Origin: an uncultured Bacilli bacterium
GTDB lineage: Bacteria; Bacillota_I; Bacilli_A; RF39; UBA660
Length of the DNA stretch: 64,000 nucleotides
Direction of reading: 5' to 3'
NCBI GenBank assembly: GCA_910584165.1
Contig: CAJTZU010000002.1
Span: 141,811-205,810 of the forward strand
Part shown: positions 1 to 64,000 of the stretch, piece after piece
Layout of the letters: every line of letters begins with the position of its first letter
How positions within the stretch are numbered: the stretch's first letter is position 1
Program-made: the position numbers and the translations under genes
The notes under the pieces: generated by a model
What the model saw: the letters and a program-made list of their open reading frames with translations, nothing else
Told to the model about the DNA's origin: nothing
Databases searched by the model: none

Positions 1-207
1 CCAATTATTATTACTGATTATTCAAAACAGTATGATCCTGTTTTACCACCATCACAACAGCCTGTTGAAAGAATTGATTTTAAACAAATTATTAGTTTAA
101 TAAGAGATGTAAATGATACGATTGAAAAATGTGGATATACAGTAGAAACAGAAGAAGTAGATTTAGAAAATGAATATCAAGTAATCTTTAAAATTAATAA
201 AAATTAG
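1..207 (+). CDS. 3' end of an upstream hypothetical protein (partial; ends ...QVIFKINKN*)
   Basis: Frame open from base 1 to the TAG at 205-207. A terminator follows directly. Confidence 0.4.
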   Translation, partial: PIIITDYSKQYDPVLPPSQQPVERIDFKQIISLIRDVNDTIEKCGYTVETEEVDLENEYQVIFKINKN

Positions 208-228
208 GTGTTAAAAACACCTTTTTTG
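207..228 (+). terminator. Rho-independent terminator
   Basis: GGTGTT-AAAA-ACACC hairpin followed by TTTTTT. Confidence 0.6.
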
Positions 229-241
229 TTAGGAGGAAACT

Positions 242-853
242 ATGCGTTTTGAAAGAGAAGAATTATTCTGGCATTATCAAGAAAATACAAATCCTTTTTT
301 TATCATAACTGTTTCTATTGATATTACAAATGTAGTTCGTTATTGTAAAGAGCACAAAAACTTTTATGCAACTATGGGCTATTTGATAACAAAATCGGTA
401 AATAAAATAGATGCTTTTAGGTGGAGATATGAAGATAATCAGTTTCATTTTTATAATCAAGTATTTCCAAATTTTACTCAAAAAATAAATGATAATAAAA
501 TTGGATATTTTGATTGTCCTTATCATGAAAACTATGAATTATTTATAGAAGGTTTTCAAAAAATACAAATGAAATTTTATCAATCACAAGAAAGTAGTTT
601 ATTAGGGGAAAAAGGTTCTATTTGGCTTTCTTGTTTACCTTGGGTTTCATTTCAATCTTTTGTACCCCCCTTTGATAAAAATAATACAACTCCTCAATTT
701 ATTTGGGATCAATATCAAGAAAAAGATGATAGATATACAATAAATTTAATGATTTTAGCACATCATGGTTTTGTAGATGGATTTCATATTTCTAAATTTT
801 TAGAAATTTTAAATTTAGAGATTTTAAATTTTCAAAAAATAGAAAGGCTATAA
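242..853 (+). CDS. cat: Chloramphenicol O-acetyltransferase family protein (type A CAT-like)
   Basis: 203 aa. The conserved CAT core is present (LSCLPWVSFQSF ... ILAHHGFVDGFH, the catalytic HH..DG motif). AGGAGG RBS lies 8 nt upstream of the ATG. Confidence 0.8.
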   Translation: MRFEREELFWHYQENTNPFFIITVSIDITNVVRYCKEHKNFYATMGYLITKSVNKIDAFRWRYEDNQFHFYNQVFPNFTQKINDNKIGYFDCPYHENYELFIEGFQKIQMKFYQSQESSLLGEKGSIWLSCLPWVSFQSFVPPFDKNNTTPQFIWDQYQEKDDRYTINLMILAHHGFVDGFHISKFLEILNLEILNFQKIERL

Positions 854-863
854 AAGCCTTTTT
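843..863 (+). terminator. Rho-independent terminator after cat
   Basis: AAAGGCT-ATAA-AAGCCTT hairpin plus a T-run. Confidence 0.6.
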
Positions 864-918
864 AACTTGCTTAAAAACTGTTTTTATAATATAATAAGAA
901 CCATTTGAGGGGGATTTT

Positions 919-3900
919 ATGTTAAGTTATGAAGAATTTAAAAAATTAGCACCAAGTGAAACTGTACAATTTGTAGATTTTGCGCTTCCATATTTGGATT
1001 ATTATGCAAGAGATAGTAGAACTTTAAACTTTAGAAGGCTAGATTCTAGCACAAATAGTTATTATAGTAAGTACTTTTTCTTATTACTTTATGCGATGGC
1101 TCAAAACCCAGAATATGAAACTTTTTTTAGTAAATTCGGTTTTGAAAAAGAGCGTGTAAAAGTAGAAAAAGAAAGTATGACTTCTAATAAAACAAAAGAG
1201 GAATTATTTACTTTAGCAGGAGCAATTATTCCAAACTTTGATGATACTACTAAATATGAGTCTTTGACACCTATTGATATCTTTATACCGATATTAGATG
1301 GCTATTGGAATCGTTGTGGTCAAAGTATTTATGATAGTTTATTTCCAAGATGTCAATTTGGAAACTTTAAAAATGAGTTAGTTAGTTATAATCAAGGTAT
1401 TAAGGCAGAACAAGAAAGATTTTTAGAACAAGGAATATATGGAAATTTACCAATTACAGTTATTTCTTATTTAGAAACAGCTTCTAAGATAAGAAGTTTA
1501 TTATTTCAAAAAGTAAATAGTACGCAAAACGAAATTTTAAAAAAATTAGAAGAAGATATTGTTCCTATATCTTTAGTTTTAGCTACTTATTATTATAAAG
1601 ATACTCCAATTTATGTAGAAGAAAATGTAAGTGAACAAACCGCTATTAAAGAATTTTTATCAACAAAAGGAATTACTTTAGACAAGATTCTTCAAAATTT
1701 ATCTATTAGTATGGGAGTAAGAGAAGTGTCTGAAACTTCAAGGAACTTAATTGCTATTAAAAATTTATATCAAGAATATTGTAGTGAAGGTTATTTTCAT
1801 GGAAAAGAGCAGGCTAGTGTCTCTGTTCGTGGAATATTAGAGAATGTTTTTAACCGTGAATTTACAGATAGTGTAGCAGTAGAGAAATTATTTGCTAAAA
1901 TGAATTGCTATATCGGAATGTTTGAGCATTTTGATCAAAATATTACACAATATATAGAAACACAAAGACGTAATTATTCTGCTGAGTATGTTAAAAGCTT
2001 TTATGGAGATTTATCAAAAGAAGCTCGTGAATTTGCAGATTTTACTGCTAAGATTTATCTTTTATTATTACAGAAAATGAAGGATAATAAGCATAATTCT
2101 AAATTGTTATTTGCAGAGGATGATGCAGATACTTTAGCGCTTTTAATAGCCACTTATTATTTTGATGGTGATGTTAGTGAATTTTTTAAAGATTATGGTA
2201 TTACTTTAGATAAATTACTTACTCTTTTAAATATAACTCTTACAAAAGAAGAGATAGAAACAGTAGAATTAAATCAAAAAGTATTAGTGGACCGTTATAG
2301 AAGATTCTTCTATGAAGGTGTTAATAGAGGTAAGGGTGCAAAAAATCTTACCATTAATGACATTGCTCATAATCTTTGTAATAGAAACTTTAATCGTAGT
2401 ATGATTATGGAATCTATTTTCTCTGAATTAACAGATGAGATGGATTTAGAAAGTGATTTCTTAGGACAATTACAAACACACTTAGAGCAAAAAGAACAAA
2501 ACCGTAAAATGAAATTAACACAAAGATTATTCCGTGATATGCCTGTTGAAACAGTAGAAATTCTAGAGAATTCTTCTAGAGTACATACATATTTATTAAA
2601 ACAGTTAAAAGGTTGGTCAGAAGAAGATATAAAATCATTATCTTTATTGTTAGGAACTTTATTATCTTCTAATACAGATGCGAAAGCTTATTTACAATAT
2701 TTAGGATTTAGTGTATCTAGTGTTAGTTCTTATTTAAACATTAATAGTAATGGTCTATTAAATTTCCCTATTGATATAGATTTATTATCAAAAGAATATG
2801 GAAACTATATTTTTGGTGGAAATAATAAAGATAAAAAAAGAGAAGAATTATCTCCTTCCGCACTTGCTAAAAATATTTTTGCAAAAGAAATTAATAATAG
2901 TGTTGCCATTAGTAAATTTTTAGCGCATTTTAATCAAAGCTATAGTGAATATTCAAATTTTGATGAAAACTATCAAGTGTACTTAGAAAAAACGAAAGAA
3001 AGAAAACGAAAAGAAGAAGCAGAACAAGTTATTCGTTCTTACTCTTCAGCAGATTCTTATTTATTCAATGTATTTAAAATTTATCAAAGATTAAAAATAG
3101 AGTTAGAAGAAGGAAGAATTCGCACAACTCTTATAACAAGTGAAGATGATATTAAAGAGTTAAGTATGCTTCTTGGAATACTTTATGGTTCTAATTCTTC
3201 CAATAAATTTTTTGCTAAAAATAATATAACATTAGAGGCTGTTTTAAAAGCTTGTGCTCTTTCTGATTGTGATTTATTAAAAAATCTATATCATGCTAAC
3301 ATAGACTTTTTAGAAGGAAAAGAAGCATTTGGTAAATACTTAGAAAAAGATTCTCCTAATTATAGAGGAAGAAGAACAGAAGATGACTTTGCTAAAAGAA
3401 TTTTTGATACAAGTATTAATGAAAGTATGCTTTTAGAGAATTTAGCGGTACAATTAGGTGCTAACTATGACATATTAAAAGAAGAAGTAGAAACAGGAAA
3501 AGATTATGAATTATCACTTACTATAGATGATAGAATTGCTTTATTATCAGGAGAAGCAGTAGATACTTTGGATTTAAGTGATATTAAAAGTGTATTGCAT
3601 TTTGGTAATTCTTTATCTGTCCATTCTAAATACATTCATGATGAGCTTCCAAAATTAATGTTAAGTGATGTACATCAAGCTTCTATTGATACTATTAATG
3701 GTATTATTAATAGGGTTTGTGAAAAGGAAGAAAATCAAGTATCACAAAAGAAAGGATGGTTTGCTAGATTATTCTCTGTTTCTGTAGATGAACCTTCTTC
3801 ACCAAAGTATGTATTAAATCCAGGAGCAGTAGAAGAATTAAAAGTAGCTATCGATACGAACATTTCTACTTTATCAAAGGAATTATTAGGATATGATGCT

Positions 3901-4578
3901 ATTCGTAAATATATTGAAGTTTATAGAAGAAAAAATAGAACACATTACATGGTAGCAACCGATACAGTTGCTAAAATTCAAGAAGAATTAGGAACCTTAG
4001 ATCCACATAAAGATGAAGAATATGAAAGGTTCTTAACGGCAAGTTCTAGACTTCAAATTATGACAGATAAGTCTAATCGTTTTGCAACTACGAATCATTT
4101 AATGCAACAAGAATTATTAAAAGTAAATCAAGCTATTGTTAATCATTTTATTACGATTAATGCTCTTGAAATGGCAAGAGATGATTTACTTCCATTAGTA
4201 GGTTCTGAGCTTGCTTTAGGACAAGGTAGAAGTACAGAAAATCAATCTTTAGAATTATCTCAAAATGTTATGCAATTATTCCAGTCTTTATTGGATAGGA
4301 ATGTTGACAGTGCTGTAGAAAATATGGAACAACTTAGACGCTCTAATCTATCTTCTGGAATATTTGAATCATTAAATAGGGATATTCAAGTATATTTGCA
4401 AGGTTTAAATCAAGCAGGGCATATTGAAGAGCGTATAGAATGTTTAGATATTGACCAAGTAAATGTAGAGACACCACAAGCACCAGGACTACCAAATATG
4501 GGAGCTATTAATTTAACACTCACTCCAGATATACCAAAACAGAAAAAATTAGGTACATTACCAAGTCAAAAACAATAG
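919..4578 (+). CDS. Large hypothetical cytoplasmic protein (1219 aa) with degenerate internal helical repeats
   Basis: Long ORF with a GGGGG RBS and no signal peptide. Recurring modules such as GITLDKILQNLSIS, GITLDKLLTLLNITLT, NNITLEAVLKACALS and LSLLLGTLLSSNTDAKAYLQYLGF. Confidence 0.7.
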   Translation: MLSYEEFKKLAPSETVQFVDFALPYLDYYARDSRTLNFRRLDSSTNSYYSKYFFLLLYAMAQNPEYETFFSKFGFEKERVKVEKESMTSNKTKEELFTLAGAIIPNFDDTTKYESLTPIDIFIPILDGYWNRCGQSIYDSLFPRCQFGNFKNELVSYNQGIKAEQERFLEQGIYGNLPITVISYLETASKIRSLLFQKVNSTQNEILKKLEEDIVPISLVLATYYYKDTPIYVEENVSEQTAIKEFLSTKGITLDKILQNLSISMGVREVSETSRNLIAIKNLYQEYCSEGYFHGKEQASVSVRGILENVFNREFTDSVAVEKLFAKMNCYIGMFEHFDQNITQYIETQRRNYSAEYVKSFYGDLSKEAREFADFTAKIYLLLLQKMKDNKHNSKLLFAEDDADTLALLIATYYFDGDVSEFFKDYGITLDKLLTLLNITLTKEEIETVELNQKVLVDRYRRFFYEGVNRGKGAKNLTINDIAHNLCNRNFNRSMIMESIFSELTDEMDLESDFLGQLQTHLEQKEQNRKMKLTQRLFRDMPVETVEILENSSRVHTYLLKQLKGWSEEDIKSLSLLLGTLLSSNTDAKAYLQYLGFSVSSVSSYLNINSNGLLNFPIDIDLLSKEYGNYIFGGNNKDKKREELSPSALAKNIFAKEINNSVAISKFLAHFNQSYSEYSNFDENYQVYLEKTKERKRKEEAEQVIRSYSSADSYLFNVFKIYQRLKIELEEGRIRTTLITSEDDIKELSMLLGILYGSNSSNKFFAKNNITLEAVLKACALSDCDLLKNLYHANIDFLEGKEAFGKYLEKDSPNYRGRRTEDDFAKRIFDTSINESMLLENLAVQLGANYDILKEEVETGKDYELSLTIDDRIALLSGEAVDTLDLSDIKSVLHFGNSLSVHSKYIHDELPKLMLSDVHQASIDTINGIINRVCEKEENQVSQKKGWFARLFSVSVDEPSSPKYVLNPGAVEELKVAIDTNISTLSKELLGYDAIRKYIEVYRRKNRTHYMVATDTVAKIQEELGTLDPHKDEEYERFLTASSRLQIMTDKSNRFATTNHLMQQELLKVNQAIVNHFITINALEMARDDLLPLVGSELALGQGRSTENQSLELSQNVMQLFQSLLDRNVDSAVENMEQLRRSNLSSGIFESLNRDIQVYLQGLNQAGHIEERIECLDIDQVNVETPQAPGLPNMGAINLTLTPDIPKQKKLGTLPSQKQ

Positions 4579-4598
4579 AATTTCTCTATTGTTTTTTT
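4571..4598 (+). terminator. Rho-independent terminator
   Basis: AACAATAGA-...-TCTATTGTT hairpin enclosing the stop codon, followed by TTTTTTT. Confidence 0.65.
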
Positions 4599-4722
4599 AT
4601 GTAAGTATCTTGTAAGACTCTTATAGTTTTATGAGAAAGAATTTATAATGATATATGAATAGTGTATGATAATTAAGATAGAGAGATGATAGTTATACAC
4701 TGGAAAAGAAGGAGGTGAAGTT

Positions 4723-5382
4723 GTGGAAAAAAATAGAAGTTCAAAAATTCTTGCCATTATTGCTCTTTTAGTATCAGCAATCGGTTTATCGGTAGGTTTT
4801 GCAGCATTTTCGCAAACATTAACAATCAGATCTAGTGCTACTGTAAAACCAAATGAGTCAGACTTTAAAGTAGTTTTTTCATCAAGCGGAACAGTAGTTG
4901 AAACAAATCCTGTTATAGCAGTTGCTACTCCAAGTACTCTTAATGAAAAAACAAATCCTGGTTCTATTGTGAATGCAGGTGATCCTAAAATTACAGGTTT
5001 AGGTGCAGAATTTTCAGCACCAGGTCAAAAGGTTGAATATACTTTTTATGCAGCAAATATAGGTGAATATAATGCCTTTTTAAGAAATATCACTTTTGAG
5101 AATTCAGGTAAAGGAAGTTCTCATAGAGTTTGTACTGCTAAAGAGGGTACTACTAATTCATTAGTTCAAGAAGCTTGTAGTAGTATTATATTAACTGTAA
5201 AAGTTGGAGAAGGGTTAGCAACTAATTCTTCTATTACAGGAATTACTGGTCATTCTTTAAATAAAGGTGCTTTCGAACCAGTAGTTGTAACAATTGAATA
5301 TGCGGCTGATGGAGCAAGAGCAGATGGAGATTTTTCTGTTGATTTTGGAAATATAATCTTAGATTATAGTTCAGCAAATTAA
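4723..5382 (+). CDS. Secreted TasA/BsaA-like protein with a SipW-cognate signal peptide
   Basis: GTG start after AAGGAGGTG. The N-terminus is KILAIIALLVSAIGLSVGFAAFSQTL: a hydrophobic core followed by the G-F-A-A-F-S cleavage-region motif typical of SipW substrates (TasA, CalY, camelysin). Confidence 0.65.
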   Translation: MEKNRSSKILAIIALLVSAIGLSVGFAAFSQTLTIRSSATVKPNESDFKVVFSSSGTVVETNPVIAVATPSTLNEKTNPGSIVNAGDPKITGLGAEFSAPGQKVEYTFYAANIGEYNAFLRNITFENSGKGSSHRVCTAKEGTTNSLVQEACSSIILTVKVGEGLATNSSITGITGHSLNKGAFEPVVVTIEYAADGARADGDFSVDFGNIILDYSSAN

Positions 5383-5399
5383 TAATATTTATAGTGAGA

Positions 5400-5424
5400 G
5401 GCACAATATTGCTTTGTGCCTTTC
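5400..5424 (+). terminator. Weak hairpin / attenuator between the substrate and peptidase genes
   Basis: GGCACAA-TATTGCT-TTGTGCC stem followed by TTT. Confidence 0.35.
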
Positions 5425-5457
5425 CTATATTTGCACAAGACTATTTTGGAGGTAAAA

Positions 5458-6585
5458 ATGAAAAGGGGTTATAAAAAATTATTAATATTAGAAATTATTT
5501 TATTCTTCGTTTTAATCTTAAATAGTTTTGTATCAAGTATATTAAGTAGATATAATTTAATTTTAGCATTAATAGCCGTTTTAGGTATTTTTAAATTATT
5601 TTTTGGTTTTGAAAAAGATAGATATCGTTATGTAAGAGATATTATTTTTGAAATAGCTATTTTCTTATTAGTATTTTTTCTTTTATATTATTTATCAGGA
5701 TTGATTATTACTTTTGCAAAAACAGAAAATTATTTAACATGGTATGGATTCTCTAATTTTATTATTCCAATTATATTGACAATTATTTTAAAAGAAATTG
5801 CTAGATATATGATTTTACAAAAAGCTGAAGGGAATAATTTCTTATTAATAACCACATGTATTTTATTTATATTTTTAGATGTTAGTAATGCAATCTATTA
5901 TAATAATTTTTCATCTAAATATGATTCGTTTCTATTTGTAGCACTTTCTTTATTGCCAGCTATAAGTACTAATATTGCGTGTACTTACATTAGCAAAAAA
6001 GTGGGTTATAAACCTGTCATATTTTATTTAATTATTGTTAATATATATAGTTATTTAATGCCAATTATTCCTAATCCAAGCGAATATATAAGTTCTATGG
6101 TCCAATTTTTATTACCAATAGCTTTAGGCTATAGAGTTTATTCTTTCTATGAAAAAGAAAAGGATAAAGAAGTTTCTAGAGATTATAATAAAAGAAGAAT
6201 ATTGCCATTAATTATTCCAACTATTGTTATCATGATTCTTATTTATTTTGTTTCAGGGTACTTTCATTATTATGCAGTAGCAGTAGCAAGTAATAGTATG
6301 TCACCAAAAATTTATCGAGGTGATGTTGTAATTATTGAAAAAATAGATAAAAATTATGATTTATTAGAAGAAGGTCAAGTAATTGCTTATAAATACGATG
6401 GTATTATTATTGTACATAGATTAGAGCGTATTTTAAAACAGGATGGTAAATATTATTTTTATACAAAAGGAGATGCCAATTCAAAAGAGGATAATTGGAC
6501 AGTAGAAGAGGATATGATTATAGGGACTGTTAATCATAAAATATCTTATATTGGGCTTCCAACTGTCTGGTTGAATGAGTTATAG
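5458..6585 (+). CDS. sipW: Polytopic membrane domain fused to a SipW-type (S26B, archaeal/ER-like) signal peptidase I
   Basis: The C-terminal ~130 aa (SNSMSPKIYRGDVVII...YTKGDANSKEDNW) match the SipW catalytic Ser box and the KGDAN motif. The N-terminal ~260 aa contain 6-7 predicted TM helices. Likely start is the ATG at 5458 after GGAGG; the ORF track begins at 5416. Confidence 0.7.
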   Translation: MKRGYKKLLILEIILFFVLILNSFVSSILSRYNLILALIAVLGIFKLFFGFEKDRYRYVRDIIFEIAIFLLVFFLLYYLSGLIITFAKTENYLTWYGFSNFIIPIILTIILKEIARYMILQKAEGNNFLLITTCILFIFLDVSNAIYYNNFSSKYDSFLFVALSLLPAISTNIACTYISKKVGYKPVIFYLIIVNIYSYLMPIIPNPSEYISSMVQFLLPIALGYRVYSFYEKEKDKEVSRDYNKRRILPLIIPTIVIMILIYFVSGYFHYYAVAVASNSMSPKIYRGDVVIIEKIDKNYDLLEEGQVIAYKYDGIIIVHRLERILKQDGKYYFYTKGDANSKEDNWTVEEDMIIGTVNHKISYIGLPTVWLNEL

Positions 6586-6597
6586 GAGGTAAATGGT

Positions 6598-7713
6598 ATG
6601 AGAAAGAAAAAAGAAGAGGAATTTAAAGTAGAAGTAACCCAAACTTTGGAGCCACATGAACTAAAGAAAACAGTTTATTTTGGATATAATACAAGATTAC
6701 TATTAAATATTTTAATATGTATTTCTTTTTTAGGACTTGGAATTTTTTATTTAATAGAGTCTATTAATTTTAGCAAGGAAGAAAGTATTCGTTATAAAGA
6801 GAATAGTAGTTTAGATTATAAAGTATATTTAAAAGAAAATGATTTTTATGATACTCCTTATTTAACAAAAGATATGGCTTATATTGCTAGTTTAATTGAT
6901 ACGATTAATATAGACTTTAATTATTTATTTTCGATAGATACAATTTCTAATATGGATTTTTCTTATGGCATTTATGGAAATTTAATTATTGCTGATGAAT
7001 CTGGGGAAAATACTTATTTTGAGAAAGAATATAACTTATTAAATAATAAGCAAGTAAATATGGTAGAATCTAAATCACAGGAAATTAAGGAAAATATTTC
7101 TATTGATTATGGTTATTATAATCGTTTAGCAAATGATTTTAAAATGTCTTATGCAATAGATACGACTAGTTATTTAAAAGTATATTTAAAAATTGATAAA
7201 AAGAACGCAGAAAAAGAAACAAAATTTGATTTAAATGATACAGACGAGTTAGCTATTACTATCCCATTATCAGAGAAGGCTATTCAAATTAAAATGGATT
7301 ATATGAATCTTAATGAAACTAATCAGGTTTTAGCGCAACCAGAAGTAGCAGTAGAGGATATGACAGTATTAGTAATTTCTATTATTTTATTCCTTGTTAG
7401 TATTATTAGTTTTATTAAAATAATTAGATTATTATCTTTATTAAAAGTTAGAAGTTCTAATTTTGATAAATATATTAATAAAATTTTATCAGAATATGAT
7501 AGATTAGTGGTAGAAACAGTTTCTTGTCCAAATTTAACGGATAATAATGTAATTAAAATTAAGAAGTTTGAAGAATTATTAGATGTAAGAGATAATTTAA
7601 AATTGCCAATAATGTATTACTTATTAGTAAAGCATCATAAAGCTTATTTCTATATTAAACATAATAATGATATTTTCCTTTTAACTGTTAAAGCAGTTGA
7701 TTTGGAGAAGTAG
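6598..7713 (+). CDS. Membrane protein of unknown function within the SipW cluster
   Basis: 371 aa with an N-terminal TM (LLLNILICISFLGLGIFYLI) and a C-terminal TM (VLVISIILFLVSIISFIKII). Tightly spaced with its neighbours. Confidence 0.6.
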   Translation: MRKKKEEEFKVEVTQTLEPHELKKTVYFGYNTRLLLNILICISFLGLGIFYLIESINFSKEESIRYKENSSLDYKVYLKENDFYDTPYLTKDMAYIASLIDTINIDFNYLFSIDTISNMDFSYGIYGNLIIADESGENTYFEKEYNLLNNKQVNMVESKSQEIKENISIDYGYYNRLANDFKMSYAIDTTSYLKVYLKIDKKNAEKETKFDLNDTDELAITIPLSEKAIQIKMDYMNLNETNQVLAQPEVAVEDMTVLVISIILFLVSIISFIKIIRLLSLLKVRSSNFDKYINKILSEYDRLVVETVSCPNLTDNNVIKIKKFEELLDVRDNLKLPIMYYLLVKHHKAYFYIKHNNDIFLLTVKAVDLEK

Positions 7714-7716
7714 GAT

Positions 7717-9477
7717 ATGAAAAATAATAAAGCACACTATTTATCAGCTTCTTTAATACTTATTACTATTTGTTTTTTAAGCATTGGGTTCTCTGCTTTT
7801 CAGGAACCTCTATTGATTGACAATGTAGGTGTTACTGTTCGATTTTTGGAAGATATGCGCATAACCGGCATTCAAGTAAATGCTTCTACTGCTGGGGTAG
7901 TTTCTAATTATGAAGATTATAATATACACAATTTAAAAGCTGGCATTTATTTACCAAATAAGGATTCCTCTATTACTTATAAAATAAAAACTACTAATTT
8001 TGGAAATATAGAAATGGGAATTTTTGATATTACAGGTTTACCAAGTAATTTAACTTACGAAATACAAGAATATAATCTAAAAGAAAAGCTTTGTGATATC
8101 AATAAGAAATGTACATTAGGTTCTGAAAAAGATTTTTATTTAACGATTAAATATAAAGAGAATGGTTATGATTCTTCAAAATTGAATTATGATTTTAATT
8201 TAAATGTGGATTTTAGAGGATTTCATAAGATTGTATATATAAATATTAAAAATACTACAAATTATCCAAAAGAAGTAATGGATGGGGATAATTTAGAAAT
8301 TGCATTTGCTACAGATATTCCTGGAAAAGTAAAACTTACTGGTAGTAATTCATATACTTATAATACTAATATATTATCTGTTAACAATGTAAAAGAAGAT
8401 TTAACTGTAGATAGAGTATTCAGATTTTATGAAGAAATTTTGAATAGAAATCCACTATCTTCTGATTGCCCTAGTTTACCTATAACAACAGGTAAAGGGC
8501 AAGGAGCTTCTTTTTGTAAAACGACTGATAATTATGGGGATAGTTATTACTATCGTGGCGCAGTAAAAAATAATAATGTAAAATTTGGAGGTTATTATTG
8601 GAAGATAATAAGAATAAATGGAGATAATACTGTTAGGATGATTTATAATGGCAAAGTAAGTCAATTATCAAAACCATTAGAAAATGGAACAGATGATTCT
8701 TCTACAAATTATACTAATATAGGTTTGGGTATTTTTAATCCAGATGGTCGTGACAATGCTTATATGGGCTATATGTATGGGATGGTTAATGCTACTAGTT
8801 ATCAAGATGCACATGCCAATACTAATTCTAGTACAGCAAAGAGAAAATTAGATAGTTGGTTTCTTAGTAGTGGTTTAAATAATGATTCCAATAAGAAATA
8901 TTTAGCAGATAATTTATTCTGCAACGATAGAAGTGTTTATAGTGAAACTTTATCAAACATGTCTGGTGGAATAAAGCAATTGCCTGTACATGCTAGTGGA
9001 GCAGAAAATTTCCCTGCAGATACAGGAAAAGGGTATGGAAAAAATGTTACTTTTTATGGAACTTATTATCGTATGAGATTTGAATCTCTACCAACAGTAG
9101 CAACACATTATCCTACTTTAAAATGTATAAATAAAAATGACTCATTTACAGTATCAGATACAGTAAATGGAAATGGAGATTTAACTTATCCAATTGGGTT
9201 AATTACTATAGATGAAGCAATATTTGCTGGTTCTGCTAGATTAGTAGAGGACAATAGAAACTATCTATATACTGGATATAGATATTGGGCAATGTCTCCT
9301 GGATTTTATAATACTACTGCCTATATGGGTGGTATGATTCATCAAGGATGGATTAGTTTAGGAGCTCCTGTAACAGATGATAAATATAGATATTATCGAC
9401 CAGTTATCAATATTAAAGCAGAAACTTTTCTGAAATCTGGGGATGGAACGATTAATAATCCTTATGTATTTGAATAA
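7717..9477 (+). CDS. Large secreted protein (586 aa) with a SipW-cognate signal peptide
   Basis: N-terminus is LILITICFLSIGFSAFQEP, the same G-F-S-A-F motif as the 4723 gene. The body is Asn/Tyr/Gly-rich. Confidence 0.65.
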   Translation: MKNNKAHYLSASLILITICFLSIGFSAFQEPLLIDNVGVTVRFLEDMRITGIQVNASTAGVVSNYEDYNIHNLKAGIYLPNKDSSITYKIKTTNFGNIEMGIFDITGLPSNLTYEIQEYNLKEKLCDINKKCTLGSEKDFYLTIKYKENGYDSSKLNYDFNLNVDFRGFHKIVYINIKNTTNYPKEVMDGDNLEIAFATDIPGKVKLTGSNSYTYNTNILSVNNVKEDLTVDRVFRFYEEILNRNPLSSDCPSLPITTGKGQGASFCKTTDNYGDSYYYRGAVKNNNVKFGGYYWKIIRINGDNTVRMIYNGKVSQLSKPLENGTDDSSTNYTNIGLGIFNPDGRDNAYMGYMYGMVNATSYQDAHANTNSSTAKRKLDSWFLSSGLNNDSNKKYLADNLFCNDRSVYSETLSNMSGGIKQLPVHASGAENFPADTGKGYGKNVTFYGTYYRMRFESLPTVATHYPTLKCINKNDSFTVSDTVNGNGDLTYPIGLITIDEAIFAGSARLVEDNRNYLYTGYRYWAMSPGFYNTTAYMGGMIHQGWISLGAPVTDDKYRYYRPVINIKAETFLKSGDGTINNPYVFE

Positions 9478-9507
9478 TACTACATAGAATTATGTAGTAT
9501 TTTTTTG
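9476..9507 (+). terminator. Rho-independent terminator ending the SipW cluster
   Basis: ATACTACATAGA-ATT-ATGTAGTAT hairpin followed by TTTTTTT. Confidence 0.7.
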
Positions 9508-9533
9508 TATAATAAATAAAGTGAGGAAAATAT

Positions 9534-10043
9534 ATGGATAATAGAAGTAAAAAATTTGTTTTTATACCTTTTTGCCTAATGGCTCAAGCGTATCAAGCCC
9601 AAGGAATTGTAAAATATGAATGGAAATCTTCCATTAAACCATTTATGCAATTGTTACTTGATTATGATATTAATATTATTCAAATGCCATGTGCAGAAAG
9701 TAGTTTTAATCATTCCTTGATAAGAGAACCAAAAGGACTTAGTAAATATAATACAAAAGAATTTAATAATCATTGCGAATTATTAGCAGATAGCGTATCT
9801 AAAGAAGTCATACAATTAGTAGAAAGTGGCTATCAAGTATTAGCAATTTTAGGAATAGAACAATCACCGTCTTGTTGTGTAAATTATATTTATACCAATA
9901 AAGGGACAGAAAATAGAAAAGGTTTGTATATGGAGAAATTGTGTGATAAAATAAAATACTTAGAAATCCCCATAATAGGAATTAATCGTAAATATATTCA
10001 AAAGTCATTAAAAGAATTAGAAAATATTTTAAAGCATCAATAG
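9534..10043 (+). CDS. Hypothetical Cys-containing protein (possibly DUF523-like)
   Basis: 169 aa with Cys pairs (FCLMAQ, MPCAES, SPSCC). Only a weak resemblance to the DUF523/YbbK layout. Confidence 0.5.
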   Translation: MDNRSKKFVFIPFCLMAQAYQAQGIVKYEWKSSIKPFMQLLLDYDINIIQMPCAESSFNHSLIREPKGLSKYNTKEFNNHCELLADSVSKEVIQLVESGYQVLAILGIEQSPSCCVNYIYTNKGTENRKGLYMEKLCDKIKYLEIPIIGINRKYIQKSLKELENILKHQ

Positions 10044-10107
10044 ATACTCTACAAAATGTAGAGGAATTAGAAATATTCCTTATGGTATACTTTAGTTGGT
10101 GATAAAA

Positions 10108-10854
10108 ATGAGTATTGGAAAAAGAATTTCTTGTATGAGAAAAAAGAAGAACTTAACACAATCTGCTTTAGCGCATAGATTATATGTAACAGATAAAACA
10201 ATATCTAGTTGGGAGTCTGATAGAACAGAACCTAGTTTAGATATTTTAATGAATTTAAGTGAAATATTAGACTGCTCTGTTTCTTATTTAATGTATGGGG
10301 ATATAGAAAAACTAGATATTGAAACAGAGGTAAAAATCAAATTGACGGAGCAGGAATTTAAACACTTAGATTTTTTACTAAAAAGAGAAGCAGAATATTT
10401 AAAAGAAATTCATCATGTAGATACTTACTATTCTCCGAAACATGAATCTTTTTTAAATCAGGATAAAATTGTAGATTGGTTACGTATTGGCGAGCGAGGT
10501 AGTAAGAAAATATTAAATTATAAACATTGGTATGATGTACATTGTGATGAATATGAAGTTGAAATTAATGATTCTATTAATTTAGATAAAATATTTCATG
10601 CTTTACAATTAGAAAAAGTAGCGATAGTAGATAAAGTAAGGAAAACATATTTTTATCAAAATAAATATGAATTCGCATTAGACAAAGTAAAAGATTTAGG
10701 ATATTTTGTAGAAATTGAAATAAAAAATTATCAATCTTCTGTTATGGAAGAATATGATGCTTTATTAAAAGTAGCCAAATCATTTGAATTAAATTTAGAT
10801 CATATAGATAAAAAAGGTTATCCTTACGATTTAATAGAGCAGAAAGCTTCTTAG
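10108..10854 (+). CDS. XRE-family HTH fused to a CYTH (class IV adenylyl cyclase / triphosphate tunnel) domain
   Basis: The N-terminus (RISCMRKKKNLTQSALAHRLYVTDKTISSWE) is an XRE-type HTH. The C-terminus has an ExExK motif (DIETEVKIKL) and CYTH-like strands. The ORF track starts at TTG 10096; ATG 10108 is more likely. Confidence 0.65.
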   Translation: MSIGKRISCMRKKKNLTQSALAHRLYVTDKTISSWESDRTEPSLDILMNLSEILDCSVSYLMYGDIEKLDIETEVKIKLTEQEFKHLDFLLKREAEYLKEIHHVDTYYSPKHESFLNQDKIVDWLRIGERGSKKILNYKHWYDVHCDEYEVEINDSINLDKIFHALQLEKVAIVDKVRKTYFYQNKYEFALDKVKDLGYFVEIEIKNYQSSVMEEYDALLKVAKSFELNLDHIDKKGYPYDLIEQKAS

Positions 10855-10870
10855 AGGCTTTTTTCTTTTT
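10843..10870 (+). terminator. Rho-independent terminator
   Basis: AAAGCTTC-TTAG-AGGCTTT hairpin followed by TTTTCTTTTT. Confidence 0.55.
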
Positions 10871-10908
10871 GTATTTTGTGCTATTATGAAGTTGTTAGAA
10901 GAGGTATT

Positions 10909-11439
10909 ATGGAAAATTCTAAAGAACAATTAAGAGAGATTTATAAAATAAAGAGAAGAAATATTGAGAATAAAAAGGAAAAAGATAAGGCTATATTTTC
11001 AAAAGTAATTCGTCATTCTAAAGTGATAAAAGCGGATACCATATTACTTTATTATGCGAAAGAAGAGGAGGTAGAAACACTTCCTTTCATTGATTATTTC
11101 CTATCTATTGGGAAAGTAGTTGGTCTTCCAAAAACGCAAGAGCAAAAGATTACTTTTTATTTATTAAAAAATAAGGAAGATGTAAAGTTGGGGAAATATA
11201 ATATTTTTGAACCGATAAGCAATCAGGAAATAACAGACTATTCTAATAGCATTTGTATTGTACCTGGTATTTGTTTTGATAAAAACAATTTTAGAATAGG
11301 GTATGGCGGAGGATACTACGATAAATTTCTTAGTACTTATGATGGGTATAAAATAGGGATTATTTATCAAGAGTGTATAGTAGATAATATAAAAATAGAT
11401 AAATATGATAAACAAGTTGATATTGTAATAACGGATTAG
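10909..11439 (+). CDS. 5-formyltetrahydrofolate cyclo-ligase
   Basis: Family signature IVPGICFDKNNFRIGYGGGYYDKFL. ATG 10909 follows AGAAGAGG; the track ORF starts at 10876. Confidence 0.8.
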   Translation: MENSKEQLREIYKIKRRNIENKKEKDKAIFSKVIRHSKVIKADTILLYYAKEEEVETLPFIDYFLSIGKVVGLPKTQEQKITFYLLKNKEDVKLGKYNIFEPISNQEITDYSNSICIVPGICFDKNNFRIGYGGGYYDKFLSTYDGYKIGIIYQECIVDNIKIDKYDKQVDIVITD

Positions 11440-11449
11440 GAGAAGATTT

Positions 11450-12085
11450 ATGAAATTAATTTCTATGAAAGAGTTAGATGATAGAATATTAGAAGAAGTA
11501 GCTTTAGCGGTCCAACAAGGAAAGGTAGTAATTTTTCCAACAGAGACTATCTATGGAATAGGTACTAATGCTTTTGATGAGAGTGCTGTAGAAAGAATTT
11601 ATAAGATAAAAGGAAGACCAGAACAAAAAGCTTTGATTGTATTAATTAATGACTATCAAATGTTAGAGCTTATTGCTTCTATTACTACAGATATAGAAAG
11701 AAATTTGATGAAGAAATTTTGGCCTGGCCCATTAACAATTATTTTTCAAAAAAAGAATATTAGTTGCCTTCCTGAAAATGTTACAGCAAGAAAAGATACA
11801 ATAGCAGTTCGGATGAGTGATAATGAAATTATAAAAAAGTTAATAGCGAAAAGTGGTGTTCCTATTGTTGCACCAAGCGCCAACCTGTCTGGTTCTTCTA
11901 GTGCTACTAAAATAAAAGAAATTATTTCTGATTTGGGGGAGCAAGTAGACTATATTTTAGATAATGGTGATATTAAGGATGAAACCCCCTCTACTATTGT
12001 AAAGGTAGAAAATGGAGAAATAAAAATCTTGCGAGAGGGGAAAATAAAAAAAGAACAACTATTTAATATGGAATCTATTAAATAG
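11450..12085 (+). CDS. tsaC: L-threonylcarbamoyladenylate synthase (TsaC/YrdC family)
   Basis: YrdC fold motifs VVIFPTETIYGIGTNAF and KIKGRP. 211 aa, the short TsaC type. Confidence 0.8.
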   Translation: MKLISMKELDDRILEEVALAVQQGKVVIFPTETIYGIGTNAFDESAVERIYKIKGRPEQKALIVLINDYQMLELIASITTDIERNLMKKFWPGPLTIIFQKKNISCLPENVTARKDTIAVRMSDNEIIKKLIAKSGVPIVAPSANLSGSSSATKIKEIISDLGEQVDYILDNGDIKDETPSTIVKVENGEIKILREGKIKKEQLFNMESIK

Positions 12086-12129
12086 AGGGATATTGTGGTA
12101 TAATATAAAAAATAATAGGAGGAGTTATA

Positions 12130-12284
12130 TGAATAGCAATAAAGGTAAATTTATCGCAATAGGATTGGTAGTACTTATTATTACTATTATCGTATTTTTA
12201 TTTCTTTTATTTTCTCATAAAGAAAATAAAAAAACTTTTGGATGGGCAAGTGTTAGTAATAAATTTGTTAATTTAAATAATTAA
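12130..12284 (+). CDS. Small membrane protein
   Basis: AGGAGG RBS before ATG 12130. One TM helix (FIAIGLVVLIITIIVFLFLLF). Confidence 0.45.
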
Positions 12285-12383
12285 GATAAGGTTATCTAGT
12301 GGTGAAGAGACAATTATATATGTAACACATAATTTAAGAAAAAAATAAAGAAGTTTATTTTTGCTGTTGTATTAGGATTAAAA

Positions 12384-12416
12384 AAGAAAGAAAAGGATGA
12401 ATTCTTTCTTTTTTTG
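12384..12416 (+). terminator. Rho-independent terminator
   Basis: AAGAAAGAA-...-TTCTTTCTT hairpin followed by TTTTTT. Confidence 0.6.
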
Positions 12417-12470
12417 TGAAAAAACATAGAAAAAAGGTAAAAAACTGTTATTTTATTGGCTAAAATCTAT

Positions 12471-12487
12471 TTGAACTATGCTATAAT
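12471..12487 (+). promoter_or_regulatory. Candidate extended -10 promoter (TGcTATAAT)
   Basis: TGCTATAAT at 12479-12487, with TTGAAC immediately upstream. Confidence 0.35.
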
Positions 12488-12504
12488 GAGGTTAGGTGAT
12501 AGTA

Positions 12505-12960
12505 ATGTTGTACGTAAAATACAAAGAGTTAACAAAGACATTTAATTTTTCAAATGCATTAAATAGGGAGGATCTTCCAGGTTATATTAAACATTATATT
12601 TTAGATGATGAGCAGGTATTAGTAGTATATAAAACGGAAAGAGACCATGGTGTTTTTACGGATAAAAAAATAGTATTATTTGATAGTTTTAGAAAATATG
12701 GTGGTCAAAAGCAAATTAATACAATTCCTTATAGTGCGATAGAAACACTTTCGGTGACTTTTAGTCAAGATAGTGCGGATTTAAATATGGTATTGCATTG
12801 TGGTGTTCCAGTTCATTTTCACTTTTTAGCTACACAAGCAGAGGATAAAGTTAGGCTTCGTTTACTTTATACATGTATTAACCGAATTATTGATGACCAA
12901 GTGCCATCAAAAAGAGATATAAAAAGATTAATGAAAGACGATGTATCTTTTGAAAGATAA
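12505..12960 (+). CDS. Bacterial PH-like domain protein (hypothetical)
   Basis: AGGTGA RBS before ATG 12505. ~150 aa with a beta-rich YokE/bPH-like pattern; weak. Confidence 0.5.
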   Translation: MLYVKYKELTKTFNFSNALNREDLPGYIKHYILDDEQVLVVYKTERDHGVFTDKKIVLFDSFRKYGGQKQINTIPYSAIETLSVTFSQDSADLNMVLHCGVPVHFHFLATQAEDKVRLRLLYTCINRIIDDQVPSKRDIKRLMKDDVSFER

Positions 12961-12986
12961 GAATAATAAGTTCTTATCTTTTATTT
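12954..12986 (+). terminator. Rho-independent terminator
   Basis: AAGATAAGAA-...-TTCTTATCTT hairpin followed by TTTATTT. Confidence 0.65.
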
Positions 12987-13032
12987 ACTTCTAAAAGTTG
13001 GGGTGTTATAATAAATTTGTTTAGGAGGTTTT

Positions 13033-14232
13033 ATGATTAAACATCAACTTTTGTTAAAATATAAAGATAAATACATATGCGCAAAAGATGAAAATGAGTA
13101 CGATTTTATACAAGTACCAAATTATTCTTATGCAGTGGATGCAGCTAGTGAATGGTCAAATATTAGCATTTTTGTTTCTTTACTATTAAGTGGAAATATT
13201 ACTAATAATTATGAATCTATGGTTCCCCACCTGCATTTTGATTGGGAAGATTCGTTTATCTTTTGTGATTTTGATTGTTTGCACCCAATAGGTGAAAATA
13301 TATGCTTATATGATATTGATGAGTTTTTAAAGATAGATACTCTACCATTAGAAGTTTTTGAAGATACTTTAGAAAGATTATCTAATCGATTAGCTTTAGT
13401 ATCTTTTGAGGAGATAGAAAAAATTGAAACAGGATGGATAAAATATAATCAGGAGTTGGATAATATGGATATTCCAGAGAATCCCTATGGTTTTGGTTAT
13501 GTACCAAGAGTTTCCCCTGATTTATTAGCATCTATTCGAGAAAGACATAATACGGTGACTGACCATACAGCATTACTTTTATATTCTGGTGGGAAGGATA
13601 GTACTTTATCGGCATTACGCCTTAGAAAGATGGGATACTATGTAGATTTTCTTCATTTTAATAATGGTTATATGAGAGATACAGATAAACCTTATTTAAC
13701 ATTTGATAGAACTTTTCGAAAACTTGACGGATATCATTTTCCTTACGAATTTAGTGATGTTTCTGTTAAAGACTATTTTGGGGATTATTTTAGTACATGG
13801 AAAAAACAATATGGAGATATTTTAGAAGGAGGCACTATTCATTCTGAAATTAGGTGTCTATCTTGTCGTATGGCTATGTATACGAAAGCTTTTGAAATTG
13901 TTAAAAAGGGAAATTATAAGATATTAGCAGAAGGCGCCAGAATTAGTCAAAAGTTTATGTTAGAGCAGGTACCTATGATAGAGAGATTAAAAGAAATGGG
14001 CAGTGAACTTGGCTTCCAAATGCTATTTCCAGTACTAGATTTAGAAGATGATGAGAAAGAAAAACAAGAATTAATTAAAGCTGGATTTTCTTCTAAAAGT
14101 TGGGAGTCAAAATGTTTACTTGGAAGAGCAGCAATGGATAAAAGCCCAGAAGATGAAGAAAGAATTTTAGAATATTATGATAATGTTTTAAAACCAAAGG
14201 TATTGCAAAATGTTAGAAGAAGTTTGAAATAA
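13033..14232 (+). CDS. PP-loop superfamily ATP pyrophosphatase with an N-terminal domain of unknown function
   Basis: Has the PP-loop motif (the SGGKDS motif in LLLYSGGKDSTLSAL), of TtcA/DUF71/QueC type. The preceding ~170 aa have no recognisable motif. Confidence 0.7.
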   Translation: MIKHQLLLKYKDKYICAKDENEYDFIQVPNYSYAVDAASEWSNISIFVSLLLSGNITNNYESMVPHLHFDWEDSFIFCDFDCLHPIGENICLYDIDEFLKIDTLPLEVFEDTLERLSNRLALVSFEEIEKIETGWIKYNQELDNMDIPENPYGFGYVPRVSPDLLASIRERHNTVTDHTALLLYSGGKDSTLSALRLRKMGYYVDFLHFNNGYMRDTDKPYLTFDRTFRKLDGYHFPYEFSDVSVKDYFGDYFSTWKKQYGDILEGGTIHSEIRCLSCRMAMYTKAFEIVKKGNYKILAEGARISQKFMLEQVPMIERLKEMGSELGFQMLFPVLDLEDDEKEKQELIKAGFSSKSWESKCLLGRAAMDKSPEDEERILEYYDNVLKPKVLQNVRRSLK

Positions 14233-14263
14233 TGCACAACTATGTGCATAAAAGGGGAATAAA

Positions 14264-14926
14264 GTGAAAGAATTAGAATTAGCGAAGATTTTATGGAATT
14301 ATTTATATTTAGGTGAAGAAATAAGAAAGTGTGATTGTATTTTAGGGCTTGGATGTTATGATTTGCACATTCCAGAAAAATGTGCACAACTTTATCATGA
14401 TGGTTATGGAAGCTTCATTATTTTTACAGGTGGGCTAGGAAAGTGTACAAATGGTGTTTTTAAAAAATCAGAAGCGGAAGTTTTTAGAGATATTGCTATT
14501 AATTTAGGTGTGCCAAAAGATAAAATTTTAATTGAAAATAAGTCGACAAATACAGGCGATAATTTTCGTTTTACAAAAGCATTAATAGAAGAAAAGAGAC
14601 TTAATGTCCATTCTTATTTGATTGTTCAAAAACCTTATATGGAAAGAAGAGCTTATGCTGCTTTTAAAGCAATTTTACCAACTGAAGAATGTAGTGTTAC
14701 TTCCCCAGATATTTCTTTTGAATCTTATTTTAAAGAATATGAAGACAGTAATGGCAGTATTAAAGAATTACTATGTGTGATGGTAGGAGATTTACAAAGA
14801 ATGAAAGTATATCCTTCTAAAGGATGGCAAATTGAACAAGATATTCCAATTACTGTATGGAGTGCCTATGAAGAATTAGTATCTATGGGATACGATAAAT
14901 ATGTGATTAAAGAAGAGTTGCAATAA
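14264..14926 (+). CDS. YdcF/DUF218 (SanA/ElyC-like) family protein
   Basis: GTG start after AAAGGGGA. DUF218 pattern CDCILGLGC...IIFTGGLG. Confidence 0.7.
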   Translation: MKELELAKILWNYLYLGEEIRKCDCILGLGCYDLHIPEKCAQLYHDGYGSFIIFTGGLGKCTNGVFKKSEAEVFRDIAINLGVPKDKILIENKSTNTGDNFRFTKALIEEKRLNVHSYLIVQKPYMERRAYAAFKAILPTEECSVTSPDISFESYFKEYEDSNGSIKELLCVMVGDLQRMKVYPSKGWQIEQDIPITVWSAYEELVSMGYDKYVIKEELQ

Positions 14927-14946
14927 ATAAAAAACTATGTTAGAAT
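14918..14946 (+). promoter_or_regulatory. Sigma-A-type promoter (TTGCAA-17-TAGAAT)
   Basis: -35 TTGCAA at 14918-14923, a 17-nt spacer, and -10 TAGAAT at 14941-14946. Sits just upstream of the leader-peptide RBS. Confidence 0.55.
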
Positions 14947-14976
14947 ACATTTACATTTAAACGAAGGAGGAATATT

Positions 14977-15021
14977 ATGAACCTAGTAATATGTGCTAAT
15001 AACCGTAGACGTAGCATCTAG
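14977..15021 (+). CDS. Leader peptide 1, MNLVICANNRRRSI (14 aa), with three consecutive Arg codons
   Basis: GAAGGAGG lies 6 nt upstream of the ATG. The stop TAG lies inside the left arm of a 10-bp stem. Confidence 0.55.
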   Translation: MNLVICANNRRRSI

Positions 15022-15063
15022 TACTTGTTTAAGCGAAAAGTGATTTCGTGGATACAAGTACTA
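15018..15063 (+). promoter_or_regulatory. Perfect 10-bp stem (CTAGTACTTGT / ACAAGTACTA) with a 25-nt loop that contains a nested CGAAA/TTTCG hairpin
   Basis: Direct inspection. Repeated at 15192-15237. Confidence 0.55.
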
Positions 15064-15100
15064 TTCGTCGTGCTTGTATCTAAGGTTTGTAATATGAAAA

Positions 15101-15132
15101 GACCTATGTGTACAAGCATGGGTCTTATTTTT
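15101..15132 (+). terminator. Attenuator terminator 1
   Basis: GACCTATG-TGTACAAG-CATGGGTC hairpin followed by TTATTTTT. The upstream segment GTGCTTGTA (15070-15078) is complementary to TACAAGCAT within this hairpin, giving an alternative anti-terminator pairing. Confidence 0.6.
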
Positions 15133-15150
15133 ATGGAAAGGAAGAATTGT

Positions 15151-15195
15151 ATGAAAAAACTAGTATATATAAATAACCGTAGACGCATCATCTAG
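15151..15195 (+). CDS. Leader peptide 2, MKKLVYINNRRRII (14 aa)
   Basis: Uses the duplicated RBS GGAAAGGAAG. Conserved core NNRRR(S/I)I. Stops at the equivalent TAG inside the second stem. Confidence 0.5.
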   Translation: MKKLVYINNRRRII

Positions 15196-15274
15196 TACTT
15201 GTTTAAGCGAAAAGTGATTTCGTGGATACAAGTACTATTCGTCGTGCTTGTATCTAAGGTTTAGAATATGAAAA

Positions 15275-15306
15275 GACCTATGTTACAAGCATAGGTCTTA
15301 TTTTTA
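15275..15306 (+). terminator. Attenuator terminator 2
   Basis: GACCTATG-TTACAAG-CATAGGTC perfect hairpin followed by TTATTTTT. Confidence 0.6.
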
Positions 15307-15323
15307 TAGAAAGGAAAAAAGAT

Positions 15324-16385
15324 ATGAAAAAAATAGAAAAAGAAATATTTTCTGTATTAAAAAAGTTTGTTTCATTTCCAACAATAGATGGAAATGAAGA
15401 AGAAATGAAGAAATTGTTAGAGTATGTAAAAACATTAGTACCTACAAATTTTATAGTGAAGGAATATTTATTTCAGACTAAACCAGTATTAGTAATCTCT
15501 AATACAGATTCTAAAGAGTTAGATATTGTTTTTTGTACTCATATTGATGTAGTACCCCATGAAAAGTATGAATTAGTTGAAAAAGATAATTTACTTTATG
15601 GGAGAGGCACTTTTGATATGAAGGGAGGGACAGTAGTTTCCTTACTCGCTTTATTAAATCAAGAGACTACTAAAAAGATAGGGATATTTTTAACGAGTGA
15701 TGAAGAAGTAGGTGGAAACTGCGTTAAAGAACTATTAAACATTTATCATCCTAAGTTTGGAATTATTCCAGATGGAGGTAATGATTTTCAATTAGTTAAG
15801 GAAGAAAAAGGAAGACTTTTATTGCAAGTTTCTATTTCCACAACTTCTTCTCATGCAGCAGAATTATATAAGGGTGAGAATGCTATTGCAACACTTTTCT
15901 CTGTTTATCAGAAATTATTAGAAAAATATCCAAATCCTACTTCTGATAAGGAATGGAAATCATCTATTTGCCTTACTCGTTTAGAAGGAGGAAAAGCTTT
16001 TAATCAAGTTCCTGATTATGCAGAAATGATTTTAGATATTAGAAGGATAGCAAGTGATTTTAAAATAGAATTTATAAATGCATTAAAGAAGATAGACTCT
16101 AGATTGAAAATAAAAGTATTAGCAAGTGAGACTCCATATTTAACAAATATAGAAAATGAAATGGTAAAAAAATTTTTACAATCTGTAAAAACCGTATTAA
16201 AAAAAGAAACTGTTATAACGCATTCTAATAGTACTTGTGATGGAATTTATTTTACTGAAAATGGAATTCCAACAGTATTGATGAATCCAACAGGAGGTTT
16301 TGCTCATTCTCCAAATGAGTATGTAGAAAAAGAGTCACTTCTTAAGCTTTATGAAATTTATATCAACTTTTTAAAAAATATGTAG
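15324..16385 (+). CDS. M20 family metallopeptidase / deacylase (ArgE/DapE-like)
   Basis: Motifs CTHIDVVP, GRGTFDMKGG and SDEEVGG (metal-binding His/Asp/Glu). 353 aa. Confidence 0.75.
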   Translation: MKKIEKEIFSVLKKFVSFPTIDGNEEEMKKLLEYVKTLVPTNFIVKEYLFQTKPVLVISNTDSKELDIVFCTHIDVVPHEKYELVEKDNLLYGRGTFDMKGGTVVSLLALLNQETTKKIGIFLTSDEEVGGNCVKELLNIYHPKFGIIPDGGNDFQLVKEEKGRLLLQVSISTTSSHAAELYKGENAIATLFSVYQKLLEKYPNPTSDKEWKSSICLTRLEGGKAFNQVPDYAEMILDIRRIASDFKIEFINALKKIDSRLKIKVLASETPYLTNIENEMVKKFLQSVKTVLKKETVITHSNSTCDGIYFTENGIPTVLMNPTGGFAHSPNEYVEKESLLKLYEIYINFLKNM

Positions 16386-16455
16386 AAGTCAATACCACTT
16401 GGGGAAATAGAATATCTTTTTAGAAATAATTTACAAAATAGAAAGAAGGAATATT

Positions 16456-17151
16456 ATGAATTATTTATTATCAAATGAGAAACCACAAATATCTATAACG
16501 GCAGGAAATACCTGTTATCAAGTAAGGTGTTTAAATCAAAGTGATTATAAAGCCTTTTCTGATATTATTAAAGAAGTATTTAGCCTACCACCTTGGGATG
16601 AAAAATTAACGGATGAGGAAGTTTTAGAAGAATTTGAGCATTGCACAAAAAATGGATTTATTTTAGGAGCTTTTACTATGAGTGGAGAATTAATGGGAAT
16701 AGCAGAATTTATTCATGAGTTTTTAGAGGCACATGTTCCTTTTATACCACTTCCATCTTGCTCAACAGATTCTACCTGGTATATTCATGGTTTGGCTACT
16801 TTGCCCAAATATAGAAGTAATCATGCTAGTAGTAATCAGCTTCATGTCTGCACTAATTTGGTTTATTATGGATTAAATTTTTGCCAAGCTCTTGCGCCTA
16901 ATAATAGCGATTATTGTTATTTTAGAATATCAGAGCATGGCTCTATGTCAAAGGGATTAGGAGAAAGACAGGGTTTTGTCCTTGTTAGAAAAGAAGGACA
17001 GATATCCCAACAAATTATTGACCCCACTCTTGATGACCCGTATAGAAATTTTATGATTAAAGATTTAAGAGTTCCCATGGAGTTAGCAGATTACAGTTTT
17101 ATGTATGAGACTCCTAAAAAATATTTAAAAGAAATAGCGCCTAGAAAATAG
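16456..17151 (+). CDS. Hypothetical protein, possibly a degenerate GNAT-like acetyltransferase
   Basis: LGAFTMSGELMGIAEF ... YIHGLATLPKYRS resembles GNAT motif A; weak. Confidence 0.45.
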   Translation: MNYLLSNEKPQISITAGNTCYQVRCLNQSDYKAFSDIIKEVFSLPPWDEKLTDEEVLEEFEHCTKNGFILGAFTMSGELMGIAEFIHEFLEAHVPFIPLPSCSTDSTWYIHGLATLPKYRSNHASSNQLHVCTNLVYYGLNFCQALAPNNSDYCYFRISEHGSMSKGLGERQGFVLVRKEGQISQQIIDPTLDDPYRNFMIKDLRVPMELADYSFMYETPKKYLKEIAPRK

Positions 17152-17221
17152 TTTTCACCTAAACATTAAAATGTTATAATAAAGAAAATAGAGTATCTGT
17201 TATGAAAATGAGGTGAAGTTC

Positions 17222-20200
17222 ATGGCTTATCGGTATCGAAGATATCAAATATTTAGAAAAAAGTTACCTGTACCAAAAGAAGTATTAAAACGTATTTATA
17301 ATAGAAAAGCAACTATAGAAGATATTATTCAATATGATTTAAAAGATAAAGTGCCTACAGATTGTTTAGACTATAAGTATAGTGAGATTTCTGCTATTGT
17401 TGGAATGGAAGTAGCAGTAGCTTTAGATTGGGATACGATTTTACCACTTCAATCTTATCAGTTATTAAATTGGTTTAGAAACAATAGTGCTTCTAGAGCA
17501 TTAGATTGGAATAACTTATTATATAAAACTATTAAAGAAGAGTATTTTAAAAATCTTTTAGATGGAGTTAGCTCTTATGATATGCTGATTTTTAAACTAA
17601 AAGATAGTTATTCTGATTTCCATTTTGAAAGATTAGGAGAAAAGTTTGAAAAAGCAGTGCCAGAACTTTTCTATGCAACTAGTAAAGAGGCAGCTAGTGA
17701 TTTGTTTTCTAAAAGATTTATGATTAATGACTATATAGAGCATTTTAAAGATTATGTGAAAGCTCCAGAGGATATTGTTAAAGATGCTTTTCAAAGTGAT
17801 GTAGATGTTAGGTTATATCAATTTTTAAATCCTTATTTAAAAAGCGGGAATACTTATGAAGAAGAAAAATTATTGGTTCAACTTGTTTTTAGTAGTAGAT
17901 ATCATTATGAATACGAAAAATATTTAGAAATATTAAATTTTAATCCCGGAATAAGTGCTCATGATTTTTTAGAAAAAGCTTGTTTGCAAAGAATAAAAGA
18001 ACAACATTGGCTAAAACCAAATTCTTACTATATTAGTAAGTATAATATGGGAAAAGAGCACAAGTTTTCTTTTGGGCAGAGTATCGATTATGACTCTTTA
18101 TCATTAGTAGATCAATATCCTGAGTATCGAGTTATTTTTTCACAGTTTTTAAATGGGACTTTGAAGTTTACTTCTTCTATTTCCGATTATGATAGTATAG
18201 AAGCTTATGTTGCTTACTTAATACTAGAATTTAATTTGGAATATGATGGAACTTTACCAGAAAAATTTAAGGAATTATATCCAGAACTTTTTATTACATC
18301 CGATTACAATTTAGCAGATGATTTTTACCGAAAAAAATTAACTCCAGAAATGATTCAAAAAAGACCAGTTTATGTTGAACTTTTAAAAGATAAAAAAGTT
18401 TTTCTCGGATTTAAGGAGCAGGATCTGGTAACATTCATTAAAGCTATTGGAAATGATAAGTTTTTTAAGTTTTGTTTAAAATATGGTTCTCATTTGGTTC
18501 CTGTTACTTTAGAAAATGAAAATCAGACTTATGAGGAAAGATTAGAACAAGAGATTATCGATAGTATTGTACAAGGAAAATGTAAGTATCAAGACTTAGA
18601 AGAGGTAGAAAGTATTACTTCTAAAATACCTAATTATTTTTTGGATAATAGTTTTCCAAAAGAATTAAGAGAGCTTTTTTATAGTGGAGAATTAACTCCT
18701 ATTCTATTAAAAAAAAACCAAAAATGGATTCATTTAATGAAAGATAAGGAGCTTTTTACAGCTTTACAATATCTTCACCGAGATTTATATACTGCTGTTG
18801 GAAAAGAGAATTTCTTGATGTTATGCCAAGGTTACGGAACAGTTATTTCAGATATGTATTTTTTTTCTTATCATTTTAAAGATATGTCAGTAGAAGAAAT
18901 TTTAAAAGAGATAGAGGATAAAATTTATAATCGTATCTATCTTTACCGCATCCCTTATGATGACGATATGCCTATTTCTTTTAAAGAAAAGTACCCACAT
19001 CTTTTTTTACCAGAAACGATTAGCGAGGAATTAAGAACAAAATTTTATAGCAGAGAATTAACTCCTTTAGATTTTGAAGAAAATGATTTTCTATTTTCTT
19101 ATTTTGAAAATCTAGATATTGCTTGTTATCTCAAAGAGGAATATCTTTGGCTAGTAGGAAAAGAATTGCAAAATAATAAAGAAAAATTAAAAATTGCAGC
19201 CTTCTATGGAAAAATTCATACGAAAGATCTTCAAGAAATATTTAAAAAAATTGTATTAGAAAATATTAGTACTCTTAATTTTGATAGAATAGATAATTTA
19301 GCTGATTTATTAGTTACACTTTCTTATTCTAATTCTGGTGAAATTAGAAAATGTAGAGCAGAGCTGGCTAATCAGTTAATCAATCTAGAGAATCCAAAAG
19401 AGAAGTTGGAAAGAATCGAAGATATTTTTTTGGCAAATAATCTTCCAACGGTTGGTAAAGTATTTTTAGTATTTCAAACTTTATATCCTGATTTTAGGGG
19501 ATTTGATTTTAGTGAAGATTCTAAAGTATCTCCAATTTTAAAAAGTAAAACAAACCGAAGTAGAGAAGTTATTATTTTTTCAGATTTATTAAAAATAGCA
19601 TTTGGCTCTAATAATAGGTCTATCAAATCTTATTTAGAAAATATTGAAAATGGCTATAGGACATTTTTACAAATTCAAAATGATCGAATTTCTTTAGAGG
19701 AGTTAGAAGAAAGTGAAAGAACTACTTTATCTATTTTTTTAACCCATTTAAATACTTTATATAATAATACAGAGAAAGGAAAAAAAGAGCCTCATAAATT
19801 ATCTAATGATATAAAAAGAGATGTTAATGATTTTGTATCTCTTTATGCAAGTAAAGAGTTGATAGATTATGATTTACCAGATAGAATTATTAAGATGTTT
19901 TGCCATTTTGCCGGTTTTGATAGTTTTGAAAAGGCAAAGGCGTATGCTACTCAAAAACCTATTTTAGCAGATCAAAGAAATAGAAAGTCTTCTAGAAATA
20001 GTTTTCAGTTAACGCAAGGTGATTTTATTAAAGGAATAAGAGATATTAAATATTTAAAGAGCATATTACAAAATGGTTCTTTAGCTGTAGAATTTTTAGG
20101 AGCTTCTGCTGATAAGGATAGCACACCATTAGATACAGATTTATCACGTATATTAAAAGTAGAAAATTCGATTAGTGAAACAGTTTCTAAAACAGAAGCA

Positions 20201-21451
20201 TCAGGTTATGGCTCTATTTATTTAATACTTAAAAATGATGATAGATTCTGTATTACTAGAAGAAGTTCTTCTGAAGAACAGGGTATAGATGAAGTAGATA
20301 TTAACAAGATAGAGGCATTTTATACAGGCGCTACAGGAAAAGATCATTACGGAATTCGCACTGGATTTGCTTCTTCTGAAATTGATTATATTATGACAAA
20401 AGAATATGATGAAAGAATAGGGTTAGAGATTGCCATGAATGGTTTTTATATTCCTGTTGTAGATACTTCTGGTAATTTGATATTTGCTCCAGAGGATTAC
20501 GATTCTTTAAGGAAAAAAATGTCAGGTTTATCTTATTTTGGAGAGAAAGAATATATATTTTCTCAAAATCTGCATTTTGATGGAATAGAAGAAGTAGTGG
20601 AATCTCTTTCTAGAAATGAAGAAGAGGCTCAAATGAAAAGAGAAGTCATAAATCAAAAGGTTTTAGAGGCAATTGATGAAGTGGGTTTGGGTCTTAAAAC
20701 TGTTATTGATGGAAACTTAAAAGAAGGTACTGTTGAACTAATCGATACTGGCTCAACTGGTCGTGGTACTAATTTACCTCAATCTGGAGATTTTGATTTC
20801 ATTATGAGATTAGATAAAAAAATAATAGCTGACACTCACAAAACGAAAATATTAAAAGAAAAAATATTGCAGAAATTGGGAAAAAATAATTTTAATATGA
20901 TAACGAATAGTGGCGATTTTAGATTAAAGGGTGTTCAATTAGAAGGTTTAGAACAAGCTATCGATATTGATATAACTTTTATTGAGAAGACTGATAAGAT
21001 ATCTTATTCTACTGATATGGCTTTAAGAGATAGACTATTTAGTATAAAAAAGCAAGATAAAAGCAAGTACTCTTTGGTTCTTGCCAATCTTTTGCTTGCT
21101 AAAAAGGTATTGAAAGAAGCTAGTGTTTATAAACCAAATCGTGGCGAAGTCGCGCAAGGTGGTTTAGGAGGAGTAGGAATAGAAAATTGGATTCTACAAA
21201 ATGGTGGCTCTTTTTTAGATGCTGCTAGTAGTTTTTTAGAAGCATCAGAAGGAAAAACTTTTCAAGAATTTAAAGCCCATTATAGTATTTGGGATTTTGG
21301 AGAAAATCATTTTACGGATAGAAATGGTGTTTATCCACATGATGAATTTGTTAGAAACAATATGAGCGAAGAAGGATATTTAAAGATGAAACAGGCACTA
21401 GAACATTATCTTAATCAGTTAGGATATTCTTTTAAAAAGAGAAGGAAGTAA
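17222..21451 (+). CDS. Giant protein (about 1410 aa) with a C-terminal Pol-beta-superfamily nucleotidyltransferase domain resembling cGAS/DncV/OAS-like enzymes
   Basis: GSTGRGTNLPQSGDFDFIM (a GS-x-RGT...[DE]h[DE]h motif) plus a third acidic cluster IDIDI about 53 aa downstream. The N-terminal 1100 aa have no known domain; three YP.LF...FY..ELTP repeats occur. ATG 17222 follows GAGGTGA; the track starts at GTG 17213. Confidence 0.65.
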   Translation: MAYRYRRYQIFRKKLPVPKEVLKRIYNRKATIEDIIQYDLKDKVPTDCLDYKYSEISAIVGMEVAVALDWDTILPLQSYQLLNWFRNNSASRALDWNNLLYKTIKEEYFKNLLDGVSSYDMLIFKLKDSYSDFHFERLGEKFEKAVPELFYATSKEAASDLFSKRFMINDYIEHFKDYVKAPEDIVKDAFQSDVDVRLYQFLNPYLKSGNTYEEEKLLVQLVFSSRYHYEYEKYLEILNFNPGISAHDFLEKACLQRIKEQHWLKPNSYYISKYNMGKEHKFSFGQSIDYDSLSLVDQYPEYRVIFSQFLNGTLKFTSSISDYDSIEAYVAYLILEFNLEYDGTLPEKFKELYPELFITSDYNLADDFYRKKLTPEMIQKRPVYVELLKDKKVFLGFKEQDLVTFIKAIGNDKFFKFCLKYGSHLVPVTLENENQTYEERLEQEIIDSIVQGKCKYQDLEEVESITSKIPNYFLDNSFPKELRELFYSGELTPILLKKNQKWIHLMKDKELFTALQYLHRDLYTAVGKENFLMLCQGYGTVISDMYFFSYHFKDMSVEEILKEIEDKIYNRIYLYRIPYDDDMPISFKEKYPHLFLPETISEELRTKFYSRELTPLDFEENDFLFSYFENLDIACYLKEEYLWLVGKELQNNKEKLKIAAFYGKIHTKDLQEIFKKIVLENISTLNFDRIDNLADLLVTLSYSNSGEIRKCRAELANQLINLENPKEKLERIEDIFLANNLPTVGKVFLVFQTLYPDFRGFDFSEDSKVSPILKSKTNRSREVIIFSDLLKIAFGSNNRSIKSYLENIENGYRTFLQIQNDRISLEELEESERTTLSIFLTHLNTLYNNTEKGKKEPHKLSNDIKRDVNDFVSLYASKELIDYDLPDRIIKMFCHFAGFDSFEKAKAYATQKPILADQRNRKSSRNSFQLTQGDFIKGIRDIKYLKSILQNGSLAVEFLGASADKDSTPLDTDLSRILKVENSISETVSKTEASGYGSIYLILKNDDRFCITRRSSSEEQGIDEVDINKIEAFYTGATGKDHYGIRTGFASSEIDYIMTKEYDERIGLEIAMNGFYIPVVDTSGNLIFAPEDYDSLRKKMSGLSYFGEKEYIFSQNLHFDGIEEVVESLSRNEEEAQMKREVINQKVLEAIDEVGLGLKTVIDGNLKEGTVELIDTGSTGRGTNLPQSGDFDFIMRLDKKIIADTHKTKILKEKILQKLGKNNFNMITNSGDFRLKGVQLEGLEQAIDIDITFIEKTDKISYSTDMALRDRLFSIKKQDKSKYSLVLANLLLAKKVLKEASVYKPNRGEVAQGGLGGVGIENWILQNGGSFLDAASSFLEASEGKTFQEFKAHYSIWDFGENHFTDRNGVYPHDEFVRNNMSEEGYLKMKQALEHYLNQLGYSFKKRRK

Positions 21452-21467
21452 ATTTCCTTCCTTTTTT
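21441..21467 (+). terminator. Rho-independent terminator
   Basis: GAAGGAA-...-TTCCTTC hairpin followed by TTTTTT. Confidence 0.65.
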
Positions 21468-21531
21468 ATGATGAAATAAATTGACATATTTTTTCTTTTT
21501 TGGTATAGTATAGACGATTTGGGGGATTAAT

Positions 21532-23352
21532 ATGAAATATAAACTTATAAAAAAAGTTGCATTAGGACTTGCTGCGACAGCAATTATAACAGTAACATCA
21601 GGATGTCAAGAGAAAGAATCAGATATTCCAAAAACAGCAGTTATAGAAACAGGAGAATTTCAAAATGTGTACGAGGATGAACCTACTTTTGATGCAAGTG
21701 GAGAGTCTGTCACTTATAAAGGTCATGTTTATGCTATAGCGCATGATCCATCTACAGAATATGTTACGAATGAATATACTCCAGTTTCTTATGAAAATGG
21801 GATAAATACAAATCAGTTATTTTTTGTAAGAATAAATGGAAATATTTATTTAGCAACTAAATTAGTTGATAAGAATGAGAATAATATTATTTCAAAATAT
21901 TACGAATTAGCTACAGGTAAATTTTTAGGGCAAACTTTGGCTATAAATTGGTATGCTAGAGCAACTTCTAATATTGAGCAAGTTGTTCCTAAGGGTGGAA
22001 AACCAAAAGTATATAGTGCCACCGTTTCTTCGGAACTATTAGATAATAATTATTTTGATGGGGAATATGGTTATGGAAAGAATATTGTGCCAGAAGCGGT
22101 TATTAATGCTTCTTCTGTGATTTCTGATACTAGATTAAGTAAAGAGCAAATAGATGTATTGTTAACAAATACCTTACTTACTACTAGTTATGTAGAAAAT
22201 TATTTGTATGATGGATTAGTATCTATGCCAAAAGAAGATTATTATTTTATTCCGTTAAGATATACGGATGGATTTGGTATAGTTACTTGGGGCTTTTTTG
22301 CAGGCTTTAGAGGTGAAACTTCTTACTATCATAATCAAATGCAGGAGATTACAATAGCATCAGAAGAGGGAGAGAAAACGTTAGTTGGTTACTTTGGAAG
22401 CACTAATAAAAATGATAATGGATATAACTATGTTTATGATATTTCATCTGGAACTTTTGTAGAAGTTTCTAGTTGTAATATTATTAGTAAAAAAGGAATT
22501 GTTTCTAAAATCACAGTAGGAGAAATTAGAAATCGGTTTTTTCCATCTTTAACAGAATCTTATCCTATAGAATCTTTAAAAGTTATCTCAACTAAAAACC
22601 TTGAAGGAGATGATGTATTTGAAGATTACTATATTGTTATGCGTGAAAAGTATGTTAGTGGAGATACTTATAGATATCAGGTTTTGGGGGAAGAAGAATT
22701 TGTATCAGTTGCTGGCGCTTATGATGGAGCTCATTTAGGAATTGCTAAGAATGGTTCTTTTAAATTAACAACAGCAGGAGAATATGATGGAAGGATGATG
22801 CCTTTACAGGAATGTCTTACGAAAAATGGTTTATCTCATTACGAAAAAGAAACTTATACAGATGAAGAACTTACTTTATTACTTGTAAAATTAAGAGAAA
22901 AAGAATTAGATTTAGGAGATAAGCAACCATTAACAGAATCTCGTACAAAAATAAATGCAGAAGATATCATAGTAGTAGATACTACTAAAGAAGATAGTGA
23001 TTATGTACTTGTTGGAAGTGAGCAAAGATATTATGTATTAGTACCTTATGAGATGTCAGAGGAAATACAACAGCAATATCCTAATAGAAAGTACTATGAA
23101 GTTTTTGACCATAGTGCATTATGTGGTTTATCGGTAGAAGAAGGATACTTAAGAATAGATACTCTTGGTCATGATTTTTACTATGTTTATAAGATGGACG
23201 GAGAATTAAAGGGGATATCAACTTTCCATGATGTTTTAGCAGAAAATGGATTAGAAGATTCCGTTAGGGATGGATATTATCCTGCTGATTTACAAATTTT
23301 AGTAAATAAGCTTAATAATAAAGGAAAAGAATATATTAAGAAAGCTCAATAA
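21532..23352 (+). CDS. Lipoprotein (606 aa) of unknown function
   Basis: Signal peptide with a lipobox (LAATAIITVTSGC). Asn/Tyr/Gly-rich body. Confidence 0.7.
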   Translation: MKYKLIKKVALGLAATAIITVTSGCQEKESDIPKTAVIETGEFQNVYEDEPTFDASGESVTYKGHVYAIAHDPSTEYVTNEYTPVSYENGINTNQLFFVRINGNIYLATKLVDKNENNIISKYYELATGKFLGQTLAINWYARATSNIEQVVPKGGKPKVYSATVSSELLDNNYFDGEYGYGKNIVPEAVINASSVISDTRLSKEQIDVLLTNTLLTTSYVENYLYDGLVSMPKEDYYFIPLRYTDGFGIVTWGFFAGFRGETSYYHNQMQEITIASEEGEKTLVGYFGSTNKNDNGYNYVYDISSGTFVEVSSCNIISKKGIVSKITVGEIRNRFFPSLTESYPIESLKVISTKNLEGDDVFEDYYIVMREKYVSGDTYRYQVLGEEEFVSVAGAYDGAHLGIAKNGSFKLTTAGEYDGRMMPLQECLTKNGLSHYEKETYTDEELTLLLVKLREKELDLGDKQPLTESRTKINAEDIIVVDTTKEDSDYVLVGSEQRYYVLVPYEMSEEIQQQYPNRKYYEVFDHSALCGLSVEEGYLRIDTLGHDFYYVYKMDGELKGISTFHDVLAENGLEDSVRDGYYPADLQILVNKLNNKGKEYIKKAQ

Positions 23353-23377
23353 AAAGACTAGTTAGGGTCTTTTTTTG
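23353..23377 (+). terminator. Rho-independent terminator
   Basis: AAAGAC-...-GTCTTT hairpin followed by TTTTTT. Confidence 0.5.
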
Positions 23378-23455
23378 TAAAGTAATTTTATTATATTGAA
23401 ATTATCCTTTTTTGATGAAATTTATGGTATAATAAATAAAAATAGGAGGAACTGT

Positions 23456-25882
23456 ATGAATAATGTAAGAGAAATAGTCAGTTTAATTAATAATAGTGGT
23501 AAATATTATGGTGATTTTAGAGCTTGCTCAGAAGTTAGAAATGAAATGAACCAAGCGGATGTTTATGGGGAACTTGGCTTTTATTTAAATTATGCAAACA
23601 TTCATACAGAAGAAGAAAAACAGGCTTTTTTAGAAATATTAAAGTCATGTAGTTTTTCTCCTTGCCTTAGTATAGATGCCATATATTTAAATAATCCAGA
23701 AGTTATGGAAGCAATAAAAAATTCTGATACTATAAGAGAGATTAGAATTATTAATGAAGGATATAAAATAACTCGTGATGTTTTTAATCAATTTCGTAAT
23801 AAAAATATAGCAATTGTTTGTGATGAAGCATCAGAAGATTTAGAAGAAGAGATTAGAAAAGGATTATTATATAATCTTCATCTTCAAAAAGGAATTTATA
23901 AAAGAGAATTTAATCTTTTCCGTGGTAACAGTAATTATGGCTTTTTTATTGATAGAGAGTTAACAGATTCAGAATTAAATACCTTTGTTTCTGAGGTAAA
24001 TAAAGTAGCAGAATATTATTCTGCAATTGTTAGTTTAAGAGTATATGATCCTAAAAAATATAAAAATTTTATATCTCGTCTTCAAATGGCAGGATTGAAT
24101 GACAATGTAACTATTCAGTTTTTAGGAAACCCTCTTTATGATAAAGAAGAAGATTATAAAGGATTAGATGCTCTTTCTAATAATCCGATTAGTATTATAT
24201 ATGACACTTGTAGTGATATGATTGATCAGTATCAAACAGAACCTTTCACTGTAGATAATTCCCATTGCTCGGAGTTAGAAGGTGGAGGAACTACTACATT
24301 TGACTCTTATTTTCATACAATAAAAATGCTAAGTGAGCAAGAAAGGCATATTAAAGAAAAAGATTACAGTCCTTTAGAGACTATGGTGTATGGATATCGT
24401 TATCTACAACAAAATTATGCCTATGATCCTAATATTGATGAAACAGATGCGATTAGTTATTTGACGAATAGGCAATTAGATGCTGTAGCTAATAGAAAAA
24501 CCATAGTTTGTGTGGGTTATGCTACTTTGTATTCTGCTTTAATGAGAAGATGTGGTTTACCAGTATTTAGATATGCAACAGATGAGCATGTTAGAAATAT
24601 AGGTAGATTAGTTGATCCAAAATATGGTATTGATGCGATTGGTGTTATTGACCCCACTTGGGATTGCTCCTCTTTCGAAAATGGAAGATTTGTTGAAAAG
24701 GATAACTTTAACTATTTTATGTTTTCTCCTAAGCAAATAGATAGATTAGACAGTTATGTAACAATTCCGTATAGCTTAGTAATCGATAATGATGCTCAAA
24801 TTGATTCTTTTCCATATTCAGATTGTTATAAATTACTTCCAAGATACTTTAGTGCGGTATCTAGAGATCCAATTGAAGTTTATCGGGACCCTATTTATTT
24901 CCCTGAGGGGTATGCAAGTACTATGTTAGAGCTTATGGGATTTGATTTATCTAAGATATCATCACCGGAAGAATATAAAGAATTTTTAAGAAGTTTAAAT
25001 AAAACTTCAATATTTAATAGAGTACAAAGTGAAACTATAGGAGAGGCTTATAAGAAAGTTATAGAAACAGAGCATCCAAAAAGGCTTCCTATAATTATAC
25101 AAAGTCTTGTTTCTAAGATGAAAATAAACAGAGATTTAAATCATTTGCCACATAAACCATTAAAAGCTCATATTATGGGTGTTCCCGAATTAGAACAAGT
25201 TCCATGTATTTATGATTTCGAAGAAACTCTAAACATTGAAGACTTTAATAAAAAAGAAGATATAACTATAGAAGAACCAATTCTGGTGGCAGATTTTGAG
25301 GAAATCTCTCCTGCAAATTCTTTTGTATATGATTGGGAGTCCTTACCAGACGATGAATATTTAAGTGCAGAAGATAGTTTAAAATTAGCACAAGAAAGAG
25401 GAATGGCATTAGTCTCTGGTGGAAGATATCACATTAATTACTTAACAGATGAAGAAAAGAAAAGATATCATATAGTCCAAAAAATAGATTGGGAGTCCTT
25501 ACCAGATGATGAATATTTAAGCGCAGAAGATAGTTTAAAATTAGCACAAGAAAGAGGAATGGCATTAATCACTGGAGGAAGATACCATATCAGTTATTTA
25601 ACAAAAGAAGAGAAGAAAAGATATGGAGTAGCACAAAAAATAGATTGGAAATCTTTACCAGATGATGAATATTTAAGTGCTGAGGATAGTTTGAGATTAG
25701 CACAAGAAAGAGGAATGGTATTGACTCCTGGAGGAAGATACCATATTAGTTATCTAACAGAAGAAGAAAAGAAAAGATATAAGGTCGCAGCTGCTGACGA
25801 AGATCAAGATGGAGTTAAAATGGAGTTAGATTTTGGTCTTCAAATACCTTCTTCTGAAATGGATGGCGGAATGTCTCTTTGA
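23456..25882 (+). CDS. Transglutaminase-like cysteine peptidase superfamily protein with three C-terminal 52-aa tandem repeats
   Basis: TGase core CVGYATLYSALMRRCGLP (Cys), DEHV (His) and IDPTWD (Asp). ATG 23456 follows AGGAGGAA; the track ORF starts at 23396. Confidence 0.7.
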   Translation: MNNVREIVSLINNSGKYYGDFRACSEVRNEMNQADVYGELGFYLNYANIHTEEEKQAFLEILKSCSFSPCLSIDAIYLNNPEVMEAIKNSDTIREIRIINEGYKITRDVFNQFRNKNIAIVCDEASEDLEEEIRKGLLYNLHLQKGIYKREFNLFRGNSNYGFFIDRELTDSELNTFVSEVNKVAEYYSAIVSLRVYDPKKYKNFISRLQMAGLNDNVTIQFLGNPLYDKEEDYKGLDALSNNPISIIYDTCSDMIDQYQTEPFTVDNSHCSELEGGGTTTFDSYFHTIKMLSEQERHIKEKDYSPLETMVYGYRYLQQNYAYDPNIDETDAISYLTNRQLDAVANRKTIVCVGYATLYSALMRRCGLPVFRYATDEHVRNIGRLVDPKYGIDAIGVIDPTWDCSSFENGRFVEKDNFNYFMFSPKQIDRLDSYVTIPYSLVIDNDAQIDSFPYSDCYKLLPRYFSAVSRDPIEVYRDPIYFPEGYASTMLELMGFDLSKISSPEEYKEFLRSLNKTSIFNRVQSETIGEAYKKVIETEHPKRLPIIIQSLVSKMKINRDLNHLPHKPLKAHIMGVPELEQVPCIYDFEETLNIEDFNKKEDITIEEPILVADFEEISPANSFVYDWESLPDDEYLSAEDSLKLAQERGMALVSGGRYHINYLTDEEKKRYHIVQKIDWESLPDDEYLSAEDSLKLAQERGMALITGGRYHISYLTKEEKKRYGVAQKIDWKSLPDDEYLSAEDSLRLAQERGMVLTPGGRYHISYLTEEEKKRYKVAAADEDQDGVKMELDFGLQIPSSEMDGGMSL
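25331..25798 (+). repeat. 3 x 156-bp near-identical in-frame tandem repeats, encoding WESLPDDEYLSAEDSLKLAQERGMAL..GGRYHI.YLT.EEKKRY
   Basis: Repeat copies start at 25331, 25487 and 25643 with about 90% nucleotide identity. Confidence 0.85.
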
Positions 25883-25902
25883 TTTATAATTTTTAGATAA
25901 TA

Positions 25903-25931
25903 AAAGCAAGATAATGTCATCTTGCTTTTTT
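25903..25931. terminator. Bidirectional terminator between convergent genes
   Basis: AAAGCAAGAT-...-ATCTTGCTTT hairpin with flanking T/A runs. Confidence 0.65.
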
Positions 25932-27255
25932 AAATTTTTCTTTTTATTTTCCCTATTCCTGGTTCATTTTTAGTTCTATAAACTACCTCAGGAACAGATT
26001 CTAAATATGCAGATTGTAATAAAGCTTTATCTTGTTCTTCGATTTGTTTTTTATTTGGACACTTTACCATAAATTCATTCGTAGTAAAACGGCATATAGT
26101 AGAAAAATAACTATGCATATCATCTTTATAGAAAAGCTTTCCTATAAGAGGTTTTGATAAGAAGTCTTTTCTTTGCGCCTCTATTAATGGAATCATGTGC
26201 TCTTGATAATAAATTCCATTTTTTTGATGTTCTTCATCACTCATAAAAAATTCTGTTTCTGATTTTAAAGTAGGAACATTTCTTCCATAACAATAAACAG
26301 ATAAATTAGGATTATGTATTCTTACTCTTTCTAATAATTCTATATTTCCTTTAATATCATCTATAGTTTCTGTTGGATAACAAATAAGGAAAATAGTTTC
26401 TATAAAAATATCTGGTCTAAACATAGAAATAGTATTTAATATTTCAAATGCTCTTTCTGCTGTATTACCTCTTCCCATTTTTTTTAATAAATCATTACTC
26501 ATACATTGAATTGGTATCATAACTCTTTTGATTTTTTGATTTCTAATAATTTCTTTTAATAGTTCATTTGAAATTTCATCAGGACTTAAAGAGTCTAAAA
26601 GAATGGTATCAATTTCTTTAATAGAACTTACTTTTCTAATTAATTCTATTAAGCTATCATTAGGGCCTAAATCCTTTCCATAAGAAGAAACATTAAGACC
26701 AGTTAATAAAACTTCACTAACCCCATCTTCGATAGCAAAGAATTCTATTGTTTTTACAATACTATCCATAGGTATACTTTTTAAATGGAGGTTTAGATAA
26801 TTACTTTTACAAAAAGTACATCTTTTATTACAACCATCTTCTACAACAACATTTAAGCGGTGCGGAAATCGAAATTCAACTCCCAAACCCGGAAAGTTCA
26901 ATTCTTCTGTTTGTTTATTTTCTAAATATTCTACAATTTCTAATTGCATTCCTTGTCCAGTATGTTTTCCAAGAAAGTCAATATTAGGGTTATTTTCAAA
27001 ATACTGATAAAATCCAGGATAAGCAGTAGAGCATCCAAAAACAGCTAGAGACTGATTTCCTTTTTTAGATGCGATTAATTCAGATATATCTTCAGCAGAT
27101 GTTTCAATTCTATCAGAAGTATAGGCACATCCTATATAACAAATGATATCTGCTTTTTCTCTTTCTCTAGTGATTTCAAAACTATTAGAAAGTTTTAAAG
27201 CAGAGATATAACTTCTAGAAATGTCACAACAACGAGTATCGAAAAAGACTTTCAT
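25930..27255 (-). CDS. Radical SAM protein, MiaB/RimO-like methylthiotransferase family
   Basis: CNKRCTFC (CxxxCxxC) radical SAM cluster motif. The N-terminal Cys-containing MTTase-like domain is KVFFDTRCC...ADIICYIGCAYT. Confidence 0.65.
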   Translation of the reverse strand: MKVFFDTRCCDISRSYISALKLSNSFEITREREKADIICYIGCAYTSDRIETSAEDISELIASKKGNQSLAVFGCSTAYPGFYQYFENNPNIDFLGKHTGQGMQLEIVEYLENKQTEELNFPGLGVEFRFPHRLNVVVEDGCNKRCTFCKSNYLNLHLKSIPMDSIVKTIEFFAIEDGVSEVLLTGLNVSSYGKDLGPNDSLIELIRKVSSIKEIDTILLDSLSPDEISNELLKEIIRNQKIKRVMIPIQCMSNDLLKKMGRGNTAERAFEILNTISMFRPDIFIETIFLICYPTETIDDIKGNIELLERVRIHNPNLSVYCYGRNVPTLKSETEFFMSDEEHQKNGIYYQEHMIPLIEAQRKDFLSKPLIGKLFYKDDMHSYFSTICRFTTNEFMVKCPNKKQIEEQDKALLQSAYLESVPEVVYRTKNEPGIGKIKRKI

Positions 27256-27377
27256 AATAACCCTCCTAAGAAATGGTGCTATTATATCACAATCTATTTA
27301 AAATTGGTAATTTGGAAAAAAGGAAACATAGACTTCATGGCCTGAATTTGATAAAATATTTGAATAGAGGTGTGCTC

Positions 27378-28082
27378 ATGTATGATTGTGAGAAAGAATA
27401 TAAAAAACAATTAGCAATTGCTAAAGAGCAAATAGAAAGTTATCAGGAAGAATTAATAACTTTAAAATATTCTCAAGGTTTTAGCGGACAAAGAGAAAGT
27501 GCTATTTTAAAAAAAGAAAGATTTTTAGCAATTTTAGAAAAAGAATTAGAGTTTTTAAGATGCCCAACCAGAGAGGATATAGATTATCGAATGTCTATCT
27601 ATTCTTCTTCCTCATCAGATTTTGTTAAAGCGTTAGAAGCTGATTTGCCTTTTCGATTCCATGGTACTCCAATTTATTTTGCTCGTGAAATTATCCAAAG
27701 TAGAGAAATTTCTTGTAACCAAGATAGATTTGGTTTTCAAACAAGTCATGATTTATCTGGTCATATTTCTGTATGTACTATAGAAAATGTAGGAGTTAGT
27801 ATTCATAACTATATGAGCTTGACTGATTTTTGTATGCCAGCAGGATGCTTATTTGTTTTACTTCCTCAGCAAGAAGATGGAGTAGTAAAAAACTTTCAAA
27901 TGAAAAAGGTGGATTTTGCCCAAAATCCAGAAGTACTAATTGCAATTATAACCACACCAGAAAATATTGCTCAAGTAAAAAGATGGTGTGAAGAAAGTGG
28001 TATAGATAGTAATAAAATTTTTGATTTTTACTCTTTTATAAAAAATCCTTCAGAGAAAGTTAAACAATATATATTAGAATAA
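27378..28082 (+). CDS. Hypothetical protein
   Basis: ORF with AGAGGTG before ATG 27378; the track starts at 27273. No recognisable motifs. Confidence 0.5.
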   Translation: MYDCEKEYKKQLAIAKEQIESYQEELITLKYSQGFSGQRESAILKKERFLAILEKELEFLRCPTREDIDYRMSIYSSSSSDFVKALEADLPFRFHGTPIYFAREIIQSREISCNQDRFGFQTSHDLSGHISVCTIENVGVSIHNYMSLTDFCMPAGCLFVLLPQQEDGVVKNFQMKKVDFAQNPEVLIAIITTPENIAQVKRWCEESGIDSNKIFDFYSFIKNPSEKVKQYILE

Positions 28083-28113
28083 GGAAGATATTTTTTAAGT
28101 AATAGAAAAAAGG

Positions 28114-28140
28114 GAATGGTTTTTAAACCATTCTCTTTTC
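28114..28140. terminator. Bidirectional terminator between convergent genes
   Basis: GAATGGTT-...-AACCATTC hairpin followed by TCTTTTCTTT. Confidence 0.6.
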
Positions 28141-28155
28141 TTTGTTATTTAAAAA

Positions 28156-28647
28156 TTATAAATGCTTTCCACCTTCTTCAGGCTCCATACCACCATTTTC
28201 TATATAGTCTGGTCTGCTTGGGCTTTCCATATATCTATCATCATCTATCTCCACTGATGGTAAATCTTGATGGTCTGGAGTAGTAGGTCCAATACTTTCT
28301 TCCATTACTGGACGTCTAAGACCGCATACACATACACCATTTCTGTCAAAAACATGTTGGTGTGTTGGTTTAAAACTAGTTAGATATTCTTCACCTCTTG
28401 TATTTAAAATTTTAGTTAAATCCATTTTTGTTAGTTCAGGAAAAGAAATTGCTACATTATTTCCATTTACTCTGGCTTCTACTTTTCTTCGTATTTCTTC
28501 TTCTGAAATAGATTCTCCTGTTGCAAGCGCAGTAGTTAAAAGCTCGTATGCAACTTTACTAGGAACATCAGAAATAACTAAGCTTATTGGATTATCTTCT
28601 ACTTCATATGATTCTTTTTCTCCAAAACGTAATAATTTATCGTTCAT
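28156..28647 (-). CDS. Hypothetical protein with an acidic C-terminus
   Basis: 163-aa ORF with no recognisable domain. Confidence 0.5.
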   Translation of the reverse strand: MNDKLLRFGEKESYEVEDNPISLVISDVPSKVAYELLTTALATGESISEEEIRRKVEARVNGNNVAISFPELTKMDLTKILNTRGEEYLTSFKPTHQHVFDRNGVCVCGLRRPVMEESIGPTTPDHQDLPSVEIDDDRYMESPSRPDYIENGGMEPEEGGKHL

Positions 28648-29093
28648 ATAAAATTCTTCTTTCTATTTTTATAATAGCATAATCGTATTAAATTTTCAAT
28701 AAAAAATATGGTATAATACATAATGAAACAGGTGATTAATATGGGCTTCGAATATGATATGTTATATAAATATTATTTGTTGAATTCTATGAATAAAAAG
28801 AATCAATATAATGGTAGAAATTTTGAAAATGTAGATGTAGAAGCTCTGCTTTCATTATTTATGGATAGGGAATCAGTAACAGTATTTTAAATTTGTGATA
28901 AATTACAAAATTTTTCAGTTGTTAGAACTAAATTATCGCATCCTAACCAAATTATTATTTTATCGATTCAGGTAATGATTATCAGGGGATAGTAAAAAGC
29001 TTGAATGATAAAAATTATTTTTCTTATCCAGAATGGCAAGAGTTGTTGAATGCAACAAAGAATCAAAAGCTATATTAAAGGTGGTAAAAGTGT

Positions 29094-29720
29094 ATGTCTA
29101 AATTATCTAATATACTATTAATGCTGCAGTTTTTACAAAATGGAAGAAAATATAGTATTAAGGAATTAGCAGAAAAATTAGAAGTGTCAGAAAGAATGAT
29201 TAGAAAATATAAAGAAGAATTAGAATATGCTGGGATACTAGTAGATACAATAAAAGGTCCTTATGGTGGCTATGTATTAAATAAAGATTTCAATATTCCA
29301 TATTTGAATTTTACTAATGATGATTTAGATATTATTCGTGAGTCTTGTCAATTGATGAAGGATTCTAATATGAAGCAGGGATTGACAGATATTTATTCTA
29401 AAATTACTTTAAATTTAAATAATAAAAAGAATAATCGTAAACCTATATTTTCAGAAAATTTAGAATTAAATGTATTTAATAAAGTAAATAATGCTTATAA
29501 AAATAATTTGAAATTAAAAATTAAATATTACAATTTACAACATGGAGAGTCTATAAGAACTATTTATCCTCTTGGGTTATATTTATTTCAAAATGAATGG
29601 TGGGTTTCTGCTTATTGGGAAGAAAAAGAGGATATGAGACAGTTCCACTTAAAAAGAATAAGAGATTGTGAAATATTAGATTGTAAATTTGATCCTAATG
29701 AAATTAATATAAAATTTTAA
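29094..29720 (+). CDS. WYL-domain transcriptional regulator (YafY/DeoR-type HTH plus WYL)
   Basis: N-terminal HTH (YSIKELAEKLEVSERMIRKYKEELEYAGIL). The WYL-like region is IRTIYPLGLYLFQNEWWVSAYWEEKEDMRQFHLKRI. Confidence 0.65.
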   Translation: MSKLSNILLMLQFLQNGRKYSIKELAEKLEVSERMIRKYKEELEYAGILVDTIKGPYGGYVLNKDFNIPYLNFTNDDLDIIRESCQLMKDSNMKQGLTDIYSKITLNLNNKKNNRKPIFSENLELNVFNKVNNAYKNNLKLKIKYYNLQHGESIRTIYPLGLYLFQNEWWVSAYWEEKEDMRQFHLKRIRDCEILDCKFDPNEINIKF

Positions 29721-29775
29721 TATGACATAAATAGTTCCTCTTTTAGTATTAATCTACTAAAAAGGAGGAAAAATT

Positions 29776-30459
29776 ATGGATACTTATTATTTAGGCAGTG
29801 ATAATGAAACAATTTATAAAATAGAATTTTCAATAAAGGAAAAAGATAGGGCAAAATACTTATCTCTACTTGAAAAATATTTGGAAGAACTTGTTTTTTC
29901 TGAAGAAACAGAATATAAAAAGTTAGTAGAAGAAGATAAAATAGAAGAAGAAAATCAAGAAGGGATTAGTATAGAAAATCATATATTCTTTTTACATCTT
30001 TCAGCAGTTATAGAAAAACAAAAGATAGAGGATTATTTACCTTGGATAGTAACTGTAAAAAAGAAAAAATATTCTTTTCTACGCTCTTATACTATTTTTA
30101 TGTTAATGGCGCTACTTTCTGATGACTTAGATAAAGTAAATAATTCTTATTCTAAACAAATAGAAAAATTAATGGGGTGTTCTAGGTATATCAACTTTTC
30201 TTTTGTTCTTTCTTTTTTCTTTGATAGTTCAGGAGGTATCATACCAGAAAGAGGCTTGGATTATCATTCTTTTTTAGAGTTATTACAAAATTTAGAGGGG
30301 AAGATAATAGAGAAGTATTCTAAAAGCTTTTTAGCAAGTTTCTGGCAAGGGGATGAAGCAGAAAGAGAAATAGCAGATGGAATTGTAGGAGATTCAGCAG
30401 CAAATAAAGTAGCACTAAAAAGATTAAATTTTGATAATTTAATTAATGGTAAGATTTAA
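29776..30459 (+). CDS. Hypothetical protein
   Basis: AAAGGAGG RBS. 227 aa with no motif. Confidence 0.55.
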   Translation: MDTYYLGSDNETIYKIEFSIKEKDRAKYLSLLEKYLEELVFSEETEYKKLVEEDKIEEENQEGISIENHIFFLHLSAVIEKQKIEDYLPWIVTVKKKKYSFLRSYTIFMLMALLSDDLDKVNNSYSKQIEKLMGCSRYINFSFVLSFFFDSSGGIIPERGLDYHSFLELLQNLEGKIIEKYSKSFLASFWQGDEAEREIADGIVGDSAANKVALKRLNFDNLINGKI

Positions 30460-30464
30460 AATAA

Positions 30465-30496
30465 AAATATTAGTCGAATAGGCTAATATTTTTTTG
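30465..30496 (+). terminator. Rho-independent terminator
   Basis: AAATATTAG-...-CTAATATTT hairpin followed by TTTTT. Confidence 0.6.
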
Positions 30497-30592
30497 TAAA
30501 ATTTTGTATATTGGTTTTATAAACGGCTTGTGACGGATGTATTTATATTATATAATGAGTTTAATAAATATGATATGAGTAGGTGAATAAAA

Positions 30593-31537
30593 TTGGACTT
30601 ATATGAAAGTGAAATTATTCTAGACGATGCGGATATTCAAGCGGATTTAGATGCTGAAATAGGTATTCTAGCAGAAATGGATGTTGAAAAAAGACTGCCA
30701 AAGTATAAAGAGGGCAATAAAGTTTTTGGATTTTTTCTTCCAGGAAATAAAACTGCAATTATATCTAAAGTATATGATGCAGTAAATGAAACTGGATATC
30801 CAATATATCAAATTGTTGATGAAGAAGGAGTAATACATGATGTATGTGAAACTTTGTTTGATGATGAGGAGACTTTAATTGCGATGGGAATATTGCCAAA
30901 TCAAGCTGGCATAGTAGCTGAAAAAGATAGTGATTATATAGAAAAGATAAGGCAAGAGAATGAAGAGGCAATAGAACAAATTATAAATAGCTTAGGTTTA
31001 AAAAGTTCTGAAGATTCCATAGAGCAATTAAAAAATTGTTGTAGACTACAGGCTTATATGGCAGAAAATAATAGTTACAATAGCAATGTAATGGCAGAAA
31101 AAGGAAATTATTCTGATGAATTTATTACAGATATAGATTTACATAATGCATTAGTTGAAAAAAGTGGCGTTTGCACATCCAATTCTTTAATGTTTCAAAG
31201 TATTTTGAGTAAATTAGGAATTCCAGTAGAGTGTATTGGATTAACGGTTGATTCAGGTGGATTTCATATGGCAAATATAGTTCTATTACATGGAGAATGG
31301 TATTATTTTGATACTACTCTTGAAGGTGAAATTCGTAGGGATAATCAAGCTCAGGAGCTTGTTTTGTGTTGTGCAGGTTTAGGTAGTCAAGAATATTGTC
31401 CATATTTTAATCCACAATGTATCGTAAGGAAAGATGAAACTTTAGAATTACCACAGAATATTTCAGTAGAAAGAATTCCCATTTCTGTTGTAAATAGTTT
31501 TTTAGAGCAAAGTAGTTATAGTGAGAAAAGTAAATAA
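30593..31537 (+). CDS. Transglutaminase-like cysteine peptidase domain protein
   Basis: SGVCTSNSLMFQSILSKLGIP (Cys), GGFHMANIV (His) and YYFDTT (Asp). Confidence 0.65.
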   Translation: MDLYESEIILDDADIQADLDAEIGILAEMDVEKRLPKYKEGNKVFGFFLPGNKTAIISKVYDAVNETGYPIYQIVDEEGVIHDVCETLFDDEETLIAMGILPNQAGIVAEKDSDYIEKIRQENEEAIEQIINSLGLKSSEDSIEQLKNCCRLQAYMAENNSYNSNVMAEKGNYSDEFITDIDLHNALVEKSGVCTSNSLMFQSILSKLGIPVECIGLTVDSGGFHMANIVLLHGEWYYFDTTLEGEIRRDNQAQELVLCCAGLGSQEYCPYFNPQCIVRKDETLELPQNISVERIPISVVNSFLEQSSYSEKSK

Positions 31538-31556
31538 GGGATTATTGTATATAGAA

Positions 31557-31590
31557 AACCACCAGAATATCTGGTGGTTTAGTGTTTTAG
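31557..31590. terminator. Bidirectional terminator
   Basis: AACCACCAG-AATAT-CTGGTGGTT perfect hairpin. Confidence 0.7.
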
Positions 31591-33054
31591 AGAATATTTT
31601 TTCTCAAAGTATTGAGCAATTGGTTCGACAGAAATATCTGATTGACACATTTTTTGTATAATTTCTAACGAAGAAAAGGCTCCACCATTTTGATAGATGG
31701 AATGAATTAAATAATTTGTTATTTCTTTAATTTTTCCATTTTTTAATAATTCATCAATACTACCCAAATCTCGTTCGATTGCTTGCATAAACATACCATC
31801 ATAAATAGTACCTAATAAATAGGATGGAAAGTATCCAAACTCACCTTCTGACCAGTGAACATCTTGTAAAACGCCATTAGCAGGAGAATCTACTGTTAAA
31901 TGAAGATAATCTTTAACTTTTTGGTTCCAAATATCTGGTAAATTATCAATATCCATATTGCCATTAAAGATATCTCTTTCTATTTCATATCTTAAAATAA
32001 TATGCATGCAATATGTTAATTCATCGGCTTCTGTTCTAATTAAGTTAAGAGTCGGTGTATTTAGTCTTGCTATAAACTCATCTAATGGAATATCTAGATG
32101 TAGCATTTTCTTGATATCTTCATAGATTGGTATCCAAAAGTTAGTGTTTCTGCCTAAGATATTTTCATAAAATCTAGATTGGCTTTCATGCAATCCGTAA
32201 AAACCACAAACATCATTTCCATATCTAGTTAAACTAGGTCTAATATTTTGTTCAAATATTCCGTGACCACCTTCATGGATAATGGTAGTGCAAAAATCAT
32301 AAGGACTGTCTCCATGTTTAAAAGCTATCCTGATATCATTTGGACCCATTGTTCCAGTGAACCCATGAGGATAGATTCCAAGTGCTCCTCTATTCATATT
32401 AAATCCGATATAATTTAATAAATATTCTGCGCAATCTAATAACTCCTGTTTACTAAAAAGAGTATTAGGCACAGTGCCTAAAGAATGTACTGTTGTTGGA
32501 ATGAGTGGTAAAAGTCTTTTTTTCAATTGTTCAAATAAAGGATCAATTATTTCACAAGTCATTCCTACCTCATAATGGTTTAACATTACATCATATAAAT
32601 TAGAAGTTTTACTATCTAAAAATCTATAATATTGCTTAGTCATTTCAATGAGCTCTTTTAAATAAGGTTTGAATAATTCATAATTATTTTGTTCTTTTGC
32701 TTCTCTCCATGCTATATTAGTTCTTTTCTTAAGTTCACTATACTTTGTATAAAATTCAATAGGAATTTTTTTGTTATCTTGATAACGTTTCCATAAATTT
32801 TGAATATATCTGCGCTCAGCTTCTTCTATACTGCCAAAATCGGAATCATTGATTACACTAGATAATAAAATCTCATATTCTTTAGAAGTTAGAAGCTCAA
32901 ACACTTTTTCTTCATAGCCTATAATCAATTTGATTAAATCTGATTGTGAATCTTTAGGGGCATTAATTTTTAATTCCCATTTTAGCAAATTAATCGTGTA
33001 TTCAAGGTTAGACATTTTCTTTTTATATTCTAATAATTTGTTTAATGTATCCAT
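31579..33054 (-). CDS. M32 carboxypeptidase (carboxypeptidase Taq family)
   Basis: HEXXH (IIHEGGHGIF) together with the M32 signatures LQDVHWSEGEFGYFPSYLLG and GIYPHGF. Confidence 0.8.
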   Translation of the reverse strand: MDTLNKLLEYKKKMSNLEYTINLLKWELKINAPKDSQSDLIKLIIGYEEKVFELLTSKEYEILLSSVINDSDFGSIEEAERRYIQNLWKRYQDNKKIPIEFYTKYSELKKRTNIAWREAKEQNNYELFKPYLKELIEMTKQYYRFLDSKTSNLYDVMLNHYEVGMTCEIIDPLFEQLKKRLLPLIPTTVHSLGTVPNTLFSKQELLDCAEYLLNYIGFNMNRGALGIYPHGFTGTMGPNDIRIAFKHGDSPYDFCTTIIHEGGHGIFEQNIRPSLTRYGNDVCGFYGLHESQSRFYENILGRNTNFWIPIYEDIKKMLHLDIPLDEFIARLNTPTLNLIRTEADELTYCMHIILRYEIERDIFNGNMDIDNLPDIWNQKVKDYLHLTVDSPANGVLQDVHWSEGEFGYFPSYLLGTIYDGMFMQAIERDLGSIDELLKNGKIKEITNYLIHSIYQNGGAFSSLEIIQKMCQSDISVEPIAQYFEKKYSLKH

Positions 33055-33195
33055 AACTATTCCTTTCTTAATAATTCGTTAATATTATATCATGATTTAT
33101 GTTGCAAAAAAAGTGTTTAGAGAAAATCACTTCGTTAGGTAAAGTTATTGTTTTTATACATTAAACAGGATAAAATATTGATATGAGGTGATTAG

Positions 33196-33705
33196 ATGCT
33201 GGAAGTAGAAAGAAAATATAAATTAAAATATTTGCCAGATCTTTTGGATAACTATGAACGTGAAGACATAGAGCAAGCATATTTAAATTTTGGTAGTAAG
33301 CCAGCAGTTCGAATAAGAATGATAAATGGGATTGATTGCTTTTTGTATTGTAAAAGCAAAAAAGATAATGCAAACGGTTTTCAAGTATGTGAGGAGTATG
33401 AGATACCTTTATCTAAAGATGCCTATACTCATTTAATGATGAAGATTGATGGACGTGTTTTAAGAAAAAGAAGATACATCATTCCTTTAGCTCAAGAATT
33501 AAAAGTAGAACTTGATTTATTTGAAGATTTTTTTGATGGTGTATGCATTGCAGAAATAGAGTTTCCAAATGAGGAAATAGCGAACACTTTTAAATTACCA
33601 GATTGGATTGGCGAAAACATTTCTGATGATGAAAGAATCGCCAATGGTTTTATGGCTGTAAAAGCAAAGAAGATAAGTGAGTATAAAGATTTGATTATAA
33701 AATAA
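33196..33705 (+). CDS. CYTH domain protein (CyaB/YjbK-like triphosphate tunnel metalloenzyme)
   Basis: N-terminal ExExK (LEVERKYKL) and a CYTH-like acidic strand pattern. Confidence 0.65.
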   Translation: MLEVERKYKLKYLPDLLDNYEREDIEQAYLNFGSKPAVRIRMINGIDCFLYCKSKKDNANGFQVCEEYEIPLSKDAYTHLMMKIDGRVLRKRRYIIPLAQELKVELDLFEDFFDGVCIAEIEFPNEEIANTFKLPDWIGENISDDERIANGFMAVKAKKISEYKDLIIK

Positions 33706-33721
33706 AAAAGGAGATAAATAA

Positions 33722-33988
33722 ATGTTTGAATTAGTATCAAAATATACTCCTAATGGAGACCAACCACAAGCTATTGAAAAATTAGTGAGTGGTATAAAAA
33801 ATGGAGAAAAACATCAAGTATTATTAGGTGCAACAGGTACAGGGAAAACTTTTACAATTGCAAACGTTATTAAAGAAGTAAATAAACCTACACTTGTTTT
33901 AGCGCATAATAAAACATTAGCAGGACAATTATATGGAGAGTTAAAAGAGTTATTTCCAAATAATGCAGTAGAGTATTTTGTTTCGTAG
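33722..33988 (+). pseudogene. uvrB: uvrB truncated after codon 88 at the mobile-element junction
   Basis: The N-terminus matches UvrB ([14 protein letters not shown]..., [11 protein letters not shown] Walker [17 protein letters not shown]) and ends ...AVEYFVS* where UvrB normally continues YYDYYQPEAY. Downstream the sequence is non-coding and AT-rich. Confidence 0.8.
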
Positions 33989-34052
33989 TATGATATGGAT
34001 TGAAAAAGCCTTATTTTTAGGGGTTTTTAGTAGTGTTTAATCCATAAAAATA

Positions 34053-34083
34053 GACTAAAAAACACTAAAAAATACTAAAAAAA
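34053..34083. repeat. 3 x 10-bp phased direct repeats (G/C/T)ACTAAAAAA near the element terminus
   Basis: GACTAAAAAA, CACTAAAAAA and TACTAAAAAAA in tandem. An upstream partial inverted copy is TAGTAGTGTTT. Confidence 0.7.
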
Positions 34084-34156
34084 CAAATACACTTTGTGAC
34101 TTTTATTCGTGTAAATTCGTGCATATAAAAAAATGATAAAAAAAGGAGGATTTATA

Positions 34157-34480
34157 ATGAATCAAGAAAGAATAAAAATAGATGGAACACTTTTAGATAC
34201 TATAAAGAAAAATAGAAAAATGATAAGAGAAGATAATTCATTACCAACAAATGAAGATATATTGAAATTATTTGGTATAGAAAACGAAAAAGATATTGAA
34301 GCAAATGATTACTTCCAATTTTATAAATGCTTTGGCAATAATGTTGAATTATATAAAACATTAAAACAATTTAAAGAAGAAGCAGAAGTATCGTGGCAAG
34401 ATATAAAAAACATAAAATGGGGAGATATGGATTTAGAGAATAATACAGTAATTTTTAAAGATAAAGCAGAAGTTAGATAA
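34157..34480 (+). CDS. Hypothetical protein
   Basis: AAAGGAGG RBS before ATG 34157; the track starts at 34133. Confidence 0.5.
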   Translation: MNQERIKIDGTLLDTIKKNRKMIREDNSLPTNEDILKLFGIENEKDIEANDYFQFYKCFGNNVELYKTLKQFKEEAEVSWQDIKNIKWGDMDLENNTVIFKDKAEVR

Positions 34481-34587
34481 AACATATTTTGAACTGATTA
34501 GAAATAGTCAGTTCTTTTTTTATGCCCATACATAGCCATTTTATATTTATAGAGTGGCTAGAGTTTAAAGAAAGGAGGAAAATGTAT

Positions 34588-35412
34588 ATGTCGCAATGCA
34601 AAGTAATTGCAGTGGCTAATCAAAAAGGTGGTGTGGGCAAAACCACTACGGCTTTTAATCTAGGAATCGCATTATCAAATCTAGGTAAAAAAGTGTTATT
34701 AGTTGATACTGATCCACAGGGTGATTTAACTACTTATGCAGGTTGGTATGAGCAAGACAAAATACAGAAAACTTTATCTACTTTAATGGAACAATCAATA
34801 AATGATGAGCCAATAAAAGCAGAAGAAACCATTTTACACCATAAAGAAAATATTGATTTAATTCCATCTAATTTGGATTTATCTGTATTAGAAATGTCAT
34901 TAGTAAATGCAATGAGTAGAGAGTACACTATGAGAAATTGTTTATCAGAAGTAAAAAAGGATTATGATTATGTCATATTAGACTGTATGCCGAGTTTAGG
35001 AATGATAACAATAAATGCTTTAGCCTGTGCAGATAGTGTAATTATTCCAGTACAAAGCCAATATTTTGCTGCAAAAGGTATGACACAGTTATTGCAGTCT
35101 ATAAAGAAAGTAAAAAAACAAATCAATCCAGATTTAAAGATTGATGGTGTTTTACTTACTTTGGTAGATAAAAGAACTAATCTATCAAGAAATATAGAGA
35201 AGCAATTAAGAGAAGATTATGGAAGTGCATTAAAAATCTATAATACACAAATACCTCTTGCAATAAAAACTGCTGAATCTACACAACAGGGTAAGAGTAT
35301 ATTTACTTATGATAAGAGCAGTAAAGTGGCAGAAGCATATTCTTCGTTTGCAAAGGAGGTGCTTGAAGATGGCAAAGAGCGAACAAAGAATGCCGTTGCC
35401 AAAGTTAGATGA
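34588..35412 (+). CDS. parA: ParA/Soj-family partition ATPase
   Basis: Deviant Walker A motif (KGGVGKTT in AVANQKGGVGKTTTAFNLG). Confidence 0.85.
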   Translation: MSQCKVIAVANQKGGVGKTTTAFNLGIALSNLGKKVLLVDTDPQGDLTTYAGWYEQDKIQKTLSTLMEQSINDEPIKAEETILHHKENIDLIPSNLDLSVLEMSLVNAMSREYTMRNCLSEVKKDYDYVILDCMPSLGMITINALACADSVIIPVQSQYFAAKGMTQLLQSIKKVKKQINPDLKIDGVLLTLVDKRTNLSRNIEKQLREDYGSALKIYNTQIPLAIKTAESTQQGKSIFTYDKSSKVAEAYSSFAKEVLEDGKERTKNAVAKVR

Positions 35413-36307
35413 TTTATTTACAACAGAAACCGAGCGACAAGAAGCAGAATTAGAAAAAGTTAAAAATATATCACTAACAGATATTCAAGATTTTCCAGAA
35501 CACCCTTTTAGAGTTATTGTAAATGATGAATTGCAAGAAATGGCAAACAGTATTAAAAAAGATGGTGTCCAAGAACCTGCGTTAGTTAGACCACTTCCAA
35601 ATGGTAAATATGAAATGATTTCTGGTCATAGAAGAAAAAAAGCAAGTGAAATTGCTAATAAAGAAACTATGCCTTGTCTTGTTCGAGATTTAACAGATGA
35701 ACAAGCAGCGATTATAATGGTAGATAGTAATTTACAACAAAGACAAAAAATACTATTTAGTGAAAAAGCATTTGCTTATAAAATGAAATTGGAAGCAATG
35801 AAAAAGCAGGGATTTAGAACAGATTTAACTTCTGACCAAATTGGGGAGAAGTTGACATCAGTAGAAAAATTATCTGCTAATAGTCCAGATAGTAAATCAC
35901 AAATACAAAGATTTATAAGACTTACTGAACTAACAAAAAGTTTGCTTGATATGGTAGATGAAGAAGTCATTGCATTTAGTCCGGCAGTAGAAATATCATA
36001 TCTTACTAAAGAAGAACAAAAATGGCTTCTTAATAGTATTGAATGTAATATTGCTACACCAACTTTATCACAAGCCCAAGAAATGAAACGATTAAGTCAA
36101 AGTGGGAATTTAGATGAAGATAAAATCGAAGAAATAATGAGCCGTGAAAAACCTAATCAAGTGGAAAAACTAAAATTAGATTTTAAGACACTAGCACCTA
36201 AAATGCCAAAAGGTATGCCATCAACAAAATATACAGAGCATATCTTCAAAGCATTGGACTTCTACAACAAGTATTTGGAAAAACAAAAATCAATGGGAGC
36301 AAGATAA
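35369..36307 (+). CDS. parB: ParB/Spo0J-like partition protein
   Basis: ParB N-terminal box (PFRVIVNDELQEMANSIKKDGVQEPALVRP...ISGHRRKKAS). ATG 35369 follows AAAGGAGG and overlaps the parA 3' end. Confidence 0.75.
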   Translation: MAKSEQRMPLPKLDDLFTTETERQEAELEKVKNISLTDIQDFPEHPFRVIVNDELQEMANSIKKDGVQEPALVRPLPNGKYEMISGHRRKKASEIANKETMPCLVRDLTDEQAAIIMVDSNLQQRQKILFSEKAFAYKMKLEAMKKQGFRTDLTSDQIGEKLTSVEKLSANSPDSKSQIQRFIRLTELTKSLLDMVDEEVIAFSPAVEISYLTKEEQKWLLNSIECNIATPTLSQAQEMKRLSQSGNLDEDKIEEIMSREKPNQVEKLKLDFKTLAPKMPKGMPSTKYTEHIFKALDFYNKYLEKQKSMGAR

Positions 36308-36473
36308 TGGGAGTAGTTGTTCCATTGTTCCCCTTCCTACAACCTACCCCTAGTATTTATATACTAACTGTTATTACTAACTGAAAAAAAATATATTTAG
36401 TATTTTTACACAAATGCAAAAGGAAATATTTTAGTTTATACTAAAACCAACAAAGCAAGAAAGGGTGATTTGT

Positions 36474-37202
36474 ATGAAAAAAATATTGCTTTTAATTAGC
36501 GTTTTAATTTCAATGACAGGAGGTATCATCTTCTATTCGCACAATAAACAAGACACACCAAAACTAGAACAGGTTAATGTTAGCGAGAAAAAAGCAGAAG
36601 AAAAAGTGGCAGATGATGTTGAGAGCAAAGAAGATGAAACGGTAGAAAAAGAAGTGCTACCAAAACAAGAGGAAGTTAAGGAAGTTCAAAAAGAAGTAAA
36701 GTCTGATCCTAAACCAGAAAACAAGAATGTTTCTTCGGCAAGTAGTAAATCTGAAACTAAAACAGAAAATAAGCAAAGTAATTCTGTTTCAAAAGAAGTG
36801 CCAAAGGAAACACCAAAAGAAAATAATTCTAAACCAAGTTCTAATAGTACAACTACACAACCATCAAAGGAAAATAATCCTACCCCTAGTCAAAACAATA
36901 CAAGTAGTCAACCACAAACAGGTGGAGCAACTACGAAATTTTATGAATCAATAACTGGAGGAAAGAAAGAGTTTTCTTCTGAAAGTGCAGCAAATGCTCG
37001 TGGCGAAGAAATTAAAAGTAAAGAACTAGATTATGTTTTAGATTATAACGAAGAACACCCAGAAGCACCAATAAAACCAGATATAAACTATTTTAGGGTA
37101 TATCCATCTGTAATAGATGAGAATGGTCAGTATTGGTATTATTTACACTTCTTTTGTGCAAGTGGCGAGGGAAATGACGCAAAATTAAAAAGTATGTATT
37201 AG
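36474..37202 (+). CDS. Membrane-anchored low-complexity (K/E/S/T/N/P-rich) surface protein
   Basis: N-terminal TM helix (ILLLISVLISMTGGIIFY) followed by a low-complexity region. Confidence 0.55.
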   Translation: MKKILLLISVLISMTGGIIFYSHNKQDTPKLEQVNVSEKKAEEKVADDVESKEDETVEKEVLPKQEEVKEVQKEVKSDPKPENKNVSSASSKSETKTENKQSNSVSKEVPKETPKENNSKPSSNSTTTQPSKENNPTPSQNNTSSQPQTGGATTKFYESITGGKKEFSSESAANARGEEIKSKELDYVLDYNEEHPEAPIKPDINYFRVYPSVIDENGQYWYYLHFFCASGEGNDAKLKSMY

Positions 37203-37267
37203 TGGCTCTATCAAAGAGTCATTTTTTTATGCTCTATTTTTAAGAGCAAGAAAGGAGAAATTAGAAA

Positions 37268-39997
37268 ATGAAAAAAATTGGAATGTGCCTAGCCTTAACG
37301 CTAGGTCTTTTAGTCGGATTTACTGTTAATGCTCAAGCAGTAAGTGCAGCGACTTTAAAGAAAACAGACTCTGGATATTATTATGACAGAGCAAGAGCAG
37401 ATGGAAGTGACCACCATTCTTGGCACTATATGCAATATGAAATGGATGGAGAAGTTTCATACTGTATAGAGCCAAATGTACCAGAGGGAACAATTTACAA
37501 TCCCGGAAGTTGGGAAGCAACAGGACTTCCAAATGAAATAAAAGAAAGATTATTGTTAATTGGCTACTATGGATACACTTATCCGGGACACCAAACACTA
37601 CAATATCGTGCAGCAACACAAGGAATGATATGGGACATTATCATTGGTCACGGAGCAAATACCACTTTCTCAACAGAAAGATGGGGAGCAGGTGCAAGTT
37701 TTGATGTATCAGCAGAGAAAGCAGAAATCAATAGACTTATCGAACACCATTATGATAGACCAAGTTTTGATGGTAGTGTATATAAAGCACAAGTAGGAGA
37801 AACAATTACACTAACAGATACTAACAATGTATTATCACAATATAGTGTAAGCGTTAGTGGTGCTGAATATAGTGTTAATGGAAATACACTAACAATTAAG
37901 CCTACAAGAGATGGAAAGATAGATTTAACTTTAACAAAGAATATGCCTTATGCAAGTGGATATAAGTTATTTGTTGGAAATGAAATTCAAAATATGTTTG
38001 TTCCGGGAACTACTGATCCAGTTATGGCAAGAGTTAGAGTAAATAGTTATACAACACCAGTAGAGGGATATAAGCAAGATGTTGAAACTGGAACTGCACA
38101 GGGACAGGCAACTTTAAAGGGTGCCGAATATGGCGTATATGAAACTGCCACAGGAAGATTAGTAACAACAGTAGTTACTGATGAAAACGGTTATTTCAAA
38201 AGTGACGCAGTATTAGATTGGAACGATTACTATTTACAAGAAATTAAACCAAGTGAGGGTTATGAATTAGACAAAACTCGTTATAATGTAGATGTAAAAG
38301 GAAAAGACTCTGCAAGAGTTGATGTAGTAGAAAAAGTTATTAAAAACTATATTTCTATCTTAAAACAATATGAATATGTAGAGGGAGAAACAAAATTCTT
38401 AAATGCAGAAAAAGGTATTACTTTTGAGATTTATTATCCAAATGGAAATAAATTTGATGAAATAACAACAGATAAAAACGGTTATGCTTCTATCAATTTA
38501 CCTTATGGAGTTTGGAAATTCCATCAAGTAAATACTACAACAGGTTATGAGAAGATTTATGACTTCTATATAACAGTAAGTGAAACAAGTGAAAAAGAAC
38601 AATATTACAATGTATTAAATAATTCTTTGACTGCATATCTACAAGTAATCAAAGTAGATGAAGAAACTGGAAAGACTATCGCTATTGCAGATACTACTTT
38701 CAAAATCTTCAATACAGACACTAATCAATATGTATCACAATTTGTTGGTGGTAAAGTTATTAGTGAATTTAAGACAGATGAAAATGGTATTTTAGTAACA
38801 CCATTAAAATTAGTTGCAGGAAATTACAAACTAATTGAGGTATCTGCACCAAATGGCTACTTAAAAGATAAAAATGGTTTAAAATTTACTATCGGAAATG
38901 ATACACACTATAATTACACAACTTATGGAGCATTTATTACAGTAACTTATAAAAACACTCCAATTAAAGGACAATTAGAAATTCAAAAAACTGGAGAAGA
39001 TTTAGTTATAAAAGATAGCGAATATGTTTATGAAAAGAAAAAATTAAGTGGTGTAACTTTTGAAATCTACGCTGAAGAAGATATTTTATCTGCTGATGGA
39101 AACCATTTATATTACAATAAGGGAGATTTAGTAGATACTATCGTTACAAATGAGAACGGTTATGCTATTACAAAGAAATTGCCACTTGGAAAATACTATC
39201 TAATCGAAGTAAAAACACAAGATGACTATATTCTTGATGGTAATAAGCATTATTTCACTTTAAAACAAGTAGATGATGAAACTCCAGTAGTTTATGAATC
39301 ATATAGTGCTTTAAATTATCTTAAAAAGGCTACTATCGAATTTACTAAAAATGATCTAGTAAATGGAGATGTTATAGCAGACACTATCATTGAAATCTAC
39401 ACAGAAAAAGATGAACTAATCTTTACTGGAAAAACTGATAAAGATGGAAAAATTGTTATTACTGATTTAAAAGTTGGAAAATACTATATTTTAGAAAAAG
39501 AGCCAAGTACAGGCTATGTAATTACTGATGAAAAAGTTTATTTTGAATTAAAAGAAAACGGAGAAATCGTTAAGGCTGAAATGAAAAATAAACCAGTAAC
39601 TGGAACTCTTGAATTTACAAAAACAGATGTAAGTACAGGAGAGCCACTTCCAAATACACTTATTGAAATCTACAATGATAAAGATGAGTTAATCTTTAGT
39701 GGAAGAACAGATGAAAACGGTAAAATCACTATTCCAGAAATTCGCTTTGGAAAATACTATATTTTAGAAAAGGAAGCACCAGAGGGCTATACACTTAATC
39801 CAGAAAGAATGTATTTTGAAATTCTTGAAGATGGAGAAATTGTAAAAGCAACAATGACTGATGAAAAAGTAATCGTTGATGTACCAAGTACAGGAATTAC
39901 TGATTCACACTTTATTGAAATTATTGGAGCATTACTTACTCTAGGTGGAATAGGAGTGATCGTTTATGTTAAAAAGAAAAAATCAAATCAAGAATAA
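37268..39997 (+). CDS. Sortase-anchored surface adhesin with Cna-B-type repeats
   Basis: Signal peptide MKKIGMCLALTLGLLVGFTVNAQA. Three repeats of ...GTLEFTKTD...GE.L.N..IEIY...DELIF.G.TD.(N/D)GKI.I..L..GKYYILEKE.P.GY. The C-terminal sorting signal is VPSTG, then a hydrophobic stretch, then KKKK. Confidence 0.8.
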   Translation: MKKIGMCLALTLGLLVGFTVNAQAVSAATLKKTDSGYYYDRARADGSDHHSWHYMQYEMDGEVSYCIEPNVPEGTIYNPGSWEATGLPNEIKERLLLIGYYGYTYPGHQTLQYRAATQGMIWDIIIGHGANTTFSTERWGAGASFDVSAEKAEINRLIEHHYDRPSFDGSVYKAQVGETITLTDTNNVLSQYSVSVSGAEYSVNGNTLTIKPTRDGKIDLTLTKNMPYASGYKLFVGNEIQNMFVPGTTDPVMARVRVNSYTTPVEGYKQDVETGTAQGQATLKGAEYGVYETATGRLVTTVVTDENGYFKSDAVLDWNDYYLQEIKPSEGYELDKTRYNVDVKGKDSARVDVVEKVIKNYISILKQYEYVEGETKFLNAEKGITFEIYYPNGNKFDEITTDKNGYASINLPYGVWKFHQVNTTTGYEKIYDFYITVSETSEKEQYYNVLNNSLTAYLQVIKVDEETGKTIAIADTTFKIFNTDTNQYVSQFVGGKVISEFKTDENGILVTPLKLVAGNYKLIEVSAPNGYLKDKNGLKFTIGNDTHYNYTTYGAFITVTYKNTPIKGQLEIQKTGEDLVIKDSEYVYEKKKLSGVTFEIYAEEDILSADGNHLYYNKGDLVDTIVTNENGYAITKKLPLGKYYLIEVKTQDDYILDGNKHYFTLKQVDDETPVVYESYSALNYLKKATIEFTKNDLVNGDVIADTIIEIYTEKDELIFTGKTDKDGKIVITDLKVGKYYILEKEPSTGYVITDEKVYFELKENGEIVKAEMKNKPVTGTLEFTKTDVSTGEPLPNTLIEIYNDKDELIFSGRTDENGKITIPEIRFGKYYILEKEAPEGYTLNPERMYFEILEDGEIVKATMTDEKVIVDVPSTGITDSHFIEIIGALLTLGGIGVIVYVKKKKSNQE

Positions 39998-40622
39998 GAA
40001 AGGTAGTAAGAGTCAACTAATTATAGTTGGCTCTTTACTTATCATTCTAGGTATTGGAGTAATTGGTGGTAAGTATTTATATAATTATCTTCAAACAAAA
40101 AATGAAGAACAGTTAATTGATACTTTCTTTGAAGAACAAAAAGAAATAATCGAAGATACCACTCCAGAAACACCAGAAGAAAAAGTAGAAAGTGAAACAC
40201 CACAAACTACTAAAAGTAAAATAGATTATTTTGCAGTAATTAAAATACCTAAAATTGGGTTAGAAAAAGGACTAGCAAATAAAGGCAGTTATTATAACAA
40301 TGTTAATAGAAATATACTTGTTCTTAATGAATCTGATATGCCAGATAAGGATAAAGGAAATATGATACTTGCAGGACACTCTGGAAGTGGAAGAACTGCA
40401 TATTTTAAGAATCTTCATAAATTACAAGCAGATGATGAAGTGAGTATTTTCTATAATGGATACGAGTATAAGTACAAAGTCGTTAATCAATACGATATTG
40501 AAAAAACTGGAACTGCAAACATTGTTAGAAATGCTGAAAAAAGTACCTTAACTTTAATTACTTGCAGACACAATACAAATAAGCAGATTATTTATATTTG
40601 TGAATTAGTAGAGAAAGTTTAG
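39966..40622 (+). CDS. Sortase (class A/B-like transpeptidase)
   Basis: ILAGHSG (catalytic His) and TLTLITC (catalytic Cys). N-terminal TM anchor. Confidence 0.8.
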   Translation: MLKRKNQIKNKKGSKSQLIIVGSLLIILGIGVIGGKYLYNYLQTKNEEQLIDTFFEEQKEIIEDTTPETPEEKVESETPQTTKSKIDYFAVIKIPKIGLEKGLANKGSYYNNVNRNILVLNESDMPDKDKGNMILAGHSGSGRTAYFKNLHKLQADDEVSIFYNGYEYKYKVVNQYDIEKTGTANIVRNAEKSTLTLITCRHNTNKQIIYICELVEKV

Positions 40623-40633
40623 GAGGGATTTAC

Positions 40634-40867
40634 TTGGAAACTAAATATAATTTAAGTCAAATAACAAAGACTTTAGAAAAACTATTTGAAGCCGGATTCA
40701 ATACAGATAAGAAAATCCTTGCTTTAAAATTAGAAGATTTAATGAAAATACCAAATCTTCAAAATAATGAAACTATGATAATTATTGAATTTAAAAATGC
40801 CGTTAAAAATAAGAAAGTAATTGAGTTTTTAAGTGGCTACAAAGAGAAAGGAAAAGATGAAAAATGA
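40634..40867 (+). CDS. Hypothetical small protein
   Basis: TTG start after AGGAGGGA. Confidence 0.45.
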   Translation: METKYNLSQITKTLEKLFEAGFNTDKKILALKLEDLMKIPNLQNNETMIIIEFKNAVKNKKVIEFLSGYKEKGKDEK

Positions 40868-41058
40868 AAACATTTAAAGTAAGAGCAAATATAAACGGTA
40901 GTATGTTTTTTGAAGTAAAAGCAGAAAGTCAAGCAGAAGCACAAAAGCAAGTAGATGATTTACTTTCGGATACTACTGTAAAACAAGCATTAGAAAAATA
41001 TAAAGATAGTATGACTTTAGAAACTAAAATTAACGAAGTAAAAGAAAGAGAAAGATAG
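40864..41058 (+). CDS. Hypothetical small protein (ends KERER*)
   Basis: ORF overlaps the previous stop (ATGA). Confidence 0.45.
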   Translation: MKTFKVRANINGSMFFEVKAESQAEAQKQVDDLLSDTTVKQALEKYKDSMTLETKINEVKERER

Positions 41059-41070
41059 GAGGATTTTAAA

Positions 41071-41409
41071 ATGCCATATCAAAAAAGAATACCACCAGTT
41101 AAGGTGGATTTAAGTATAGAAAAATTTAATTATCTAGTTGAAATGCTAACTAGATATGAAACTACTGATAATGAGCGAATTAAAGAACTTGCTACTAAAC
41201 TGAAAGAAAAATTGTTGAGATACAGTATTCCTCGTGTTACTGAAGAACAAGAAGAATTTGTTGATGTTCGCTTTTATCCAAATGAAGCGTCTGAAATTAT
41301 TTATATGTTAGTTGCTAATGCAGAAGATATACAAATTGAAACTAACTATTATGAAGTGCTTTTAAAGGTTAGAGAAAAGCAAAAAGAAGCAAGTCAAAAT
41401 AATGATTAA
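41071..41409 (+). CDS. Hypothetical protein
   Basis: GGAGGA RBS. Confidence 0.5.
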   Translation: MPYQKRIPPVKVDLSIEKFNYLVEMLTRYETTDNERIKELATKLKEKLLRYSIPRVTEEQEEFVDVRFYPNEASEIIYMLVANAEDIQIETNYYEVLLKVREKQKEASQNND

Positions 41410-41441
41410 AGTAAGCAAATAAAAGATAAGGAGGTGAGAGC

Positions 41442-44400
41442 GTGGCAAATAAATTAAGAAATATAACTGAACTTTATTCTGATACTTTAAAAGATATTAG
41501 CACGAATCCAAATGAATGGTTATCATTTTTAGAGTGTGCTGCAATGAACTATAAATATTCTTTCTCCGATCAAGTTCTTATATATGCACAAAAGCCAAAT
41601 GCAAGTGCTTGTGCAGAGATAGAAACTTGGAACAAGTCATTAAAAAGATGGGTAAATAAAGGAGCAACAGGAATTGCACTTCTTTCCGAAAATAATGGTA
41701 ATACCTATTTAAGGTATGTTTTTGATGTATCAGACACTAATAGTAGGCACGGAAAAAATATTGTTTTGTGGTCTGTTACAAAGCCTTATGAAGAATATGT
41801 CATAGAAGCATTAGAAAATAGATATGGCGAGTTAGAAGATAATTCAAATATCGCTCAAGCAATTATTTCTAGTGCTAATAATATGGTAGAAGATAACTTG
41901 CCAGATTACTTATCAAATTTGATGTACTTCCGTAATAATAGTTTTTTAGAAGAACTAGATGAGTTAAATGTTAGAACTATATACAAAGAGGCATTACAGA
42001 AAAGTGTTGCCTATGTTATGTTAAAGCGTTGTGGTATAAATCCTAACGATTACTTCGATAAAGAAGATTTTAGTATATTACTAAATTTTAATACCTATGA
42101 TACGATTACTAGATTAGGTATAGCGACAAGTGATATTGCAGAATCTGGACTTCGTGAAATTTATAGCACAATTAAAAATGTGCGAATGAGTGAAATTGAT
42201 AAAATTCACACATTTGATAATATAAGTCAAAACAATTATGATATAGATGATGGCAGAAATATTGCCGAAAGGAGTGATTTAGATGAATCAAATAACATAT
42301 CAAACAGTAGGAGATTATCAAATACCAGACCTAGTACCACCACAAGAACAACAAGTAAATGGGAAATACGCATTGATGAGGTTAAGCCACTTGAAGAAGA
42401 ACGACAAAGCCTTATACACGAGCCTACTAATGCAGGGCAAATTACCAGACCACTTGATGGAAATTCAAGCGACAGCCGAGATGAGAGTGGAACAAATGGT
42501 AGAGGAGATGGCGAAGAAAGAGAACATTACAGAGGAAATGAAAGCCAAGAATCCAATGAACTGGATAGGCTTAATGAACAACTTGAAGATGTCAGCAGAG
42601 GAGATAGTAGCGAAAGAACTAATTTACAGTTAGGGATTTATGAAGAAACAAGCGAGGGACATTATATTGTTCCAGATAATAAGATAAATCAAATCCTAGC
42701 ACAAGCCCAATTAAAAGTATCTAATAGTGAAATTAAGAAATACTTTGAAATTGAAAAAGATAGAAGTAAAAGAGCAGACTTTATAAAAAATGCTTATGAT
42801 AATACCTATACAGGAGTTCTTGTAAATGAAGAAATGTATGGATATAAAGCATTTGATAATGGTCTGCTTTTTTGGAAAGGTAATTTTTTAACAAAAGATA
42901 CTGAAATATTAGTTAGTTGGGAAGATTTAACGGATCACTATGATTCAATGATACTTTTACACCAACTTAATGATAGAGTAAAAAGACTTCCATCAGTAAA
43001 AGAGCAAATGTCTTTACTTGATGAAGAAAAAGATTTGCCAGAGTTAGAGTTTTCGCAGGAATTTGTTGATAAATTCTTTCAAGAGTGTCATACTGAAACA
43101 AAGTATAGAATATATCAGCAATTTCAAAGTAGTTTATCTACTACTGAAAATGTCAATTTTTTGAAAGATTTATATGGAATAGGTGGTAGTTCTCATACAA
43201 TTCGTGGCTCTGGAATAGGAGAAGAACACGACTCTAAAGGTATTACTTTATATCGTGGCTATTTTGATGGAAGAAAAGAAACTTTATTAAAATGGAACTA
43301 TGTAGAAAAAAGAATAAAGGAACTAATTAAAATTGATAGATACCTTAATCCTAAAGAGTTACAAGAATATCCTACTTGGCTAGAAAAAGAAAAACAACGC
43401 ATAGAGTTAATGGAACAAGAAAATCAAATTGAAGAAGTTATAGAAACTCCAGAAGATGTTGTTTTTGATTATAGATATAAAGTGGGCGACCAAGTATATA
43501 TTGGTGCAGATAAATTTGAGATAATAGCACTAGATAATGATATTGTTAGATTATATGACTATCAATATCCTTTATTTAATCAAGAATTATCATTTGATGA
43601 GTTTGATAGAAAAGTAAGAGAAAATCCGTGTAATGACCATCTAAAAGTAGAGATAGTTGTTACTGAAGAAAAAAATGATAGTTTTAGTGCAGTAGAATTT
43701 GAAAAACAATTCCCTCATAATATGCGTTTTAAAGAAACTTCTGTAATAGAAAATAATTTATATTGGGTAACGCAAGAATTATTTACAGAAAGTGATCTTT
43801 ATAAGTTTCAAGAAGCATTTAAAAAGACTAATTTTGAGAAAGCGTATGTTACTGTTAGAGATTTAAGTAATTATGTTTTTGAAGATGATTTATCTAAAAA
43901 TGTACTAGCAATAGTTACTAAAGATAGTATAAACTTTACAGGATATGTTGATTCTATAACAGAAGTATTTGGAAATGAAGCAAGTGATTATTTTGCTCAA
44001 AGAGAAGAAATAACACAACCAAACGAATATGGCGAATTTAATGATGAAGTAGATTTAGTAGAGCATATATTATCACTTTATAATATGAGTGACATAGCAG
44101 TCAACTTTAATTCTAATGAGAATATAGTTGCTTATGCAGATGATATGGATTTAGAGGGTATAGAAGTATATGACTTTCTTTTAAATCAATTATTTGAATA
44201 TAACGAAGATGGTACAGTTGATTTAGTTGATAATCACGATTTAGAAAGACTAAAAGAATATCGTAAAAAATACGAAACAAAAGTTGCCGACCAAGAAAAA
44301 TTAGAAGAAGATTTAATTGGTAAAAATATCACCATTGGCGATAGAGAATATATCATTGATAGTATTACTAATGATATAGTATCGCTAAAAGATGTAACTT

Positions 44401-47400
44401 TCCAAAATGGTGTAGGTTTTCCTATTTTCCGTGATGAAGAATTAAGTAATGTATTATCTATACTTGCTGAAAAGAAAGAAGAACAGAAAAAGGAAACAAT
44501 AATACCAAATATCGCTAAAAAGAGAAGAAACAGAGTTACTACTTTTGATACACACCCAGAAATTAAAAATGAAGATAGAAATAACTTCCATATTACTGAT
44601 GATATGTTAGGCGTTGGTAGTGATCGTGAAAAATTTAATCGTAATGTTGCAGCAATTAAAGTCTTAAAGAAATGTGAAGAAGAAAATCGATTTGCTACTC
44701 CAGAAGAACAAAAGGTATTATCACAATATATCGGTTGGGGTGGTTTATCACAAGCCTTTGAAGAAACAAGTTCGTGGGCTAATGAGCATTTAGAACTAAA
44801 AAATATTCTTGATGAAGAAGAATATAGGTCTGCTATTGAATCTACAAGAACATCATTCTATACTCCTCCAGTAGTCATTCGTACAATGTATAAAGCATTA
44901 GAAAGTATGGGAATGAGAGATGGTAATATACTAGAGCCTAGTTGCGGTGTAGGGAACTTCTTAGGTATGATACCAGATACTTTAAAAGACTGTAAGTTGT
45001 ATGGTATAGAAGTCGATTCAATAAGTGGTAGAATTGCTAGACAACTATATCAAAAGAGTTCTATTGCAGTACAGGGTTATGAAAATACAGAACTTCCAGA
45101 TTCTTTCTTTGATGGTGCTATTGGTAATGTTCCATTTGATAGTCTTAAATTATTAGATAAGAGATATGATAAGCATAATTTCTTAATTCACGACTACTTC
45201 TTTGCAAAAACTCTTGATAAAGTAAGACCGGGTGGAATTGTTGCTTTCATAACAAGTAAAGGTACTTTAGATAAAGAAAATCCAAGTGTTAGAAAGTATA
45301 TTGCACAAAGAGCCGACTTGTTAGGAGCAATAAGACTTCCGAATAATACCTTTAAAGACAATGCAGGAACGAAAGTTACTTCTGATATTATCTTCTTACA
45401 AAAACGAGATTCAATAACTGATATAGAGCCAGACTGGGTTTATTTAGATACTGATGAAAATGGTATTAAAATGAATAGATATTTTATTGATAACCCAGAT
45501 ATGATATGTGGCAATATGAAAATGGAATCTACGAGATTTGGTATGGACTCTACTTGTGAAGCAAGAGAGGATATATCACTAGAAGAACAACTTAACAATG
45601 CTATTTCAAATATACACGCTGAAATAAAAGAATATGAGATAGATGATATAGGAGAAGATGAAGAAGATTTATCTATTCCTGCTGATTATAATGTTAAGAA
45701 CTTCTCATATACCATTGTTGATAATAAAATCTATTATCGTGAGAATAGTAGAATGTATCCACAAGAATTACCACTTACTACTGAAAATCGTATTAAAGGC
45801 TTAATTGAAATACGAGAGTGTGTAAGAAATCTATTGGAACTACAAACAGAGGACTTTCCAGATGAAGATATAAAACAAGAACAAGTAAAACTTAATAAAC
45901 TGTATGATAGTTTTACAAAAAAATATGGACTTATCAATAGCAGAGCGAATACCTCTGCTTTTTCTAATGATAACAGTTTTTATTTATTATGTTCTTTAGA
46001 GATACTAGATGAAAACAAAGAACTTCTTAAAAAAGCAGATATGTTTACCAAAAGAACAATACTTCCCCATAAGGAAGTAACGAGTGTAGATACTGCCAAT
46101 GAAGCCTTAATTATTTCAATATCTGAAAAGGCTAGAGTTGATTTAGAGTTTATGCAGAAACTATGTGGGCTTGATATGGACAAAATGCTAACTGACCTAG
46201 AGGGTGTTATTTTCAATGTACCAGAATATGGAGATCCTAATATATGGGTAACTGCTGATGAATATTTATCTGGTAATATTCGTGAAAAATTAAAGATAGC
46301 GAAAGAGTTTGCAGAAGATGACCATAGATTCAATATCAATGTAAAATGTCTTGAAGAAGTAATGCCAAAAGATTTAGAGCCACAAGAAATAAGTGTTAGA
46401 CTTGGTGCAACTTGGCTTCCAACAGATGTTATAGATGATTTTATAGATTATCTATTATCGCCATCTAATAGCATTAAAGACAGTATAAAAGTGCATTTTA
46501 TGGAGAGTACAGCCCAATGGAATGTCGAGGGTAAAAACTATGATAGAAGAAATGTAAAAGCATATTCTACTTATGGAACAGGAAGAATCAATGCTTATAA
46601 AATAATAGAAGAAACACTTAATTTAAAAGATGTTAGAATATATGACTATATCGAAAAAGATGGTAAAAAAGTACCAGAGTTAAATAAAAAAGAAACTGCT
46701 ATTGCACAGGCAAAACAAGAGCAAATTAAAACTGCTTTTGATGAGTGGATATGGAGTGATATAGACCGTAGGGAAAGATTAAGTAAAATCTATAACGAGA
46801 AATTTAATTCTAATAGACCTCGTGAGTATGATGGCTCTCATATCAATTTTCACGGTATGAATCCAGAAATAACTTTACGACCACACCAAGTAAATGCAAT
46901 AGCAAGAATACTTTATGGAAATTCAAATACTTTGTTAGCACACGAAGTAGGAGCAGGTAAAACTTTTGAAATGGTCGCTGCTGCAATGGAATCTAAAAGA
47001 TTAGGGCTATGTAATAAAAGTATGTTTGTAGTGCCGAATCACATTGTAGAACAATTTAGTTCGGAGTTCTTGCAACTTTACCCAAGTGCTAATATTCTCG
47101 TTACCACGAAGAAAGATTTTGAAACGGCAAATCGTAAAAAGTTCTGTTCTCGAATAGCGACTGGAGATTATGATGCAGTAATTATTTCTCATAGTCAATT
47201 TGAAAAGATACCAATGTCTGCTGAAAGACAAAGAACTATCTTACAAAATCAAATTGATGATATAAGTATGGGAGTACAAGATTTAAAAGACCATAATGGC
47301 GAGAATTTTACTATAAAACAATTAGTAAGATTACAAAAAAGCCTTGAAGCAAAATTAGCAAAGTTAAATGATACAAGCCGAAAAGATGATGTTGTAACTT

Positions 47401-49337
47401 TCGAGGAATTAGGTATTGATAGAATATTCGTAGATGAAGCCCATTACTATAAAAATCTTTTTCTTTATACAAAAATGCGTAATGTTGGTGGTATAGCACA
47501 AACAGAAGCACAAAAGTCTAGTGATTTATTTATGAAATGTAGGTATCTTGATGAATTGACTGGTGGTAGAGGTGTTGTATTTGCAACTGGTACACCAGTA
47601 TCAAATAGTATGGTAGAACTTTATACTATGCAAAGATATTTACAATATGCAGAGTTAGAGAAAAGAAACCTACAACACTTTGACGCTTGGGCTTCTACTT
47701 TTGGCGAAACTGTAACTGCTATTGAACTTGCTCCGGAGGGAACTGGTTATAGAGCAAAGACACGATTTGCCAAGTTTTATAACTTACCAGAACTGATGGC
47801 TATGTTTAAGGAAGTTGCCGATATTCAAACGGCAGATATGCTTAATTTACCACTTCCAGAAGCCCATTATGAAACAATAGTAGCAAAGCCTACTGAAATA
47901 CAAAAAGAAATGGTAAAAGAACTTTCTAATAGAGCAGATATGGTTAGAAATAAAAAGGTTGATCCATCAACAGACAATATGCTTAAAATAACAAATGATG
48001 GGAGAAAACTTGCACTTGACCAAAGACTTATGAATGATATGTTGCCAGATGATCCAGAAAGCAAAGTATCATTATGTGCAAATAATATTTATAGAATATG
48101 GCAAGAGCATAAAGAAGAACACTTAACACAATTAGTTTTCTGTGATTTATCTACACCGAGTGAAGATAAATTTAATGTATATGATGAGTTAAAAAGAAAG
48201 TTGCAAGAGTTAGGTGTTCCAGAAGATGAAGTCGAGTTTATTCATAATGCCAATACCGATATACAAAAGAAAACTTTATTTTCCCAAGTAAGAAGTGGAA
48301 TAAAAAGAATATTGTTTGGTAGCACTTCAAAAATGGGTGCAGGAACAAACTGTCAAGACAAACTAATTGCAATTCATAACCTAGACTGTCCGTGGCGACC
48401 TGCTGACCTTATACAAAGAATTGGAAGAATATTAAGACAGGGAAACAAAAATAAAGAAGTTTATATTTATAACTATGTTACAGAGGGAACTTTTGACGCA
48501 TACCTTTATCAATTAGTAGAGAATAAACAACGATTCATTTCACAGATAATGACTTCTAAAACTCCAGTAAGATTTGCTGAAGATATAGATGAAGCAGCAC
48601 TTAATTATGCACAGATAAAAGCACTTGCAGCAGGTAATCCTTTGATAATGGAAAAGACTGATTTAGATACACAAGTTGCTAAATTAAAACTCTTAAAACA
48701 AAATCATTTGAGCCAAATATATGCTATGGAAGATAAGGTGGCAAAGTATTATCCTAGTGAAATAAAAAGACTAGAATCACGAATAGAGGGTTATAAAAAA
48801 GATATAGAACTAGCCGAAAAAAATACTCCAAATAGTGATGAAAAATTCCAAAGTATGATCATTAAAGGTGTAACTTATACTGATAAAAAACAAGCAGGAG
48901 ATAAGATACTTGAGTTATGTAAAAACATTGAAAAAACTGAAAAACAAGAGATAGGAAGTTATAGAGGTTTCAAGATGGAACTTGATTATGAGTATGGTAG
49001 TTTTCATATATATTTGAAAAATGAGTTATCACACTCTGTAATTCTTGGTAATGATAATCTAGGTAATATTACCCGTATCAACAATGAAATAGATGGTTTC
49101 TCTTTTGATTTAGAAAGAGAACAAACAGAGTTAGAGAATACCAAAATTCAATTTGAAAATGCTAAAGAAGAATGTAAAAGACCATTTAAACAAGAACAAG
49201 AGTTAAAAGAAAAATCAAAGCGATTAGATGAAGTAAATGTTCTGCTTAATATGAATGAAAAGGACAAAGAAGTTATAGATTTTGATGATAATGTCGAAGT
49301 AGAAAGTCAAAGGTGTAATAAAGACTATGAAAGATAA
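41442..49337 (+). CDS. Giant multidomain protein: ArdC-N (DUF1738) ssDNA-binding domain, disordered linker, N6-adenine DNA methyltransferase and SNF2-family helicase
   Basis: ArdC-N (QVLIYAQKPNASACAEIETWNKSLKRWVNKGATGIALL). MTase motifs LEPSCGVGNFLG and DGAIGNVPFD. Helicase motifs LLAHEVGAGKTFEM (Walker A), VDEAHYYKN (DEAH) and QRIGRILRQGN (motif VI). Confidence 0.8.
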   Translation: MANKLRNITELYSDTLKDISTNPNEWLSFLECAAMNYKYSFSDQVLIYAQKPNASACAEIETWNKSLKRWVNKGATGIALLSENNGNTYLRYVFDVSDTNSRHGKNIVLWSVTKPYEEYVIEALENRYGELEDNSNIAQAIISSANNMVEDNLPDYLSNLMYFRNNSFLEELDELNVRTIYKEALQKSVAYVMLKRCGINPNDYFDKEDFSILLNFNTYDTITRLGIATSDIAESGLREIYSTIKNVRMSEIDKIHTFDNISQNNYDIDDGRNIAERSDLDESNNISNSRRLSNTRPSTTTRTTSKWEIRIDEVKPLEEERQSLIHEPTNAGQITRPLDGNSSDSRDESGTNGRGDGEEREHYRGNESQESNELDRLNEQLEDVSRGDSSERTNLQLGIYEETSEGHYIVPDNKINQILAQAQLKVSNSEIKKYFEIEKDRSKRADFIKNAYDNTYTGVLVNEEMYGYKAFDNGLLFWKGNFLTKDTEILVSWEDLTDHYDSMILLHQLNDRVKRLPSVKEQMSLLDEEKDLPELEFSQEFVDKFFQECHTETKYRIYQQFQSSLSTTENVNFLKDLYGIGGSSHTIRGSGIGEEHDSKGITLYRGYFDGRKETLLKWNYVEKRIKELIKIDRYLNPKELQEYPTWLEKEKQRIELMEQENQIEEVIETPEDVVFDYRYKVGDQVYIGADKFEIIALDNDIVRLYDYQYPLFNQELSFDEFDRKVRENPCNDHLKVEIVVTEEKNDSFSAVEFEKQFPHNMRFKETSVIENNLYWVTQELFTESDLYKFQEAFKKTNFEKAYVTVRDLSNYVFEDDLSKNVLAIVTKDSINFTGYVDSITEVFGNEASDYFAQREEITQPNEYGEFNDEVDLVEHILSLYNMSDIAVNFNSNENIVAYADDMDLEGIEVYDFLLNQLFEYNEDGTVDLVDNHDLERLKEYRKKYETKVADQEKLEEDLIGKNITIGDREYIIDSITNDIVSLKDVTFQNGVGFPIFRDEELSNVLSILAEKKEEQKKETIIPNIAKKRRNRVTTFDTHPEIKNEDRNNFHITDDMLGVGSDREKFNRNVAAIKVLKKCEEENRFATPEEQKVLSQYIGWGGLSQAFEETSSWANEHLELKNILDEEEYRSAIESTRTSFYTPPVVIRTMYKALESMGMRDGNILEPSCGVGNFLGMIPDTLKDCKLYGIEVDSISGRIARQLYQKSSIAVQGYENTELPDSFFDGAIGNVPFDSLKLLDKRYDKHNFLIHDYFFAKTLDKVRPGGIVAFITSKGTLDKENPSVRKYIAQRADLLGAIRLPNNTFKDNAGTKVTSDIIFLQKRDSITDIEPDWVYLDTDENGIKMNRYFIDNPDMICGNMKMESTRFGMDSTCEAREDISLEEQLNNAISNIHAEIKEYEIDDIGEDEEDLSIPADYNVKNFSYTIVDNKIYYRENSRMYPQELPLTTENRIKGLIEIRECVRNLLELQTEDFPDEDIKQEQVKLNKLYDSFTKKYGLINSRANTSAFSNDNSFYLLCSLEILDENKELLKKADMFTKRTILPHKEVTSVDTANEALIISISEKARVDLEFMQKLCGLDMDKMLTDLEGVIFNVPEYGDPNIWVTADEYLSGNIREKLKIAKEFAEDDHRFNINVKCLEEVMPKDLEPQEISVRLGATWLPTDVIDDFIDYLLSPSNSIKDSIKVHFMESTAQWNVEGKNYDRRNVKAYSTYGTGRINAYKIIEETLNLKDVRIYDYIEKDGKKVPELNKKETAIAQAKQEQIKTAFDEWIWSDIDRRERLSKIYNEKFNSNRPREYDGSHINFHGMNPEITLRPHQVNAIARILYGNSNTLLAHEVGAGKTFEMVAAAMESKRLGLCNKSMFVVPNHIVEQFSSEFLQLYPSANILVTTKKDFETANRKKFCSRIATGDYDAVIISHSQFEKIPMSAERQRTILQNQIDDISMGVQDLKDHNGENFTIKQLVRLQKSLEAKLAKLNDTSRKDDVVTFEELGIDRIFVDEAHYYKNLFLYTKMRNVGGIAQTEAQKSSDLFMKCRYLDELTGGRGVVFATGTPVSNSMVELYTMQRYLQYAELEKRNLQHFDAWASTFGETVTAIELAPEGTGYRAKTRFAKFYNLPELMAMFKEVADIQTADMLNLPLPEAHYETIVAKPTEIQKEMVKELSNRADMVRNKKVDPSTDNMLKITNDGRKLALDQRLMNDMLPDDPESKVSLCANNIYRIWQEHKEEHLTQLVFCDLSTPSEDKFNVYDELKRKLQELGVPEDEVEFIHNANTDIQKKTLFSQVRSGIKRILFGSTSKMGAGTNCQDKLIAIHNLDCPWRPADLIQRIGRILRQGNKNKEVYIYNYVTEGTFDAYLYQLVENKQRFISQIMTSKTPVRFAEDIDEAALNYAQIKALAAGNPLIMEKTDLDTQVAKLKLLKQNHLSQIYAMEDKVAKYYPSEIKRLESRIEGYKKDIELAEKNTPNSDEKFQSMIIKGVTYTDKKQAGDKILELCKNIEKTEKQEIGSYRGFKMELDYEYGSFHIYLKNELSHSVILGNDNLGNITRINNEIDGFSFDLEREQTELENTKIQFENAKEECKRPFKQEQELKEKSKRLDEVNVLLNMNEKDKEVIDFDDNVEVESQRCNKDYER
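42283..42633 (+). CDS. Embedded +1-frame ORF encoding a TnpV-like small protein (116 aa)
   Basis: AAAGGAG SD lies 8 nt upstream of the ATG. The product has a globular composition and the ITY..GDY.IP.L...GKY..MR...L...LY.SLL..GKL.HL.EI...EEI...ELIYS pattern recalled for the TnpV family. In the main frame this stretch is low-complexity. Confidence 0.5.
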   Translation: MNQITYQTVGDYQIPDLVPPQEQQVNGKYALMRLSHLKKNDKALYTSLLMQGKLPDHLMEIQATAEMRVEQMVEEMAKKENITEEMKAKNPMNWIGLMNNLKMSAEEIVAKELIYS

Positions 49338-49386
49338 TTTGCACATTCGCAATTAAGAACTTCCTATTGTAAAATCTCAACAGGAG

Positions 49387-49725
49387 GTGCGAAAGGTGGA
49401 AAATTTTGATGAAACATTTATCAAAGACTATTGTGATGATAATTTTGCAGAATATCTTTCTGATATACTTGTGCGTTTGAAAAAGAGTAACCCTGAATAT
49501 AATTTGCTCTTAAAAAATCAAAGTAATCTAATGAATAAATACGATAGATTAGCAGATGTACTTGAAAATCATTGCTTATATTCTTTATCAAAAAATGAAG
49601 TAAAGGCATTGAAAAAGTATTTATTATTGAAAGATGATAGCAGAGAAATCGAAGAAAAAGAAATATTCATACAAGGTATGAGAGAATCTTATTTCTTATT
49701 TAAAAAATTAGATTTACTAAAATGA
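49387..49725 (+). CDS. Hypothetical small protein (paralogue of the 49763 gene)
   Basis: AGGAGGTG RBS. Shared C-terminal region L.KKEV..L..Y......R...E.K......G.R..YFL.KK..LLK. Confidence 0.5.
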   Translation: MRKVENFDETFIKDYCDDNFAEYLSDILVRLKKSNPEYNLLLKNQSNLMNKYDRLADVLENHCLYSLSKNEVKALKKYLLLKDDSREIEEKEIFIQGMRESYFLFKKLDLLK

Positions 49726-49762
49726 TTATTGATTAAAAACTGGTTGTAAGGAGGAGCAAGAA

Positions 49763-50104
49763 GTGGACTTCAATAAAATGTTTGATCAAGAGTGTGAAGA
49801 AAATTACTGGGATATAGTTAATTTTGTAACATCACATCTTATGAAAACAAGCAAAGAATATAAAAATTCTGCATATAGATGTTCCGATATTATAGAAGAA
49901 TATCCTAATTTAAAAACAGTATTAGAAGATGATACTCCAGTTGCTTTATCTAAAAAAGAAGTATCTGGCTTAATAGAATATATAAAAAAATCTTCTGATA
50001 GAAATACACTAGAAAAGAAACAACTGATATGTGCAGGTTGCAGAAGCAATTATTTTCTATTAAAGAAAATGGGACTACTAAAAGAAAATAATGAGAGCGA
50101 TTAA
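49763..50104 (+). CDS. Hypothetical small protein (paralogue of the 49387 gene)
   Basis: AAGGAGG RBS. Paralogous to the preceding ORF. Confidence 0.5.
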   Translation: MDFNKMFDQECEENYWDIVNFVTSHLMKTSKEYKNSAYRCSDIIEEYPNLKTVLEDDTPVALSKKEVSGLIEYIKKSSDRNTLEKKQLICAGCRSNYFLLKKMGLLKENNESD

Positions 50105-50127
50105 GTTTAATCTTGATCGCTTTTTTA
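50095..50127 (+). terminator. Rho-independent terminator
   Basis: GAGCGAT-...-ATCGCT hairpin followed by TTTTTT. Confidence 0.6.
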
Positions 50128-50215
50128 TCGTTTTGTCAAATATATAAAATAAAAATTTACACATTGGTTTTTAGTTCTCTTATCTTTTATAATTTGTGCC
50201 AGAAAGGAATTTATT

Positions 50216-50473
50216 ATGGATAAAAACGATTTAGAACTGATGACAAATTTAGCGAGAAATGTTGCTATTTACAGAACAAAAGCAAACTTATCTGCTAAAA
50301 AGTTATCAAGAATGGTAGGAAAACCTCCAGATTTTATTGATAAATTAGAACGACAGGAATTAAAACAAATACCGGCTTTATATGTTATTATAGCAATAAG
50401 TTTTGTATTAAAAGTCGGAATAGATGATTTAACAAAAGATAATTATATTGAAAGTTTATTACAGGAGGCATAA
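50216..50473 (+). CDS. Small XRE-like HTH protein
   Basis: HTH-like segment LSAKKLSRMVGKPPDFIDKLE. Confidence 0.5.
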   Translation: MDKNDLELMTNLARNVAIYRTKANLSAKKLSRMVGKPPDFIDKLERQELKQIPALYVIIAISFVLKVGIDDLTKDNYIESLLQEA

Positions 50474-50712
50474 TGCAAAAAGGAAGTAAAAGACTTCGAG
50501 ATATTGTTGTTTGTAATATTAAATATTATAGAGAACAAGCGAAGATAAGCCAAGAAGATTTATCATTAAAACTTGGCAAAAAAAAGGATTTTATAGAGAA
50601 ATTAGAAGATAAAGGAATGTATAGAAGATTCTTAACAGTTGTTTTGCTTGATGATATAGCAAGAATTTTAAAAGTTCCAACTGCTAGATTTTTTGATAAA
50701 ACATTGTCATAA
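50473..50712 (+). CDS. Small XRE-like HTH protein (paralogue, overlapping via TAATG)
   Basis: HTH-like segment ISQEDLSLKLGKKKDFIEKLE. Confidence 0.5.
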   Translation: MQKGSKRLRDIVVCNIKYYREQAKISQEDLSLKLGKKKDFIEKLEDKGMYRRFLTVVLLDDIARILKVPTARFFDKTLS

Positions 50713-50778
50713 GGAGCAATTTTAGTAATTAAAACTAGAGTTGCTCTTTTTTCATTTTAAAAGAAAGGTAGGTATATT

Positions 50779-51135
50779 ATGGAAGAAAAAATAAGACAAG
50801 AGTTATATGACAAGTTAGAAAATGAACTTGATTCATATAAAAAATCCTTATTAGAATTATCTAATAAAGAAGTAATAGACAAATCTTATGAAACTGCTAT
50901 TAAAGAAGAAATGATATATTTCTTTTATCCAGATTCAAAACAATTTGATATTAAAGAAATAAGAGCATTAAAACAAGAAGAAAATTCACTAGATAGTTTA
51001 TATAGAGGGTGGATGGACTGCGACTTAAATATTTGTCAATTACTAGAAGATAGTGTTCGTGATACTTTAGAAGATATAGTTGAAGAACAAAAAGAAAAAA
51101 TCAAAGAAGCAAAGAAAAAAGATAGAGAAAGGTAG
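50779..51135 (+). CDS. Hypothetical protein
   Basis: ORF with an RBS; ends DRER*. Confidence 0.45.
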   Translation: MEEKIRQELYDKLENELDSYKKSLLELSNKEVIDKSYETAIKEEMIYFFYPDSKQFDIKEIRALKQEENSLDSLYRGWMDCDLNICQLLEDSVRDTLEDIVEEQKEKIKEAKKKDRER

Positions 51136-51143
51136 ATGATATT

Positions 51144-52103
51144 ATGGCATATTATCCACCAGAAGTGATACAAAAAGCAAAGCAAATGGACTTATTAACT
51201 TATCTAAAAAATTATGAGCCAGATGAGTTAGTTCATTTTAGTAGAGATACTTATGTGACTAGAACACACGATAGTTTGAAAATATCAAATGGTATGTGGT
51301 ATTGGTTTTCACAAAGTATTGGTGGCAAAAGTGCATTAGAATATTTGATAAAAGTACGAGATTATTCTTTTTTACAAGCAGTAGAAACTATTGTAGGAAG
51401 TGTTGTAGCAGCACCACCTAAAATATATAAAGCAGTTAAAAAAACGATACCAGATAGACTAATGTTACCAAAGAAAGCACCTAATAATGATAAAGTAAAA
51501 TCTTATCTTATTGGCAGGGGAATTGATGAGGCTATCATACAAGAGTGTATTGATAATGATTTAATTTATCAACAATTTCCTAATAACAATGTAGTATTTA
51601 TTGGGTATGATCCTAATAAAAAAGCAAGATATGCAATGTGCAGAGGAACGAATGAAAGTAATTTCAAACAAGAAATATATGGAAGTCATAAGGCATTTTC
51701 TTTTCAGTTAGAAGCAATAGAAAGTAGAGATAGTGTTCATTTATTTGAGAGTGCTATTGATTTACTTTCTTATGCAACTCTAATGAAATTAGAAGATAAA
51801 GAATGGTATAATGAATCACTACTTTCACTTGCAGGAGTTTACAAACCGGCTACTAATATTGAAGATAGTAAGTTGCCACTTGCTTTAAATTATTACTTGA
51901 ATCAACACCCAAATGTTAAAAGAATCTACTTGCATTTAGATAATGATAAGGCAGGTAGAGAATCAACTGAAGCAATAAAATATTTATTAAAAGATAGATA
52001 CGAAGTCATTGATAATCCAGTTCCAATAGGTAAGGATGTCAATGATTTTTTATGTACCAAATTAGGAATTAAAACTAAAAATGCAAAAGAAAGAGAGAGA
52101 TAA
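51144..52103 (+). CDS. Primase-like protein (DUF3991-like N-terminus plus Toprim domain)
   Basis: Toprim acidic motif (HLDNDKAGRE in IYLHLDNDKAGRESTEAIKYL). The N-terminal layout is common in Firmicutes conjugative-element primases. Confidence 0.55.
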   Translation: MAYYPPEVIQKAKQMDLLTYLKNYEPDELVHFSRDTYVTRTHDSLKISNGMWYWFSQSIGGKSALEYLIKVRDYSFLQAVETIVGSVVAAPPKIYKAVKKTIPDRLMLPKKAPNNDKVKSYLIGRGIDEAIIQECIDNDLIYQQFPNNNVVFIGYDPNKKARYAMCRGTNESNFKQEIYGSHKAFSFQLEAIESRDSVHLFESAIDLLSYATLMKLEDKEWYNESLLSLAGVYKPATNIEDSKLPLALNYYLNQHPNVKRIYLHLDNDKAGRESTEAIKYLLKDRYEVIDNPVPIGKDVNDFLCTKLGIKTKNAKERER

Positions 52104-52106
52104 AAT

Positions 52107-52643
52107 ATGAGATTTAATTATTATTTATTAGGGGAAATTTTAAAAGAAAGAAGAATAGAAAAAGGACTTTCTAAAAATAAATTAGCCCAATATGTTGGAA
52201 TAAGTCAGCCAGAAGTTACAAGAATTGAGAACGGAACTAGAACAGTTCCGAATATAATTACACTTATTTATATGTGTGAAATTTTAGGCTTGGATTTTAT
52301 AAATTTATTAAAAATTACAGGCTATGTTGATAGAAAAAATTTAATGATGAAAGGAAATTATGATATGAAAAAATACAAAGTTAGTTCACAAAAACAAAAA
52401 GAATTAGAGTTCATTGTATATGCAGACAATGAAGAAAAAGCAATAGAAATTGTGGAAGATGTACTTGATGAAATAGATTTATTTGATAAAAAAATCAATC
52501 CAAATTTAAGAGAATTTGCCAATATAGAAGCAGTAGAAATCGAAGAAAATGAAGAAGAATTTGAAGAAAAAAGTAATAAAAGTAACTGTGAAACTTGTGA
52601 ATATTTTTGTTCAGAATGTGGCAGATGTACTTTAGAACACTAG
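52107..52643 (+). CDS. XRE-family HTH regulator with a C-terminal Cys4 zinc ribbon
   Basis: HTH LSKNKLAQYVGISQPEVTRIENG. C-terminal CETCEYFCSECGRC. Confidence 0.6.
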   Translation: MRFNYYLLGEILKERRIEKGLSKNKLAQYVGISQPEVTRIENGTRTVPNIITLIYMCEILGLDFINLLKITGYVDRKNLMMKGNYDMKKYKVSSQKQKELEFIVYADNEEKAIEIVEDVLDEIDLFDKKINPNLREFANIEAVEIEENEEEFEEKSNKSNCETCEYFCSECGRCTLEH

Positions 52644-52649
52644 ATTCTT

Positions 52650-52800
52650 ACTAGGACACTATGTCCTAGCCAGCACTGAAAACCTACTCCCGTAAGTTTT
52701 CGATTGTGGGGAAAACCCCAAACCCCTTATTAAGAATAAAAATAATAAAACGATTAAAAGATTAGTGCAACATTGTACTAATCTTTTATGACTTTAGAAA
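52650..52800. other. Candidate oriT: a cluster of inverted repeats and locally GC-rich sequence upstream of mobC
   Basis: CTAGGACA-CTAT-GTCCTAG; GAAAAC..GTTTTC; GGGGAAAACCCCAAACCCC; GATTAGT..ACTAATC. Confidence 0.4.
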
Positions 52801-52803
52801 GGA

Positions 52804-52957
52804 GATTTAAAATTGAAAGAATTATTATTTTTTATATTAGGTATGATAGTTGGTGGTCTTGCAATGACTACTTTAATGGCTTGTTTACAAATCAATAGAA
52901 TAAATGAAATGGAAGCAAGATGTTTGAAGTTAGAAAAGGAAAAGTCGGAGGTGCAAG
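52804..52957 (+). CDS. Possible small membrane peptide (TTG start)
   Basis: AAAGGAG precedes TTG. Predicted TM (FFILGMIVGGLAMTTLMACL). Confidence 0.3.
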
Positions 52958-53290
52958 ATGAGGACTAGAAATATCAAAAAACAAGTTTGGCTTAATAGAG
53001 AAGAAGCAACACTTCTAAAAAAGAAAGCCAAGAGAGTTGGCTTTAATGAATCAGAACTATTAAGAAATTTAATTGTAGGATTTGAGCCTAGAGAAAAACC
53101 AGATGAAAGATTTTATGAAGCATTAAATCAAATGAGAGCCATTGGTAATAATCTTAATCAAATTGCAAAAAAAGCAAATTCGCTTAATTTAGTCGATTAT
53201 CCGTTATATCAAAAAGAAGCAGATAAGTGGAATCAATTTATGATAAAGATAAAAAAAGAGTTTTTATTACCACAAAGTAAAGGAGAGTAG
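52958..53290 (+). CDS. mobC: MobC-family relaxosome accessory protein
   Basis: MobC signature (GNNLNQIAKKAN in ALNQMRAIGNNLNQIAKKAN) with an RHH-like N-terminus. Confidence 0.6.
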   Translation: MRTRNIKKQVWLNREEATLLKKKAKRVGFNESELLRNLIVGFEPREKPDERFYEALNQMRAIGNNLNQIAKKANSLNLVDYPLYQKEADKWNQFMIKIKKEFLLPQSKGE

Positions 53291-53293
53291 AGA

Positions 53294-53599
53294 ATGAATA
53301 AGGAATATTTTAAAGAGTACAATGATCCAGAGTTTTTATATCAAATGTTAAGTAGGCTTGAATCAGACTGCAAATATTTTTTAGGTAATGGAAATGGTTA
53401 TGAGAAACATTTATGGGCTTCCACAGTCGATAATCAAATATCAGCAATGAAAGAAATTTATAATAAACTTGAGGAAAAGCCAGAGTGGTTAACTTTAGAA
53501 CAAATAAATAATTATAAAAAAGATATGAAGTCAAAATTGAACGAAAAAAATTCAAGTCTTACTGAAAAAAATTATAAAAAAGATTCCTATGAAAGATAG
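53294..53599 (+). CDS. Hypothetical protein
   Basis: ORF that ends SYER*. Confidence 0.45.
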   Translation: MNKEYFKEYNDPEFLYQMLSRLESDCKYFLGNGNGYEKHLWASTVDNQISAMKEIYNKLEEKPEWLTLEQINNYKKDMKSKLNEKNSSLTEKNYKKDSYER

Positions 53600-53666
53600 A
53601 TTATTTTCTTGTTAAATGATATAATTATCTCACAGATAAATAGTAATTTGTTTAACGGAGGTAATT

Positions 53667-54257
53667 ATGAAAGAAGTGTTAATTTATTTATCAAATGAAT
53701 ATGCAGATTGGGAAATCGGCTATATTGGATTACAAGTTAAAAGTTCAAACAAGTATGCAATAAAAGTAGTATCAGATGAAAAAAGTAACATTATCTCAAT
53801 GTGTGGACTAAATGTTATGCCTGATTATAGTATAGATGAAGTTTTGAATAGCAATATGGATAATTATAAAATGCTAATATTATGTGGTGGAGATTTTTGG
53901 AAGAAAAATAATTTTACAAATGATAAAGTAAAAAAACTTATTGATTTATTTAAAGAAAATCATTTGACTATATCAGCAATATGTGATGCAACAACTTATC
54001 TTGCATATAATAATTTTTTAGATAATGTAGAACATACAGGTAATTCTGTGGAATATATTATTTCTACTTGCCCTAACTATAAAGGAAAGAATAAATATAT
54101 AAATAAGCAATCTGTAAGTAATAATGAATTTATAACAGCAAATGGTACATCGACATTAGAATTTACTCGTGATATTATGAAAAATTTACAGTTAAAATCT
54201 AATGAAGAAATAGATGGTTGGTATCAATTTAATAAAAATGGATTTTATCCAGAATAA
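53667..54257 (+). CDS. DJ-1/PfpI (class I glutamine amidotransferase-like) family protein
   Basis: LILCGGDFW and the nucleophile-elbow-like ISAICDATT. Confidence 0.45.
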   Translation: MKEVLIYLSNEYADWEIGYIGLQVKSSNKYAIKVVSDEKSNIISMCGLNVMPDYSIDEVLNSNMDNYKMLILCGGDFWKKNNFTNDKVKKLIDLFKENHLTISAICDATTYLAYNNFLDNVEHTGNSVEYIISTCPNYKGKNKYINKQSVSNNEFITANGTSTLEFTRDIMKNLQLKSNEEIDGWYQFNKNGFYPE

Positions 54258-54258
54258 C

Positions 54259-54270
54259 AAATTACAATTT
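54259..54270. promoter_or_regulatory. AAATTACAATTT palindromic 12-mer (copy 1 of 3)
   Basis: AAATT-AC-AATTT imperfect palindrome, 16 nt upstream of the 54286 ORF. Confidence 0.4.
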
Positions 54271-54285
54271 TGAAAGGAATTAGAT

Positions 54286-54567
54286 ATGAATAAAGATATT
54301 GATATATCAGAACAATTAAAATGTTTAATTGAAGAATATGATTTTAATATAGACACTTTATCAAAATATTTAAAATTGAATAATCAAGAAATACAAGAAT
54401 TGTCAAATGGAAATATAAGTTTTTTGAAAAGTGATAATGAATATAGGTTTAATTTATTTAATAAAATATCTTTCCTTTATGATAGTGCAATAAGCGAAAA
54501 AGACTTGAAATTAGATGCTTTTTTAAAAGTATTGATTTCTTATCATAATATATCTAAATATATCTAA
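54286..54567 (+). CDS. Hypothetical protein
   Basis: ORF with RBS GAAAGGAA. Confidence 0.45.
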   Translation: MNKDIDISEQLKCLIEEYDFNIDTLSKYLKLNNQEIQELSNGNISFLKSDNEYRFNLFNKISFLYDSAISEKDLKLDAFLKVLISYHNISKYI

Positions 54568-54728
54568 AAAAACAATATCTAAAATATCTGGAGTAGATGT
54601 AAAAGAAATAAACAAGTTTTTATCTTTAAAAAATAATAAGATTTCTATTGAAGATAAATACAAACTTGCAGTAACAACTATGTGTTTAAGATTTTTTCTT
54701 AAAGATAATGAAAAATTAGGTTAGCGAG

Positions 54729-54740
54729 AAATTACAATTT
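54729..54740. promoter_or_regulatory. AAATTACAATTT palindromic 12-mer (copy 2 of 3)
   Basis: Identical 12-mer, 13 nt upstream of the PEBP gene start. Confidence 0.4.
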
Positions 54741-54752
54741 AGGAGTGAAATT

Positions 54753-55202
54753 ATGGATTATGATAAATTAGAAATTGAAACAGTTTTTAAAGATGGAGAT
54801 ATTATTCCAATAGAATATACTGGGTATGGAAAAAATGTATCTCCGAAATTTAAAATTAAAAATTTATCAATTAAAGCCAAAAGTCTAGTAGTAATATTAG
54901 AAGATTTAAGTCATCCTATAAAAAATTTTACACATTGGATTGCTTGGAATATAAAAGCAGAATCCATTATTCCAGAAAATGTTGGAATTATGGAAAATGT
55001 TAAACAAGGAATTGCTTATGGATTTCACAAATACGCAGGAGCAAAGCCACCCAGATTTCAAAAACACAATTATAGATTTACTATATATTCATTAGATGAT
55101 ACTTTGAGTTTATCTTCTAATATTATGAAAAAGAAATTGTTAAAAGCAATAGAAGGACACATATTACAAAAAGGTACGATTATAGGTTATTTTAAAAGAT
55201 AA
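54753..55202 (+). CDS. PEBP (YbhB/YbcL, Raf-kinase-inhibitor-like) family protein
   Basis: SPKFKI..., the DLSHP...THWIAWNI motif, and YAGAKPPRFQKHNYRFTIYSLD (the Y.GP.PP...HRY.F motif). Confidence 0.7.
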   Translation: MDYDKLEIETVFKDGDIIPIEYTGYGKNVSPKFKIKNLSIKAKSLVVILEDLSHPIKNFTHWIAWNIKAESIIPENVGIMENVKQGIAYGFHKYAGAKPPRFQKHNYRFTIYSLDDTLSLSSNIMKKKLLKAIEGHILQKGTIIGYFKR

Positions 55203-55212
55203 ATTACAATTT
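55201..55212. promoter_or_regulatory. AAATTACAATTT palindromic 12-mer (copy 3 of 3)
   Basis: Identical 12-mer overlapping the PEBP stop codon, upstream of the relaxase. Confidence 0.4.
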
Positions 55213-55283
55213 AACGATTAGATTATGTAGGGCTTATCAATAAAATGATAGGCTCTTTTTTTATTGGAAAGAAAGGAGAAACA

Positions 55284-56633
55284 ATGGCTACTACTGGTAT
55301 ATGGAAAATTGAAAAGAGATTAGACCACGTTATAGATTATACAACGAACATTGAAAAGACTCTTAATAGTGATTATGGAAAAGAAGCATACAAAGAACTT
55401 CATAATGTTATCGAATATGCTGAAGCAGATTTTAAAACAGAGAATCAATACTATGTTACTGGTCTTAATTGTTCAGTTGAGAGTGCATACGAAGAAATGC
55501 TTATCACAAAGCAACAATATAATAAGACAGGTGGTATTTTAGGTTTTCACGCATTCCAGTCTTTTAAAGAGGGAGAAGTTACTCCAGAACAAGCACACGC
55601 TATTGGGGTTAAACTTGCTCAAGAAATGTGGGGAGACCGTTTTGAGGTAATTGTTAGTACCCATCTTAATACGAAGCATTATCATAATCACTTTGTTATC
55701 AATTCTGTTAGTTTTAAAGATGGTAAGAGATATTATGATAAAAGAGAAACTTATGCTAGATTAAGACAACTATCTGATTCACTTTGTGAAGAATATGGCT
55801 TGTCTGTATTAGAAGAAAAACCGTGTAGAAATAGTAAAATAAACTATGCGAACTATTATAAAGGTTATGTTGAAAAGAACAATTACTATACTACTACAAA
55901 AGAAGATGTCGATAGAGCCATTGCACAAGCCTATTCTTATAAAGACTTTGAGTGCTTAATGAAAGCAATGGACTATGAACTAATTTATCGTGGTAGCAGA
56001 TTAAGTGTAAGGCGTGATCCATATAAAAAGCATATTCGTATAGAGAGAAGTTTTGGCTATGATTATAGCATTGATAGAATAAAAGAACGAATCGAAGTAG
56101 AACAGGCTCCTAGAGTACCTTTTATTGAAGAATATGGAAATAAAAAAAGACCTAAAACTTATACACCATTTAAGAAACAAAAGCACACAGGACTTTATGC
56201 TTTATATTTGCATTATTGCTATCTATTAAAAGTGTTTCCAACAGAATATCCGAATAAAAGGTTGTCGCCAGAAATTCGTGCCGACTTAAAAGAGTTAGAT
56301 AAAATATCGAAACAAACTGAATTGCTCGTGAGTAATAAACTAGATACTTACGAGCAATTTTTTGCGTTTAAGACACAAAAAACAAAAGAGTTAGATAGTC
56401 TGCTCGATAAGAGAAGTAAGTTGTGGTACAAACACAAGAAATCTAAAAATCCAAGTGAAAAGGAATCTATAAGAAATGAAATAGACCTTTTAAATAAAGA
56501 AATTAACCCATTACGAGAGGAGGTGGTTTTATGTGATGGTATAGAAGAAAGAACTCCTAAAATGGAGCAAAATGTAAGTGATTTTGAAGAAAAGAAAGAT
56601 AAGGAGGTGAAGAACAATGAACTCATCAAGTGA
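55284..56633 (+). CDS. Conjugative relaxase (MobA/MobL, PF03432-type nuclease domain)
   Basis: His-triad motif (HLNTKHYHNHFVIN in VSTHLNTKHYHNHFVINSV). AAAGGAG RBS before ATG 55284. Confidence 0.75.
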   Translation: MATTGIWKIEKRLDHVIDYTTNIEKTLNSDYGKEAYKELHNVIEYAEADFKTENQYYVTGLNCSVESAYEEMLITKQQYNKTGGILGFHAFQSFKEGEVTPEQAHAIGVKLAQEMWGDRFEVIVSTHLNTKHYHNHFVINSVSFKDGKRYYDKRETYARLRQLSDSLCEEYGLSVLEEKPCRNSKINYANYYKGYVEKNNYYTTTKEDVDRAIAQAYSYKDFECLMKAMDYELIYRGSRLSVRRDPYKKHIRIERSFGYDYSIDRIKERIEVEQAPRVPFIEEYGNKKRPKTYTPFKKQKHTGLYALYLHYCYLLKVFPTEYPNKRLSPEIRADLKELDKISKQTELLVSNKLDTYEQFFAFKTQKTKELDSLLDKRSKLWYKHKKSKNPSEKESIRNEIDLLNKEINPLREEVVLCDGIEERTPKMEQNVSDFEEKKDKEVKNNELIK

Positions 56634-57384
56634 CGCTGCTGAAAGTATTGTAAGAATGAGTTTGCAGGGAACAGAATTTGCTTTAAAGATTACTGGATCA
56701 TTAACAAAAAACTGTATAGCAGGACTTTATGCTTTATCTAAAGACCAAAAGAAATCAAAGGGTAAAACAACATTGAATAAAATGTTGAAGTCTGGAAAAG
56801 AGTTAAAAATCTTTACTATAAAAAAAGATGATTTAAAACTATTCCAACAAGAAGCCAAAAGATATGGTGTTTTATTTACTGCACTATTTGATAAGAAAAA
56901 TCCAGATGGGAAAGTAGATATTATGTGTAGAGCAGAGGACGCTGCTAAAATCAATAGAATTGTTAATCGTTTCAAATTATCATCTTATGATGAAGTATCT
57001 ATTAAGAGTGACATTATGAAATCTCGTGATAGTAAAGAAGCAAACGATAAGGGTATTGAAACTAAAAATCTTGATGACTTGGTAGATGATATTTTATCAA
57101 AGCCAGTTCAAAAGGAAGAAAATACAATGTCAAACCCGGAGTTAGCAAAGACAGAAAAAAGCCCTCTGTCCGAGCGTTCATCAACGAGCAAAAACAAGCC
57201 AGAGGTGGGTACTAATTCTGATAAAAAGCCATCTGTGAGAGAAGAAATTAAAAGTATCAAAGAAGAACAGAAGCAAAAAGCAGAACTAGAAAAATCTGAC
57301 TTAAAAAAGGATGTTCCAAACAAAGAAACTAAACACGAACAACCTAAAAATAAAAAGAAAAAATCTAAAGAAAGAGGGAAATAA
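56617..57384 (+). CDS. Conjugative-element protein of unknown function (possibly DUF3801/PcfB-like) with a Lys/Glu-rich C-terminus
   Basis: Positioned directly after the relaxase with an overlapping start. Confidence 0.5.
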   Translation: MNSSSDAAESIVRMSLQGTEFALKITGSLTKNCIAGLYALSKDQKKSKGKTTLNKMLKSGKELKIFTIKKDDLKLFQQEAKRYGVLFTALFDKKNPDGKVDIMCRAEDAAKINRIVNRFKLSSYDEVSIKSDIMKSRDSKEANDKGIETKNLDDLVDDILSKPVQKEENTMSNPELAKTEKSPLSERSSTSKNKPEVGTNSDKKPSVREEIKSIKEEQKQKAELEKSDLKKDVPNKETKHEQPKNKKKKSKERGK

Positions 57385-57386
57385 AA

Positions 57387-58268
57387 ATGAATTTTGATGA
57401 TATTATTACAAGTTCTAATAAACAAGAACAAAATAATATGCCGTTCAACAAAGATGAATGGGCAAAGAAAAAACAAGCAGAACGACAAGAGTTATATGAT
57501 TTAGCAGATAAAACTGCTGAAGAAATAAAGAGTGATTCTTTAAAATTCAAACAGTATCTTGATATTCAAGCACAGTTCAATGTGTATTCTGTTAATAATG
57601 CTCTTTTAATTTCTGCTCAAATGCCAAGTGCTACGCAAATAAAAGAGTATGATGACTGGAGAAAAGCAGGAGCATTTGTGCATAAGAATCCAGTCTTTAT
57701 TAAAATACTAGAGCCAAGCGAAAGTTATAATAAAACAGATAATACTACAAGAACTTTCTATAATCCAAAAAGAATGCTTGATATTTCACAAACTAATGCA
57801 AGACCTAGAGAAAATACTAGAAATTATAGTGATCGAGATTTATTAAAAGCATTTTTACACGAATGTCCTGTTGATGTTTCTAGTGTAGATAATCTACCAG
57901 ATGGCAAAGGTGCAGAATGGAATAAAGAAGATAATGTCTTATATATTCGTAAAGGACTTGAATCTCCTGCTATTTTTAATGCACTATCTGTGGAACTTGC
58001 TAAAGTAGGATTAGAAGAAAGTGGAAATCAAGAACTAGATAACTTTAAAAGTTATTGTGCTTCTTATTTAGTATGTAAGAAATATGGTATTGATGTTTCA
58101 TCATATAACTTTGATAATCTTCCAGAAACATTAAAAGATATGGAATCAAGTGATATTAAAAATATGCTTGGAGATATTAGAGGGGCTATGGAAGATATGA
58201 ATGCTCGTATGAGTAGTTGTTTTGAACAAATTGCTAGAGAACAAAAGAATAAGGCATACGAAAGATAG
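57387..58268 (+). CDS. ArdC-like anti-restriction protein (DUF1738 N-terminal ssDNA-binding domain)
   Basis: LLISAQMPSATQIKEYDDWRKAGAFVHK parallels the ArdC-N motif also seen at 41442. Confidence 0.5.
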   Translation: MNFDDIITSSNKQEQNNMPFNKDEWAKKKQAERQELYDLADKTAEEIKSDSLKFKQYLDIQAQFNVYSVNNALLISAQMPSATQIKEYDDWRKAGAFVHKNPVFIKILEPSESYNKTDNTTRTFYNPKRMLDISQTNARPRENTRNYSDRDLLKAFLHECPVDVSSVDNLPDGKGAEWNKEDNVLYIRKGLESPAIFNALSVELAKVGLEESGNQELDNFKSYCASYLVCKKYGIDVSSYNFDNLPETLKDMESSDIKNMLGDIRGAMEDMNARMSSCFEQIAREQKNKAYER

Positions 58269-58279
58269 GAGGATACAAA

Positions 58280-58486
58280 ATGAGAGAAACTATGAAAGTA
58301 TTAGAATTAGATAAATACGAAATAGGCATTATTATCAATGCACTTAATGATTTAAGAAATAGATTATTAAATGCTAAAGAAGATACCGAGCCTGTTGATG
58401 AAATATTGCTAAAAGCAATAGACGCTCCAGAAAAAAAAAGACCTCTTGTAAAGTGTTTAACGAGAGATGAGAGAAGATACTACTAG
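58280..58486 (+). CDS. Hypothetical small protein
   Basis: GGAGGA RBS. Confidence 0.45.
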   Translation: MRETMKVLELDKYEIGIIINALNDLRNRLLNAKEDTEPVDEILLKAIDAPEKKRPLVKCLTRDERRYY

Positions 58487-60287
58487 AACTACAAAATGGC
58501 TTTGTATTCTAGGAATTATTCCTACGATATGGTTGGCTCTTTTAATTGCTCCATATATAAATGGTGGTTTTCCTATGATTATAAAGGAATTTCCAAATGC
58601 AATAAATGAGCCTTTTAACCTATCTTGGTGTAATGATAGTGCAAGAACAATACTGATTTTTATAGTAGTTTATATTATGGGAATTGGTATTTGTTTATCT
58701 AATAAGAAAAACTACCGTAGGCGTGAAGAACACGGCTCTGCAAAGTGGGGCATTGCAAGTCAAGTAAATAAAAAGTATATGCAAAAGCCATTTTCAAATA
58801 ATAAAATACTAACCCAAAATGTAGGAGTTGGTATAAATGCCAAAAAACACAGAAGAAATTTGAATGTTTTAGTATGTGGTGGTAGTGGTGCAGGTAAAAC
58901 AAGATTTTATTGTAAGCCAAATATTATGCAGACAAATACTTCTTTTGTAGTGCTTGATCCGAAAGGAGAAATCGTAAGAGATTTGGGACACCTTTTAGAA
59001 AAGTCTGGTTACGAAGTAAAGGTATTGGATTTAATCAATATGGAAAGAAGCCATTGTTATAATCCTTTTGTTTATTTAAAATCAGACAATGATGTTCAAA
59101 AACTTGTAACGAACCTCTTTAAGGCAACGACACCAAAAGGCTCATCAAGTAATGATCCGTTCTGGGATACTGCTGCAAGTATGTTACTTTTAGCACTTGT
59201 CTTTTATTTAAAATATGAAGCACCAGAAGAAGAACAAAATTTCCCAATGGTTATGGAGTTATTAAGGGCAGGAGAAGTTCACGAAGATGATGATTCTTAT
59301 TTAAGTCCACTTGATGTACTATTTAATCGTTTGGAAAGCAGAGAGCCAGAACACATAGCAGTCAAATATTATCGTGATTATCGAAGTGGCTCGGCTAAAA
59401 CACTAAAGTCAATTCAAATTACACTTGCTTCAAGACTAGAAAAGTTTAACTTGGAAAGTTTGGCTTCTCTTACAATGGTAGATGAGTTAGATTTGCCATC
59501 ACTAGGAGAAAAGAAAGTAGCATTATTTGCACTTATACCAGACAATGACACGAGTTTTAATTTTCTAGTCAGCATTTTATATACGCAACTGTTTCAACAG
59601 TTGTTTTTTTTGGCAGACCATAAGTATGGTGGAAGTTTACCAGTACCAGTCCATTTTGTGATGGATGAGTTCGCCAATGTAAGTTTGCCAGATGACTTCG
59701 ACAAGATACTTTCAGTAATGAGAAGTAGAGAAGTATCAGTAAGCATTATTTTACAAAATTTAGCACAGTTAAAGGCTTTATTCGAGAAACAATGGGAATC
59801 AATAGTCGGTAACTGTGATGAGTTCCTTTACTTGGGTGGTAACGAACAAAGTACACATAAGTATGTTAGTGAATTGCTCGGAAAAGAAACAATAGATTTA
59901 GATACACACGGTAAGAGTACAGGACACTCTGGAAATTACTCTACTAATTATCAAATTAGTGGTAGAGAACTTTTGACACCAGATGAAGTAAGACTTTTAG
60001 ATAATCAATATGCTCTTTTATTCATAAGAGGAGAAAGACCAATTATGGATTTAAAGTATGACATATTAAAACACCCAAATGTATCAAAAACAACAGATGG
60101 GAAAGAAAAGCCTTATATTCACGGTGGAATAGAAAATGCAGTTGCTTCAATTATTGTAGATGAAGATATAAGCAATTATGAATTTACAGAAATTGAAGAA
60201 ATAGAAAACAATTATGAAATTTTATCTTCAGATGAGATAGAAGAATATTTTAAAGAAAAGGAGAATAGGAAAAATGAAAAACAATAA
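58467..60287 (+). CDS. Type IV coupling protein (VirD4/TraG family)
   Basis: Two N-terminal TM helices. Walker A (GGSGAGKT in VLVCGGSGAGKTRF) and Walker B HFVMDEFAN. Confidence 0.8.
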   Translation: MREDTTRTTKWLCILGIIPTIWLALLIAPYINGGFPMIIKEFPNAINEPFNLSWCNDSARTILIFIVVYIMGIGICLSNKKNYRRREEHGSAKWGIASQVNKKYMQKPFSNNKILTQNVGVGINAKKHRRNLNVLVCGGSGAGKTRFYCKPNIMQTNTSFVVLDPKGEIVRDLGHLLEKSGYEVKVLDLINMERSHCYNPFVYLKSDNDVQKLVTNLFKATTPKGSSSNDPFWDTAASMLLLALVFYLKYEAPEEEQNFPMVMELLRAGEVHEDDDSYLSPLDVLFNRLESREPEHIAVKYYRDYRSGSAKTLKSIQITLASRLEKFNLESLASLTMVDELDLPSLGEKKVALFALIPDNDTSFNFLVSILYTQLFQQLFFLADHKYGGSLPVPVHFVMDEFANVSLPDDFDKILSVMRSREVSVSIILQNLAQLKALFEKQWESIVGNCDEFLYLGGNEQSTHKYVSELLGKETIDLDTHGKSTGHSGNYSTNYQISGRELLTPDEVRLLDNQYALLFIRGERPIMDLKYDILKHPNVSKTTDGKEKPYIHGGIENAVASIIVDEDISNYEFTEIEEIENNYEILSSDEIEEYFKEKENRKNEKQ

Positions 60288-60606
60288 ATTAAAATTAGGA
60301 AAAAAAGGAAAGAAGTTATTTAAAGTATATGCTTTAGGAGTATGTGCATTTGCACTAACTGTTGGAACAAGTATGCAAGTTTTTGCAGCAGATGATCCTC
60401 TAGCAGTAGTAAACAATTTATCAAACTTTATCTTTGGTTTGATTAGAGCAATAGGAATGATTTTACTTGGTTGGGGAATTGTGCAAGTTGGTCTTGCTTT
60501 AAAGAGTCACGATCCTAGCCAAAGAGCCAACGGATTCTTAACTGTGGCAGGTGGTATTATCATTACTTTCGCAAAAGAAATCCTAAATATGATTACAGGT
60601 AGTTAA
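60274..60606 (+). CDS. Maff2-family small membrane protein
   Basis: Signal/TM region, then AADDPLAVVNNLSNFIFGLIRAIGMILLGWGIVQ, typical of Maff2 proteins on Firmicutes ICEs. Confidence 0.6.
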   Translation: MKNNKLKLGKKGKKLFKVYALGVCAFALTVGTSMQVFAADDPLAVVNNLSNFIFGLIRAIGMILLGWGIVQVGLALKSHDPSQRANGFLTVAGGIIITFAKEILNMITGS

Positions 60607-60675
60607 TATGTTGAAGAAGCAAAGGGGTAAGAGAAAATCTTACTCCTTAATTTTATTTATAAGGAGGTGCATTAA

Positions 60676-61512
60676 ATGTCTGGAAATTGGGTAGTACAGA
60701 ATTTGCAAAATGCTTTGGAAACTTGGAACAGTAAATTGTCAGAAATATGGCAACTTATTACACAGTCACCAGAACAATTTAAAGGTGGCACAATATGGAA
60801 TGTTATTGTGAATATTCACGGTGCATTACAAGCGATAGGCTTGGCACTATTAGTATTATTCTTTGTTATAGGTGTGATGAAAACTTGTGGCTCATTTGCA
60901 GAAGTAAAGAAGCCAGAACACGCACTTAAATTATTCATAAGGTTTGCTATTGCAAAGATAGTTGTGACTTATGGACTTAATCTAATGCTTTCAATATTTA
61001 AAATAGTACAGGGAGCAATATCTACTATTATGACAGCAGCAGGACTAGGTGGAGCGACACAAACAACACTTCCACAACAAGTAATTAGTGCAATAGAAAG
61101 TTGTGGTTTTTTTGAATCAATACCATTATGGGCAGTTACTCTTATCGGTGGTTTATTCATAACAGTATTGAGTTTCATAATGATAATGACTGTATATGGA
61201 AGATTCTTTAAATTATATTTATATACTGCCATTGCTCCGATACCACTTTCGACATTCGCAGGAGAGCCAGTACAAAATGTTGGTAAAAGTTTCTTGAAAT
61301 CATATTGTTCTGTATGTTTAGAGGGTGCAATTATAGTTCTTGCTTGTATTATCTTCTCATTATTTGCTTCTAGTCCACCAGTAGTGGACACAAATGCAGC
61401 AGCCGTGACACAAGTCTGGAAGTATATTGGAGAGTTAGTTTTCAATATGTTAGTGTTAGTTGGAACAATAAAACTGGCAGATCGTGTTGTAAGAGAAATG
61501 ATGGGATTATAG
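60676..61512 (+). CDS. Polytopic membrane protein, VirB6/TrbL-like conjugal channel component
   Basis: At least 5 TM helices. Sits immediately after the T4CP and Maff2 genes. Confidence 0.55.
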   Translation: MSGNWVVQNLQNALETWNSKLSEIWQLITQSPEQFKGGTIWNVIVNIHGALQAIGLALLVLFFVIGVMKTCGSFAEVKKPEHALKLFIRFAIAKIVVTYGLNLMLSIFKIVQGAISTIMTAAGLGGATQTTLPQQVISAIESCGFFESIPLWAVTLIGGLFITVLSFIMIMTVYGRFFKLYLYTAIAPIPLSTFAGEPVQNVGKSFLKSYCSVCLEGAIIVLACIIFSLFASSPPVVDTNAAAVTQVWKYIGELVFNMLVLVGTIKLADRVVREMMGL

Positions 61513-61522
61513 GAGGAAAGTC

Positions 61523-61855
61523 ATGAAAAAGATTAAAGTTACAATAAATGATATAGAAAATGATTTATTTGATTTAGATACAGAATATAGGGAAGCATTA
61601 GCACATAGTTTAATGGAACTAAAATATGTAAGTGATTCGCCTTTGAATTTATCTTTAGGTACTGAAGAACAACAAGAAGAATTGAAAAGAGTATATGAAA
61701 AACCATTAAAAACAAAGCAGATAAAAGAAATAATATCGTTTATGGATAAAGAAATGAAAGGCGATTTTCAATATGGGAGTTTTAGAGGTGTTGTTTCAAA
61801 GTATATGAATCTTGCTAATCAAATGGAAAAAGATAATAAAGCAAAAGAAAGATAA
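61523..61855 (+). CDS. Hypothetical protein
   Basis: ORF with an RBS; ends KAKER*. Confidence 0.45.
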   Translation: MKKIKVTINDIENDLFDLDTEYREALAHSLMELKYVSDSPLNLSLGTEEQQEELKRVYEKPLKTKQIKEIISFMDKEMKGDFQYGSFRGVVSKYMNLANQMEKDNKAKER

Positions 61856-61897
61856 TCGAGAATTATTAAAATAATAAAAGATAAAGGAGGTCTTATT

Positions 61898-62677
61898 ATG
61901 AGTATAATGCAAGATTATGAAGATGCAAAAGAAATGATAGGATTAGATAAATATAATGCTATCGAAAAATATCTTGATATAGTATGTCCACAAGAAAAAT
62001 GTGATGAATATTTTAAAGAATTAAATAAAAATCTCAATTTACCAATAGAAAAACAGTTACTTCTGCAAAGGCAATTAGCAACAAAAATGAATATTATTCT
62101 ATTGAGTGATGTTCTTTACAAAAAGGAAGAATGGGATAAGTTCGATAAGTGGTACAACGAAGATTATCTTCATAGAAAAGTAGAAATATTAAATATTTGG
62201 GAAAGCACTTATGATGATATGAGATGTAATGCAAATTTATATCAAAATAACAAGTTAATTGCTAATATAATTATCAATATAAATGAATGTGATGTTATGA
62301 GTGTTGTTGGTACAAATAGCAATATTGATTACAACAAAGTTTTTAAATCAATTATATATAGTAAATTCAAAGAGTATTCTGAATTACCTAAAATATCTAA
62401 ATGCTCTAAATTGTTGCAAAAAGTATATGATGAAGTTTGTAATTCTGATAATGAAATGTGCTATGTTACTAATGATGATTGGAAAGAGTTATTTTCAAAT
62501 CAGTTTGATAGAAAAGATATAGAAAAACTAAAAGAAGAAGTAAAAAAATTAAAAATTGATAATGTAATAACTTTTAATGATGGAGAGTATAAGATTCTTG
62601 GTTGGGGTAATTTGGCATTATGTTTTAATGATAATAGAGATTTTAACAAAAGCAAAAATAAAGATAAAGAAAGGTAG
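61898..62677 (+). CDS. Hypothetical protein
   Basis: AAAGGAGG RBS; ends KDKER*. Confidence 0.5.
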   Translation: MSIMQDYEDAKEMIGLDKYNAIEKYLDIVCPQEKCDEYFKELNKNLNLPIEKQLLLQRQLATKMNIILLSDVLYKKEEWDKFDKWYNEDYLHRKVEILNIWESTYDDMRCNANLYQNNKLIANIIININECDVMSVVGTNSNIDYNKVFKSIIYSKFKEYSELPKISKCSKLLQKVYDEVCNSDNEMCYVTNDDWKELFSNQFDRKDIEKLKEEVKKLKIDNVITFNDGEYKILGWGNLALCFNDNRDFNKSKNKDKER

Positions 62678-62685
62678 GTTATATT

Positions 62686-63195
62686 ATGGAATTAGATACG
62701 CAAAATTATTATGCCTTTGTATTAGGTTACGATTTTTGGAATGATATATTTAAAGATTCTTCTTCTCCAGAGTGTGATGTAACTTATGAATTTTGTAATA
62801 AAGTTGCAAGTGATTACTTGAAAAGTGAATATTTTAAAAATACAAATTATACTGGCTATGAGATGTTTGAAAAATATATAACAGACAATAGATTTCAAAT
62901 ATTAAAAGAATATGAAAAGTTTATTGGTGAAGAAAATATATATTTTAAAGGCAATAAAAAACTTTTAGCAGTTGGTGCTAGAAAAAATCAGCCAGTAGCA
63001 CTCGTAGAATGGACTAAAGGTGGAAGAAAAGAATATATTGTTGCTTTTGATTATATTATTGATAAAGAAAATAGTAGTTTGTCTTGGGGATATGGTAAAT
63101 ATTATTATGATAAAAATTCTGGTAAAAGTGCTTATGAAAAAGTAATCAATGGTGGTAATTTAACACATACCTTTGATAAAGGACAAGAAAGGTAG
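62686..63195 (+). CDS. Hypothetical protein
   Basis: Coupled start; ends GQER*. Confidence 0.5.
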   Translation: MELDTQNYYAFVLGYDFWNDIFKDSSSPECDVTYEFCNKVASDYLKSEYFKNTNYTGYEMFEKYITDNRFQILKEYEKFIGEENIYFKGNKKLLAVGARKNQPVALVEWTKGGRKEYIVAFDYIIDKENSSLSWGYGKYYYDKNSGKSAYEKVINGGNLTHTFDKGQER

Positions 63196-63201
63196 GCAAT
63201 T

Positions 63202-63651
63202 ATGAGTAGAGAACTTTTTAAAAGTATGATTTATAAAGATGGGAAAGTTTATACTAGGCAATGCAGTAATAATGTTTATCCAAAAGACTATTATAGTGAA
63301 GAAAATACTGGTTTAACTAAAATATACAATAAATTAGGACAAATAGATTTTGAAAAATGGTTTATTACTAATGGACTAATGACAGGAAATATTGAAGTAT
63401 TAAATGGTAGTAATAAGATATTACGAAGATTAAATTATGTTGCTAATTTATTATGGGAAGATAAAGGATTTAGAGAATTAAAAGATAATGAAGATAAGGC
63501 TTTTATGAAATCTTTATCTGCTAAAAAAGAAAATGACAAAGAGTTAGCGAACAAAGAGAGTATAATAGCAAAAGAAGATATTACAAAATATGTATCTTCT
63601 TTCTATGATACTTATAATTCAAAGTATAGAGATACAGAAAGGGAAAGGTAA
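63202..63651 (+). CDS. Hypothetical protein
   Basis: Coupled start; ends TERER*. Confidence 0.5.
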   Translation: MSRELFKSMIYKDGKVYTRQCSNNVYPKDYYSEENTGLTKIYNKLGQIDFEKWFITNGLMTGNIEVLNGSNKILRRLNYVANLLWEDKGFRELKDNEDKAFMKSLSAKKENDKELANKESIIAKEDITKYVSSFYDTYNSKYRDTERER

Positions 63652-63966
63652 TTGTGTATGAAAAAATACGAAGAAATTATAAATAAAGGTGATCCAGTAC
63701 AAAATGCTTTAGCATTAGAGTATTTATTATTAAATGGTAGAGATAATTTGCTTGATGATGTTTATTATCAAAACTTACAAGATAATATTAAGGAAAATGA
63801 TGATAAAGGAAGTATTTTTACAAATGGTTATGCTTTAGAATCATTAAAACTTGCTAGAGATATGTCAAAGTTAGATACAAAAGAACTTTGTGAATATATC
63901 TATGATGAAGAAAAGTGCAAAAAAGAACAAGAAAAAAAGTTAAAAAATCAAGAAAGGAGTAGATAA
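63652..63966 (+). CDS. Hypothetical protein
   Basis: Coupled start; ends QERSR*. Confidence 0.45.
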   Translation: MCMKKYEEIINKGDPVQNALALEYLLLNGRDNLLDDVYYQNLQDNIKENDDKGSIFTNGYALESLKLARDMSKLDTKELCEYIYDEEKCKKEQEKKLKNQERSR

Positions 63967-64000
63967 TAAGTGGAAGTTAAAATAAATCGAGAAATTAGGA

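Follow-up and report, generated by a model that had tools for sequence, protein, structure and literature searches.

The DNA analyzed here, a 64,000-nucleotide window of an uncultured Bacilli genome, holds at 33722-34132 what we read, at a probability of roughly 0.9, as the left attachment site (attL) of a ~51.1-kb integrative and conjugative element (ICE) that has inserted into uvrB, replacing the 5' end of the gene while keeping the gene intact. A sequence-only reading of the same stretch had recognized the terminus of a site-specific conjugative element inside uvrB at about codon 88, and this holds: the element ends share an 11-bp core with the host target, and a conspecific strain has an empty site. 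The same reading had taken uvrB to be interrupted and, in one of its two alternatives, inactivated; the inactivation is refuted by a full-length, in-frame 647-aa uvrB on the same contig, whose product scores 1075.6 bits over its full length against the NCBIfam UvrB equivalog (cut-off 743). Seen directly are the trio of attB, attL and attR, the chimeric gene and attL on one contig, conspecific empty sites, and the conservation of motifs in the element arms (Table 1).

Table 1. Features of the left element end, of the element genes that follow it and of related remnants (window positions unless a contig is named).
Feature	Position	Strand	Basis or remark
CYTH protein, 169 aa, upstream neighbour of uvrB stub	33196-33705		
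Displaced native uvrB 5' end, 88 codons and TAG stop	33722-33988	+	ORF list, Pfam, empty-site identity
11-bp core TATTTTGTTTC, same in attB, attL and attR	33974-33984	.	Three-way alignment
Non-coding element left arm (P' arm of attL)	33985-34132	.	L090 divergence; L019, L015, L064 alignment
Two CTAAAAA units, inverted (TTTTTAG on + strand), 10 bp apart	34014-34030	-	Read from sequence
Three 10-bp phased A-tract repeats (G/C/T)ACTAAAAAA	34053-34082	+	Exact matches
44-bp block with TTTGTGAC and two ATTCGTG	34082-34125	+	77% to L093 9851-9894, direct orientation
First element gene, 107 aa, no family match	34157-34480	+	ORF list, Pfam; alternative ATG at 34133
Terminator-like hairpin after first element gene	34491-34514		
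ParA	34522-35412	+	Pfam
ParB	35309-36307	+	Pfam
SpaA/thioester adhesin, sortase-anchored	37268-39997	+	Pfam
Sortase	39966-40622	+	Pfam
SNF2 helicase, 2631 aa	41442-49337	+	Pfam
DUF3991/Toprim	51144-52103	+	Pfam
MobA/VirD2 relaxase	55245-56633	+	Pfam PF03432
DUF3801	56617-57384	+	Pfam
VirD4-type coupling protein (T4SS-DNA_transf/TraG-D_C)	58467-60287	+	Pfam
TrbL-like (TrbL_2)	60676-61512	+	Pfam
Fossil or miniature element derivatives	L015 8431-10270; L009 9463-10000; L059 9122-10000		

At the left junction the N-terminus of UvrB is intact, as had been proposed, running from MFELV through ...NNAVEYFVS in an 88-aa translation that matches the Pfam families ResIII/DEAD and includes the Walker A motif (GATGTGKT). 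The in-frame TAG that ends it had also been noticed; it lies at 33986-33988 rather than at 33989, and is contributed by the element. An exact-sequence look-up of the CYTH neighbour returned 24 long contigs, 22 with the stub and the element and two with an empty site, occupied and empty sites thus being mixed among conspecific strains. The empty sites (L090, a conspecific strain from JGI 3300006168, and L091, from ENA) show the order CYTH, intact 647-aa uvrB, holin-like, lgt, cofD-like, whiA, DHH, rplI and dnaB, and the stub DNA is 100% identical to the start of the intact gene in L090 up to 33984. The sequence-only reading had stated that its claim would fall if the fragment were a decayed duplicate beside a separate intact uvrB; the separate intact gene does exist, and the fragment itself is best described not as a decayed duplicate but as the displaced 5' end of the native gene.

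Alignment with L090 also places the boundary between host and element. Identity continues to base 33984, ending ...GAGTATTTTGTTTC, past which the window reads G TA G TATGA TATGGATTG... and the empty site C TA T TATGA CTATTATCAGCC... The ~12 nt after the stop do resemble uvrB, as had been observed, but since the window diverges from L090 at 33985 these bases are already element DNA mimicking the target, the first 13 bp of the left arm (33985-33997, GTAGTATGATATG) imitating the uvrB sequence that they replace (CTATTATGACTAT). In a three-way alignment, attB of L090 reads GTAGAG-TATTTTGTTTC-CTATTATGAC, attL of the window GTAGAG-TATTTTGTTTC-GTAGTATGAT, and attR, on contig L093, GTCGAA-TATTTTGTTTC-CTATTATGAC. 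The core TATTTTGTTTC, which corresponds to uvrB nt 253-263 in codons 85-88, is the sole stretch common to all three, with the last element/host mismatch on its left at uvrB nt 252 and the first on its right at nt 264. Because no other stretch is identical in the three sites, strand exchange must, on this alignment, have occurred inside the core, and not at 33990-34000 where the junction had been placed. The corresponding attP, reconstructed from attL and attR only, would be expected to read ...GTCGAATATTTTGTTTCGTAGTATGATATGG... Beyond the stub, the window continues with ~150 bp of non-coding, AT-rich DNA followed by conjugative element genes, as previously described; the first of these had been placed at 34157, a position that stands alongside an alternative start at the ATG at 34133.

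The rest of uvrB had been suggested to lie past the far end of the element, and the host 3' part is indeed found there, in frame, at a right junction 51.1 kb downstream of the stub. NCBI contig CASUMP010000003.1 (L001) matches the window at 100% identity throughout the 20,267 bp of the comparison, and carries the stub at 34395-34661 and a 647-aa uvrB (protein P0244) at 85485-87428; the stub and the full-length gene also occur as a pair on one JGI contig, Ga0080710_1000005. With the C-terminal 559 residues of native UvrB as query, five 647-aa proteins were recovered that match this part at ~100% identity. Between one of them, P0244, and the native protein (P0242) there are 17 differences within residues 3-82 and a single one in the other 559 aa, and the DNA of the two genes has 62 mismatches in nt 1-252 (75% identity) and two in nt 253-1947 (99.9% identity). 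No other close pair among 83 uvrB genes has such discordance between N- and C-terminal parts. Downstream, the flank of the chimeric gene has the same genes as the empty-site strain and is identical to it at 7527 of 7530 positions. The other end of the element, where the uvrB 3' portion resumes inside a chimeric gene, and the intact second uvrB whose search had been advised are therefore found together on the contig of the stub. Among indexed collection blocks from NCBI, JGI, ENA and Logan assemblies, the stub is present in 44 and the chimeric uvrB in 36.

The chimeric UvrB keeps the Walker A motif and the full domain set, and is predicted to be functional. With uvrB whole at the right junction, nothing points to a repair-deficient or mutator phenotype of the kind at first envisaged. 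Adjoining the chimeric gene on its upstream side are an HTH_17 Xis-like gene and two tandem tyrosine recombinase genes. A simple scan of this upstream DNA gave no convincing sigma-70 promoter, and the chimeric gene would be expressed either from a promoter borne by the element or by read-through from the int genes.

At its right end the element holds a uvrB start of its own, consisting of an upstream region, a ribosome-binding site and codons 1 to ~84 with the Walker A motif, which is ~75% identical in DNA to that of the host and ends in the core TATTTTGTTTC; we propose that this start is part of attP. Recombination in the core would join the host 5' end to the element left arm, yielding the 88-codon stub with its element-encoded TAG, and the same event would fuse the element-borne 5' end to the 3' 1.7 kb of the host gene, yielding a full-length chimeric uvrB directly downstream of xis-intA-intB. 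In such a scheme uvrB would stay intact while the element is resident and precise excision would restore the native gene. The element presumably carries a promoter for uvrB, and either of the two recombinases may act.

Were the element instead to split uvrB and leave it non-functional for as long as it is integrated, the host would be repair-deficient or a mutator, or the locus would work as a gene-reconstitution switch like SpyCIM1 in mutL or skin in sigK. The cut in the host's own 5' end after codon 88, closed by a stop, and the many short N-terminal UvrB fragments in public data that stop at the same residue would suit this explanation, which we nevertheless hold to be very improbable, as the other junction on the same contig has a full-length in-frame uvrB built of the element 5' end and the host 3' end, and the product passes the UvrB equivalog cut-off. 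The excess of short UvrB homologues, moreover, reflects the query length used in the search and not a rarity of intact genes. With the 88-aa stub as query the best 120 homologues were all 88-154 aa long, and a 60-aa query returned only proteins of 64-105 aa and found no uvrB C-terminal fragment; since the search returns query-like lengths, distributions of hit length are no evidence for the frequency of truncation. For this reason we dropped the idea that nearly every uvrB gene of the clade is split.

Equally slight, in our estimate, is the chance that the element entered by homologous (Campbell-type) recombination through the 252 bp of uvrB homology and not site-specifically at the core. The element does carry a long segment homologous to its target, and in a related locus (L015) the uvrB 5' region is directly repeated in near-identical copies of ~375 bp, but the homology between element and host is just 75% identical, the breakpoint is sharp and falls exactly at its 3' edge, independent elements in other species have junctions at the same codons, and two tyrosine recombinases and a Xis-like gene adjoin the site; serial integrations account better for the L015 repeats. 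Least probable of all is that the pairing of stub and chimeric gene arose in assembly or binning, or by a local duplication that is decaying and has nothing to do with the element. The sequences do come from metagenome-assembled genomes, and a 264-bp repeat could in principle mislead assemblers, but the two uvrB 5' copies, at 75% identity, are not collapsible repeats, independent NCBI, JGI, ENA and Logan assemblies show the same arrangement on at least 22 long contigs, and both flanks match the empty site exactly.

The recombinases encoded at the right end (404 and 462 aa, each with a Phage_integrase domain) lie directly upstream of attR on L093, and both carry the R...HxxR...H...Y motifs in alignments to PDB 3nkh and Tn1549 Int, which are the best recombinase matches, at low similarity. 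The two are ~28-30% identical to each other (L093 7166-9758; L032 7372-9740), and the pair is conserved next to attR in two distant family members with its catalytic motifs kept. A large serine recombinase, which the gene content of the element had led us to expect, was rejected: the right end encodes tyrosine recombinases, and the att sites share an 11-bp core, not the 2-bp crossover of that class. No Resolvase/Recombinase Pfam family was found in the called genes of L001, L004 and L093 or in the scanned window ORFs.

By its gene content the element can be classified as a ~51.1-kb tyrosine-recombinase ICE, which extends ~21 kb beyond the window end (64000). Contigs L004 and L007 are identical to the window over 10.8 kb, and L004 continues with PrgI, a VirB4-like ATPase (P-loop_TraG), a cell-wall hydrolase, AbiEi/AbiEii, VanR, VanS, VanW and VanG, while the right end on L093 has VanT, VanZ, PemK, the Xis-like gene, the two tyrosine recombinases and the chimeric uvrB. 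Genes of a self-transfer module are present, namely those for a relaxase, a coupling protein, a VirB4-like ATPase, PrgI and TrbL. The coupling protein scores 527.6 bits against NCBIfam conju_CD1115 (cut-off 250). In one variant of the element (L005, Logan run ERR12418700) the relaxase gene is split by a group II intron ORF with RVT_1, Intron_maturas2 and HNH domains (505-2397), leaving relaxase pieces of 149 aa and 316 aa on either side, an arrangement reminiscent of Ll.LtrB in the relaxase gene of pRS01.

The cargo beyond the window end (L004 16781-20450 and L093 1-2392) is a probable operon of the vanG type, with VanR, VanS, VanW, the VanG ligase, a membrane acyltransferase part, the serine-racemase part of VanT and VanZ. 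The catalytic part of VanT scores 504.7 bits against a curated cut-off of 460, and the VanG ligase 457.1 bits against a cut-off of 495, on 297 of ~349 residues in a truncated locus. The element also carries AbiEi/AbiEii and a PemK-family toxin. With its probable vanG-type operon it predominates in this species, occurring in 22 of the 24 longest contigs examined, and cargo of this type is relevant to tracking reservoirs of glycopeptide resistance among gut commensals.

The left arm of the element carries several repeats. The three 10-bp phased repeats noted earlier were recovered as exact matches at 34054-34082 (ACTAAAAAA units at 34054-34062, 34064-34072 and 34074-34082), and upstream of them, where a partial inverted copy had been noted, lies the inverted TTTTTAG pair at 34014-34020 and 34024-34030. 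The block at 34014-34030 (TTTTAGT.GT.TTTAAT) is conserved in L019, L015 and L064. On its own the ACTAAAAAA 9-mer is no more frequent in the window than expected (5 matches vs 5.7 expected); we regard the tandem array itself as non-random, because related elements of other species (L019, L015) keep it at the same place in their left arms and an inverted copy stands at the right end (L093 9825-9849, 88% over 25 bp). Similarly, the adjoining 44-bp block, whose ATTCGTG motifs lie at 34105-34111 and 34115-34121, is conserved in L019 and L015, with right-end blocks conserved in L032 and L015. Three inverted ATTCGTG copies occur at L093 9928-9966, between the right-end 44-bp block and the element-borne uvrB start, and the motif is found nine times in the window vs 2.8 expected.

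The phased A-tracts and the 44-bp block are probably recombinase-binding or DNA-bending sites, and we infer that the phased array and the ATTCGTG motifs represent the bending and the recombinase/excisionase binding modules of a large attP. On the right side the uvrB 5' segment comes between, so that these putative arm sites lie 290-430 bp from the core, an unusually large distance for sites of the classical arm type; their role as arm sites is uncertain as a result. A LexA site was considered and rejected, since inspection by eye showed no palindromic LexA (Cheo) box in the ATTCGTG repeats. As RNA, the left arm does not fold significantly (z = -1.5).

To assess the generality of the arrangement, we surveyed genomes with a related UvrB N-terminus, 80 species representatives among the matches listed, and uvrB is intact in most of these. 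The same kind of left junction occurs at the same uvrB codon in L019 and L064, with ParA/ParB-sized genes downstream in L019, and in L032 an intact uvrB is immediately preceded by xis-intA-intB, at 44% identity in amino acids. Three further loci (L009, L059 and L015) appear as fossils, in which a dead or partial uvrB 5' fragment is followed by a few hundred bp of fused element ends and then by an intact uvrB. The fused ends keep the conserved GTGTTAAAATA, TAGTGTTATTTAGT and TTTGTGGCC blocks, and the fossils contain at most one ORF (one each in L015 and L059). On the upstream side of its displaced fragment, L015 has DNA that again looks like the right end of the element, which suggests serial replacement of the uvrB 5' end. 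Public data also contain many short proteins in which UvrB N-terminal sequence runs to ...EYFVS(YY) and is followed by homologous tails such as NTLKxLLF, which are translations of the conserved left arm. Related genomes carry the labels uncultured Bacilli, Tenericutes, Erysipelotrichaceae and Clostridium sp. CAG:762, and a SpoIIR-family gene lies downstream on L093 (21529-21944) in a WhiA/CofD/DnaB neighbourhood. The host belongs to a 28% GC uncultured gut Bacilli lineage that is possibly spore-forming and, to judge by one source name (XIAO15-1), may come from the mouse gut.

These fossils point toward a broader and more tentative reading, which we consider possible but rather doubtful, in which ICEs of this family exchange uvrB 5' ends as cassettes: each integration would bring in a promoter region and an N-terminal ATPase segment of foreign origin, deletion of the element in place of its precise excision would fix that segment in the host, and host uvrB transcription may read into the element. 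On this reading the N-termini of UvrB in gut Bacilli, and the regulation of uvrB, would be mosaics produced by the traffic of ICEs. As to transcription, the native uvrB start lies 16 bp past the CYTH stop (window 33706-33721), and because only these 16 bp separate them the native gene is probably co-transcribed with the CYTH gene. After integration, the CYTH-uvrB transcript would cross the 88-codon stub into the first element gene. We consider such read-through because no terminator-like site was found between the uvrB stub and that gene, nor any before the hairpin at 34491-34514; if it takes place, it could couple expression of the ICE to the regulation of host uvrB, possibly in response to DNA damage.

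Returning to the replacement of the uvrB 5' end, its mechanism is ordinary and the target gene is the part for which no report was found: in the searchable literature we found no ICE or att site in uvrB, which is weak negative evidence, and the matches on uvrB and elements concerned elements between uvrB and secA, or uvrAB as cargo. The analysis documents a new ICE target site, uvrB codons 85-88 in uncultured low-GC gut Bacilli, and the target stretch encodes the near-universally conserved EYFVSYYDYY region. It also advises caution in annotation, as a truncated uvrB beside a mobile element need not mean that nucleotide excision repair is lost; here an intact uvrB lies 51 kb away and is partly encoded by the element. 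Tools that flag pseudogenes or delimit ICEs should expect displaced 5' fragments of this kind.

Among known systems the target-restoring strategy was previously best known from SXT and prfC. As in 5'-end replacement of that kind, the element described here has a copy of the 5' end of its target and leaves an intact hybrid gene. SXT/R391 elements are tyrosine-recombinase ICEs that target the 5' part of a conserved housekeeping gene, prfC (PMC2791158, PMC5812530). Here too the gene loses its own 5' end and gains, in frame, one supplied by the element, but the present element differs from SXT/R391 in its target (uvrB codons 85-88), its unrelated host group (low-GC uncultured gut Bacilli), its conjugation module (a CD1115-type VirD4 with a MobA/VirD2-type relaxase), its two tandem recombinases in place of one Int, and the length of the replaced segment, ~84 codons including the ATPase Walker A. 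SXT reportedly supplies a new promoter and 5' coding sequence and so makes a hybrid functional prfC, a result said to be that of Hochhut and Waldor in 1999. Membership in the SXT/R391 family was rejected, the target being uvrB and the recombinases being closest, though at low similarity, to 3nkh and Tn1549 Int.

Other elements preserve their target from the opposite side or disrupt it. Phage 21/e14 in icd, ICESt1/ICESt3 in fda and Tn5801 in guaA duplicate the 3' end of the target. The present element resembles them in that part of the target gene is copied in the att site, the frame is preserved, and a partial copy is displaced to the other junction; unlike in those elements, it is the 5' end and the upstream expression signals that are replaced, so that the element would take over the start of uvrB transcription and translation. 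By comparison, SpyCIM1 in mutL, phi10403S in comK, skin in sigK and SPbeta in spsM split the gene, which stays non-functional until excision, and the element shares with these switches a site-specific insertion inside a DNA-repair or developmental coding region. A gene-disrupting switch of this type was rejected, since the contig with the integrated element has a full-length uvrB at attR.

In its transfer genes and cargo the element is closest in kind to the CTn4-type (CD1115) elements of C. difficile, to Tn5252-like modules and to streptococcal vanG ICEs, with which it shares the conju_CD1115 coupling protein and, probably, the vanG-type cargo. The relaxase has weak similarity to the SAG1250 and MobP families, and ParA/ParB, the large SNF2 protein, DUF3801, PrgI and the VirB4-like ATPase form a gene set typical of CD1115/Tn5252-like elements. 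As far as is known, the described CD1115/Tn5252-like relatives use other sites, such as the 3' end of rplL, or serine recombinases. It is in the integration module and the target site that the element in uvrB departs from the CD1115/Tn5252-like elements and the streptococcal vanG ICEs.

Follow-up and report, generated by a model that had tools for sequence, protein, structure and literature searches.

The window analysed here is a 64,000-nt stretch of DNA from an uncultured Bacilli bacterium (contig CAJTZU010000002.1), and within it lies a 7.9-kb open reading frame (ORF) in which one short segment appears to be read in two phases. The question raised by this locus is whether that segment is a genuine gene nested inside a larger one, or whether the single long frame conceals several genes whose boundaries have been lost. 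Both possibilities were left standing by the first-pass annotation. The features that bear on the answer are collected in Table 1.

Table 1. Features of the nested tnpV locus, with positions given in the window
Feature	Position	Strand	Remarks
Host giant ORF	41442..49337	+	GTG start; 2631 aa; from ORF list and translation
N-terminal domain (aa 1-258), ArdC-like fold	41442..42215	+	
Upstream block AATTCACACATTTG with -35-like TTGATA (42214-42219)	42203..42219	+	promoter scan; inside host codons
Host-frame linker (aa 259-400), hydrophilic, probably disordered	42216..42641	+	constant length, open frame, profile
-10-like TATGAT	42237..42242	+	17 nt past the -35; 40 nt before the tnpV ATG
Shine-Dalgarno GAAAGGAG	42267..42274	+	ends 8 nt before the ATG; host frame reads E-R-S
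Nested tnpV	42283..42633	+	+1 frame of host; ATG start; 116 aa plus TAG

The inner ORF lies wholly within the host ORF at an offset of one base, (42283-41442) mod 3 = 1, and is the sole alternative-frame ORF of at least 60 aa on the + strand of the 7.9-kb gene. The ORF list and translation contain the 117-codon frame inside the stop-free host span as first described, together with the upstream TAG, which occupies 42280-42282 in the tnpV frame and abuts the ATG. A likeness to TnpV, proposed at first pass, is borne out by profile search: the product matches Pfam PF14198 over profile positions 1-111 of 111 (E = 2.9e-37; 127.5 bits, with a cut-off of 27 bits). All of its 153 homologues carry PF14198 as well. 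At 116 aa, the protein falls within the ~110-125 aa typical of the small TnpV family proteins of mobile elements.

Free-standing TnpV is known from Tn4451/Tn4453 and from MOBQ2 integrative mobilizable elements (PMC3158075; PMC12084326), and has been postulated to be a lambda Xis-like excision factor (cited in PMC3158075) or to be transfer-related. The nested protein resembles these in its PF14198 membership and length, and in the company of relaxases or serine recombinases. An AlphaFold2 model of TnpV has a pLDDT of 88.3, and a fold search with it gave no informative match and no structural homologue, so that any function assigned to TnpV is a guess from gene neighbourhood; the lambda Xis-like role gained no support. 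Searches of the nucleotide sequence returned no RNA family (Rfam, 41300-43300) and no match among plasmids (blastn, 41442-43500).

The host protein consists of an ArdC-like N-terminal domain, a linker, an uncharacterised middle region, a weak methyltransferase match and an SNF2/ResIII helicase; the Pfam matches are SNF2-rel_dom, ResIII and Helicase_C, with Methyltransf_11 weak. Its homologues span 700-3260 aa. In the window the gene is flanked by ParA/ParB, a TED-SpaA adhesin, a sortase, Toprim and a relaxase. A gene for DUF6664 downstream of the giant ORF is detectable by tblastn in 8 of 59 loci, and at that frequency TnpV-DUF6664 synteny was dropped as a clue to an ancestral operon. The 'ArdC' label given to the N-terminal domain holds for its fold and finds no support in sequence profiles. 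Fold comparison, the sole identifying method, assigns the domain to the ArdC fold, whereas the ArdC-N profile PF08401 is unmatched, residues 1-280 have no Pfam match at E <= 10, and searches of Pfam, NCBIfam and PDB (phmmer and profile) with the domain found nothing. The HExxH metalloprotease motif, looked for as in the C-terminal half of ArdC of the R388/IncW type, is absent from residues 1-280, which contain just two histidines (in SRHGK and KIHTF).

A single giant ORF of several domains on a conjugative element is the architecture of the polyvalent proteins of conjugative elements and phages, reportedly described by Iyer, Burroughs, Anand, de Souza and Aravind in 2017. The host protein resembles these in its ArdC-like anti-restriction-type domain, its methylase and SNF2 helicase modules and its low-complexity linkers. 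To our knowledge, that description includes no linker doubling as an independent gene.

Here, the doubling recurs. A nested, +1-phase tnpV, wholly inside the host ORF on the same strand, is present in all ~105 homologous loci examined, from low-GC Bacilli to Clostridia of ~58% GC; the loci are phylogenetically related, so that this and the other counts over loci and pairs overstate independence. In 84 of 84 loci tnpV follows immediately upon the N-terminal domain, in the +1 phase, and 82 of the 84 host ORFs read through it. Cultivable carriers of such elements include Anaerofustis butyriciformans HA2171, Dorea amylophila H5_25, Massiliimalia timonensis, Clostridium vitabionis and the C. perfringens JXNC-3B plasmid. 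A further 21 clearly nested loci come from IMG/VR and one Cohnella plasmid, and two more distant homologues are also nested, though blastp fails to detect their host-frame linker. The linker profile is matched in 111 of 121 representative homologues. Free-standing relatives of tnpV adjoin either a NikA-like gene and a relaxase or a serine recombinase; in a neighbour-joining tree of this short protein the nearest neighbour of a sequence always belongs to its own class, and the nested set is not cleanly monophyletic. That more than 100 related elements keep both frames indicates that tnpV is routinely missed by gene callers, and the recurrence of the nested ORF in every homologous locus examined supports the earlier suspicion that single-ORF annotation hides a real gene. 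No description of a nested tnpV was found in the open-access papers and bioRxiv searched.

The same comparison bears on the proposal that the giant ORF represents three separate genes (ardC-like, tnpV and methylase-helicase), their boundaries having disappeared through indels of sequencing or assembly or through recent pseudogenisation. A few database proteins (P0020, P0033, P0034, P0039 and P0036) do change frame, or terminate within the linker or at its edge, and one locus, L161, encodes an N-domain::TnpV fusion plus a 2019-aa downstream ORF. These rare splits are secondary events: a 1-nt deletion in an A-run sets L161 apart from L009, a close relative, and L162-164 contain an IS3 insertion, by which P0036 is truncated. 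No homologue with three cleanly separate genes was found. The host frame is uninterrupted in more than 100 independent assemblies that differ in taxa, GC content and technology, and a sequencing artefact is accordingly rejected. Across 80 independent sequences it contains no stop codon, where a mean of 8.0 per gene is expected by analytic calculation (median P(open) 5e-6 per gene). Lost gene boundaries can thus be assigned hardly any probability. Separately, P0036 (IS insertion) and P0039 (1-nt deletion) were considered as candidates for an unfused ancestral arrangement and ruled out.

If both frames are genuine, each should carry its own signature of selection. Compared pairwise, the sequences diverge by 0.415/0.310/0.541 at tnpV codon positions 1/2/3, close to the values for the N-terminal domain in its own frame (0.417/0.317/0.612). 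Read as TnpV, the segment shows 47.5% amino-acid identity; read in the host frame, it shows 29.5%. Among close pairs, 1645 changes replace a host residue yet are synonymous in TnpV, and 496 are the reverse, an excess of 3.3:1 where the mutational opportunity for the two classes is 159:188, or 0.85:1. These measures show that the TnpV frame is under purifying selection of the same strength as the flanking ArdC-like domain. Conservation by codon position, proposed at first pass as a check on both frames, thus fits TnpV, with the host frame being kept open and non-hydrophobic, as described below. The outcome anticipated for a spurious gene, namely an inner product without homologues beside a main frame conserved as protein, is the opposite of what is seen.

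One alternative is that tnpV is a dead fossil, swallowed by the fusion and no longer expressed, its conservation being a by-product of constraint on the host protein. Gene callers never report tnpV when the host ORF is intact, and some shared conservation between overlapping frames is inevitable. Host-frame selection would, though, give the reverse of the 3 > 1 > 2 codon-position pattern observed. The excess of TnpV-silent changes also stands against a fossil, as does the identity of TnpV, which equals that of the structured N-terminal domain and exceeds that of the linker. Full-length Pfam TnpV matches persist at 34-82% identity, and the start codon, Shine-Dalgarno sequence, low-structure region and promoter motif are retained despite near-saturated synonymous sites. 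We consider a fossil gene very unlikely.

The host frame over tnpV follows different rules. Its length is constant, at ~117 aa, while the mean identity given above is just 29.5%, and it is predicted to be disordered. The S/R/T/N/G/E-rich character first attributed to this translation is confirmed, with D to be added. The open frame had been ascribed to low T content. Where tnpV stands free, the equivalent frame is interrupted by 2-16 stops, and the nested host frame is stop-free because it is selected to be so rather than because T is scarce. The hydrophobic fraction in the host frame is 0.140, against 0.213 expected, and is lower in 80 of 80 genes; the fraction of FWYC is 0.023 vs 0.096, and T at tnpV third positions stands at 0.214 vs 0.384 even where a stop is impossible. 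Host-frame amino-acid changes accumulate at approximately the neutral rate (10.3 vs 6.2, and 2.06 vs 2.6). Together, these results show a host frame selected only to remain open and non-hydrophobic, its amino-acid sequence otherwise drifting. What look like conserved linker motifs are shadows of TnpV residues, of the ribosome-binding site and of the tnpV stop codon. A tblastn search with the host-frame linker gave no match, probably owing to the low-complexity filter.

The near-neutral changes and predicted disorder also fit a view in which the linker peptide is immaterial: the frame would be open only for ribosome passage, with downstream RNA protection or coupling, and the N-terminal domain might be separated post-translationally. 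The depletion of hydrophobic, aromatic and cysteine residues extends beyond what stop avoidance requires, which suggests a peptide that resides within a protein whose solubility matters. An immaterial peptide accordingly strikes us as very improbable.

The next requirement is that TnpV can be initiated independently. The Shine-Dalgarno sequence noted at first pass is present at the position and spacing given in Table 1. Across the family its AAGGAG core occurs in 61 of 82 loci, with the 8-nt spacing in 52, and the start codon is ATG in 73 of 82; L009 has ATT where the canonical start is expected. The initiation region is weakly structured (-5.2 vs -10.3 kcal/mol), being less structured in 86 of 91 loci.

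Upstream, within the giant ORF, lies a promoter-like element that was absent from the earlier annotation and is new here. A sigma-A-type motif, TTGnnn-N17-TAnnnT (42214-42242 in the window), occurs at this location in 84 of 91 unique loci; against this stands a background of roughly 10%, as other windows within these genes contain the motif in 8-14 of 90 and shuffled sequences in 9.8 of 91. The family consensus of the upstream block, AATCGCACATTTG, has high information content. The TTG of the -35 is kept while the host residues vary (F/I/V/L, then A/V/D/E), and the -10 hexamer encodes 11 different host dipeptides while retaining A2 and T6. Because the search pattern itself fixes the invariant logo positions, the evidence lies in the positional enrichment and in the varying host residues. 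The motif is missing from 7 of 91 loci, including a GC-rich subgroup (L104, L105, L112 and L114) and a C. perfringens locus (L001). As a consensus match, this putative promoter is conserved at the nucleotide and not the amino-acid level. At the level of sequence, then, the inner gene has a Shine-Dalgarno sequence, an ATG, low RNA structure and a promoter-like motif of its own.

These start signals weigh against a further possibility, in which programmed +1 frameshifting near the end of the N-terminal domain yields an ArdC-like::TnpV fusion, so that translation from one start would yield two products, one short and the other long. Many loci do have 10-60 open codons in the tnpV frame before the ATG, and databases include two proteins, P0034 and P0039, in which the N-domain and TnpV are joined in frame. 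In the window, though, the TAG abuts the ATG, and in L004-L006, too, this frame is open only from the ATG onward. A frameshifted segment would lack a start of its own, whereas tnpV has a conserved canonical Shine-Dalgarno sequence at optimal spacing and an ATG. P0039 is accounted for by its 1-nt deletion. Frameshifting is in our estimation highly unlikely.

Taken in aggregate, the data make it very probable that 42203-42633 forms a tnpV expression cassette, complete in itself, which lies entirely within the gene for a polyvalent conjugative-element protein and is read in two frames. The nested-gene reading first offered is upheld by the arrangement in ~105 loci and by the separate selection signature of each frame. 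The cassette would comprise the sigma-A-type promoter-like element, the Shine-Dalgarno sequence, the ATG, the 116-codon TnpV ORF and its stop. A host ribosome would read it one base out of phase, producing a hydrophilic, probably disordered linker of ~140 aa between the ArdC-like N-terminal domain and the methylase/helicase body. TnpV would be a separate product of internal initiation, with an internal transcript as a further probable source. It may act in mobilisation or excision of the element.

As to origin, tnpV is likely the older gene, since it is widespread in free-standing form beside relaxases and serine recombinases. An ardC-like gene would have fused to downstream genes by reading through tnpV out of frame, and after fusion the read-through frame would have been purged of stops, a case of overprinting by gene fusion. 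The reverse order of events is more likely than the first-pass suggestion, in which TnpV sequence entered a linker in-frame: because every host-frame 'motif' shadows a tnpV feature, the linker is better understood as a derived reading of an older tnpV cassette. The out-of-frame remodelled gene families of an E. coli pangenome study (PMC8788219) are similar in that an alternative frame of an existing gene has come to encode a portion of a protein. Such remodelling, as presented there, abandons the old frame; here the old frame, tnpV, appears to stay functional, giving a dual-coding region.

One possibility, which we regard as unlikely, would be that the dual coding is a regulatory device uncoupling the two products in time or place. 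The embedded promoter and Shine-Dalgarno sequence would supply TnpV constitutively or in donors, the full-length protein would appear only when the upstream transfer operon is transcribed, and host-frame ribosomes would occlude or unmask the tnpV start, each product's expression thereby modulating the other's. Swallowing functional genes would then be a route by which polyvalent proteins of mobile elements grow.

Several known systems resemble this arrangement in part. The comS gene, nested in srfAB of Bacillus subtilis, is said to have been reported by D'Souza et al. in 1994 and Hamoen et al. in 1995. In both cases a very large multidomain gene wholly contains a second ORF, on the same strand but out of frame, that has a ribosome-binding site of its own, and both comS and srfAB products are functional. 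The gene comS has 46 codons, is lineage-restricted, is the younger, overprinted partner and lacks its own promoter. Unlike comS, tnpV has 116 codons, belongs to an old and widespread Pfam family that also occurs free-standing, and has an apparent promoter of its own; here it is the host frame that seems to be the derived reading. Rz1 in Rz (the phage lambda spanins) and genes B, K and E of phiX174 are likewise fully nested +1-frame genes. They share with tnpV independent starts and conservation across related mobile genomes. In those compact phage genomes coding density is the usual explanation and both partners are specific functional proteins, whereas the host segment here is a sequence-unconstrained linker in a 7.9-kb conjugative-element gene. 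Free-standing tnpV, a separate gene with stops in the equivalent frame, differs from the nested form, in which there are none and the GAAAGGAG Shine-Dalgarno doubles as host codons.

Long, fully nested protein-coding genes on the same strand are considered rare in bacteria, annotation pipelines actively remove them, and the few accepted cases are mostly short or confined to single lineages. The nested gene here is 351 nt long, belongs to a recognised Pfam family and is held in the same phase across a host-protein family of thousands of sequence clusters from gut and environmental Firmicutes. Selection is separable and measurable for each frame, and the putative expression signals are written into host codons. 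This makes the locus a natural test bed for frame sharing in which one frame is informative and the other only kept open and soluble. The apparent 'conserved motifs' of a widespread linker in polyvalent proteins are the shadows of another gene, and TnpV is systematically under-annotated in conjugative elements, which affects mobile-element typing and the search for TnpV function.

Within the window, the giant ORF of a polyvalent conjugative-element protein (the host ORF) contains a second gene, tnpV, one base out of phase with it (table). The first-pass annotation had proposed a TnpV-like gene with its own Shine-Dalgarno (SD) sequence hidden in this position. An HMM search bears out the family assignment: the inner product matches the whole Pfam TnpV profile (PF14198; E = 2.9e-37, 127.5 bits against a cut-off of 27). 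The sequence features it described are likewise confirmed, as an inner-frame TAG lies immediately 5' of the ATG, the SD is correctly placed, and the host-frame translation of the same stretch (the linker) is of low complexity, rich in S/R/T/N/G/E/D. No other plus-strand alternative-frame ORF of at least 60 aa exists within the 7.9-kb host gene. Programmed frameshifting as the source of TnpV is unnecessary here and, given the TAG and tnpV's own SD, very improbable.

Coordinates of the nested gene, its signals and related features (window or homologous locus)
Feature	Locus	Position	Strand	Remark
Thioester-domain/SpaA-repeat surface adhesin	Window	37268-39997		909 aa; just upstream of host ORF
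Sortase	Window	39966-40622		Just upstream of host ORF
Host ORF	Window	41442-49337	+	2631 codons
Conserved block AATCGCACATTTG	Window	42203-42216		Just upstream of and overlapping -35
Promoter-like TTGATA-17-TATGAT	Window	42214-42242	+	Promoter scan of window
SD GAAAGGAG	Window	42267-42274	+	8 nt from end to tnpV ATG
tnpV	Window	42283-42633	+	116 codons; ATG start
Tandem DUF6664 genes	Window	49387-49725; 49763-50104		After host ORF
Antisense ORF	L001	8990-9361	-	Opposite tnpV region
Antisense ORF	L003	8909-9250	-	Opposite tnpV region
Antisense ORF	L089	2971-3333	-	Opposite tnpV region
Antisense ORF	L161	8839-9147	-	Opposite tnpV region
Nested tnpV	L009	~1331-1684		ATT in place of relatives' ATG; SD intact
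Second tnpV	L014	17846-18187		~6.6 kb downstream of nested copy
ArdC-like domain::TnpV fusion	L161	8001-9188		In frame; P0039, 395 aa
Separate downstream ORF	L161	9116-15175		2019 aa
IS3-family element	L162-L164	~8864-10081		HTH_Tnp_1 + rve
Free-standing tnpV context	L090	6001-8548		tnpV, DUF6664 immediately after, NikA-like gene, relaxase

The nested arrangement is a family trait and not a peculiarity of the window sequence. Host residues 1-520, used as a query, found 1145 homologues; almost all have a linker of constant length (~117 aa) that is less conserved than its flanks. A scan of species-representative genomes gave at least 585 confirmed loci, of which the best 80 were retrieved. Each of the 84 loci then collected has a +1-frame match to TnpV after the N-terminal domain, and in 82 of them the host ORF continues through it. 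The inner gene starts at the expected place with ATG (73), GTG (4) or TTG (4); L009 alone lacks a canonical start. Host GC content ranges from 26% to 58%. Two distant homologues, one with a host protein of merely 717 aa, carry a +1 TnpV despite a host-frame linker undetectable by blastp. The N-terminal domain family comprises 3622 cluster representatives at E <= 1e-3, and of the 121 listed representatives whose length allows for the linker, 111 match a host-frame linker profile directly after the domain. Scanning IMG/VR by TnpV added 21 clearly nested and about 40 free-standing copies. On plasmids, tblastn with TnpV finds mostly separate 'TnpV protein' genes, together with copies inside giant ORFs in Clostridium perfringens, Subdoligranulum and Monoglobus; a Cohnella plasmid copy is also nested.

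Both frames bear marks of selection. When 82 unique nested genes are compared in pairs, the mean nucleotide difference is 0.415/0.310/0.541 for positions 1/2/3 of the tnpV codons, against 0.417/0.317/0.612 for the structured N-terminal domain in its own frame. Counted in host-frame terms, position 1 of the overlap is the most variable and position 3 the least, the opposite of a coding signature. Translated in the tnpV frame, the overlap has a mean amino-acid identity of 47.5%, versus 29.5% for the same nucleotides in the host frame. In close pairs (divergence of 2-22%), 1645 changes leave TnpV unaltered and replace a host residue, versus 496 of the reverse kind, for a mutational opportunity of 159:188. 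The rate per opportunity is ~6-10 for changes silent in TnpV and ~2-2.6 for those replacing in TnpV, independent of their effect in the host frame. Together, these patterns show that TnpV is under ordinary purifying selection and that the amino-acid sequence of the host linker drifts.

Selection on the host frame takes another form. When synonymous tnpV codons were resampled with the codon usage of each host gene, a mean of 8.0 host-frame stops per gene was expected; the 80 genes analysed have none at all (the median chance of a gene remaining open is 5e-6). Conditional on no stops, the hydrophobic fraction is 0.140 versus 0.213 expected, lower in 80/80 genes, and the F/W/Y/C fraction is 0.023 versus 0.096. 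The third positions of tnpV are poor in T (0.214 versus 0.384), even where a stop is impossible. In free-standing tnpV genes the equivalent frame is interrupted by 2-16 stops (the set averages 6.65, and its only zero-stop members, L106 and L113, both lie in a host ORF truncated shortly downstream); all zero-stop copies found sit within a larger ORF. Stop avoidance and hydrophobic depletion thus indicate that selection keeps the host frame open, as a soluble and probably disordered connector, and an AlphaFold model of the N-terminal domain turns disordered from residue 258. Upkeep solely for ribosome transit is weakened by the hydrophobicity bias and appears unlikely. Several loci, the window not among them, have antisense ORFs of 102-123 aa opposite tnpV, which probably result from the scarcity of T on the coding strand.

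The first-pass annotation had also entertained three genes with lost boundaries, or an indel artefact, behind the single ORF. So many and such varied intact loci, together with the stop-avoidance statistics, contradict this, leaving it a negligible probability, and the rare split forms are secondary. In L161, one base is missing from an A-run upstream of the SD relative to its near relative L009; this joins the ArdC-like domain to TnpV in one frame, with the 2019-aa ORF left on its own downstream, and may be either true variation or a sequencing error in the homopolymer. In L162-L164, three contigs from related samples, the IS3-family element is inserted precisely where the N-terminal domain ends and truncates the giant gene (P0036).

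Expression signals appear to be embedded in host codons. An AAGGAG core precedes tnpV in 61/82 loci, with 8-nt spacing in 52. The region from -30 to +30 around the start is weakly structured (-5.2 versus -10.3 kcal/mol in other windows of the same ORFs) and has less structure than those windows in 86/91 loci (Wilcoxon p = 1e-15). Further upstream, 84 of 91 unique upstream regions contain TTGnnn-N17-TAnnnT no more than 100 nt from the start, 83 with exactly a 17-nt spacer, and seven lack it; elsewhere in these genes, 100-nt windows yield 8-14/90, and shuffles a mean of 9.8. A GC-rich IMG/VR subgroup (L104, L105, L112, L114) has nested tnpV and SD, differing upstream sequence and no such motif. 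The motif is always in the same codon phase. Its -10 hexamer encodes 11 host dipeptides (YD, YN, HN, YP, YA, DN, YS, YH, YT, QN, EN) with A2 and T6 kept, and the -35 TTG covers host F/I/V/L then A/V/D/E. Such varied residues imply constraint on the nucleotides, in a pattern that fits a sigma-A promoter; a tnpV promoter here is probable. Conservation of the AATCGCACATTTG block exceeds the needs of the -35 hexamer, and two free-standing tnpV genes (L118, L127) have related blocks upstream (CACACATTTG, CGCACATTCG); the AATCGCACATTTG block may be an operator or UP-like element. The retained initiation signals and the frame-specific substitution pattern make it very improbable that tnpV is a dead fossil ORF.

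When the two frames are compared side by side, conserved linker motifs appear as shadows of tnpV: host E-R-S of the SD GAAAGGAG, invariant L292 of TnpV G-D-Y, invariant E-Q of M-N-N, and the invariant final L of 'LQL' of the tnpV stop codon. Ghosts of the same motifs, broken by stops, occur in the alternative frame of free-standing tnpV, which supports tnpV as the older reading and the linker as the derived one. The second tnpV of the Anaerofustis element L014 has four stops in the giant-equivalent frame and is thus of free-standing type, so that both kinds coexist in one element.

The nearest parallels are comS in srfAB, Rz1 in Rz and the nested genes of phiX174; we found no description of nested tnpV in the open-access literature. 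Unlike in those cases, the inner partner here is ancient and from an established Pfam family, seems to keep a complete cassette including a putative promoter, and is paired with a host frame that supplies only a linker, the pair being conserved over a very large family.

TnpV is confidently predicted to fold as a beta-hairpin and five helices (pLDDT 88.3). A fold search for TnpV found no structural relative, and an old analogy to Xis (PMC3158075) gains no support in this analysis. The window represents a conjugative element of Firmicutes with ParA/ParB, TED-SpaA adhesin, sortase, Toprim and relaxase; its integrase, ParA, ParB, adhesin and sortase synteny is shared with L161-L164. The DUF6664 genes after the host ORF may be remnants of an ancestral tnpV-DUF6664 module; by tblastn, however, just 8 of 59 giant ORFs are followed by DUF6664. 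Free-standing tnpV has a serine recombinase beside it in one context and a relaxase in another, and neighbourhoods next to relaxases have been described (PMC12084326). These neighbourhoods point to a putative role for TnpV in mobilisation or excision.
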